Part shown: in pieces, positions 1 to 32,000 of the stretch | Layout: every line of letters begins with the position of its first letter | Numbering within the stretch: position 1 is the stretch's first letter | NCBI RefSeq assembly: GCF_001457595.1 | Contig: NZ_LN831039.1 | Location: 360,001-392,000 of the forward strand | From: Mycolicibacterium smegmatis | GTDB lineage: Bacteria > Actinomycetota > Actinomycetes > Mycobacteriales > Mycobacteriaceae | DNA length: 32,000 nt | Direction: 5' to 3' | Program-made: the position numbers and the translations under genes | The notes under the pieces: generated by a model | The model's input: the letters and a program-made list of their open reading frames with translations, nothing else | What the model was told of the DNA's origin: nothing | Database searches by the model: none

Positions 1-361
1 CCCGGATGTCGTGTCCCGACCCTCCGTCGGGCGAGGTCAGGACGTCACCGACGGCCGCGTAGTCCGACGGTTCGGTGAGATCGACGCTGACGAACCGCAG
101 GCGGCTCAGGAAACGGTCGACGACGTCGGAGTCCAGCAGGTCGGGTTCGACGTGCCGGGCGAGTCCGGCACGGACCGTGTTGCGGTATCCCGCGTCGTCC
201 AGGCCGGCCTTGGCCACACCGATGATCCGGGTGGCGCCTGCGAGCTGGCCGTCTCGGTCCCGCAGGTACAGGGCGGGCAGGAGCTTACGCGCGGCGAGGT
301 CGCCGGTGCCGCCGAAGATCACGAAATCGCACGGATCGACGGGGCTGGGGGTTCGGTTCAT
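1..361 (-). CDS. zwf: glucose-6-phosphate dehydrogenase, N-terminal part (gene continues past the left window edge)
   Basis: Absent from the ORF track because there is no stop codon in the window. Reverse-strand translation from the ATG (complement of 359-361) gives MNRTPSPVDPCDFVIFGGTGDLAARKLLPALYLRDRDGQLAGATRIIGVAKAGLDDAGYR... This carries the canonical G6PD dinucleotide-binding motif (FVIFGGTGDLAxRKLLPALY). A GGAGG Shine-Dalgarno (complement of 367-371) lies 5 nt upstream. Confidence 0.85.
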   Translation of the reverse strand, partial: MNRTPSPVDPCDFVIFGGTGDLAARKLLPALYLRDRDGQLAGATRIIGVAKAGLDDAGYRNTVRAGLARHVEPDLLDSDVVDRFLSRLRFVSVDLTEPSDYAAVGDVLTSPDGGSGHDIR

Positions 362-383
362 CGAAGCCTCCTAGAGAGGAGCA

Positions 384-412
384 GGAGCTGGATCGATAGG
401 AGCTGGATCGAT
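384..412. repeat. tandem direct repeat GGAGCTGGATCGAT x2 (1-nt spacer) in the zwf/ROK divergent intergenic region; possible operator
   Basis: Read directly: 384-397 and 399-412 are identical 14-mers, each containing the palindromic core ATCGAT. They lie 23 nt upstream of the zwf start codon. The regulatory function is inferred only. Confidence 0.6.
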
Positions 413-521
413 TCAGCCTCAAACGCTAGACCCGCATTAGGACTTTGGCAAACGTACTTATGTACTTCAAAGACCTAAATAATGCGTTCTTTGTTTGCTC
501 CATGCGCTCAGATGCGGTTCC

Positions 522-1709
522 ATGGAGGCCATGCCGCCTCCTGCGACGCTGGTGTCGCCCACCCCCGGAGAGGTCTTCGCGCTGATCAGGGATCGCCGGG
601 CCACCACGCGCGGTGAACTCGGGCGGCTCACGGGCCTGTCCCGCACCGCGGTCACGGCACGCGTTGCGGCCCTGGAGGCCGGCGGCCTGGTGATCGAGCG
701 CGATCAGGCGTCGACGGGTGGGCGGCCGGCGGCGCAACTGATGTTCAACGTCGACGCGGGCGTGGTGTTCTCCGCGGCGATCGGACGCAGCCGCACGCAA
801 CTCGCGGTCTGCAACCTCGACGGCACCATCCTGGCGTCCACCGACATCGACCAGGAGCCGGGTATCGCACCCGACGACCTCCTGCCCGACCTCGTCAAAC
901 GGCTCGACATGCTGCTCGACGAGTCGGCCCGCCGCGACGCACACATCTTCGGCGTCGGGCTCAGCCTGCCCGGCACGGTCGATCAGCGCACCGGCGCCAG
1001 CCTGGATTCACCGAACATGAGCGGCTGGGACGGCGTGCCGCTCGCCCCGTATTTCACGAGCCTCACCGACGCCCCGGTCGTCATCGACAACGACGCCAAC
1101 GCCATCGCCGTGGCCGAAAGGCGCGGCGGCTACGGCGAATACGACGACATGCTGGTGGTCAAGGCGTCCACCGGCCTTGCCGCCGGGATCATCATGGGCG
1201 GACAACTCCAGCGGGGCGCCGTACAGGCCGCCGGGGAGTTCGGCCACAGCAAGACGGCCGCCGCGGCCGGCGTGCACTGCCGGTGCGGCGACACGGGCTG
1301 CCTCGAGGCGATCGCGGGTGGCTGGGCGCTGGTGCGTGCGCTGCAGCGTGACGGCCGTGCGGTGAACCACCTGCGTGACGTCGTGGCGCTCGCGCACACG
1401 GGCGACCCCGAGGCGCGCCGCATGATCCGGGAGAGCGGACGCCACATCGGCGAGGTGCTCGCCGCCGCGGTCAACCTGCTCAACCCGGCCGTGCTGGTGA
1501 TCGCGGGAGACATGGTCGGCGCGTACGACCTGTTTGTCGCGGGTCTACGGGAAACCTTGTACGGCAACGCCACCGCGTTGGCCACCCGCACCCTCCAGAT
1601 CGTGCCGTCCATCCATCGGGAGCGCTCCAGCATGGTCGGCTGCGCCACCAACGTGCTCGACCGGGTGCTCAGCCCGGACGCGGTCGATGCCGCCATGTAC
1701 GGCGACTGA
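522..1709 (+). CDS. ROK-family transcriptional regulator (N-terminal winged HTH plus sugar-kinase-like domain)
   Basis: ORF 495..1709. The N-terminus has a MarR-like wHTH (GEVFALIRDRRATTRGELGRLTGLSRTAVTARVAALEAGGLV). ROK signatures are DNDANAIAVAE, GEFGH and the zinc motif CRCGDTGCLEA. The start is uncertain: TTG at 495, ATG at 522 (chosen) or ATG at 531. Confidence 0.85.
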   Translation: MEAMPPPATLVSPTPGEVFALIRDRRATTRGELGRLTGLSRTAVTARVAALEAGGLVIERDQASTGGRPAAQLMFNVDAGVVFSAAIGRSRTQLAVCNLDGTILASTDIDQEPGIAPDDLLPDLVKRLDMLLDESARRDAHIFGVGLSLPGTVDQRTGASLDSPNMSGWDGVPLAPYFTSLTDAPVVIDNDANAIAVAERRGGYGEYDDMLVVKASTGLAAGIIMGGQLQRGAVQAAGEFGHSKTAAAAGVHCRCGDTGCLEAIAGGWALVRALQRDGRAVNHLRDVVALAHTGDPEARRMIRESGRHIGEVLAAAVNLLNPAVLVIAGDMVGAYDLFVAGLRETLYGNATALATRTLQIVPSIHRERSSMVGCATNVLDRVLSPDAVDAAMYGD

Positions 1710-3306
1710 GCACGCGCCCGACGCGTCCCGCGACGAGCCCGAGGGCGCCGCCGGCCAGCGCCGCCAGCCACACCAGGTGCGCTGCGATCAGCAGACCGCG
1801 ATGCGGCGACGACGGGGCTTCGCCGCCGATGCGTTGCGCCGTGATCCCGCTGTCGGTTTCACGGACCAGCCAGCCCACGCCCGCTTCGGCGAGTTGTTGC
1901 GGCGACGCGCCATCGCGCAGCAGGCCCTGCACCGCACGGGCCCGCGCACCCTCACCCGGCACGGTCCGGCCCCCGATGAGCAGATCGCCCGTGGTCAGCA
2001 CATCGGCCCGCAGCCATCGCGGTAGCGGGTCCAGAACCGTTCCCGCCCACGAGAACTCGCGGATGCTGTCGGCGGGCAGCGCGACGACCGGGCGCGGATC
2101 GGCGTTGATGGTCGCCGCGACCTGCGCCCAACTCTGCGGATACCGCACCGCCCGCATCTGGTTGCCCACGCCCCACGTCAGATCCGGCAGCACGGCGATC
2201 AACGCGGCACAACACACCGCGGCGGCCGCGGCCGCGGGTATCCGCAACCGCCGCAACATCATCGGCGCGGCGCCCGCGGCCAGCGCATAGCCCGGCATGG
2301 CCAGCGCCACCCACTTCTGACCGTCGCGCACGATCCCGAGACCGGGCACCGCGTCTATCAGCGCCTCCACCACGACGAGTCCGGGCGCACTGGTCATCAG
2401 CGCGGGCATGATCACGGCCCCGGCCGCGAGCACCAGAAGAGGCACCGCGGCACGGCGGCGTGCCACAACAGGAAGCCCCGCGGCGACCACACCCAGCAGC
2501 ACCACGGTCGCGACCACGGCGAAAAGCGATGTGCGGGACGCGGGCACGGCGTCACCGTTCCAGATGCCGCCCAGCCCGGCCAGGCTGCCCAGCGTGGCGA
2601 GGCCCGGTTCGGCGCGCGCGGCGAACGCGCGCACCCCCGCCCCGGGGTCCGGGGACGACGACACCGCGCCGCTCACGAACGCGGCCACCAGCCACGGGCA
2701 CGCCGCAGCCACCGCGACCCCCAGGCCGAGGCCCGCGACGCGCGCACGCCGCCAGCCGTCACCCGGGGCCGCCACACAGACCAGCGCCACGGTCGCGGCC
2801 AGTACGAGCCCCGTCGGCGTCAGGCCCGCGAGCGCCATCCAGAACACCAGCGGAGCCACCGGAGTCCACGACGCACGCTCACGCAACCGCAGCACCGAGA
2901 CGGCCACCCATGGCAGGCAGCCGTACCCGACCAGCAGACTCCAGTGGCCCTGCAACAACCGCTCGGCCACGTACGGATTCCAGATCGCCAGCGTCGCGGC
3001 CGTGAACCGGCCGGCCAGACCAGCATCGAAAAGCACGTGCCCCACGAGGCGCGCGGCACCCCAGCCGGCCGCGGCCAGGCCCGCGAGCAGCAGGGCCTTG
3101 ACCACGACGCCGCCGTCGAGCACCGATGAGGCCAGCGCGACGGCGAAGTCCTGCGGAAGTGCACGCGGCGCGGCCTCGGTGAGGCCGAGCGCGGCGTCGG
3201 TCACATACGAGCGCGGGGTCGAGACCGCGTCACGCAGCAAGAGATAGCCGGGTGCCAGCAGCGGCGCCGTCACCAGCACGCTCAATACCAGCGCATAGGC
3301 CGGCAC
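1669..3306 (-). CDS. conserved polytopic membrane protein, Rv0226c-like
   Basis: ORF 1669..3573, highly hydrophobic with many predicted TM helices (VLSVLVTAPLLAPGYLLL..., LLLAGLAAAGWGAARL..., etc.). The first ~89 codons of the track ORF are R/G-rich and overlap the upstream gene. I therefore place the start at GTG (complement of 3304-3306), giving MPAYALVLSVLV..., 30 nt after the upstream stop. The position upstream of a DUF3068 gene matches remembered Rv0226c/Rv0227c synteny. Confidence 0.7.
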   Translation of the reverse strand: MPAYALVLSVLVTAPLLAPGYLLLRDAVSTPRSYVTDAALGLTEAAPRALPQDFAVALASSVLDGGVVVKALLLAGLAAAGWGAARLVGHVLFDAGLAGRFTAATLAIWNPYVAERLLQGHWSLLVGYGCLPWVAVSVLRLRERASWTPVAPLVFWMALAGLTPTGLVLAATVALVCVAAPGDGWRRARVAGLGLGVAVAAACPWLVAAFVSGAVSSSPDPGAGVRAFAARAEPGLATLGSLAGLGGIWNGDAVPASRTSLFAVVATVVLLGVVAAGLPVVARRRAAVPLLVLAAGAVIMPALMTSAPGLVVVEALIDAVPGLGIVRDGQKWVALAMPGYALAAGAAPMMLRRLRIPAAAAAAVCCAALIAVLPDLTWGVGNQMRAVRYPQSWAQVAATINADPRPVVALPADSIREFSWAGTVLDPLPRWLRADVLTTGDLLIGGRTVPGEGARARAVQGLLRDGASPQQLAEAGVGWLVRETDSGITAQRIGGEAPSSPHRGLLIAAHLVWLAALAGGALGLVAGRVGRVLSRRTWRHRPRPG

Positions 3307-3335
3307 CGAGCATGACCGCAGCAGGACCGCAGTTC

Positions 3336-4532
3336 TCAGATCGGTCGGTCCGGTGGCAGATCGGTCGGACGCTGCGCGGGCAGCTTCTCGGTCTTGGCCT
3401 CCGCACCCGGCACCTGGATGCCCTGCGTATCGAAGAATCCGTGGTCGGCGGTGTCGAGACCCGGATCGATGAGCGTGGACTCGGTGCGCAGCGCGAACGA
3501 ACCGAGGACCGCGCCGCCGACCAGCGACACCAGGCCGAGCGCGGTGAACGTGATCGGCAGGATCCGTGTCCACAGCGCGATGCGGTCACGCTCGTCGGAC
3601 GCTGCGGCAACCTGCGATTCGACGCTCTCCTCGTTGGTGGTGACCTTGAAGTCCACGTAGGTGACCTCGGGCTTGAGGGCCTCACGTGCGTAGTACTGGT
3701 AGCCGTGTTCTTCGCTCTTGACGATCGTGCCCGACACTGGGTCGACCCAGAACGTGCGCGAAGCGGCGTAGAACCGGTCCATCGTGATCGACTCGTCCGG
3801 TTCGCCCGGCACACCCCACACCTCGGCGCGCGCAGTGACCGACGCATCCGCGTCGTCCTCGTACAGCGACGAGTACTTGATCGGGTCGGCGAGCTTGCCG
3901 TCGGCGTCGTAGCCGACGTTCTGGACGAACCGGTAGGTGGTCAGCCCGTTGACGTCTTCCTCGCCGTCGTAGTTGGCGTCGAACGCCTTCTGCGCGATCG
4001 GGTCGAAGAACGGATACGTCTTCTTCTCGGTGTCGAACGGGAAGCGGTAGGTCAGCCCTTCGTGGGGCAGCGCGATGTTGGTGGGCGGCTTCTCGTCCTC
4101 GATGGCGCGCGGCTTCTGCACGGCGCCACCCGGGTTGTTCTCGCTCGACACGGCTTCGGCCGTGTTCCGGTTCATCGTGACGGTGTCCACCATCGCGAGC
4201 AGCAGCCCGGCGTCCTGCTGACGGTCGGTGCGGCGCAGCGTGGTGCCCACCTGGAACGTCACGACGTCGGCGTTGGACGGCGCTTCGACGCTCATCTGCT
4301 GTTGCAGGGCCACCGGCACGTCACGGTCGATCTTGAACCGTTCGGCGACCAGCGAGTCCGGATCGAAGGCCGTCGCCGTCCCGTCACTGACCAGCGACGT
4401 GTCGATGTCGAGCGGGATCTTGGCGATCTTGCCCTTGGTGTAGGTGGTCAACAGCAACGCGGCGATCAGCAGGGCAGCACCGAGCCCCAGAAGTCCACAT
4501 GCCGCGATACGCAGCGCCACAGCGCGGTTCAA
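3336..4532 (-). CDS. DUF3068 (PorA-family) membrane protein, Rv0227c/MSMEG_0317-like, implicated in lipomannan maturation and LAM synthesis
   Basis: ORF 3336..4595. It has an N-terminal TM (AVALRIAACGLLGLGAALLIAALLL), a large extracytoplasmic domain and a C-terminal TM (ILPITFTALGLVSLVGGAVLGSF), which is typical DUF3068 topology. Start chosen at TTG (complement of 4530-4532), giving MNRAVALRIAA..., because GAAGGAGG (complement of 4539-4546) sits 6 nt upstream. The track start at 4595 has no such signal. Confidence 0.8.
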   Translation of the reverse strand: MNRAVALRIAACGLLGLGAALLIAALLLTTYTKGKIAKIPLDIDTSLVSDGTATAFDPDSLVAERFKIDRDVPVALQQQMSVEAPSNADVVTFQVGTTLRRTDRQQDAGLLLAMVDTVTMNRNTAEAVSSENNPGGAVQKPRAIEDEKPPTNIALPHEGLTYRFPFDTEKKTYPFFDPIAQKAFDANYDGEEDVNGLTTYRFVQNVGYDADGKLADPIKYSSLYEDDADASVTARAEVWGVPGEPDESITMDRFYAASRTFWVDPVSGTIVKSEEHGYQYYAREALKPEVTYVDFKVTTNEESVESQVAAASDERDRIALWTRILPITFTALGLVSLVGGAVLGSFALRTESTLIDPGLDTADHGFFDTQGIQVPGAEAKTEKLPAQRPTDLPPDRPI

Positions 4533-4631
4533 ACCGGGCCTCCTTCTGTGTGGGCCGACTCGTCCTGAGGCAAACCCGTTCGACCCTAACAGCACTATTT
4601 AAGGCCATCACTTACTCCGAGTGCATACGGC

Positions 4632-5891
4632 GTGCGTGCGGCGGGACCCGGCAGGCGCCGTTTGGCGGGGTCCCGACCGCGCGGCACACTGGTCGCCGTG
4701 ACCACCGAGCAATCCGCGCAGGCCCAGCACGAGGTGGGCGGCACCCGCGGTTTCCTGCCCGCGGTCGAAGGTATGCGCGCATGCGCGGCCATGGGCGTGG
4801 TGCTCACCCACGTCGCGTTCCAGACCGGCCACACCGGCGGGATCAGCGGACGCATCTTCGGCCGGTTCGACCTGGCCGTCGCGGTGTTCTTCGCACTGTC
4901 GGGCTTCCTGCTGTGGCGCGGGCACGCCGCCGCGGCCCGCGGACTGCGCCCCCGGCCGAGAACCGGGCACTACCTGCGCTCCCGGATCGTGCGCATCATG
5001 CCCGGCTACGTGGTGGCGGTGATCGTGATCCTGCTGCTGCTGCCGGAGGCCAAGGCCGATCTCACGGTGTGGCTGGCGAACCTCACCCTCACCCAGATCT
5101 ACGTGCCGCTGACGCTCACGGCCGGGCTGACACAGATGTGGAGCCTGTCGGTGGAGGTCAGCTTCTATCTGGCCCTGCCGCTGCTCGCGCTGCTGGCGCG
5201 CAGGCTGCCGGTGCGCGCCCGGATCGGCGTGATCACCGCCGTCGCCGCGCTGAGCCTGCTGTGGGTGTGCATCCCGTTCGCGGGTGACACCGGGCACAAC
5301 CCGTGGAACTGGCCACCGGCGTTCTTCTCGTGGTTCGCCGCGGGCATGGTGCTCGCCGAGCTGACCGTGAGCCACTACGGCCGGGTGCACCGCCTGGCCC
5401 GGCGCCGTGTGCTGATGGCCGCCATCGCCGTCGTGGCGTTCGCGATCGCGGCGTCGCCGCTGGCCGGTAAGGAAGGTCTGCACCCCGGGTCGGTCGGGCA
5501 GGTCATGCTCAAGACCGCGATGGGTGCCGTGGTGGCGGGGGCGCTGCTGGCGCCCCTGGTGCTCGATCACCCCGGCACACGGCACCGCATTCTCGGCAGC
5601 GCCGTGATGGTGACGCTGGGCCGCTGGTCCTACGGGCTGTTCGTGTGGCATCTGGCGGCGCTGGCGATGGTGTTCCCGATGCTGGGCGAGTTCCTGTTCA
5701 ACGGCCGCATGCTCGTCGTGCTGATCCTCACGCTGGTGTTCGGCTTCGCGCTCGCCGCCGTCAGCTACGCGCTCGTGGAGTCGCCGTGCCGCGAGGCGCT
5801 GCGCCGGTGGGAGTACCGCCACAGCCGCCCGGTGCCGCCGCTGGACAGTTCGATCACCGAGCAGCCGGAGCCCGCCCCAGCCGCGCGATGA
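4632..5891 (+). CDS. acyltransferase family 3 integral membrane protein (Rv0228-like)
   Basis: The 419-aa ORF has the N-terminal acyltransferase-3 signature region (LPAVEGMRACAAMGVVLTHVAFQTG...FFALSGFLL) and roughly 10 hydrophobic segments. An alternative GTG start at 4698 is possible. Confidence 0.8.
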   Translation: MRAAGPGRRRLAGSRPRGTLVAVTTEQSAQAQHEVGGTRGFLPAVEGMRACAAMGVVLTHVAFQTGHTGGISGRIFGRFDLAVAVFFALSGFLLWRGHAAAARGLRPRPRTGHYLRSRIVRIMPGYVVAVIVILLLLPEAKADLTVWLANLTLTQIYVPLTLTAGLTQMWSLSVEVSFYLALPLLALLARRLPVRARIGVITAVAALSLLWVCIPFAGDTGHNPWNWPPAFFSWFAAGMVLAELTVSHYGRVHRLARRRVLMAAIAVVAFAIAASPLAGKEGLHPGSVGQVMLKTAMGAVVAGALLAPLVLDHPGTRHRILGSAVMVTLGRWSYGLFVWHLAALAMVFPMLGEFLFNGRMLVVLILTLVFGFALAAVSYALVESPCREALRRWEYRHSRPVPPLDSSITEQPEPAPAAR

Positions 5892-7341
5892 CGGCGTCGC
5901 GCACCGCCGTGCGGCGCGCCTTGCCCGCGTCGTCGCGCAGGGGTTCGTCGACGAACTCGATGGTGTGCGGCACCTTGTACGACGAGACCGCGTCGCGCAG
6001 GAAGTCCCGCAGCCCCGCCGCGTCCAGCGTCGAACCGGGTGCGGTCTGCACGAGCGCGTGGGGCACCTGACCGAGGTCGGTGTGCGGGATTCCCACCGCC
6101 AGACACGACAGCACCTCGGGGTGTGCCGACAGCGCGGCCTCGATCTCGGCCGGATAGACGTTGCGGCCGCCGACGGTGAACATGTCGACGCGGCGGTCGT
6201 TGAGGTACAGGAATCCGTCGGTGTCGAAATATCCGAGATCCCCCAGCGAGTCCCACCCGTCACGGCTCTTCGCCGTCGTGCCCACGTAACGGTAGGTCGG
6301 TGCGCTTCCGGGTGACGGACGCATGTACACCTCGCCGGTGACCCCGGGCGGGCACTCGTTGCCGTCGTCGTCGAGCACCTTCATCTCACCGGCCACCACG
6401 ACGCCCACCGATCCCGGATGGGTCAGCCACTGTTCACCGGAGATGAAGGTCAGTGCCTGAAGTTCGGTGCCGCCGTAGAGTTCCCACACCACCTGCGGGC
6501 CAAGCAGATCGATCCAGGCCTGTTTGACCGCGGGCGGACACGGCGCGCCGACGTGCCAGAACCTGCGGATCGACGTCAGGTCGTAGGCATCCGGTTCGGC
6601 CCGGTACACCGGCAGCAGGCGCTGCATGATGGTCGGCACCGTGGTGAGGAACGTGACACGGTGGGAGGTCACCAGCCGCAGGAACTCCGCCGGTTCGAAA
6701 CGCGGCATCAGCACCAGGTGCTGGCCCATCAACAACGCGATCGCGAACGTCGTGAAGCCTGTGTTGTGGCTCATCGGCACCGACATCAGCGTGACGTCGT
6801 CGGGTTCGGCGCCCAGCGGCGCGCCGATGAGTGCCGGCACCCGACCGTCCCCGCCCGCCTCGATCAGTTTGGGCCTGCCCGTGCTGCCACCCGAGGCGAT
6901 CGATTTCCAGGTCGGCGACACCGCCTCGGGCAGCGGGTCGTCGGCCAGGCCCGGGCCGGGTTCGAAATCGCCCGGCACCCAGGAGATGTCACCACCAGGG
7001 TCGCGACCCACCACGAGCGCGCGTCGTTTCAGCCCGAGGATCGCCTCGAACTCGGCGTCGGGCATGCGTGGCGACAGCGGTTGGGGGACCGCGCCGAGTT
7101 TCCAGGTGGCCAGCGTCGCCTGCACCCACTCGATCGAGTTGTGCAGGCAGATGGTCACGTAATCACCCTGTCGCACACCGAGTTCGGCGTACGCGCGGGC
7201 AAGCCTGTTGGTGCTGCGGTCGAGTTCGCCGCGTGAAAGGGTGCGTCCCTGACACGACACCGCGGGACGGTCAGGGTCGGCCGCGGCCAGGTGTGCGACC
7301 TGGGTGCCGATCGGTGGGACGTCGAAACCCTTGTCTGTCAT
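5854..7341 (-). CDS. AMP-dependent synthetase/ligase (acyl-CoA synthetase, FadD-type)
   Basis: The 495-aa ORF has the AMP-binding core motif SGGSTGRPK. Later adenylation motifs are YGGTE and GDLGYFDTDGFLYLNDRRVDM. Its start is 1 nt downstream of the php stop, consistent with an operon. Confidence 0.85.
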   Translation of the reverse strand: MTDKGFDVPPIGTQVAHLAAADPDRPAVSCQGRTLSRGELDRSTNRLARAYAELGVRQGDYVTICLHNSIEWVQATLATWKLGAVPQPLSPRMPDAEFEAILGLKRRALVVGRDPGGDISWVPGDFEPGPGLADDPLPEAVSPTWKSIASGGSTGRPKLIEAGGDGRVPALIGAPLGAEPDDVTLMSVPMSHNTGFTTFAIALLMGQHLVLMPRFEPAEFLRLVTSHRVTFLTTVPTIMQRLLPVYRAEPDAYDLTSIRRFWHVGAPCPPAVKQAWIDLLGPQVVWELYGGTELQALTFISGEQWLTHPGSVGVVVAGEMKVLDDDGNECPPGVTGEVYMRPSPGSAPTYRYVGTTAKSRDGWDSLGDLGYFDTDGFLYLNDRRVDMFTVGGRNVYPAEIEAALSAHPEVLSCLAVGIPHTDLGQVPHALVQTAPGSTLDAAGLRDFLRDAVSSYKVPHTIEFVDEPLRDDAGKARRTAVRDAVIARLGRAPAAR

Positions 7342-7342
7342 G

Positions 7343-8320
7343 TCAGTAGCCGCCCTTGTGCTCGAAGATCCGGCGCGGATTGTCCACCAGCATCGTGGTG
7401 ATCTGTTCGTCGGTGACGCCGCGCTGCCGCAGGGCGGGGATCACGTCGTTGTGGATGTGCAGATAGTGAGAGTTCGGCAGTGCGGCCGTGGTCAGTTCGT
7501 CGGGCAATGCGTCGAAGTAGCACCAGGTGTCGTGGGACAGCACCATGCGTTCGGCGTGGCCGCGCTCGCACATGGTCGCCACGGTCGCGACCCGCTGTTC
7601 GAACGGTAGGAACACGTCGACGCCGAACCGGTCCATGCCGATGTAGGAACCGTTGGCGATGAGTTCCTCGAGGTAGCCGATGTCGGTGGTGTCACCGCAG
7701 TGGCCGATGATCACGCGGGACAGGTCGACGCCCTCCTCGGCGAAGACGCGCTGCTGTTCGAGGCCGCGGCGCGTCGCGGCGTGGGTGTGCGTCGAGATGG
7801 GCACCCCGGTCTGGCGGTGCGCGGCCGCGACGGCGCGCAGCACACGCTCGACCCCGGGGGTGACGCCGGGTTCGTCGGTGGCGCACTTGAGGATTGCGGC
7901 CTTGATCCCTGTGTCGGCGATGCCTTTCTCGATGTCGCGGACGAACATCTCGGCCATCGGTTCGTCACCGTCCAGGGCGGTGCCGGGCCCGCGGAAGTGA
8001 AACGTCATGGGGATGTCGTTGTAGGTGTAGAGCCCGGTCGCGACGACGATGTTGAGTTCGGTCGCCTCGGCGATTCGCGCGATACGCGGGATGTACCGGC
8101 CGAGCCCGATCACCGTGAGATCGACGATGGTGTCGACGCCGCGCGCCTTGAGTTCACCCAGGCGCGCGATGGCGTCGGCTTCACGCCTGTGCTCGTCGCC
8201 CCAGGACTCGGGATGGTTGAGCATCACCTCGGTGGTCATGATGAAGACGTGCTCGTGCATGAGCGTGACACCCAGGTCGGCCGTGTCGATGGCTCCGGCG
8301 GCGGTGTTGACTGTCGGCAT
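7343..8320 (-). CDS. php: phosphotriesterase homology protein (amidohydrolase-superfamily binuclear metal hydrolase)
   Basis: The 325-aa ORF has the HxH metal motif in LMHEHVF and a TIM-barrel PTE-family sequence character (GVDTIVDLT, ILKCATD, STHT, IGHCGD, LSHD). Size matches Rv0230c. Confidence 0.85.
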   Translation of the reverse strand: MPTVNTAAGAIDTADLGVTLMHEHVFIMTTEVMLNHPESWGDEHRREADAIARLGELKARGVDTIVDLTVIGLGRYIPRIARIAEATELNIVVATGLYTYNDIPMTFHFRGPGTALDGDEPMAEMFVRDIEKGIADTGIKAAILKCATDEPGVTPGVERVLRAVAAAHRQTGVPISTHTHAATRRGLEQQRVFAEEGVDLSRVIIGHCGDTTDIGYLEELIANGSYIGMDRFGVDVFLPFEQRVATVATMCERGHAERMVLSHDTWCYFDALPDELTTAALPNSHYLHIHNDVIPALRQRGVTDEQITTMLVDNPRRIFEHKGGY

Positions 8321-8377
8321 CCCGCCGATGCTAAATCGCCGGACCGTGGGTCGGGGCGGATTCGGCCGGTCCGGTGG

Positions 8378-11170
8378 TCAGCCGGCCCACTCGATGGTCC
8401 GCAGCTGCCGGCGTGAGCCGATGCCCAGCTTCACGAACACCTTTCGCAGATGCCATTCCACGGTGTGGGTACTGATGAACAGCTGAGAGCCGATCTCCTG
8501 GTTGGTCAGCCCGTCGGCCGCCAGGCGCGCGATCTGGGCTTCCTGCGCGGTCAGCTCGTCGCCTGAGCTCACCGGTTGTTTGCGCACCTTCTCGCCCGTG
8601 GCCGTCAGTTCGCGGCGTGCGCGTTCGGCGAAGCCTGCCGCGCCCATCCGTGTGAACATGTCGAAGGCGACGCCGAGGTGACGACGCGCGTCCGGGCGCC
8701 GGTTGACGCGCCGCAACCACTCGCCGTACCGCAGGTGCGTGCGCGCCAGTTCGACGGCGATGCGCGTGCGCTGCAGACGCTCGATCGCCTCGGTGAACAA
8801 CGCGTCGGCCGTGTCGTGGTCGGCCAGCATCGCCCGCGCGCCGGCCAGCGCGCCCAGACCCCAGTCCGTACCGCTGGCACCGGCTTGCGCCGCGAGCCGG
8901 TCGGCGGCCTCCTCTGCGGCCTCGCGCCTGCCGGTGTGCACCGCGGCCTCGATCAGCTCGACCAGAGACCAGCCGCCGAACCCGAGGTTCTTTGTGCTGC
9001 AGGCCGGTCGGATCGCGGCGTAGGCCTCTTCGTAACGACCCGCGCCGTTGTACAGGAGCGCCGCGAAATAGCCGAGCACGGCCAGCAACCTGCCCTCGCC
9101 GTTGCGGTGGGCCATCGCGGTGGCGGAGTCGATCATCGCGATGGTCTCCGCGGTCGATCCGCGCCACGCGGCCAGGTGCAGCCGGTGGTACCGCAGCGGT
9201 TGGTCGGCGATCGCGACCGCGATGGCATTGGCTTCGTCCAGAAGGTTTCCCGCCGTGCCGAATTCACCGCTGAGCAGGTGGGCGCCGGCCCGGCACGACA
9301 GCGCGGCAGGCAGGATCGCCAGGGCCCCGGCGTCTCGGGTGTAACGCACCATGGCATCGGCGAGGCGCTCCATGAGCGTGTCGTCCCACAACTCGCCGAC
9401 GGCGGACTCCTGCACGATCGGGTACCCCACGAAGATCCACGGCAACACCGCGCCGTCTCCGTGCTGGGCAGCAGAACACCACGCAGTCAGCGCTTTTCGC
9501 AGTGGTACGGCAGCATCGCCGACGTCGCCCGTGAGGCATTTGGCGACGCCGTCGAGCAGCAGGGCGATCGGATCGTCACGTGAGGCGAGCCGGTCGACGG
9601 CGGCTTGCGCGGCCGCAGCGGTGGTGAGCAGGGCGTCCGGCGCGCCGAGGTGGCCTGCGTACATGGCCGCCGCGATCGCCTCGAGATGGGTCTGAAGGGC
9701 CAGTTCGTCGTCGAGACTCTCCAGACGCCGGGCCGCGTCGAGCAGCATGGCCGCGGCGTCCCGCAGTTGTGCGGGGCCGGAATCCTCGCGACGGCTGTGG
9801 CTGAACTCCATCTGGGCGCGCAACCGCGCGATCTGTGCGCGTTGCAGGTCCGACAGCGGACTGAGTTCGGCGATGGCCAGCAGTTCGTAGGCCGCCTGGA
9901 GGTCGGCGGCGTCCCGTTTGGCCTGTGCGGCGGCGACGGCCCGTGCGCCCCGCAGGTGAAGATCCGCGCTCAGCACTGCGGCCCTCTCGAGAAATGTTGC
10001 TGCCGCCGCTATCCCACCGCGGGTCTGGGCGCGGCCTGCCGATGCCTCCAGCTCGGTGGCGACCGCGTCGGATGGTCCCGCCGCGGCGTTGGCGGCGTGC
10101 CAGGCCCGCCGGTCGGGGTCCGTCACCGCGTCGGTGGCCTCGGCGAGTGCATGGTGGGCGGCCCGCCGGTCCTCCACGCTCGCCGCCCGGTACGCCGCCG
10201 AGCGGACCAGCGGATGGTGGAAGCGGATCCGAGTGCCGAACTCGATCAGACCGGCCGACTCGGCGGGCGCGAGTGCGGGCACCGCGACACCGAGGTGCGC
10301 CGCGGCGCGCACGAACAACGCGGCGTCCCCGATCGGCTCCGCTGCTGCCAGCAGCAGCAGTTGCCTGGCCTCGTCCGGCAGCGACCGGACCCGGCTGGTG
10401 AAGCTGTCCTCGACGCGCCCCGCGGAGCGGCGGCCTGCGATCGTGGAGAATCCACCCGCGAGTTCGGCAGCGGGTATGGTGCGCGGAACCTCCAGCAGCG
10501 CAAGGGGAATCCCGCGTGTCTCGGCCACCACCCGGTCACGCACCCGTTCGTCGAGGCGGCCGAGAATCACGGAGTCCAGTAGTTCGCGGGCGTCGATGTC
10601 GCTCAGACCGTCGACGAACAGCTCAGGCAATCCGGTGAGCGCGGGTGCGCCATGGTCACGCACCGCGAAGATCAGGCCGACCGGTTCGGCGAGGAGACGG
10701 CGCGCGACGAATGCCAGGGTCTGCACCGACACGGAATCGAGCCACTGCGCGTCGTCGACGATGCACAACAGAGGCTTCTCGTCCGCCGCGGCCGCCATCA
10801 GGCTCAGGACCGCGAGCCCGACCAGGAAGCGGTCCGGAGTCTGCCCCACGCCCAGACCGAAGGCCACCGCGAGTGCGTCGCGCTGAGGTTCGGGCAGATC
10901 GTCGAGGTTGTTCATCAGGGGTGCGCAGAGCTGCTGCAGGCCCGCGTAGGCGAGTTCCATGTCGGATTCGACGCCCGCTACCTGCGTGATGCGGAAGCCT
11001 TTGGCGTGCTGCGCGGCGAAATCCAGCAACGCGGTCTTGCCGACCCCGGCCTCACCGCGCACCACCACAACCCGGCTCTGCGCCGACTGGACGTCGGCGA
11101 TCAACCGGCGCAACGCGTCGCATTCAGCGGCGCGTCCGTGTAGGGGCTGCCCGCGCCCGGCAATGTCCAC
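8378..11170 (-). CDS. LuxR-family transcriptional regulator, large ATP-binding LAL/MalT type
   Basis: The 930-aa ORF has an N-terminal P-loop (GEAGVGKTALL) and Walker B-like LLCIVDDAQWLD. A long helical/TPR-like middle region follows. The C-terminus has a LuxR HTH (LTAQEAQIARLAADGLTNQEIGSQLFISTHTVEWHLRKVFVKLGI). GTG start. Confidence 0.85.
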   Translation of the reverse strand: MDIAGRGQPLHGRAAECDALRRLIADVQSAQSRVVVVRGEAGVGKTALLDFAAQHAKGFRITQVAGVESDMELAYAGLQQLCAPLMNNLDDLPEPQRDALAVAFGLGVGQTPDRFLVGLAVLSLMAAAADEKPLLCIVDDAQWLDSVSVQTLAFVARRLLAEPVGLIFAVRDHGAPALTGLPELFVDGLSDIDARELLDSVILGRLDERVRDRVVAETRGIPLALLEVPRTIPAAELAGGFSTIAGRRSAGRVEDSFTSRVRSLPDEARQLLLLAAAEPIGDAALFVRAAAHLGVAVPALAPAESAGLIEFGTRIRFHHPLVRSAAYRAASVEDRRAAHHALAEATDAVTDPDRRAWHAANAAAGPSDAVATELEASAGRAQTRGGIAAAATFLERAAVLSADLHLRGARAVAAAQAKRDAADLQAAYELLAIAELSPLSDLQRAQIARLRAQMEFSHSRREDSGPAQLRDAAAMLLDAARRLESLDDELALQTHLEAIAAAMYAGHLGAPDALLTTAAAAQAAVDRLASRDDPIALLLDGVAKCLTGDVGDAAVPLRKALTAWCSAAQHGDGAVLPWIFVGYPIVQESAVGELWDDTLMERLADAMVRYTRDAGALAILPAALSCRAGAHLLSGEFGTAGNLLDEANAIAVAIADQPLRYHRLHLAAWRGSTAETIAMIDSATAMAHRNGEGRLLAVLGYFAALLYNGAGRYEEAYAAIRPACSTKNLGFGGWSLVELIEAAVHTGRREAAEEAADRLAAQAGASGTDWGLGALAGARAMLADHDTADALFTEAIERLQRTRIAVELARTHLRYGEWLRRVNRRPDARRHLGVAFDMFTRMGAAGFAERARRELTATGEKVRKQPVSSGDELTAQEAQIARLAADGLTNQEIGSQLFISTHTVEWHLRKVFVKLGIGSRRQLRTIEWAG

Positions 11171-11251
11171 AGCGTCCGTCCTTCACGTCCGCCGTCGGCG
11201 GACACCCACCCCTCGAGGAGATAGTAGTGATCCAGGGCAGATGCGGCACTG

Positions 11252-11698
11252 CTAGAGCACCACGGGTTTCGGTACCAGCACCACACGCCAGCCGTCGGGA
11301 TCCTCGAAGCTGAGCGCGCCGTGGTCGGTCCAGTACGGATTCTCGGCGGGCACGGGTTCGCACCCGTGCGCGGCGAGGCGTTCGACGACGTCGTACATCG
11401 CGGTTTCGGTCTCGAAGTAGAGAACCAGCAGATTCTCCTTCGACGGTGCCGGACAGGGACTTCCGCTGTGGCTGCTGGTGAACTCCAGGTGATACCGGCT
11501 GCCGGGGAGCCCGAGCATCACGCCGTCGAACCCGGCGTGGTCGGAGAAGCGGTACAGCACCGGCAGTCCGAGGATCCCGGCATAGAACCGCTCCACCTCG
11601 GCGAGTTTGTCGGTCGGGCGTGCGACGCGCACCTGCGCCACGCGCAGATCGGCAGGCCACGTGTGCTCGCGCGCTGTCTCGGTGGGTGTGATCGCCAT
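11252..11698 (-). CDS. VOC (glyoxalase/bleomycin-resistance/dioxygenase) family protein
   Basis: The 148-aa ORF has VOC-like beta-alpha-beta-beta-beta module sequence (VARPTDKLAEVERFYAGILGLPVLYRF...HLEF...LSFEDPDGWRVVL). GGAGGTGA (complement of 11700-11707) lies directly upstream of the ATG. Confidence 0.75.
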   Translation of the reverse strand: MAITPTETAREHTWPADLRVAQVRVARPTDKLAEVERFYAGILGLPVLYRFSDHAGFDGVMLGLPGSRYHLEFTSSHSGSPCPAPSKENLLVLYFETETAMYDVVERLAAHGCEPVPAENPYWTDHGALSFEDPDGWRVVLVPKPVVL

Positions 11699-11774
11699 GT
11701 CACCTCCATCTCGTGGGTCAACGACGCCACGCTAGAAGCTCAATGGCGGTTGAGGTCAAGGCGACTCGACCCGC

Positions 11775-12095
11775 TCAGCCCTCGGCGTGCTCGACCGCCG
11801 CGGTCACCTCAGGGGTCACCGGATCGAGCACGTCGTCGAAATCGTGATGTCTCGACACGTACTTCGCCACGTAGGGGCACACCGCGACGATGCGCTTGCC
11901 TGCCGCCCTGGTGTCGCCGAGTCCGGCCGAGACGAGTTCACCCGCGAGACCCCGCCCGCTGAACTTGTCGTCGACCTCGGTGTGGTGGAAGACGCGCTGA
12001 TCTCCGATGTCGACATAGAGCAGCTTGCCTGCGTGCTCACCGTCGACGGTGAGTTCGTAGTGGTGGGCGTCGGGGACATCACGGATTTCGGCCAT
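11775..12095 (-). CDS. small GNAT-like N-acetyltransferase (YjdJ-type, ~100 aa)
   Basis: Track ORF is 11775..12266. The conserved part starts at ATG (complement of 12093-12095): MAEIRDVPDAHHYELTVDGEHAGKLLYVDIGDQRVFHHTEVDDKFSGRGLAGELV...IVAVCPYV. This is typical of the single-domain GNAT family. The upstream 57 codons of the track ORF look non-coding. Confidence 0.7.
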   Translation of the reverse strand: MAEIRDVPDAHHYELTVDGEHAGKLLYVDIGDQRVFHHTEVDDKFSGRGLAGELVSAGLGDTRAAGKRIVAVCPYVAKYVSRHHDFDDVLDPVTPEVTAAVEHAEG

Positions 12096-12126
12096 GGTTC
12101 CCACTATGCCTGTGGAGTGCCACCGG

Positions 12127-12143
12127 ATGACCGTGTCGGTCAT
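12127..12143. promoter_or_regulatory. perfect inverted repeat ATGACCG-TGT-CGGTCAT in the GNAT/MFS divergent intergenic region; candidate operator
   Basis: Read directly from the sequence: 7-bp arms and a 3-nt spacer. It lies 32 nt upstream of the GNAT start and 62 nt upstream of the MFS start. Function is inferred. Confidence 0.3.
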
Positions 12144-12204
12144 GCCGCCGTTTGGCGCCGCCCGGGCCTGGCAATGTTGTTGCGGTGGGCCGACGAGGTA
12201 ACTC

Positions 12205-13806
12205 ATGACGACAACGACACCGGCGATGGGCGCCACGTCGACGTGGGCTCCGCTGGCCTCGCCCATCTACCGCGCACTGTGGATCGCCCAGTTCGTGTCG
12301 AACCTGGGCACCTGGATCCAGACCGTGGGAGCGCAGTGGATGCTCGTCGGGGATCCGCGCGCGGCGGTTCTGGTGCCGTTGGTGCAGACCGCGACGACGC
12401 TGCCGGTGATGCTGCTGGCGCTGCCGTCGGGCGTGCTGGCCGACCTGGTCGATCGGCGGCGTCTGCTCATCGCCGCGCAGGGCGCCATGGCCGCGGGCGT
12501 GGCGTCGCTCGCGATGCTCACCGGCGCCGGTCTGGCGACTCCCACGGTGTTGCTGACGCTGCTGTTCCTCATCGGCTGCGGTCAGGCGCTCACCGCGCCT
12601 GCGTGGCAGGCCATCCAGCCGGATCTGGTTCCGCGTGAACAGATCCCGGCCGCTGCCGCGCTGGGGAGCATGAGCATGAACGGTGCGCGCGCGATCGGCC
12701 CGGCCATCGCGGGAGCCCTGGTGTCGCTGTCGGGCCCCACCCTGGTGTTCGCGCTCAACGCGGTGTCGTTCGTCGGGATCGTGGCGGTGCTGCTGTTGTG
12801 GCGCCGCCCGGCCGCCGAACGCATGCTGCCCGCCGAGCGTCCACTGGCGGCCCTCAGCGCCGGCGGCCGGTACATCCGCAGCGCCCCGATCGTGCGACGG
12901 ATCCTGTTGCGGACCGTGCTGTTCATCGCGCCCGGCAGCGCCCTGTGGGGCCTGCTGGCGGTGATCGCCAAGGACCAGCTGAACCTCACGTCGTCGGGCT
13001 ACGGCGTGCTGCTCGGGGCGCTGGGGCTCGGCGCGGTCTGCGGTGCGTTCGTGTTGGGCCGACTGCAGAAGATGTACGAATTGAACACCCTGCTCGTCGT
13101 GGCCGCGACGGGCTTCGGCGGTGCGACCGTTGTGCTGGCGCTGGTACACAACGTCGCGGTGGTGCTCCTGGCCCTCGTCCTCGGCGGCACCGCATGGCTG
13201 CTGGCGCTCTCGACGCTGAACGCCTCGATGCAGCTGAGCCTGCCCGGATGGGTGCGTGCGCGCGGCCTTTCGGTCTACCAACTGGTGTTCATGGGCGGGC
13301 AGGCGCTCGGCTCGCTGTTGTGGGGCCTGATCGCGGGTGCGGCGGGCAGTGTGACGGCGCTTCTGGTCAGTGCCGGTCTGATGGGTGTGTGCGCGGTCTC
13401 GGCGATCTGGTGGCCCCTGCACGCACGCACCGGCAACCTGGACATGACACCGTCGGCGCACTGGCCGGAACCCGCGCTGATCTTCGAACCCGAACCCCTG
13501 GACGGTCCCGTGGTGGTCCTGGTGTCCTACCGTGTCGAGCCGGCACAGGAAACCGGGTTCTTCGAGGCCATGGCCGCGCTCGGCCGGTCGCGGCAGCGCA
13601 CCGGGGCATCTCAGTGGCAGCTGTTCCGCAGCGGCGAGCACGCGGGCACCTTCGTGGAGGCCTTCATCGTCCGGTCGTGGGAGGAACATCTGCGTCAGCA
13701 CCACACCCGGCTGACCGGCCACGATCTGCTCGTGGAAGAGACGGTCAGACGGTTCACGGTCGGAGAACCCACCTCGCAGCACCTCATCGCCGCCAAGACG
13801 CATTAG
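12205..13806 (+). CDS. MFS transporter (MFS_3/EntS-like) with a C-terminal ~100-aa soluble ferredoxin-like (ABM/Dabb-like) domain
   Basis: The 533-aa ORF has an N-terminus typical of the family (PIYRALWIAQFVSNLGTWIQTVGAQWML) and about 12 hydrophobic helices. The hydrophilic tail is VVVLVSYRVEPAQETGFFEAMAALGRSRQRTGASQWQLFRSGEHAGTFVEAFIVRSWEEHLRQHH. Confidence 0.8.
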   Translation: MTTTTPAMGATSTWAPLASPIYRALWIAQFVSNLGTWIQTVGAQWMLVGDPRAAVLVPLVQTATTLPVMLLALPSGVLADLVDRRRLLIAAQGAMAAGVASLAMLTGAGLATPTVLLTLLFLIGCGQALTAPAWQAIQPDLVPREQIPAAAALGSMSMNGARAIGPAIAGALVSLSGPTLVFALNAVSFVGIVAVLLLWRRPAAERMLPAERPLAALSAGGRYIRSAPIVRRILLRTVLFIAPGSALWGLLAVIAKDQLNLTSSGYGVLLGALGLGAVCGAFVLGRLQKMYELNTLLVVAATGFGGATVVLALVHNVAVVLLALVLGGTAWLLALSTLNASMQLSLPGWVRARGLSVYQLVFMGGQALGSLLWGLIAGAAGSVTALLVSAGLMGVCAVSAIWWPLHARTGNLDMTPSAHWPEPALIFEPEPLDGPVVVLVSYRVEPAQETGFFEAMAALGRSRQRTGASQWQLFRSGEHAGTFVEAFIVRSWEEHLRQHHTRLTGHDLLVEETVRRFTVGEPTSQHLIAAKTH

Positions 13807-13845
13807 TGTGAACTGTGTCACCTCAGCACATTCAGGAGGTCGTCG

Positions 13846-14808
13846 ATGACGCGGACACACTTCGACTCCATCAGGGCCGGCGGTCTCAACTGGAGCAGCC
13901 TGCCCCTGAAACTCTTCGCGGGCGGCAACGCCAAGTTCTGGGACCCGGCCGACATCGACTTCTCACGCGACCGGGCCGACTGGGAGGCGCTGACCGAGCG
14001 TGAACGCGAGTACGCGACGCGCCTGTGCGCGGAGTTCATCGCAGGCGAGGAAGCGGTCACCAAGGACATCCAGCCGTTCATGTCGGCGATGCGCGCAGAG
14101 GGTCGACTCGGCGACGAGATGTACCTGACGCAGTTCGCGTTCGAGGAGGCCAAGCACACGCAGGTGTTCCGCATGTGGCTGGACGCGGTCGGGGTCACCG
14201 ACGACCTGCACTCCCTCATCGAGGAGGTGCCCGCCTACGTCCAGATCTTCTGCGAGGAGCTGCCCGCGGCCCTCGAAGCGCTCACCTCCGATCCGTCCCC
14301 GGCTGCGCAGGTGCGTGCCTCTGTGGTGTACAACCACGTGGTCGAGGGCATGCTCGCGTTGACGGGTTACTATGCCTGGCACCGCATTTGCGTCGACCGC
14401 GGCATTCTTCCCGGCATGCAGGAACTGGTGCGCCGCATCGGCGACGACGAGCGCAGGCACATGGCGTGGGGCACGTTCACGTGCCGCCGCCACGTCGCGG
14501 CCGACGACGCCAACTGGGCGGTGTTCGAGACCCACATGAACGAGCTCATCCCGGTTGCGCTGCGCCTCACGCAGGAGGGGTTCGCGCTGTACGGCGACGA
14601 CATCCCGTTCGGGCTGGAGGAGGGCGAGTTCCTGCAGTACTCCAGCGATCGGGGGATGCGCCGGTTCGGGACGATCAGCAGCGCACGTGGGCGCCCACTG
14701 GCCGAGATCGACGTCGACTACACACCGTTGCAGTTGGAGGACACGTTCGCCGACGAGGACGAGCGTGCGCTGACGGCGGTCAAAGCGGCCGCGGCCGCCG
14801 CGAACTGA
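13846..14808 (+). CDS. R2-like ligand-binding oxidase (R2lox; ferritin-like Mn/Fe protein, Rv0233-like)
   Basis: The 320-aa ORF has metal-ligand motifs of the RNR-R2-like fold ([42 protein letters not shown]). An AGGAGG Shine-Dalgarno lies 6 nt upstream of the ATG. Gene order next to aftD matches M. tuberculosis. Confidence 0.9.
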
Positions 14809-14826
14809 ACAGAACCGAAATGCTCG

Positions 14827-14865
14827 CTGTGGTGTCGGCGAACCCCTCCGTCGCCGACACCACAG
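14827..14865. terminator. perfect 15-bp stem / 9-nt loop hairpin between convergent genes; likely intrinsic (U-tract-less, mycobacterial-type) terminator
   Basis: CTGTGGTGTCGGCGA (14827-14841), loop ACCCCTCCG, TCGCCGACACCACAG (14851-14865). It starts 19 nt after the R2lox stop codon. No T-tract follows, so terminator function is inferred. Confidence 0.5.
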
Positions 14866-15082
14866 CCCTTGTGCACGCTGTGCGTGCCCGGGTTCGTGCC
14901 GACGACTCGCCGGATTTGCTGAAACGACAGCGGACCGCGGTGAGAACCCGGTTGCGCGCTCATCGTTGACCGACGTCTGTTCTCCCCCGGTCAGCAAACC
15001 TCGATGCCGCCGAAACAGCGCGTTCGATCACCGTAAGTACTGCACCGGCTCGCTGTCAACCAGTTGAGGTGGCAAGGATTGG

Positions 15083-18000
15083 CTAACCGGCGTGAGCGGA
15101 TGCTCCGGTGTGTTCAGGCTTAGCTGATCGGCCGTCTTCGCTCGGCTCCGGACGGTTCACCAGGCGGACCGCGGAGGCCGCGAGGAACGCCACCGAGAGC
15201 AACGCGAGGAACTGCACGCCGGGCGTGTGGCCGACGTAGCCGTCGACCGACCGCCACGGGTACTGACTCAGCACCGAACCCGCGAGGATCAGACCGCCCG
15301 CCGCCACGACGACCGTGACGTTGTCCCAGACTTTTTCGCCCGCGGCGCCGCGTCTGTTCAGAAGGATCCGCACGCCCATCGCGGCACCGACCACGAGCAG
15401 GCCGGCCACCCCGGAGATCGCCGTGCCTGCCACCAGCGCCGCCGCGCCGGTCAGCACCGGGCCCGGGTTCCAGGGCCGCGCGGGCGCGGCGGCCCGCACG
15501 GGCCTGCGCACCGGGATCAGTGCCAGAAGTGCCAGCAGCGGCAGGAGTGCCAGTCCGCCGATCAGTCCGACGCGGTACGGCATGTTCGACGCGAACGTGA
15601 GCGTCACCGTACCTTCGGTGCCCGCCGGGACCACCCAGCCCTGCTGCCACCCGTTGACCGTCACGGACTGCAGTTCCGCACCGGCGGGATCGTGCGCGGA
15701 CCAACCACGGTTGACGCTCTCGGGCACCACGAGCACGCGCTGCTGCGCCGCGGCGCTCACGCGCACCTCGCGACGGTCGGCGGTCCACGTTCCGGTTTCG
15801 GCCGAAGTCGTGGGCGCCGAACGGATCTCGTCGGCCGCAGGGGTCGGCAGCTCGACACCGTCGACGATGAAAGCGGCGCCGGGGCTCACCACCAGCTCCT
15901 GTTGGCCCGCGGGCAGCTTGACCGGCTCGGACCGGCACGGCCGTGCCGGGATCGGTTCGCCGTCCAGTAGCGCCCCGACCGTGGTGTGCACCGACGTCTG
16001 GATGAACTGGCCGGCGACCGCGATGATCGGGCCCTGGCCGCACGGCAGTGCCACCGCGCGCGACCGGTTCTTGGCCGCATCGGCCGCGCCGACGGGCGCC
16101 CCGCGTCCGTCGAGCACCGTGAGCTCGGCCAGCCCGGGAGGCTTGAGCTGGTCGAAACCCAGCGACGTGCGGTCGATGATGTCGTTCCAGGCCAGCAGCG
16201 ACACCGTCACGGTGTCGGTGACGCGGGGTTTGAGCGTCACTGTCCGCGGCTCGCCGTCGGCAGGAAGACGGTGCATCTGGGGTCCGTCGCCGAGGTCGAT
16301 CGCGACCAGCGTGGGATGCGCGGGCGGCTCGGTGTCACCCGGGACGATCCGCATACCCGAGACCTCGGTGGGTCTCGGCAGTTTGAGCGTGAGCGTGGGC
16401 GGGGTCTGGAACTGCACGACGCGTTGCGGCGCGGTCCACGACGTCCGCGGATCGCCGTCGGTCGCGGCGTAGGCCGAGCCGAGCACGTCGATCGGGTCGG
16501 AGTCGCCGAATGCCCTCGTGGTGTCCGGTTGTGCCACCAGATCGGCGAGGTTGGGCCCCTGACGCCCCCGGATCCACACCGTGGGCTGCACCTCGGTGTC
16601 CTGCGGCACCGTGAGGGTGCGGCTCAGGTTCACGGGTTCCTCGGAGGCCAGCGCCATCGCGGCGGCACACCGCACGCCCACCGGGCTGTCCGCGCAGCCC
16701 GGCCTGCCCAGCAGTTCGGTGCCCAGATCCCATTGCTGCACAACCGAACCCGCCGGCGGGCCGGGCACCTCGACGGTGTGGCGCAGCGTGACCGGATGCG
16801 CGAAGCCCGAAGCGTCGTACTGCGTGATCGCGAGGTCGGTGACGCCGAACTGCACACCCGGCGAACCGTCGTCGGTCGCCACCGCGGTGACCCGCACCCA
16901 CGGCGTCTCACCGACCGGCAGCGGGATCGTCAGCGGCTTGCCCGCGGTGTCGAAGCGCAGGCTGCTCGTTCCGGTCGCGGTGGCGATCTCGATGCGGCGG
17001 ACCTGCGCGCCGACCGCGGTCGCGCTCGGTGTGATGGTCAACGTGGCATTGGTGACCGGATGGTCGAAATCCACCTGAAGCCATTGGCCGACGGCGGCCT
17101 GCAACGCGTTGGACACCCACGCCGTCGAACTGTCGGAGTCGATGGCCGCGGCGGGTCCGGTCGCAGGCGCGACGTACGGCAGTGCGGTGGAGTCCGCCGC
17201 CGAACTCGACACCGACAGCCGTCCGCCGGTCCACTTGCCGTAGACCAGATCCGCGCCGTCGGACGGGTAGTCGGGCACGCGGTTGTAGGTGTGCCGCGCG
17301 TCGTCGGGGGTGCGGATCGCCGATGCGTGGTCGTCGACGCGGCCGTAGTCGATCTCGCGGGCCGTCGGCGTGTCGGTGACGATCACACCGTCGACCGGCA
17401 GACCGGCGCGACGGGCGTCGGCCGCGAGCAGCATCGGCCCCAGCGGGGGTTCCCCGTTGAGCCTGCGCCGCTCGTCGAGACGCAGCAGCGCCTCGGGGGC
17501 ACCCGCCACCCGGGTCATCGCGTCGCTGTCGACGAGGTAGGGGTGCATGGGCGAGCGCTGCTGAGAGGAACCGGCGTCGGCAGGCTCGACGCGGAAGATC
17601 TCGACCGCCGGATACCGGGGCCGCAGACCGCTGTCGGCCACGAAACCCTCCAGCGTGCCCGGCCCGACCGGATCGCCGAACTCGGCCACCTTGGTCAGAC
17701 CAGGTGAGCCCTCCACGGCCCGGTGCACCAGGATCGGGCGTGCGGACCGCGAGGTGTCCGGGTCCAGGTCGTTGCGTACCACGACGTAGGAGATCCCTTG
17801 TCGCGCAAGGGTGTCGGCCAGTCCTGGGGACGGCCGGCCGGAGGCGAACAGGCGTTGCACCGAGTCCAGTGCGCGGATCGTCTCGGGCGGTGTCAAGGGG
17901 ATCGAATCGCGGACGCCCCACGGGTTGTCGCCGAGCACCTGCAGCGGCTCGTCGTGGCTGTTGCCCCACACCTGGGTCGCGAACGGGGCGCCAGGGGCCA

Positions 18001-19327
18001 CCAGGACCCGGCCCCGGTCGGTGTTGTGCTCGTCGAGCCACGCGGCCGCGTCATGCCAGTGCTGCGGGATCGCGGTGAACGAGCCGGGCGGCGTCAGGCG
18101 CGCTGTCCACGCCAGCGACGTGCCCGCCGCGAGCGCCGAGAGGACGACGATCGCGACCGCGACCCGCTTGTCGCGTTCCGGATGCGCGAACGCGCTGACC
18201 CACACCGCCCGCGGCGCACTGCCGGGCAGCGGGATCCGCCCTAGCAGGTGCACCAGGCCCAGCGCCAGCGGCAGCCGGATCACCGGTTCCAGTTTCGCGA
18301 GGTTGCGCAGCGGGGTGCCCGAGCCGTCCAGGAACGCCTGCACCTGAAGCGCGACCGGCGAACCGAGCCCACCCGAATAGCCGAGGCCCAGCAGCACCAC
18401 GCCGATCAACAGCATGGTGATCAGCCGGCCGCGGGCAGGCATGGTCCGCAGCGCGAGCCCAGCCAGTCCGGCCGCGGCCACGACCGTGGTGGCGAGCACC
18501 GCGGTCGTGCTGGTCACCAGCGACGCGCCTGCAGTCGCCGACGGCGCGACGAACGGCGTCCAGCTCATGGTGCCGCGCAGCATCTCGGTGAGTGACATCC
18601 ACTGCGTCGTCACGCCCGACGACTCGATGAAGTCGAGGAACGGCGGGCTGATGCGGCCCAGCATGAGCAGCGCCACCACCCACCACGTGACGGCGAGCGC
18701 ACCGCACAGCAGCCACCACGCCGTGAACCGCCACCACAGCCGGTTCGGGCGGTGGCATGCCCACCAGATCACCGCGGCCAGACATCCCGTGAGGGTCGCG
18801 ACGGCGTTGACGGCACCCATGAGTGCGACCGCACCGGCCGAGCGGGCCGCCATGAGGCGCACCGAATGCTGCCCGCGCAGGGCCAGGATGACCGGCAACA
18901 GAACCCACGGCGCCAGCATCATCGGCAGGGTCTCCGACGAGATCGCGCCGAGCGTCGTGAGCACCCGCGGCGACAGCGCGAACGCGGCCGCCCCGATCAG
19001 CCGCGACGGGGTGCTGCCGATCCCCAGTGCTTCGGCCACACGCAGCACACCCCAGAACCCGACCGTCAGCAGCAGCGCCCACCACAGGCGCTGCGTGACC
19101 CAGCCGGGAACCCCCAGCACATCGCCGAGCAGGAAGAACGTGCCGTGCGGGAACAGGTAGCCGTAGGCCTGGTTCTGCGCCTGCCCGAACGGCAGGTCGC
19201 TGTTCCACAGATTGAACGCACGGGCCAGAAACCGCAGCGGGTTCGCCGTGAGGTCGAGTTTCGTGTCGGGTGAGATCTGTCCCGGTGACTGGGCGAATGT
19301 CAGGACGAGTGTCGCCGCGGCGACCAC
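15083..19327 (-). CDS. aftD: arabinofuranosyltransferase AftD (GT-C membrane glycosyltransferase with large periplasmic carbohydrate-binding region)
   Basis: The 1414-aa ORF has an N-terminal multi-TM GT-C region beginning ...SPDTKLDLTANPLRFLARAFNLWNSDLPFGQAQNQAYGYLFPHG. A large soluble middle region and C-terminal TM helices follow. Size, and position between the R2lox gene and the Rv0236A-like/lpqI genes, match Rv0236c. Confidence 0.9.
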   Translation of the reverse strand: MVAAATLVLTFAQSPGQISPDTKLDLTANPLRFLARAFNLWNSDLPFGQAQNQAYGYLFPHGTFFLLGDVLGVPGWVTQRLWWALLLTVGFWGVLRVAEALGIGSTPSRLIGAAAFALSPRVLTTLGAISSETLPMMLAPWVLLPVILALRGQHSVRLMAARSAGAVALMGAVNAVATLTGCLAAVIWWACHRPNRLWWRFTAWWLLCGALAVTWWVVALLMLGRISPPFLDFIESSGVTTQWMSLTEMLRGTMSWTPFVAPSATAGASLVTSTTAVLATTVVAAAGLAGLALRTMPARGRLITMLLIGVVLLGLGYSGGLGSPVALQVQAFLDGSGTPLRNLAKLEPVIRLPLALGLVHLLGRIPLPGSAPRAVWVSAFAHPERDKRVAVAIVVLSALAAGTSLAWTARLTPPGSFTAIPQHWHDAAAWLDEHNTDRGRVLVAPGAPFATQVWGNSHDEPLQVLGDNPWGVRDSIPLTPPETIRALDSVQRLFASGRPSPGLADTLARQGISYVVVRNDLDPDTSRSARPILVHRAVEGSPGLTKVAEFGDPVGPGTLEGFVADSGLRPRYPAVEIFRVEPADAGSSQQRSPMHPYLVDSDAMTRVAGAPEALLRLDERRRLNGEPPLGPMLLAADARRAGLPVDGVIVTDTPTAREIDYGRVDDHASAIRTPDDARHTYNRVPDYPSDGADLVYGKWTGGRLSVSSSAADSTALPYVAPATGPAAAIDSDSSTAWVSNALQAAVGQWLQVDFDHPVTNATLTITPSATAVGAQVRRIEIATATGTSSLRFDTAGKPLTIPLPVGETPWVRVTAVATDDGSPGVQFGVTDLAITQYDASGFAHPVTLRHTVEVPGPPAGSVVQQWDLGTELLGRPGCADSPVGVRCAAAMALASEEPVNLSRTLTVPQDTEVQPTVWIRGRQGPNLADLVAQPDTTRAFGDSDPIDVLGSAYAATDGDPRTSWTAPQRVVQFQTPPTLTLKLPRPTEVSGMRIVPGDTEPPAHPTLVAIDLGDGPQMHRLPADGEPRTVTLKPRVTDTVTVSLLAWNDIIDRTSLGFDQLKPPGLAELTVLDGRGAPVGAADAAKNRSRAVALPCGQGPIIAVAGQFIQTSVHTTVGALLDGEPIPARPCRSEPVKLPAGQQELVVSPGAAFIVDGVELPTPAADEIRSAPTTSAETGTWTADRREVRVSAAAQQRVLVVPESVNRGWSAHDPAGAELQSVTVNGWQQGWVVPAGTEGTVTLTFASNMPYRVGLIGGLALLPLLALLALIPVRRPVRAAAPARPWNPGPVLTGAAALVAGTAISGVAGLLVVGAAMGVRILLNRRGAAGEKVWDNVTVVVAAGGLILAGSVLSQYPWRSVDGYVGHTPGVQFLALLSVAFLAASAVRLVNRPEPSEDGRSAKPEHTGASAHAG

Positions 19328-19361
19328 CCACAGCCAGCGCCGCGACAGCGGCGGGGCCGGA

Positions 19362-19535
19362 CTAAGAACGGTCGCCGTACTCGACCCGGTTGAGAACGGA
19401 GGACGCCGGATCGCCCGCTTGCAGAGGAGGCTTTGTGTCCTGCTGCACCATCAGCGTCACTCCGAAGACGGCGGCCGCGCCCAGCAACAGGCCGACCACA
19501 ATGCTGGCCGCAGAGGGTACGACGAACCGGTTCAC
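19362..19535 (-). CDS. small membrane-anchored/secreted protein, DUF2613 (Rv0236A-like), 57 aa
   Basis: Below the ORF-track size cut-off and found by hand. GTG (complement of 19533-19535) gives MNRFVVPSAASIVVGLLLGAAAVFGVTLMVQQDTKPPLQAGDPASSVLNRVEYGDRS, ending at TAG (complement of 19362-19364). It has one TM/signal-like helix and ends 34 nt before the aftD start, matching the Rv0236A-aftD arrangement. Confidence 0.65.
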   Translation of the reverse strand: MNRFVVPSAASIVVGLLLGAAAVFGVTLMVQQDTKPPLQAGDPASSVLNRVEYGDRS

Positions 19536-19583
19536 CCGGCCAACCTAACACGGCGACAGCAATGCCCATGACGTCCCAGCGAA

Positions 19584-19622
19584 GGTGCCGGGCCCCAAAA
19601 GATCGATTCCGGCCCGGGCACC
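19584..19622. promoter_or_regulatory. imperfect inverted repeat GGTGCCGGGCC-N16-GGCCCGGGCACC upstream of lpqI; candidate operator or RNA stem
   Basis: Read directly: 11 matched arm positions with a 1-nt bulge in the 12-nt right arm. The spacer contains GATCGAT. It lies just upstream of a TAGGGT -10-like hexamer (19626-19631) and the lpqI ATG at 19640. Confidence 0.3.
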
Positions 19623-19639
19623 GGCTAGGGTCGGGGCCC

Positions 19640-20803
19640 ATGGCTTCACCGCGTCTGCTCGCGACGTTCGTAGCGCTGTCCGGACTGTTGCTGGCCTGCT
19701 CGCCGGCCGCGCCGCCCGACGCAGGCCCCTCAACTGGGCCTTCCGGTTCGCCCGACATGCAGCCCATGGCCACCACCGCGCCGCTTCTCGAGGCCCCCGC
19801 GACGTGTGACCTCGCCGCGCTGCCCGCCCGCGACAAGCTCGCCCAGTTGCTCACGGTCGGCGTGACCGACGCCGCAGACGCGCGTGCCGTCGTAGCGGAT
19901 CACCACGTCGGCGGCATCATGATCGGCAGCTGGACGGACCTGTCGATGCTCACCGACGGGTCTCTCGGCGACATCGCGGCGTCGGCGGCGCCGCTGCCGC
20001 TCGCGGTCAGCGTCGACGAAGAAGGCGGCCGGGTGTCGCGGCTGGCGTCGCTGATCGGCAGCCAGCCCTCGGCCCGTGAGCTCGCGCGCACCAAGACCGC
20101 CGACGAGGTGTACGGCATCGCGCTCGACCGCGGCCGCAAGATGCGCGACCTGGGTGTCACGGTCGACTTCGCACCCGTCGTCGACGTCACCGACGCCGCG
20201 GCCGACACCGTGATCGGGGATCGCTCGTTCGGCTCCGATCCCGCGGTCGTCACCGAGTACGCAGGCGCCTACGCGCGTGGCCTGCGCGACGCGGGCGTGC
20301 TGCCGGTGCTCAAGCACTTCCCGGGCCACGGCCACGCCTCGGGTGACTCCCACACCGGTGGGGTCACCACGCCGCCGCTCGATGTCCTGATGGGTGACGA
20401 TCTCGTGCCGTACCGCACGCTCACCGGGCAGGCGCCGGTCGCGGTCATGGTCGGCCACATGCAGGTACCGGGCCTGACCGGTTCCGATCCGGCGAGCCTG
20501 AGCCCCGCCGCCTACAACCTGCTGCGCTCGGGTGGCTACGGCGGCCCGGGTTTCGGCGGCCTGGTCTACACCGACGATCTGTCCAGCATGGGCGCCATCA
20601 ACCAGCGCTACGGCGTCGCCGACGCCGTGCTGCGGGCCCTGCAGGCCGGCGCCGACAACGCGCTGTGGATCACCACGGCCGAGGTGCCCGCGGTGCTCGA
20701 CCGGCTCGAGCAGGCGCTGGCGTCCGGCGAGCTGAACCAGGGCGCGGTGGACGCCTCGCTGCAGCGCAACGCCGCGGTCAAGGGCCCGCTGCGCTGCGGC
20801 TGA
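19640..20803 (+). CDS. lpqI: lipoprotein LpqI, GH3 beta-N-acetylhexosaminidase (NagZ-like)
   Basis: Track ORF is 19433..20803. The start is placed at ATG 19640, giving MASPRLLATFVALSGLLLAC with a perfect lipobox (LLAC). The GH3/NagZ catalytic region is KHFPGHGHASGDSHTG. The resulting 387 aa matches Rv0237 in size. Confidence 0.85.
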   Translation: MASPRLLATFVALSGLLLACSPAAPPDAGPSTGPSGSPDMQPMATTAPLLEAPATCDLAALPARDKLAQLLTVGVTDAADARAVVADHHVGGIMIGSWTDLSMLTDGSLGDIAASAAPLPLAVSVDEEGGRVSRLASLIGSQPSARELARTKTADEVYGIALDRGRKMRDLGVTVDFAPVVDVTDAAADTVIGDRSFGSDPAVVTEYAGAYARGLRDAGVLPVLKHFPGHGHASGDSHTGGVTTPPLDVLMGDDLVPYRTLTGQAPVAVMVGHMQVPGLTGSDPASLSPAAYNLLRSGGYGGPGFGGLVYTDDLSSMGAINQRYGVADAVLRALQAGADNALWITTAEVPAVLDRLEQALASGELNQGAVDASLQRNAAVKGPLRCG

Positions 20804-20814
20804 CGCCGCCCGGT

Positions 20815-21978
20815 TCACCGACCGAGCCCGTACACCCGCGCGGCGTTCTGCGCGCCGATCAGCTCGACGATCCTGATCGCGTCGATCTCCGTACAGTCCC
20901 CGGCCCGCACCCACCCGCCGAGCACCAGCCCCATCGCGCGGCGCCACAGCACCGACCCCAGCAGATGCAGTTCGGGCGGTCCGTACGCGTCCGACGAGTA
21001 CAGCTGCTTGGCGAACGGCGCCGTCTCCAGCGCCTCGGCGACCAGCCCGACCGATCGTGTGCCTAGGTGGTTCACGGCCAGGCCGACGTCGAAGTGCACG
21101 TGGTCGAACGCCTGCGCGAGGTAACCGGCCTGGCGGTGGAACGGATAGCAGTGCAACAGCAGCACCGGGACCGGGGCCATGCAACGCAACAACGGCAACA
21201 GCAACAGCGGGTCGGTGCGGTGCAGGTCCAGGTCGCGATCCCCGAACCCGACATGCACCTGCACGGGGAGGCCGCGTTCGGCGGCCTCGTGCACGCCGAA
21301 CGCGACGAGCACCGGATCCTGCAGCCGCAGCGGTCCCGGTCCGTCGGCCGCCGCGCGGGCACGAGCGGCCACGTCGTCGTCACCCGGCCGCGCCCAGTCG
21401 ATGTCGAAACCCGTGCGGTAGGCGGCGATGGTCTTGGCGCCCACGATGTCCGTCGACTGTGCGGCGGCGTCCAGCGCGCTGCGGAAGAGGTCGGCGAAAG
21501 TATCTGCACCAGAATCGGATTCGAGAATATCCTCGGCCAGCCGCTCGAGCCGCAAAATCGCCGAGGCGGGCCGGCCGCTGAGCGCCGCGAGCCGTTCGGG
21601 CGTGGTGATGCTGTCCGCCGCGAAGCCCGTGTCGACGATCCAGTGTTCCACGCCTGCGTGTGCGAGCAGGGTCGACGACAGCTCTTCCGGCTCCAACTCG
21701 CTGCGCCGGGCGAAGTACTCGTCGGCACCCGCGTGCGCGGGCAGCCCAAGAACCGGTGCGCACCAACGCCGGATCGACAAGCCGAGCGGCGAGTCGAACT
21801 GGGTCATGAAATCCGGCACCGGAGCGGTCGAGGCCTCGTTGATCGATGCCTCGAACTCGGCGCGGCCGACGCGTACGGCGCTCGCGCCGTGGACGTGGTG
21901 ATCGATCAGACCGACCGTGCGCAGACGTTCGGCCAGTTCGTCGGGCACCTCGTTCGTGACCCCGTCGAAGACGTCCAT
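20815..21978 (-). CDS. metal-dependent amidohydrolase-family protein (amidohydrolase_2-like)
   Basis: The 387-aa ORF has the N-terminal HxH metal motif (LIDHHVHG). Downstream His/Asp positions (VQVHVGFGD, LLLHCYPF, YSSDAYG) fit a TIM-barrel hydrolase. It is divergent from a TetR gene. Confidence 0.75.
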   Translation of the reverse strand: MDVFDGVTNEVPDELAERLRTVGLIDHHVHGASAVRVGRAEFEASINEASTAPVPDFMTQFDSPLGLSIRRWCAPVLGLPAHAGADEYFARRSELEPEELSSTLLAHAGVEHWIVDTGFAADSITTPERLAALSGRPASAILRLERLAEDILESDSGADTFADLFRSALDAAAQSTDIVGAKTIAAYRTGFDIDWARPGDDDVAARARAAADGPGPLRLQDPVLVAFGVHEAAERGLPVQVHVGFGDRDLDLHRTDPLLLLPLLRCMAPVPVLLLHCYPFHRQAGYLAQAFDHVHFDVGLAVNHLGTRSVGLVAEALETAPFAKQLYSSDAYGPPELHLLGSVLWRRAMGLVLGGWVRAGDCTEIDAIRIVELIGAQNAARVYGLGR

Positions 21979-22028
21979 GCTCCCAGTATCGGGTCAGGCG
22001 TTTCCGGTGGGCGGGTTACCCTGTGGGG

Positions 22029-22661
22029 ATGGCAGGTGGAACCAAGCGGCTGCCGCGCGCCGTGCGTGAGCAACAGATGCTCGATGCGGCCGTGCAGATG
22101 TTCTCGGTGAACGGCTACCACGAGACATCCATGGATGCGATCGCCGCGGCGGCCGAGATCTCGAAGCCGATGCTGTACCTGTACTACGGCTCGAAAGAGG
22201 AACTGTTCGGGGCCTGTCTCGACCGTGAACTGAGCCGTTTCGTCGACACCGTGCGCGGCCAGATCGACTTCAGCCAGAGCCCCAAGGAACTGCTGCGCAC
22301 CGCGGTGCTGGCGTTCCTCACCTACATCGACCGCAACCGGGCCTCGTGGATGGTGCTCTACACGCAGGCGACCAGTTCGCAGGCGTTCGCGCACACCGTG
22401 CGTGAAGGGCGCGAACGCATCATCGACCTGGTGGCCCGTCTGCTCAGCACCGGCACACGTAACCCCCAGCCCGACAGCGACTTCGAGATGATGGCGGTCG
22501 CGCTGGTCGGCGCGGGGGAGGCGATCGCCACCCGGGTCAGCACGGGCGACGCCGACGTCGACGAGGCGGCCGAACTGATGATCAACCTGTTCTGGCGCGG
22601 TCTGAAGGGCACGCCGTCCGACGCCGGGACCCCGCCGGTGTCGGCGGGAAGCTCGGGATAG
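22029..22661 (+). CDS. TetR/AcrR-family transcriptional regulator (Rv0238-like)
   Basis: The TetR HTH is REQQMLDAAVQMFSVNGYHETSMDAIAAAAEISKPMLYLYYGSKEELF. The track start is GTG 22023. ATG 22029 is preferred because TACCCT (22017-22022) lies exactly 6 nt upstream, a leaderless-type arrangement. Confidence 0.85.
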   Translation: MAGGTKRLPRAVREQQMLDAAVQMFSVNGYHETSMDAIAAAAEISKPMLYLYYGSKEELFGACLDRELSRFVDTVRGQIDFSQSPKELLRTAVLAFLTYIDRNRASWMVLYTQATSSQAFAHTVREGRERIIDLVARLLSTGTRNPQPDSDFEMMAVALVGAGEAIATRVSTGDADVDEAAELMINLFWRGLKGTPSDAGTPPVSAGSSG

Positions 22662-22727
22662 CCGGTTCTCCACAGGCCGAGAAAATTGCCGCACGGGCGC
22701 GGTCATAAGTGGCGTTAGGCTGCTGGA

Positions 22728-23027
22728 GTGGGCTCACCGCTGAAAGTTGCTCCAGGTCAACTGCGCTCGGCCGCCGCGGAAGAGGTCGCGCTCGGCACGG
22801 CCGTCGCGGCCCTCGGTGTCGGAGATCTGCTGAGTGCCGCGGTCGCAGCGCTGCCGCGCCTGCAGAGCGGCAAGGCCTGCGGACATGCCGCGGTGATCGT
22901 GGATGCGGCGGTCAAGGCCGCCGCCGACGAGGTCGCCGCCCACGCGGACAAGCTGTCGGCGGCCGCCGCGGCCTACGAAGGCACCGACTGTGCGCAGGCA
23001 CACCGGCTGATCCGAACCATGGACTGA
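22728..23027 (+). CDS. small alanine-rich helical protein, EspC/DUF2580-like (type VII secretion target-like)
   Basis: The 99-aa ORF begins MGSPLKVAPGQLRSAAAEEV..., the xLxVxPxxL opening typical of ESX-secretion-associated small proteins. It ends ...AAAYEGTDCAQAHRLI. The stop is 2 nt before the next gene's ATG. TAGGCT (22716-22721) lies 6 nt upstream of the GTG. The family call is from pattern recognition only. Confidence 0.55.
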   Translation: MGSPLKVAPGQLRSAAAEEVALGTAVAALGVGDLLSAAVAALPRLQSGKACGHAAVIVDAAVKAAADEVAAHADKLSAAAAAYEGTDCAQAHRLIRTMD

Positions 23028-23029
23028 CC

Positions 23030-24910
23030 ATGCCGGGTTCCATCTCCGAGGTCCGCTCGTCCGACCCGGATGCGCTCGTGCGGGCGGGCACCGACATCGG
23101 CAACCGCGCGGGCCTGCTGCAAACCCAGATGGACCGGCAGCAGGCGGTCATCGACGATCTGCGCCGCGGGTGGAACGGCGCGTCGGCCGACGCCGCGATC
23201 GAAAGCGCCGAACGGTCGCTGCAGCACATGCGGCGGTTGCACGATTCGCTCACCACGCTGCAGTCTGCGCTGCAGACCGGCGGTGCCGACCTGGCGCAGC
23301 AGCGCGACCGGATCGTGAACCACGTCGACCAGTTGCACGCGCAGGGGTGGCAGGTCGCCGACGACGGCACGGTGTCGATCCGCCCCGGCAGCGTGCTGGA
23401 CTTCTTCGCCAAGGTCAGCCCGGTGCAACGCGTGATGCTCGAGGCGCTCGCCGCTCGGGCTTCGGCCGAACTCAAGGCGATGCTGGCGCAGTTCGACGCC
23501 ACCGATGTGACTGTGGGAGCGCAGATCCGCGACGCGGTCGCGGGACTGACCGCCCACGGGCCCGCGCCCGCGTCGCTCCCGCCGAACAACGCCAAGGCGC
23601 TCGTGGACCGCCTCGCGGGCATGACGCCCGACGAGCGCCGGGAGTTCCTCGCGGGGTTGAGCCCCGAGACCGTGCACGAGATGGTGCTCGCCGATCCGGA
23701 GACCATGGGCAACACCGACGGCGTGCCGTTCGAGACCCGCATCGAGGCCAATGACATCAACATCCGCAACGCCCTTGAGGAGGAGTTGGCCAAGCCGTCG
23801 CCCGATCAGGCCAGGGTGCAGCAGTTACAGGCCATGCTGACCCCGATCAAGGATCCGGCGGGAACCGGAAAACTGGTGCCGCGCAAGTTCGTTGCGTTTT
23901 CGCCGGACGGCAACGGGCGCATGATCGAGATGATCGGGGAGATCAGGCCGGGCATCAAGGGCGTCGGCGTCGTGGTGCCGGGCACCAACACGAACCTCAA
24001 CGGCAGCGGCTCGAATCACGCGTCGGCGGTGGAACTGTCCAAACAGTCCGGGTCTCCGGTGTTCCTCTACATGGACGGTGACTTCCCGCAGGGCCTGGAC
24101 AAGGCGGCCGACCCGGCCTACGCGGCGTCGATGGCGCCGAAACTCGTGTCGTTCGGCCACGAGATCGACAGCGAGGTGGGCATCGGCGCTCCCGACACCC
24201 CCGTCACCTACATCGGCCACTCCTACGGCGGCGCCATCGTCGGGACCGCCGAACAGATGGGGCTGCGCGCCGACCGTGTCCTGCATGCGTCGTCGGCAGG
24301 CACCGGGATCCTCAGCGGCGAGTACACCAACCCGAACCCCGATGTGCAGCGGTTCTCGATGACCGCACCGGGCGACCCGATCAGCCTTGTCCAGTCGTTG
24401 CCGCGCGACGTGGCGATCTCCAGTGTCCCGGGCGTCGATTCCATCCCGGGCATACCGCACAACACCGACGGACGGATCGGCAACCCGCTGGGCGGCCTGC
24501 CGTCGGCGACCGACCCGGACAACATCCCCGGCGTCACGCGGTTGGACACGGGTTACTACGGCGATGAGGGCGCGCATCCCAACCAGGTCATCGTCGGGCC
24601 GGATGGGCACGGAAAGTACTGGGACGACTACGATTCCGATGCGTTCAAGAACATGGTGGCGGTCATCAGCGGTGGCGAGGCGACCGGCTATGTGGAGCGC
24701 GGCATCGAAACCAACTACGTCGACATCGATCTCGGCGACGACGGCGACTTCCGTGACGAGGCCGCCGATCAGGCGAAGGCGGGCGCCGCGCCCAAGGTGC
24801 CCCGGCTGCCATGGGATGACAACGGAACCTACGAAAGGCGCCAGCATCCGTGGGATAATCCGCGCGTGACGGACAATCCTGGACTCGGGCCGCGGGTGCC
24901 GGTGAGATGA
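23030..24910 (+). CDS. WXG-type N-terminal helical domain fused to a DUF1023 alpha/beta hydrolase (putative T7SS-secreted hydrolase)
   Basis: Track ORF is 22709..24910. The real start is taken as ATG 23030 (MPGSISEVRSSDPDALVRAG...). The N-terminal ~100 aa form a helix-turn-helix with a W-x-G turn (DDLRRGWNGASADAA). The C-terminal half has the DUF1023 pattern (VGVVVPGTNTNL...) and the nucleophile elbow YIGHSYGGAIVG (GxSxG). 626 aa. Confidence 0.75.
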   Translation: MPGSISEVRSSDPDALVRAGTDIGNRAGLLQTQMDRQQAVIDDLRRGWNGASADAAIESAERSLQHMRRLHDSLTTLQSALQTGGADLAQQRDRIVNHVDQLHAQGWQVADDGTVSIRPGSVLDFFAKVSPVQRVMLEALAARASAELKAMLAQFDATDVTVGAQIRDAVAGLTAHGPAPASLPPNNAKALVDRLAGMTPDERREFLAGLSPETVHEMVLADPETMGNTDGVPFETRIEANDINIRNALEEELAKPSPDQARVQQLQAMLTPIKDPAGTGKLVPRKFVAFSPDGNGRMIEMIGEIRPGIKGVGVVVPGTNTNLNGSGSNHASAVELSKQSGSPVFLYMDGDFPQGLDKAADPAYAASMAPKLVSFGHEIDSEVGIGAPDTPVTYIGHSYGGAIVGTAEQMGLRADRVLHASSAGTGILSGEYTNPNPDVQRFSMTAPGDPISLVQSLPRDVAISSVPGVDSIPGIPHNTDGRIGNPLGGLPSATDPDNIPGVTRLDTGYYGDEGAHPNQVIVGPDGHGKYWDDYDSDAFKNMVAVISGGEATGYVERGIETNYVDIDLGDDGDFRDEAADQAKAGAAPKVPRLPWDDNGTYERRQHPWDNPRVTDNPGLGPRVPVR

Positions 24911-25434
24911 GGCTTCGCGCAGCAGTTTTCGTGACCGCGCTGATGTCTGTGGTGCTCATCGCCGCAGGCGCATGCGGGCCCTCAGGTGAGGATTCCACCG
25001 ACGAGAAGAAGGCTCAGCCCCCGATGACACCACCGACCGAGCTGACCGTCACCGAGGCCGCGCGCGTCGCGGCCGGTTACGTCTCGATGATCCTCGGAAA
25101 ACCCGTCGACCCCGACCCGGCCATGGCGCGCAAGATCGGCTGCCGCACCGACGATGCGCTGATGTCGGTGGGCCCGCCGTGGAAGGTGCAGGTCTACGAG
25201 TGGCTCGTCGACCCCGCGCCCGAACTCGTCGAAGGTGCGCTGACACGCATCGACACCCTGCTCGACGAGGGGTTCGAACCGATCCCGTCGGATCGGCCGG
25301 ACCAGGACTCACCCACCCACAAGGCCTACCGGGACGCGCGCGGCTACGTGGTCTCGGTCAAGGCCGAGACCACCGCGGGTGGTGTCTACGGGCTCGACGT
25401 GCACGCGACCTCGCCGTGCGCCGACGAGGGTTAG
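24907..25434 (+). CDS. putative lipoprotein (175 aa), start overlaps the upstream hydrolase stop
   Basis: MRLRAAVFVTALMSVVLIAAGACGPSGEDS is a signal peptide plus a lipobox-like AGAC. The ATG at 24907 overlaps the hydrolase TGA (ATGA, 24907-24910). No recognisable enzymatic motif. Confidence 0.7.
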   Translation: MRLRAAVFVTALMSVVLIAAGACGPSGEDSTDEKKAQPPMTPPTELTVTEAARVAAGYVSMILGKPVDPDPAMARKIGCRTDDALMSVGPPWKVQVYEWLVDPAPELVEGALTRIDTLLDEGFEPIPSDRPDQDSPTHKAYRDARGYVVSVKAETTAGGVYGLDVHATSPCADEG

Positions 25435-25440
25435 CCGCGA

Positions 25441-26529
25441 TCAGACCGCCACGCCCTCGATGAGGCTGTAGGGGCATGCCGTGGGCACCACGCGGGTCAG
25501 GCGGAAGCCGGCCTCGGTGTAGAGCTTGCGGTACTGCGCCTCGGTGCGCTCGCGCGCCGCGTTGCCGATGAGCATCTCCATGTCCACCCACTTGAGCGGG
25601 AACGCGCGGTCGTGGTCGGGGATGACGCCCTCGACGAGCAGCAAGGTGGCGCCCGTGCGCGCCGCGGCCCGCACGTTGCGCAGGATCTCCGTGGCCGGCG
25701 CATCGGCCCAGTCGTGGATGATGTTCTTCATCACGTACAGGTCGGCGCCGTCGGGCACCTCGTCGAAGAACGATCCGGGGACCACCTGCACACGGTCGGC
25801 CACGCCGTGCCGCGCGAGCATCTCCGGGGCCCCCTCGACCACGTTGGGCAGGTCGTAGAGCACGCCCTTGGCCTGCGGTGCGGATCCCAGGATCGCCGAC
25901 AGCAGACGGCCGTGGCCGCCGCCCACGTCGGCGATGGTGCCGAACCGCGTGAAGTCGTAGGCCGCGATCAGCGGCGTGATCGCCAGCTCGGACATGCTGG
26001 TCATGGCGTCGTTGAAGATCGTGCCCAGCTCGGGCTGGGACGCGATGTAGTCGAATGGCTCCATGCCGCGCAGCGTGCGGATCGCGGACTCGCCCGTCCG
26101 CACCGCGTCGGCGAGGTGGCTCCAGTGTTCGCGGTGCTGCGCCGCGCCCACGAACTTGGCCATCCCCGCCATCGACACCTGTGCATCGGTGCGCAGCGTG
26201 TCGCCCAGCGGGTTGAGGGCGTAGCGGCCGTCGCGGGTACGGCGGAAAACCCCTTCGCCGACCAGAGCGCGCATCAGGCGATCGAGCGCGTCGGCGTCGG
26301 CGCCGACCCGCCGCGCGAGCTCGTCGGCGCGCAGCGGACCGCCGGACAGCGCGTCGGCCACGCCGAGCTGCGCGGCCGCGGTGATTCCCTGCGCCAGCCA
26401 CGCGCCGAGGAGCAGCTCGAGCATCGCGGCCTCGGGCGGGACGCTGCGCAGCCACAGCCTGCGCACGTGGTGGCGGGCACGCTCGACGGCTCGGACCAGG
26501 CGGGCCGGCGGCACCTTTGCGGAAGTCAC
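25441..26529 (-). CDS. class I SAM-dependent O-methyltransferase (Methyltransf_2 type with N-terminal dimerisation/wHTH domain)
   Basis: Track ORF is 25441..26793. The SAM-binding motif is IADVGGGHGRLL, followed by VLYDLP, GSFFDEVPDGADLYVMKNIIHDW and LLLVEGVIPD. Start placed at GTG (complement of 26527-26529; VTSAKVPPARL...), 362 aa. TACAGT (complement of 26536-26541) lies exactly 6 nt upstream. The longer track ORF would run through the jetA promoter and start. Confidence 0.8.
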   Translation of the reverse strand: MTSAKVPPARLVRAVERARHHVRRLWLRSVPPEAAMLELLLGAWLAQGITAAAQLGVADALSGGPLRADELARRVGADADALDRLMRALVGEGVFRRTRDGRYALNPLGDTLRTDAQVSMAGMAKFVGAAQHREHWSHLADAVRTGESAIRTLRGMEPFDYIASQPELGTIFNDAMTSMSELAITPLIAAYDFTRFGTIADVGGGHGRLLSAILGSAPQAKGVLYDLPNVVEGAPEMLARHGVADRVQVVPGSFFDEVPDGADLYVMKNIIHDWADAPATEILRNVRAAARTGATLLLVEGVIPDHDRAFPLKWVDMEMLIGNAARERTEAQYRKLYTEAGFRLTRVVPTACPYSLIEGVAV

Positions 26530-26674
26530 GGCTGAACTGTAAAGCAGATGACTGAGGTGTACGTCACTTACGCATCCCCTGCGCGCCGGGCCCACCCCAG
26601 CTGGCGCCGGGACACGTCCGCCGTGGCGCCTAGAGTAGGGCCGATGCATACGCTGCGGATCGGAGGGAAGCGAC

Positions 26675-28141
26675 ATGCCCGACGCTGATGTCGGTCGTCC
26701 GTCGTTGCAGCGGCTCCACGAGCTCAACCGTGAGGTGGCCGAGTCGCGGTCGGTGCGGCTGCTCGTGGCCAACAACCTGGCCGGATACCTCACGCTGATG
26801 GAACGTCACCTCGATCGCGGGACCAAGCTCACCGAGCCCGAACTCGTCGCCCGGCTCGAGCGCGATCTGGCCGATCTGGGCGCCGACGGCGAGCAGTCGG
26901 GGCTGGCGCTCATCAAGTACTGGGCGAGCCAGGGCTGGCTGCACCGCATCACCGAACAGGCCGGCGACGGTGAGCGCAACGTCTGCTACCTGACCTACGA
27001 GGCCCGCGCGGTCCTCGACTTTGCCCGCCGGATGCGCCGCGAGGACACCATCGCCACCGGCGGCTCGATCGCGGGCATCGCGGCGGGTCTGCGCAGGGTG
27101 GCCGGTCAGGTCAGCAACGACCCCGAGCGCATCCGCGCCGACATCGAGGCCGAGATCGACCGTCTGCGCGCCGAACTCGACGCGCTCGACGAGGGACGCC
27201 GCCCCGAGCCCGACCCGCTGGACGTCGAGGACGAGGCGCGTGCGATCGCACTGCAGATGGAACAGATCATCTCCGACATCGGGCAGTACGGCGCGATGCT
27301 GAACCGCATCACCACACGCCTGCTCGACGCGTCGGCCGACAGCGACGTCGGCTACCGCGAACGCCAGCGGCAGCTGTTCGACGACTACGAATCGCTGTTC
27401 GCGTCGCGCGAGAGCGCGTCGTACACCGCGTTCACGCGCATGATCCAGGATCCCGAGCAGCGCGCCGCGCTGGTGGCCGACATCGAGCTGGTGACCAGCC
27501 AGCTGCCGCAGCTCGACCCGAGCCTGCGCGAGGTGATGTCCGGGTTCTTCACGCTGGTGTCGGCGCAGACCGCCGAGGTTGGCCGCACCCGTCAGCGGTG
27601 TGCACGCCGCATCAAGCGCTTCGTGGCGTCGGGCACGCTGGAGGAGAGCCGTGGCGTCACCCGCCAGCTCAACGATGCCCTTGCGGCCGCCAACGCCCTG
27701 CTGAGCGTGTCCCTGGCCGACAGCCGCGTCGGGTTCGAGGTCCCTCTGGCGCGTGCCGACTTCAACTCGATCGGCGCGGTGGCGTTCAAGATCCGCGACG
27801 CGGTGCCGCCCACGCCCGCGCAGCCGTCCGAGGGCGAGGTGAATCTGTCGGCGTTCGGCGCGCTCGCCGCGCAGGTCGACGCCACCGAACTCGCCGAACT
27901 CGTCAACGACACCGTCGTGTCGCGGCCGCTGCCGCTCAACGAGGCCATCGGCATGCTCGACTCGGCGTATCTCGGCCACGTCATCGTGCTGTGGTCGTGG
28001 GCCCTCAAGCAGCCTGCCGTCGGCAACGCCGAGTCGGTGCGGGTGCGGTTCCGTTCTCTGGAAGGCCCCGACCGCGAAATCGAAGTGCCGAAACTGGTTT
28101 TCACCGAACCGATCCCGATCGTCAGCGAGAGTTTGTTATGA
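26675..28141 (+). CDS. jetA: Wadjet JetA / EptA (DUF3375, MksF-like kleisin subunit)
   Basis: The 488-aa ORF has a GGAGGG Shine-Dalgarno (26662-26667) 7 nt upstream of the ATG. It is helical, has no catalytic motifs, and has a central coiled segment ([21 protein letters not shown]). It is first in an overlapping three-gene set ending in an SMC-like ATPase. The family call is from size, order and sequence character, not an HMM. Confidence 0.8.
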
Positions 28142-28860
28142 GCGACACGTCCATCGACTTCGACGCGCTACCGAGCATCGACGCGGTCGAACGTTCCGCA
28201 CCGGAACGCCGCGCCCCGCGGTTCGACGGTGACGTCTCAGAGTTGCCCGACCGGGCGTGCTGGGCCCTGCAGCACCTGCTGTCGCGGCGCTACATCAGCA
28301 AGCACAACCACACCGAGCTGTGGTCGTGGGTCACCCGGTACCGCACCGAGCTCACGGTGCGGCTGTCCGAACTCGACCTGCGGCTCGTGGTGTCCGATGA
28401 CCACGAGATCGCCTACGTCGAGCAGGCCGAATACGAATCTCACTGGCGCCGTAAGCTGTTGCGCCGCGAGACACTCAACACCTACGACTCGATCCTGGCG
28501 CTGCACCTCGCCAAGCTCATGCGCAGCGCGAACCGCGACGAGAACGTGCTGATCACCCGCGAGGACATCCACGAGTTGTTCGCCGCCGTGAACAACGACA
28601 CCGACCGTGACGTCGCGTCGTTCGACCGGCGCATCGACAACGCGATCGAGCGGTTGACCGACATCGAGATCCTGGTCCGCAACCGCGAGGACGAGGACAG
28701 CTTCACGATCAGCCCTGTGATCAACGCGATCATGACCGCGTCGACGATCACCGAGCTGACCCAGCAGTTCGAACAACTCAGGCGCGCCGCGAGCGGCGAC
28801 CCGGATCCAGACCCCGACCCAGCCGCAGCCGAGGATGAAGTGGACGCCGATGGCATCTGA
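28138..28860 (+). CDS. jetB: Wadjet JetB / EptB (DUF4194, MksE-like KITE subunit)
   Basis: Track ORF 27598..28860 is trimmed to ATG 28138, which overlaps the jetA stop (ATGA at 28138-28141). This gives 240 aa: [13 protein letters not shown]...[46 protein letters not shown]... The C-terminal tail is acidic ([21 protein letters not shown]). The upstream 180 codons of the track ORF are R-rich and out of frame over jetA. Confidence 0.8.
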
Positions 28861-31800
28861 ACCGACCAACCAGTTCTATCTGTCACGTCTGCAGGTCATC
28901 AACTGGGGCGTGTTCGACGGATATCACTCGATCCCGTTCAGCCCCGCGGGCACGCTGATCACCGGTTCGTCTGGGAGCGGCAAATCCTCTCTGCTGGACG
29001 CGATCTCGCTGGCGTTCCTACCGTCACACCGACGCAACTTCAACGCCTCGGGTGACACCACCGCGGCGGGTTCGGGCACCGGCAAGCGCACGGTCGACAA
29101 GTACGTGCGCGGCGCGTGGGGCGAACGCAGGGACGGCACCAGCCGTCAGATCATGTACCTGCGCGGCACCGGACCGGCCTGGTCGGCCGTGGCGGTCACC
29201 TACTCCGACCGCACCGGGCGTGCCGTGACCGGCCTTGTCCTCAAATGGCTTGCCGCCGAGAAGACCTCGGATCCAGGAAGTCGCTACTACCTCATCGACG
29301 ACGACCGCGACATCTTCGACCTGTGCAACCGGTGGGCTGCAGGCGGGTACGACGCCTCGGTGTTCCGCGAGGCGGGCTGGAACGGCGGCCGCAGCGAGAG
29401 TCAGTACCTGGCGCAGCTGTACTCGATCATCGGCATCCGGGCCTCCGAGGCGGCGCAGCAGCTGCTCGGAAAGGCCAAGTCGCTCAAGAGCGTCGGCGGT
29501 CTCGAGCAGTTCGTCCGCGAGTTCATGCTCGATGAGCCGGCGAGCCTCGCGGGCGTCGACGAGGCGCTCGAGCAGATCAACCCGCTCGTCGAGGCGCGCG
29601 GCATGCTCGACGTGGCGCGGCGCAAACGCAACACGCTCGGCAACATCGAGGCCGTGCAGGCGCGCTACGCCGACGAGGCCGCGAAGTTCGGTGTGATCGA
29701 CACGATCGACAACGCCATGGTGCGCGACTACGTCGACCAGTTGCGGCTGCAGCAGGCGGGCCCGGAGATCGAGAACCTCGACGACCAGATCAACCAGCTC
29801 GGGGCGCAGCGCGACGACTTCGGCGCGCAGCAACGCCAGCTCAAGAACGAGCACAACGCGTTGATGGCGCAGATCAACTCGGCCTCGGTCGATCTCGTGC
29901 CGCTGCAGCAGCGGCTCAGCGAGGCCGAGAAGCTCGCCGACGAGGTGGGCCGCAGGCGCGGGGCGTACGAGGACAAGGTCACCGCGCTGCAGCTCACACC
30001 GCCCGACACGGCCGAGGAGTTCTGGTCGTTGCGCGAGACCCTCATGGAGGAGGCCGACCGGCTGCACCGCGAGCTGTTCACCGGCAACCAGGCCTACGTC
30101 GAGGCGTCGGCGAAAGAGGTGCGTGCCCGCGAGGCGCGTGACGCCGTCCAGACCGAGCTGGAACGCGTGCGGCGCCTCGGCTCGTCGCTGCCCAAGACCG
30201 AGTACGAGATGCGGGCCCGCATCGCGCGGGCGATCGGCATCCCCGAGCGCGACCTGATGTACGTCGCCGAGCTCATGGAGCTCAAGCCCGATGAGAGCCG
30301 CTGGCGCATGGCGGTCGAGAAGGTGCTGCGCGGCGCCGGTCTGCGGCTGCTCGTTCCCGAGGCACACCTCGACGCGGCCCTGCGGTTCGTCAACGAGAAC
30401 GACATGCGCGGGCGCATCCAGTTGCAGCACGTCAAGCACGACGCCCAGTTGCGCACACCCCTCGAGGGGACGCTGGCGTCCAAGCTGCAGGTCGTCGACC
30501 CCACGCATGACAGCGCGGTCGAGGCGCTCAACGTCATCGCGTCGGTCGGCGACTACATGTGCGTCGACAGTCCCGACGAGTTCACGACACACACCCGTGC
30601 GGTCACCGACCAGGGCCTGCGCAAGGACAGCGGGCGGCTGTCGATCAAGGACGACCGGTCCAAGCTTCGTCCGTCCGACTACATCTTCGTCGGCGGCACG
30701 GAGGCGAAAGTGGCCGCGCTGCAGGCGGATCTGGCCGCGGCAGAGGATGTCTACGCGGCGGCCCGCAAGGCGCGCGAACGGCTCGACCAGCACCGCGCGG
30801 CGCTGCAGGCGCGTGAACGGGCCTGCCGGGCGCTGTGTGACCAGTACATGCAGTGGACCGACATCGACACCGACTCGGCAGACGAGGCACTGACCCGCCT
30901 GCAGGACGAACTCGATCTGCTGGTGTCCGACAACCCCGACGTCGAGAAACTGCAGCAGCGCGCCGACGAATGCTGGGGGCGCGTCGAGAAGGTCATCCAG
31001 CAGATCGGCTCGCTCAACGAACGCGAGACACTGCTCGACAACCGGCGCACCGCACTTCTCGAGCTCACCGAGCGGCTCAAGCCCGGCGAGATCTCGCAGC
31101 ATGCGCGCGACACCCTCGACGGGTACGCAGCAGACATCGCGCTACCGCTGGACCTGCTCGACTCCGAGCCGTTCCGCAACGAACTCGTGCGCGTCATCGG
31201 CCGCGAACGTGACCGGTTGCGTGCCGACCGCAACCGCAGCCACGACGAGCTCGCGGGCATCATGGCGGCCTACGACAGCTCGTTCCCCGACGCGATCCCC
31301 AACGACAGCGACGATTTCGACGAGCGCGTGCACGACTACGTGGCGCTGTGCCGGCGAATCGACGAGCGTGAACTGCCCGACGCCTACGAGCGCATGCAGC
31401 GGCTCATCACCGAACAGGCACCTGGCGCGATCCTCAACCTGCACATGATCGCCGACAACGAGGCGCGGCGGATCACCGAGCAGATCGCGCGCGTCAACAC
31501 CGGGCTCGGCGCGGTCGAGTTCAACCGCGGTACGCGGCTCACGCTGCACGCGGGCACGCGTCACCTCGCGGCCGTCGACGAGCTCAACGAGATGGCCCAG
31601 CGCATCTCGGCGCGGGTGTCACTCGTGAGCTTCGGCGACGAGACCGCGATGTTCGAGCAGTACACCGACATCCTGCAGCTGCGGAAACTGTTGGCGGGCA
31701 ATACGCCCGAGGACCGGCAGTGGACGCGCGACGCCCTCGACGTGCGCAACCGGTTCGTGCTGTACTGCGAGGAGCGAGACGCCGAGACCGGCGTGGTGAT

Positions 31801-32000
31801 CCGCACGTACAGCAATTCCGGGGACAACTCGGGCGGTGAGCAGGAGAAGCTCATGGCGTTCTGCCTGGCGGGCGCGCTGAGCTTCAACCTCGCCAGCCCT
31901 GGCAGCGCCGACACCAGGCCGATGTTCGCGCAGCTGATGCTCGACGAGGCGTTCTCGAAGTCCGATCCGCAGTTCGCGCAGCAGGCGCTGTCGGCGTTCC
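28850..32000 (+). CDS. jetC: Wadjet JetC / EptC (MksB-like SMC-family ATPase), 3' end beyond the window
   Basis: Absent from the ORF track because there is no stop in the window. ATG 28850 overlaps the jetB 3' end by 11 nt. The reading frame looks open for 1050 codons: segments at 28850-29530, ~30000, ~31080 and 31802-32000 were translated by hand, and the track lists no ORF in this frame. Walker A is GSSGSGKSS (28964-28990). About 950 residues rich in E/R/L/Q/A follow, forming coiled-coil arms. The ABC signature is SGGEQ (31829-31843) and Walker B is LMLDE (31934-31948). Confidence 0.9.

Follow-up and report, generated by a model that had tools for sequence, protein, structure and literature searches.

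A Mycolicibacterium smegmatis operon for a candidate type VII (ESX) secretion substrate, joining a WXG100/DUF1023 serine hydrolase to a small helical partner and a lipoprotein

PE/PPE and EsxA/EsxB pairs carry a bipartite type VII secretion signal, in which one chain contributes WxG and a partner of ~100 aa contributes YxxxD/E (PMC13444075, PMC13491425). In M. abscessus subsp. massiliense, EatA is encoded together with TapA1/TapA2 and the lipoprotein EatI, and its ESX-4 dependence, toxicity and neutralisation by the lipoprotein have been established (Benedict et al. 2026, PMC13444075). Alpha/beta hydrolases rank among the commonest payload families identified at Eat-like loci (PMC13444075). 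A hydrolase operon of M. abscessus, Mab_0251-0253 (operon 4), was described as a direct SigM target within an ESX-4-focused regulon (Canestrari et al. 2026, PMC13491425), and an AlphaFold3 model of its partner/hydrolase pair predicts a helix bundle (PMC13491425).

The three-gene operon analysed here lies in a 32,000-nt stretch of M. smegmatis DNA (GCF_001457595.1, NZ_LN831039.1:360001-392000; hereafter, the window), and its hydrolase is 98% identical to the protein of Mycolicibacterium smegmatis mc2155. With a probability of roughly 55%, we read it as encoding a substrate of a type VII (ESX) secretion system, namely a serine hydrolase, together with a small helper and a lipoprotein that probably restrains the enzyme. 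The operon is a hitherto uncharacterised instance of an already described type, first published in 2026, since the M. abscessus counterpart fits Mab_0251-0253 and the layout has been proven experimentally for EatA (2026). A first-pass annotation had proposed the core of this reading, i.e. an ESX substrate with a helical partner, a WXG/DUF1023 hydrolase and a cognate envelope lipoprotein. Its coordinates and the four underlying sequence features (small ORF, WXG hairpin, hydrolase domain, lipoprotein) proved correct, and the core gains support from the shared N-terminal module, the YxxxD motif, Mab_0251-0253 and the EatA layout. Its caution that the secretion route is unproven likewise stands, as no ESX core genes were found within the window, including by Pfam profile search.

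The first gene (22728-23027, +), an ORF with a GTG start, encodes a 99-aa EspC-like helical partner with a putative Tap/PE-like role, whose opening residues, MGSPLKVAPGQL, match the xLxVxPxxL pattern noted earlier. Its previous description as EspC-like holds at the family level: EspC (PF10824, T7SS_ESX_EspC) is the top Pfam family for the partners of all six smegmatis/fortuitum-clade orthologues (best E = 3.2e-5), matches 8/20 partners of the other type and reaches 27.8 bits, above threshold, in the partner of one Nocardia orthologue. The window protein itself falls below the Pfam threshold (16.2 bits vs. 23.5), and the label therefore rests on the family. A YxxxD motif is formed by Y83-E-G-T-D87; 6/6 clade orthologues have Y/F-x-x-x-D at this position, with D87 invariant. 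As judged by motif, the partner thus carries the YxxxD/E that the ESX/T7SS bipartite signal places past the second helix. As the translation of hydrolase residues 1-180 contains no tyrosine, the YxxxD must be supplied by the partner.

Two nucleotides after the small gene, an ATG-initiated ORF of 626 aa begins (23030-24910), which holds RRGWNGASADAA with W48-N49-G50. Residues 1-185 (23030-23584, +) constitute an exchangeable N-terminal targeting module, as suggested by the Pfam WXG100 match, AlphaFold2 modelling, module sharing and a mosaic breakpoint. Pfam WXG100 (PF06013) covers residues 12-90 with 35.1 bits (gathering threshold, 27.3), and NCBIfam WXG100_ESAT6 (TIGR03930; E = 8.8e-10) scores 38.7 bits, under its cut-off of 44.85. 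The helical hairpin with a W-x-G turn, set beforehand as a check, is present in the AlphaFold2 model (mean pLDDT 90.6; helix 13-47, turn, helix 51-104), and W48 and G50 are invariant among 61 homologues. The hydrolase N-terminus belongs to the WXG100 superfamily. In the model, the hairpin (13-104) is joined by a small beta element, a helix (131-175) and a disordered linker (177-185). Of the earlier label 'WXG100/LXG-type', the first half is retained and the second dropped, with no LXG family in the Pfam result. Assignment as an LXG polymorphic toxin (T7SSb) was rejected, as the Pfam matches listed at E up to 0.1 are WXG100, Abhydrolase_8 and, weakly, FlgK; neither PE nor PPE is among them.

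The window-type N-terminal module was carried by 126 library proteins on varied payloads, namely Ntox33, Tox-REase-5, NlpC/P60, CHAP, DUF4185 (GH183, EatA-type) and EspA-like TPR domains. In one DUF4185 protein with the module (P0240, E = 4.9e-8), the 3' end of the gene is overlapped by a lipoprotein gene.

Downstream of the linker, a helical domain (residues 188-270; 23591-23839, +), modelled by AlphaFold2 as helices with pLDDT above 90, is kept together with the catalytic body. The latter is an alpha/beta-hydrolase domain (Abhydrolase_8/DUF1023, residues 286-560; 23885-24709, +), whose fold was modelled with high confidence. PF06259 (Abhydrolase_8, former DUF1023) matches residues 292-454 with 34.8 bits (threshold, 20.5), in agreement with the first-pass assignment, and the GxSxG elbow GHSYGG noted there corresponds to residues 396-401. 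A catalytic triad is predicted at S398 (codon 24221-24223), D449 and H527, all three of which proved invariant in the 61 aligned homologues when triad conservation was checked. By profile, elbow and Ser-Asp-His triad, the 626-aa protein is a member of Abhydrolase_8/DUF1023, a family that, as noted before, is without biochemical characterisation. Foldseek returned generic HSL-type carboxylesterases only (E about 1e-5, 12-18% identity), and fold searches therefore give no clue to the substrate. The C-terminal tail (residues 561-626 plus stop codon; 24710-24910, +), delimited by homologue alignment, ends in PWDNPRVTDNPGLGPRVPVR; it is kept in mycobacteria and Nocardia, missing from Gordonia, and modelled with short strands at 612-615 and 622-625 at mostly high confidence.

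The third gene (24907-25434, +) overlaps the hydrolase stop codon with its ATG, as ATGA, which couples the two genes translationally, and encodes a predicted lipoprotein of 175 aa. Its N-terminus resembles a signal peptide, reading MRLRAAVFVTALMSVVLIAAGAC and then G (lipobox judged from sequence); Cys23 is at least 90% conserved among homologues, and some orthologues have a canonical lipobox, e.g. LLAGC in Williamsia. C79 and C171 are invariant in the homologues, as is a GPPW motif, and the conserved Cys pair suggests an extracytoplasmic protein. The protein is 48% identical to its counterpart in the M. abscessus operon, and searches found neither a Pfam family nor a significant PDB fold match for it. 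Membership in the LppJ family (PF27220) was rejected, since profile comparison with an LppJ-family protein gave 1.2% probability and aligned the signal peptide alone. By analogy and gene order, the lipoprotein is probably the cognate inhibitor (immunity protein) of the hydrolase. Up to five lipoprotein paralogues occur together, i.e. five in one Williamsia locus and two in Gordonia, arrays that lend some indirect support to a toxin-immunity role.

The order of partner, hydrolase and overlapping lipoprotein is shared by Mycolicibacterium, Mycobacteroides, Nocardia, Gordonia and Williamsia, with a recognisable lipoprotein homologue at 37 of the 80 related loci fetched (the window itself left out of this count). 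There, the upstream neighbour is an ORF of ~90-100 aa and the downstream neighbour a homologous lipoprotein; recurrence of both in loci of five genera makes a chance juxtaposition an inadequate explanation. The catalytic domain is 53-93% identical across genera. In Nocardia loci, the lipoprotein gene is followed, after about 2.3 kb, by a gene for an EspG chaperone (116.9 bits). Upstream of the window operon, at a distance of 66 nt, lies a TetR-family regulator gene (22023-22661, +; Pfam TetR_N and TetR_C_46), a conserved neighbour in the smegmatis/fortuitum clade with synteny in five species. The position beside a Wadjet locus had been taken as a sign of an accessory or conflict-related region. 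This adjacency, however, is conserved synteny in five smegmatis/fortuitum-clade species and absent in the other genera; it gives no ground for assuming a functional connection, nor an accessory island of recent date.

These features can be joined in a working model. The 99-aa EspC-like protein and the WXG hairpin of the 626-aa protein would pair into a four-helix bundle, bringing the YxxxD of the partner beside the WxG turn of the hydrolase, and the two motifs would form a bipartite signal for an ESX machine whose genes lie elsewhere in the genome. As cargo, this machine would export a Ser-Asp-His hydrolase of the DUF1023 (Abhydrolase_8) family that works outside the cytoplasm, where it may cleave an ester-linked envelope component, either of a neighbouring cell or of the producer's own envelope. 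The co-translated lipoprotein, located in the periplasmic space, would bind and inhibit the hydrolase and so protect the producer.

A TAGGCT hexamer (22716-22721, +) 6 nt before the GTG start is a probable -10 element. It reads TAnGCT in orthologues and, along with its 6-7-nt spacing to the start, provides the best-conserved columns in an upstream alignment of six clade orthologues; no Shine-Dalgarno sequence is visible by eye before the small gene. Judged from these positions, TAGGCT would apparently belong to the promoter of a leaderless transcript. The SigM-type motif GGAAC-N15-20-CGTC was not found upstream of the window operon, and the four matches in the rest of the window are about as many as chance would give (3.9 expected). 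Membership of the operon in the SigM regulon is not supported, as no SigM-type promoter (-35 GGAACCG as published) lies upstream. The motif is present upstream of Nocardia, Gordonia and Mycobacteroides orthologues; for example, the M. abscessus orthologue has GAAACCG-N15-CGTCTAAC, with a -35 element, GAAACCG, near the SigM consensus.

Identity along the hydrolase is uneven: against the M. abscessus orthologue it reaches 67-80% in the body but no more than 24% over the N-terminal ~180 residues. Likewise, residues 188-270 are 59-65% identical to Mycobacteroides-type homologues (P0023-P0027), against 20-28% for the N-terminus. With a DUF1023 protein linked to LppJ, the pattern is reversed, the N-terminal module being 47% and the catalytic body only 18-26% identical, which places a mosaic breakpoint near residue 181-190. 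Profile comparison relates the window partner to that of the LppJ-type cassette (97.8% probability, E = 1.2e-12, 38% identity). By this pattern, the hydrolase is a chimera whose export module was swapped, with partner gene and promoter changed too. In the smegmatis/fortuitum-clade copy, catalytic body and lipoprotein would derive from a Mab_0252-type lineage and partner and N-terminal module from the lineage of LppJ-linked DUF1023 cassettes, while a leaderless-type promoter would have replaced the SigM-type one. We tentatively consider that a single recombination step re-equipped the pair of this clade with the Rv2079/LppJ-type partner and carrier and exchanged the promoter, a scenario that is possible rather than probable. 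If the carrier module sets both the ESX machine and the regulatory programme, this would amount to a natural re-routing experiment, from which the substrate specificity of ESX machines could be worked out in a model organism that is easy to handle. The conserved DUF1023 body would in that case be a hydrolase of mycomembrane or cell-wall esters and would point to an envelope target not yet exploited.

Because the hydrolase-lipoprotein pair is well conserved and single in 36 of the 38 lipoprotein-bearing loci (window counted), it has the look of a stable envelope function more than of a fast-diversifying toxin-immunity pair. This bears on an alternative in which no other cell is targeted, the hydrolase being a housekeeping enzyme that remodels mycomembrane or cell-wall esters of the producer itself and the lipoprotein its anchor, regulator or activator. 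Named as one possibility by the authors of PMC13491425, such a role would agree with joint conservation of body and lipoprotein in five genera, mostly as single pairs, with the stable chromosomal synteny of the TetR-operon-OMT-JetA block in five species, and with occurrence of the M. abscessus protein on at least 1000 contigs. We nevertheless regard it as doubtful: the N-terminal module is common to nuclease-type toxin domains (Ntox33, Tox-REase-5) and an EatA-type arabinanase, the Williamsia paralogue arrays look like immunity arrays, and polymorphic effector systems typically swap their targeting region as a module.

A lipoprotein partner that faces the periplasm and is kept in soil-dwelling genera points to the bacterial envelope as the target and speaks against an ESX-secreted lipase or esterase directed at the membranes of eukaryotes such as amoebae or macrophages, with the lipoprotein shielding the producer's lipids. 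The family is also widespread in non-pathogenic Nocardia, Gordonia and Williamsia and bears no similarity to known host-directed lipases. We hence hold this option to be improbable, even though its fold matches are carboxylesterases and lipases and, according to PMC13491425, ESX-4 aids survival of M. abscessus in the phagosome, with SigM-regulon proteins proposed as candidates for this role. Least credible, at long odds, is that the protein is not secreted, its WXG-like hairpin serving a cytoplasmic esterase only for oligomerisation or as a scaffold, beside a functionally unrelated small gene and lipoprotein. The window without ESX genes, a partner under the Pfam EspC threshold and a hydrolase in which we saw neither a Sec nor a Tat signal by eye would suit such an enzyme. 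Yet unrelated neighbours are hard to reconcile with the 2-nt and ATGA junctions and the conservation of the three genes together across genera; moreover, WxG and YxxxD are complementary as in a bipartite signal, partner and N-terminal module co-vary as a unit, and orthologues bear SigM-type promoters. We retain the ESX substrate operon as the preferred reading.

Among described systems, Mab_0251-0253 agrees with the window operon in gene order, its alpha/beta hydrolase with a WXG domain being preceded by a helical partner of ~97 aa and followed by a lipoprotein. The orthologue genes of M. abscessus (97, 623 and 170 aa, + strand, at about 237-283 kb) fit Mab_0251-0253 by position, strand, sizes and promoter, rather than by accession match, and the catalytic domain of the 623-aa protein (P0315) is 80% identical to that of the window. 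The partners, in contrast, are barely related (46% probability in profile comparison), the M. abscessus type lacks the Tyr of YxxxD, and the window operon, which lacks a GGAAC...CGTC promoter, has the TAnGCT element instead, with 6 nt between it and the start codon. With the EatA locus, the window shares an upstream helical partner, an N-terminal helical targeting domain, a C-terminal envelope enzyme and a downstream lipoprotein. As read from sequence, it thereby has the elements of the Eat type, i.e. a Tap-like helical partner encoded upstream, an effector whose N-terminal carrier is helical and, downstream, a putative immunity gene whose product has a lipoprotein signal. The DUF4185 (GH183-type) protein P0240, of the same layout, links the two further by carrying the N-terminal module of the window. 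The EatA payload, however, is a GH183 arabinanase where the window has a DUF1023 serine hydrolase, two Tap partners accompany EatA against one in the window, and EatI has no detectable relation to the window lipoprotein family beyond the signal peptide. By experiment, EatA has been shown to depend on ESX-4, to be toxic and to be inhibited by its lipoprotein, properties that are putative for the window operon.

In Staphylococcus aureus, TslA, with TlaA1-A2 and TilA, is reportedly a T7SSb-secreted lipase toxin with helical partners and lipoprotein immunity (Garrett et al. 2023, cited in PMC13444075), a layout like that of the window operon. It differs in belonging to a Firmicute T7SSb, in the C-terminal, i.e. 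reverse, position of its LXG-like domain, and in its lipase and immunity families. The LppJ-linked cassette (L086) likewise comprises a partner, homologous to that of the window and with QYEATD, a WXG plus Abhydrolase_8 hydrolase, and a lipoprotein, but the latter is of the LppJ family (PF27220, by precomputed annotation) and unrelated. Presumably, Rv2078-Rv2079-lppJ (Rv2080) of M. tuberculosis has the same layout as these LppJ-linked DUF1023 cassettes. In PMC13209886, Rv2079 is one of the M. tuberculosis proteins listed as predicted esterases/lipases. Like PE/PPE and EsxA/EsxB, the window operon has WxG on one chain and YxxxD on the other. A precedent for an ESX-exported lipase with an N-terminal type VII domain is LipY, a PE-domain lipase and ESX-5 substrate. 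Unlike in PE/PPE and LipY, it is the enzyme of the window that bears the WxG and a separate EspC-like protein that bears the YxxxD, and the hydrolase family is a different one.

The three ORFs proposed in the first-pass annotation all proved to lie on the plus strand with the starts, lengths and junctions it had described: a small partner of 99 aa (22728–23027; GTG start, N-terminus MGSPLKVAPGQL), a hydrolase of 626 aa (23030–24910; ATG start) and a lipoprotein of 175 aa (24907–25434; ATG start). The partner stop codon is separated from the hydrolase ATG by 2 nt, and the hydrolase stop and lipoprotein start share an ATGA overlap. The mc2155 protein of M. smegmatis (ABK73417.1 / AFP36839.1) and the hydrolase share 98% identity. 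We found few papers on MSMEG_0363–0367, none of them identifying or characterising these genes.

The hydrolase exceeded the Pfam thresholds for both WXG100 (35.1 bits vs. a gathering threshold of 27.3; residues 12–90) and Abhydrolase_8, the former DUF1023 (34.8 vs. 20.5 bits; residues 292–454). An AlphaFold2 model derived from 61 homologues (mean pLDDT 90.6) bears out both the helical hairpin with a W-x-G turn and the alpha/beta-hydrolase domain that had been claimed: helix 13–47, the turn W48-N-G50 and helix 51–104 are followed by a helix at 131–175, a disordered linker (177–185), a helical domain (188–270), the alpha/beta-hydrolase domain (286–560) and a C-terminal tail. The catalytic triad (S398, D449 and H527), on whose conservation the first-pass annotation had staked its reading, is invariant across the 61 aligned sequences, as are W48, G50 and the HSYGG core containing S398, while G396 of the GHSYGG elbow is at least 90% conserved. 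Gordonia lacks the tail motif PWDNPRVTDNPGxGPxIxV (tail residues 561–626; 24710–24907), which mycobacteria, Nocardia and Williamsia retain.

Searching solved structures by sequence gave EsxB as a weak match (E = 0.045) and otherwise only spurious matches to xylanases. Foldseek comparison of the hydrolase model with the PDB and a viral library retrieved generic HSL-type esterases/carboxylesterases and alpha/beta hydrolases, and no mycobacteriophage LysB-like or cutinase-like match; being generic only, these fold matches therefore give no clue to the substrate. Zheng and colleagues reportedly predicted DUF1023 as an alpha/beta hydrolase in 2005. To our knowledge, the family has no characterised member and no known substrate, in agreement with the earlier remark that such hydrolases are largely uncharacterised.

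EspC was the top Pfam family in 6/6 partner orthologues from the smegmatis/fortuitum group of Mycolicibacterium (here termed the clade; best E = 3.2e-5), in line with the EspC-like character first ascribed to the partner, although the window protein itself remained below threshold (16.2 vs. 23.5 bits). It carries Y83-E-G-T-D87 at the close of the second helix region, and Y/F-xxx-D is present in all six clade orthologues. The hydrolase contributes WxG and, as read from the translation, has no Tyr within its first 180 residues. Judged from these motifs, the bipartite ESX signal appears to be divided, with WxG on the hydrolase and Y83–D87 on the partner.

The lipoprotein has a signal-peptide-like start, with Cys23 at least 90% conserved and C79, C171 and a GPPW motif invariant. 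It matched no family in Pfam or NCBIfam, its model yielded nothing significant in Foldseek (best E = 0.009, TM-score ≤0.3), and profile comparison with an LppJ-family and an EatI-like lipoprotein revealed no convincing homology. In Williamsia muralis (7872–13119 of the fetched locus L041), five lipoprotein paralogues, two on the plus and three on the minus strand and one of them truncated, are found no more than 6 kb from the hydrolase, an LppA-family lipoprotein (PF16708, 124.8 bits) among them; the cluster resembles an array of immunity genes. One Gordonia locus contains two lipoprotein paralogues.

Five genera have full-length homologues of the hydrolase: Mycolicibacterium, Mycobacteroides, Nocardia, Williamsia and Gordonia. 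We used the hydrolase family profile to collect 80 genomic loci. Of these, nearly all that have a full upstream flank bear a ~90–100-aa ORF directly upstream, and 37 encode a recognisable lipoprotein homologue directly downstream. Beyond the three cassette genes, no neighbour is common across genera, and synteny holds only within genera or clades. As the small ORF and the lipoprotein recur and other neighbours are not shared, the three genes behave as a unit.

The same pattern bears on the Wadjet locus, whose adjacency had been taken to suggest an accessory or conflict-related region. Pfam and PADLOC place a TetR regulator (22023–22661) before the cassette and, after it, an O-methyltransferase (OMT; 25441–26793, minus strand) and Wadjet JetA (26675–28141, plus strand; PADLOC JetA 831 bits, Pfam DUF3375 365 bits), beyond which the Wadjet locus continues. 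PADLOC defence models matched none of the three cassette proteins, only the neighbouring JetA. Because M. smegmatis, M. septicum, M. houstonense, M. porcinum and strain URHD0025 all keep the block TetR–partner–hydrolase–lipoprotein–OMT–JetA in synteny, the adjacency reflects old clade synteny, and we reject a functional link between cassette and Wadjet. The Wadjet locus is presumably the EptABCD plasmid-restriction locus of M. smegmatis. Core chromosomal genes occupy 7343–20803, namely those for a phosphotriesterase-family protein (7343–8320, minus strand), an AAA_16 plus LuxR regulator (8378–11170, minus), an MFS_3 transporter (12205–13806), an R2-like protein (13846–14808) and, by Pfam/PADLOC, AftD (15083–19327, minus) and a GH3 enzyme (19433–20803); we take this part to match the M. 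tuberculosis Rv0230c–Rv0238 region, which is without the cassette.

The Nocardia lipoprotein gene is followed, ~2.3 kb further 3′, by a gene for an EspG-family chaperone (116.9 bits). Two co-oriented genes sit between them in Nocardia salmonicida (8933–11389 of locus L012) and ~15 Nocardia loci; those of L012 encode proteins of 128 and 438 aa with no Pfam match, the longer one with a WTG motif and a Pro/Thr-rich tail, and may represent a PE/PPE-like pair with chaperone. Loci L064–L080 (Mycolicibacterium iranicum, M. hippocampi and others) harbour a paralogous cassette, with a hydrolase ~34% identical and a 92-aa partner that matches Pfam DUF7162 (51.7 bits) and carries F-E-R-A-D. None of these loci yielded a homologue of the window lipoprotein, and the next gene downstream in L064 runs on the opposite strand. 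The motif CCTGTGGATAAC / CCTGTGGACAAC, the reverse complement of the DnaA-box-like TTATCCACA / TTGTCCACA, is conserved ~45 nt upstream of their small gene and is also found upstream of the –35 element in loci L055–L065. It recurs 5′ of Mycolicibacterium paralogous cassettes and Gordonia orthologues and could be a regulator-binding site.

Residues 1–185 of the hydrolase, here called the carrier, matched 126 of 1.84 billion representative proteins, mostly at the N-termini of proteins ~70 to 780 aa in total length. A Pfam scan covering 61 of the 126 revealed as payloads Abhydrolase_8 (n = 9), EspA-like TPR (n = 4), NlpC/P60 (n = 3), DUF4185 (n = 2) and, once each, Ntox33, Tox-REase-5, CHAP, Peptidase_C2 and DUF6973. 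One carrier combined with varied payloads is what characterises a polymorphic effector family. DUF4185 is, we believe, the family since renamed GH183, which includes EatA; one gene for a carrier–DUF4185 protein overlaps the gene after it, which encodes an LLTAGC lipobox. EatA and its two small Tap partners form a complex; EatA depends on ESX-4, its catalytic activity makes it toxic to mycobacteria, and the downstream lipoprotein EatI neutralises it; the accompanying census lists alpha/beta hydrolases among the commonest payload families at such M. abscessus loci (Benedict et al. 2026, PMC13444075).

Comparison by region (residues 1–180, helical domain 190–280, catalytic domain 281–560 and tail 561–626) shows the window hydrolase to be a chimera. 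The same-clade orthologue P0017 is 62%, 80%, 78% and 74% identical to it over these regions, respectively, and the M. abscessus orthologue P0315 24%, 67%, 80% and 64%; with 80% vs. 78% in the catalytic domain, the M. abscessus body is thus as close as the same-clade one, while its N-terminus is unrelated. The pattern is reversed in P0176 (47%, 20%, 26% and 18%), a DUF1023 protein whose next gene encodes a lipoprotein annotated as PF27220 (LppJ). Identity breaks at the disordered linker, near residues 181–190. The partner gene has changed jointly with the N-terminal module: window-type partners matched the P0176 partner, which carries QYEATD, with 97.8% probability (E = 1.2e-12), and M. abscessus/Nocardia-type partners, which have I/V/T at the position of the Tyr, with only 46%. 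The apparent donor lineage of partner and module is represented by locus L086 (Logan assembly ERR4818252), in which a 78-aa partner, a 571-aa WXG/Abhydrolase_8 protein and a 178-aa PF27220 (LppJ) lipoprotein span 2768–5277, presumably the same layout as M. tuberculosis Rv2078–Rv2079–lppJ.

A GGAAC...CGTC SigM-type element is absent upstream of the cassette in window and clade, and a sigma-70 consensus scan of 21900–25700 found nothing. Common to window and clade is a TAnGCT hexamer 6–7 nt 5′ of the start codon, and no Shine-Dalgarno sequence is visible by eye before the clade partner start. As a hexamer in this position without a Shine-Dalgarno is usual for leaderless mycobacterial transcripts, the clade promoter probably gives rise to one. 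AAAATTG (22682–22688), ~40 nt 5′ of the start codon, is likewise conserved in clade orthologues; it lies 27 nt before the hexamer, too distant for a standard –35, and overlaps a terminator-like hairpin called on the minus strand (22702–22689). M. abscessus/Nocardia-type operons possess a GGAGG ribosome-binding site, and a GGAACC-N16-CGTCCAAC element is conserved 5′ of Nocardia orthologues, with variants in Gordonia (e.g. AGAACCG...CGTCTAA) whose flanking sequence is not conserved. The simplest account would be one recombination in the smegmatis/fortuitum ancestor, by which promoter, partner and carrier were replaced and enzyme and lipoprotein kept.

We favour, at a probability of roughly 0.55, a reading in which partner and WXG domain would together supply the signal for export through an ESX machine, the DUF1023 enzyme would act outside the cytoplasm on an ester-linked envelope component, and the co-translated lipoprotein would be its cognate inhibitor. 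By analogy, such a toxin/immunity function is supported by the carrier's other payloads, the EatA precedent and the immunity-like lipoprotein arrays, and these same observations speak against the main alternative, an enzyme that remodels the producer's own envelope with the lipoprotein as regulator, which we regard as appreciably less probable. However, conservation of the enzyme–lipoprotein pair is unusually high, and just one pair is present in 36 of the 38 lipoprotein-bearing loci, a pattern that fits envelope remodelling equally well and counts against toxin/immunity. Less likely than remodelling are a lipase directed at host or amoeba, which seems doubtful, and a non-secreted esterase, which is very improbable. 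For the favoured ESX-exported enzyme, the choice among M. smegmatis ESX-1, -3 and -4 cannot be told from sequence; since the SigM-type promoter has been lost, ESX-4, to which the M. abscessus orthologue is assigned, cannot simply be carried over to the window hydrolase.

ESX secretion in mycobacteria has M. smegmatis as its standard laboratory model, and we know of very few ESX cargo enzymes with known activity. The operon offers a test case: it pairs a conserved DUF1023 serine hydrolase with a dedicated lipoprotein, and its orthologue in the pathogen M. abscessus fits a SigM/ESX-4 regulon operon. Differing only in targeting module, partner and promoter, this natural chimera could reveal determinants of the ESX route. 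If the enzyme attacks mycomembrane/cell-wall esters, it would constitute a second biochemical class of the newly described inter-mycobacterial toxins and indicate a drug-relevant envelope target. The cassette annotation itself is correct but largely anticipated; the new element is the carrier/partner/promoter swap, a useful experimental handle.

Indeed, the operon type is already known and the gene already annotated as a type VII target. Related M. tuberculosis loci are presumably Rv2078–2080 and Rv2796c–2798c; a search for Rv2797c/lppV returned noise only. The ESX-type cassette initially proposed is essentially right, as judged from motifs, common carrier, conserved unit and the 2026 papers. 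In the M. abscessus SigM regulon, which is focused on ESX-4, operon 4 comprises the small protein Mab_0251, the WXG-bearing alpha/beta hydrolase Mab_0252, for which modelling gave a helix bundle together with Mab_0251, and the lipoprotein Mab_0253 (Canestrari et al. 2026, PMC13491425). The M. abscessus member of our family is a 623-aa DUF1023 protein in the cluster of P0025 (P0315 on at least 1000 contigs), encoded at ~237–283 kb on the plus strand of four complete chromosomes between a 97-aa gene and an overlapping 170-aa gene. Its operon promoter, GAAACCG-N15-CGTCTAAC, has one mismatch to the published SigM –35 GGAACCG. Position, strand, gene sizes, domain content and promoter suggest that this operon is Mab_0251–0253 (Mab_0252, UniProt B1MFF2), and its lipoprotein is 48% identical to that of the window.

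Follow-up and report, generated by a model that had tools for sequence, protein, structure and literature searches.

The window analysed here, 32,000 nt of Mycolicibacterium smegmatis DNA, ends within the mksF-mksE-mksB operon (MSMEG_0368–0370), which is already known and studied in this species. We consider it probable that this operon is a JetABC-type module from a JetD-less Mycobacteriales clade, acting on the chromosome and separate from EptABCD. Its products most likely form an SMC complex of Wadjet origin that, having lost the nuclease, serves to organise chromosomal DNA.

Three coupled genes of the JetA, JetB and JetC families

The genes jetA, jetB and jetC are intact and translationally coupled (Table 1): the jetB ATG and the jetA stop overlap as ATGA, and the jetC ATG at 28850 lies 11 nt ahead of the jetB stop. 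Read in the contig described below, jetC extends 206 nt beyond the window to the window-equivalent position 32206, with a full length of 1118 aa. A preliminary description, made from the sequence alone, had listed three co-directional overlapping genes, their sizes, an acidic tail on the second protein and the split-head motifs of the third, and all of these are where it placed them. Upstream of jetA, the sequence reads as a GGAGGG Shine-Dalgarno ribosome-binding site (26662–26667) and a −10-like hexamer, TAGAGT (26631–26636). The intergenic region that holds them would act as the jetA promoter region; a consensus promoter scan found none. Searches for RNA families and tRNAs across the window found none.

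Table 1. Positions of the jetABC genes, their upstream region and protein motifs within the window
Feature	Coordinates	Strand	Description
jetA / mksF (MSMEG_0368)	26675..28141	+	488-aa kleisin-like subunit, DUF3375
jetB / mksE (MSMEG_0369)	28138..28860	+	240-aa KITE-like subunit, DUF4194
jetC / mksB (MSMEG_0370)	28850..32000	+	SMC-like ATPase; codons 1–1050 of 1118 in window
Divergent intergenic region, 145 bp	26530..26674	.	between O-methyltransferase gene (minus strand) and jetA
JetB N-terminal tail motif	28216..28272	+	residues 27–45; alignment of 81 JetB sequences
JetB acidic C-terminal tail	28795..28857	+	from translation
JetC Walker A GSSGSGKS	28964..28987	+	residues 39–46; translation
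JetC ABC signature SGGEQ	31829..31843	+	residues 994–998; translation; invariant in clade alignment
JetC Walker B LMLDE	31934..31948	+	residues 1029–1033; translation; invariant in clade alignment

The family assignments, inferred in the preliminary description, were confirmed by Pfam and PADLOC HMMs. JetA matches PF11855 (DUF3375) over model positions 1–474 of 474 (E = 6.8e-109) and PADLOC JetA1 (E = 6.4e-251), and JetB matches PF13835 (DUF4194; E = 2.4e-42) and PADLOC JetB1 (E = 2.1e-110). JetC scores 1871.9 bits against PADLOC JetC1, matches AAA_29 (E = 1.5e-22) and SbcC_Walker_B (E = 1.5e-17) in Pfam, and aligns end to end with JetC in the solved structures 8as8 and 8dk2 (E about 1e-62). 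Three of the proteins that make up a type I Wadjet are present, namely a DUF3375 JetA, a DUF4194 JetB and a split-head SMC-like JetC ATPase. The SMC-kleisin-KITE architecture is common to MukBEF of enterobacteria, but the window proteins fall in DUF3375 and DUF4194, and none of the three has a MukB, MukE or MukF family among its Pfam matches at E ≤ 0.01. We take the QLVIVATVQN stretch of the JetC C-terminal head to be MukB-like. Within Walker A, G39 and S41–S46 are invariant in a 10-sequence clade alignment, while S40 is not listed as invariant.

A Mycobacteriales clade without jetD

Past position 32000 the sequence was read from an M. smegmatis contig (CP082846.1) that shares 13,863 nt with the window at 100% identity. 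There, a convergent MaoC dehydratase gene (minus strand) begins 15 nt after the jetC stop, followed by genes for a 450-aa short-chain dehydrogenase (fabG4, minus strand) and a thiolase (fadA2, plus strand), and neither a JetD HMM nor tblastn found JetD within 6.9 kb of jetC. The HMM, built on 224 sequences and run against six-frame translations of 1.6 Mb, recovered the four control JetDs alone (E 1e-117 to 1e-131), its following match having E = 2; like the HMM, tblastn with six JetD protein queries found no JetD in the window, the extension or 80 related loci. Both the window and its extension lack the DUF3322 plus JetD_C/Toprim nuclease of a type I Wadjet operon. The expectation that jetD would lie just off the window is refuted by this identical extension, where the MaoC gene stands instead, an outcome that the preliminary description had itself named as decisive against it.

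We found 252 relatives in species-representative genomes and examined the best 80 of these loci. All 80, from Mycolicibacterium, Mycobacterium and Gordonia, keep jetA-jetB-jetC (59–89% identity), and their downstream genes are unrelated. Like the window, they present the three-gene kleisin-KITE-SMC operon without a fourth nuclease gene that typifies MksBEF. Identity drops from 59% at the lowest inside the clade to 33–34% outside it. The nearest outside relatives (32–33% identity) are actinobacterial JetABCD; jetD is present in both of those with readable loci. These sequence relationships suggest that the clade is most likely Wadjet-derived and has since lost jetD.

The arrangement TetR..OMT / jetABC / MaoC-FabG4-FadA2 is retained in 14 of 16 close relatives, with jetABC in the same chromosomal slot throughout the M. 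smegmatis / M. fortuitum group. The three genes are under purifying selection and their ATPase motifs are near-invariant: dN/dS between species is 0.12–0.14 for jetA, 0.13–0.15 for jetB and 0.10–0.12 for jetC, and within species 0–0.03. Motifs, dN/dS (0.10–0.15) and synteny together mark them as genes kept functional, again as in MksBEF-type systems. It is very improbable, then, that the operon is a decaying Wadjet remnant whose effector and function are both gone. The missing JetD and the mild phenotype published for mksB deletion would fit such decay, and a Tsukamurella plasmid does carry a degraded JetABC. Here, however, none of the M. smegmatis strains examined has a broken frame in any of the three genes, the operon is under selection, persists in at least 80 species and occupies a fixed slot, its ATPase motifs are conserved in the clade alignment, and both expression and specific localisation have been published.

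Identity of the locus in M. smegmatis

The window locus is the mksF-mksE-mksB operon, MSMEG_0368–0370, because gene order and published locus tags place it there. The tags are anchored by fabG4 (MSMEG_0372), fadA2 (MSMEG_0373) and aftD (MSMEG_0359), with MSMEG_0368 cross-tagged as MSMEI_0361 and fabG4 as MSMEI_0365, and the mc2155 JetA, JetB and JetC accessions run consecutively (AFP36842–44). JetA (ABK72581.1/AFP36842.1) and JetB (ABK70333.1/AFP36843.1) of mc2155 are identical to those of the window, and JetC (ABK76126.1) differs at one residue of the coiled coil, E710G in the window strain. At this position mc2155 carries the consensus E710, and the window strain is the odd one out. This substitution is the sole difference from the published M. 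smegmatis MksB with MksE and MksF (Pradhan et al., 2020; Bulacz et al., 2024), whose gene order and tags match ours. Published work likewise places mksB in an operon with mksEF.

The preliminary description had equated this locus with eptABCD, a name we reject. In the literature, EptC and MSMEG_0370 (MksB) are two distinct MukB-like paralogs, and EptC is the one inactivated in mc2155, the efficient-transformation strain; the jetC of the window is MSMEG_0370 by its tags. Comparison with the mc2155 allele, which that description had proposed, found the mc2155 copy full length with the consensus residue, and it is therefore not the gene lost in that strain. Since jetD is lacking, the locus is not ept and the mc2155 allele is intact, the claim of an anti-plasmid Wadjet system is unsupported for MSMEG_0368–0370. 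At least one recent text conflates the MksB condensin locus with the Ept plasmid-restriction locus; the two are now told apart in M. smegmatis. A further claim, that the segment has no M. tuberculosis counterpart past Rv0238, held up: it is flanked by an Rv0238-like TetR gene and by orthologs of htdX-fabG4-fadA2 (Rv0241c–Rv0243), and M. tuberculosis is reported to be without any MksB-like protein.

Type I Wadjet JetABCD (E. coli GF4-3, P. aeruginosa PA14, C. glutamicum MksBEFG, M. smegmatis EptABCD) shares protein families, gene order and translational coupling with the window operon. In contrast, the window operon has no jetD/mksG, is 24–33% identical to JetD-linked JetABC, and belongs to a paralog for which plasmid restriction is unsupported. 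A canonical type I Wadjet or EptABCD anti-plasmid operon, with jetD just past the window end, is hardly credible despite the very strong JetA1, JetB1 and JetC1 matches, the Wadjet gene order and the JetABCD affiliation of the closest outside relatives. Against it stand the MaoC gene and the JetD-free 6.9 kb beyond jetC, a JetD count of 0 in 80 related loci, the separation of EptC from MSMEG_0370 in the literature and the intact copy in mc2155.

JetA, JetB and JetC HMM matches by themselves are thus insufficient to call a Wadjet defence system, as at least 80 species loci of this Mycobacteriales clade hold the motor trio and no nuclease gene. One tool labels such a trio ‘Wadjet_I’ in M. abscessus. 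The published Wadjet prevalence in Actinobacteria (42%) may include non-defensive systems, because nuclease-less trios score as Wadjet.

A probable chromosomal role and the JetB tail

By analogy to the solved JetABC and MukBEF complexes, JetA, JetB and JetC would assemble into an SMC motor built as a dimer of dimers, which uses ATP to extrude loops from the DNA it binds. Published work on M. smegmatis MksB suggests that, without a cognate nuclease, the complex would act on the chromosome, following replication forks and affecting replisome dynamics rather than cleaving plasmids. In that work MksB-HaloTag co-localises with DnaN at the replisome, and mksB deletion lowers replisome mobility and alters replisome dynamics. 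A condensin function for MSMEG_0368–0370 is inferred from this literature, and the mildness of the deletion phenotype counts against it. Some clade loci adjoin McrBC or type I restriction genes, neighbours that also weigh against a plain condensin reading. A residual defence role is plausible because of the Wadjet HMM scores and the true JetABCD of the sister lineages.

A nuclease-less kleisin-KITE-SMC operon with a chromosome-related role, compared here by description, has the same three-gene layout. Published localisations differ, with M. smegmatis MksB at the replisome and the other system at mid-cell and poles. A review proposes a loss-of-JetD scenario, which fits our sister-group result; because the nearest relatives of the mycobacterial clade are actinobacterial JetABCD, our data suggest that its JetD loss was independent of that in the other operon. 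The JetD-bearing sister group documents a transition from defence to housekeeping (or to a sensor only) that is testable in a tractable organism.

Across the 81 aligned JetB proteins, the N-terminal tail motif PRFDGD..ACWALQ is near-invariant in the JetD-less clade, and the JetD-bearing sister loci share it (PRFDGDTSGMPAEACWALQ in L098 and PRFDGDTSQMPPEACWALQ in L099). The same review describes a JetB N-terminal motif that contacts JetD in P. aeruginosa. Retention of the tail despite JetD loss makes a nuclease supplied in trans plausible on sequence grounds. JetABC might then sense small circular DNA and recruit a nuclease from elsewhere (EptD, or a partner of the JetB tail), a split Wadjet that we regard as unlikely. 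Full jetABCD and a clade-type JetC, 24–31% identical, do coexist in M. frederiksbergense, and G. hydrophobica carries full jetABCD and a second jetABC set in tandem, although this second set falls outside the clade. However, JetABC without a JetD anywhere in the genome is reported for M. abscessus. Moreover, mc2155 transforms efficiently with eptC alone lost and MSMEG_0368–0370 intact, and the module alone therefore does not restrict pAL5000 plasmids. Cross-recognition is also doubtful, since the JetABC of the window is only 24–31% identical to the JetD-linked mycobacterial paralog.

We similarly hold it improbable that the clade represents a Wadjet sensor which, after loss of the cis nuclease, kept the docking tail and recruits a partner encoded elsewhere, such as EptD or a repair nuclease; if true, loop extrusion at replication forks would be coupled to DNA surveillance. 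Aligned with other JetD-linked JetB proteins, the JetD-linked JetB of M. frederiksbergense is without the tail motif, which is therefore not a general JetD anchor.

Operon architecture and the gene that follows jetC

The jetA, jetB and jetC genes near the end of the window constitute a JetD-less Mks condensin operon, one that is already known and characterised. The features first read from the sequence are all present: the three genes are co-directional and overlap (jetA and jetB through ATGA, jetB and jetC by 11 nt), JetB has an acidic tail at its C-terminal end, and JetC has the split-head motifs, with Walker A at residues 39–46, SGGEQ at 994–998 and LMLDE at 1029–1033. A GGAGGG ribosome-binding site lies ahead of jetA. 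The family names given in the preliminary description also proved correct when the HMM searches it proposed were run. In Pfam, JetA is DUF3375 (E = 6.8e-109, full model), JetB is DUF4194 (E = 2.4e-42) and JetC combines AAA_29 with SbcC_Walker_B, while PADLOC returned JetA1 (E = 6e-251), JetB1 (E = 2e-110) and JetC1 (1872 bits); NCBIfam gave no specific model for any of the three. The JetC chains solved for E. coli and P. aeruginosa align end to end with JetC of this operon (E about 1e-62). By sequence, JetB matches PDB JetB marginally (E = 0.49), and Sphaerotilus JetB had no match in the PDB. Scans for consensus promoters and terminators had no hit on either flank of the operon, and Rfam and tRNA scans were likewise empty.

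Features of the operon and of related or neighbouring loci (window coordinates unless a locus or accession is named)
Feature	Location	Strand	Description
Region upstream of operon	22728-25434		contains WXG100 gene
WXG100 gene	23030-24910		626 aa
Ribosome-binding site	26662-26667		GGAGGG
jetA	26675-28141	+	488 aa
jetB	28138-28860	+	240 aa
JetB N-terminal tail	28216-28272		19 residues (27-45)
jetC	ATG 28850 to window end	+	1050 codons within window
jetC codon 710	30977-30979		G710
Exodeoxyribonuclease III	L064 10339-11121		next to jetC
Exodeoxyribonuclease III	L066 10350-11135		next to jetC
Exodeoxyribonuclease III	L079 10318-11085		next to jetC
Exodeoxyribonuclease III	L091 10333-11103		next to jetC
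Gordonia hydrophobica double set	L095 2631-14787		jetABCD, then jetABC
Tsukamurella tyrosinosolvens trio	L012 13-4682		degraded, on 22-kb plasmid
MksG-like protein	NZ_CP090424.1 24642-25640		on 42-kb record
Defence-type or DNA-processing genes	L007 10883-17149		adjoin clade locus
Defence-type or DNA-processing genes	L038 10724-12469		adjoin clade locus
Defence-type or DNA-processing genes	L010 10380-14637		adjoin clade locus

An exact look-up of JetB led to M. smegmatis chromosomes, among them a locus (L003, CP082846.1) that we used to extend the window, because the two are identical over all 13,863 shared bases. In this extension jetC reaches its stop codon at window-equivalent position 32206, for a full length of 1118 aa. 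The preliminary description had expected jetD just off-window and had held that a different gene there would speak against its reading; what follows is a convergent MaoC-dehydratase gene, on the opposite strand and beginning 15 nt past the jetC stop, then a 450-aa short-chain dehydrogenase (−) and a thiolase (+), with no jetD past jetC in the extension. The sequence features and protein families of the preliminary description stand, but its assignment at system level, to Wadjet/EptABCD with an adjacent jetD, is wrong.

JetD across the clade

A genome scan found 252 relatives in species-representative genomes. Among the best 80 of these 252 loci (59–89% identity; Mycolicibacterium, Mycobacterium and Gordonia, hereafter the clade), jetA-jetB-jetC is kept in nearly all and the genes downstream of jetC are heterogeneous, with no JetD among them by Pfam. 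We also ran tblastn with six JetD queries (C. glutamicum MksG, the JetDs of Sphaerotilus, G. hydrophobica and M. frederiksbergense, and two sister-group JetDs), which detected one another's JetDs at E 1e-33 to 1e-109 in control searches and matched nothing in the window or any clade locus examined. A JetD profile HMM built from 224 proteins was run with filters off on 1.6 Mb of six-frame translations. Its only hits were the four JetDs already known (E 1e-117 to 1e-131), and after these nothing scored better than E = 2. Homolog look-ups in M. wolinskyi, M. phlei and Gordonia were likewise without JetD. Co-directional genes just 3′ of jetC in other species (luciferase-like monooxygenase, fatty-acid desaturase, P450, JmjC protein, HsdM, alpha/beta hydrolases and exonuclease III) were weighed as substitute effectors and rejected, none being conserved across the clade. 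Loci L060, L068, L074, L076 and L090 lack jetA, have it displaced or have 2–6 kb between jetB and jetC, which suggests insertions within the operon.

In a survey against 1.84 billion representative proteins, a single full-length sequence, at 59% identity, stood for the whole clade. The full-length relatives ranking next were at 33–34%, and most of the JetC family lay at 25–30%. Of the nearest outside relatives, two were placed on contigs, and both belong to jetA-jetB-jetC-jetD operons. This supports descent of the clade from a Wadjet system whose JetD was later lost. The relatives of these two operons are actinobacterial (Tsukamurella, Actinoallomurus, Rhodococcus, Dietzia). M. frederiksbergense carries a complete jetABCD set, to which the window proteins are only 24–31% identical, together with a clade-type JetC, an arrangement that mirrors the MksB and EptC pair reported in M. 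smegmatis.

Several other loci were recorded in passing. In Gordonia hydrophobica, a jetABCD set with jetC split in two is followed directly by a second jetA-jetB-jetC without jetD; identity to the window proteins is only about 25% for either set. Actinobacterial plasmids yielded, apart from unannotated records, only a degraded trio: the plasmid of Tsukamurella tyrosinosolvens bears a truncated DUF3375, a DUF4194 and jetC as two ORFs (35% identity to window JetC), without jetD. NZ_CP090424.1, labelled a Stenotrophomonas maltophilia plasmid, encodes a protein with 98% identity to C. glutamicum MksG; the organism given in that label looks doubtful.

The N-terminal tail of JetB is nearly invariant across the clade (80 JetD-less loci) and almost identical in two JetD-bearing sister loci (L098, L099). 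Two further JetBs linked to JetD have a similar tail, but M. frederiksbergense JetB lacks it. In P. aeruginosa, according to a review, an N-terminal JetB motif, IFDR, contacts JetD. Given that the tail outlasted the loss of JetD, it either serves a purpose independent of JetD or has a partner provided in trans. That this partner is a nuclease docking through the tail we consider improbable.

The mksFEB operon and the mc2155 allele

Published tables give fabG4 as MSMEG_0372 and fadA2 as MSMEG_0373, and published tags equate aftD with MSMEG_0359, MSMEG_0368 with MSMEI_0361, and fabG4 with MSMEI_0365. The mc2155 trio proteins have consecutive accessions (AFP36842-44), and counting genes along the locus makes JetA MSMEG_0368, JetB MSMEG_0369 and JetC MSMEG_0370. 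The literature separates two MksB-like proteins in M. smegmatis: MksB, in an operon with mksEF, and EptC, which acts in defence and is inactivated in mc2155. EptC and MSMEG_0370 are also listed in print as distinct MukB-like paralogs. By elimination MksB is MSMEG_0370, and therefore the window holds the mksFEB operon and not eptABCD, with which it had been equated. The abstract of Panas et al. reportedly agrees with this division. Text searches of the literature found no locus tag for eptC, and no M. smegmatis protein came back when the C. glutamicum MksG sequence, as rebuilt from a PDB alignment, or G. hydrophobica JetD served as the protein query.

The proposed comparison with the mc2155 jetC allele points the same way. 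Between the window and mc2155, JetA and JetB show no difference and JetC a single one, at residue 710, which is G in the window and E in mc2155. Every further M. smegmatis sequence, that of MKD8 included, and those of M. goodii have E710 as well; position 710 is variable among more distant homologs. G710 is therefore the derived allele of the window strain, a coiled-coil polymorphism, and the mc2155 gene is normal and intact. E710G was accordingly rejected as the ept mutation: mc2155 has the consensus residue, and the difference is unrelated to the ept phenotype.

Function, annotation and neighbouring genes

Judging from how the solved JetABC and MukBEF complexes are built, JetABC would form a dimer of SMC dimers bridged by the kleisin and would use ATP to extrude loops of DNA. 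In published work on M. smegmatis, MksB-HaloTag was found with DnaN in 99% of cells, its signal was lost on replisome disassembly, and mksB deletion lowered replisome mobility with little growth defect. As the operon has no nuclease gene, it most likely serves to organise chromosomal DNA locally, just after replication. Moreover, mc2155 keeps the operon intact yet transforms efficiently, which argues that it does not restrict pAL5000-type plasmids.

Values of dN/dS were 0.10–0.15 for jetA, jetB and jetC against five species and 0–0.03 within M. smegmatis. In an alignment of 10 sequences every residue of the ATPase motifs is invariant with the exception of Walker A S40, which is not listed as such. 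The slot between TetR..O-methyltransferase and MaoC-FabG4-FadA2 is kept in 14 of 16 close relatives, with flank identities similar to the operon's own. Such a pattern is more in keeping with a chromosomal function of long standing than with a defence island that moves quickly.

The main use of the locus is as a caution for defence-system annotation. DefenseFinder reports 'Wadjet_I' for Mab_1490-1492 of M. abscessus, in whose genome the authors find no JetD, and 42% of Actinobacteria are reported to carry Wadjet (PMC12359967, PMC10482375); given that JetD-less trio, the 42% may include operons like the present one.

Defence-type or DNA-processing genes adjoin some clade loci, among them McrB/McrC and a UvrD-PD-(D/E)XK helicase-nuclease at L007 of Gordonia rubripertincta, HsdM at L038 of G. 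terrae, and a PIF1-family helicase with a SEC-C/TPR protein at L010 of M. phlei. Four Mycolicibacterium species have an exodeoxyribonuclease III gene (xth, TIGR00633, 264–269 bits, above cut-off) that starts −9 to +11 nt from the jetC stop, as if translationally coupled, and is followed 3′ by a conserved 216–220 aa gene without a family match. Upstream of the window operon, a protein with N-terminal WXG100 and Abhydrolase_8 is flanked by small co-directional genes (99 and 175 aa) without family matches; in M. peregrinum-type loci its homolog lies downstream of jetC.
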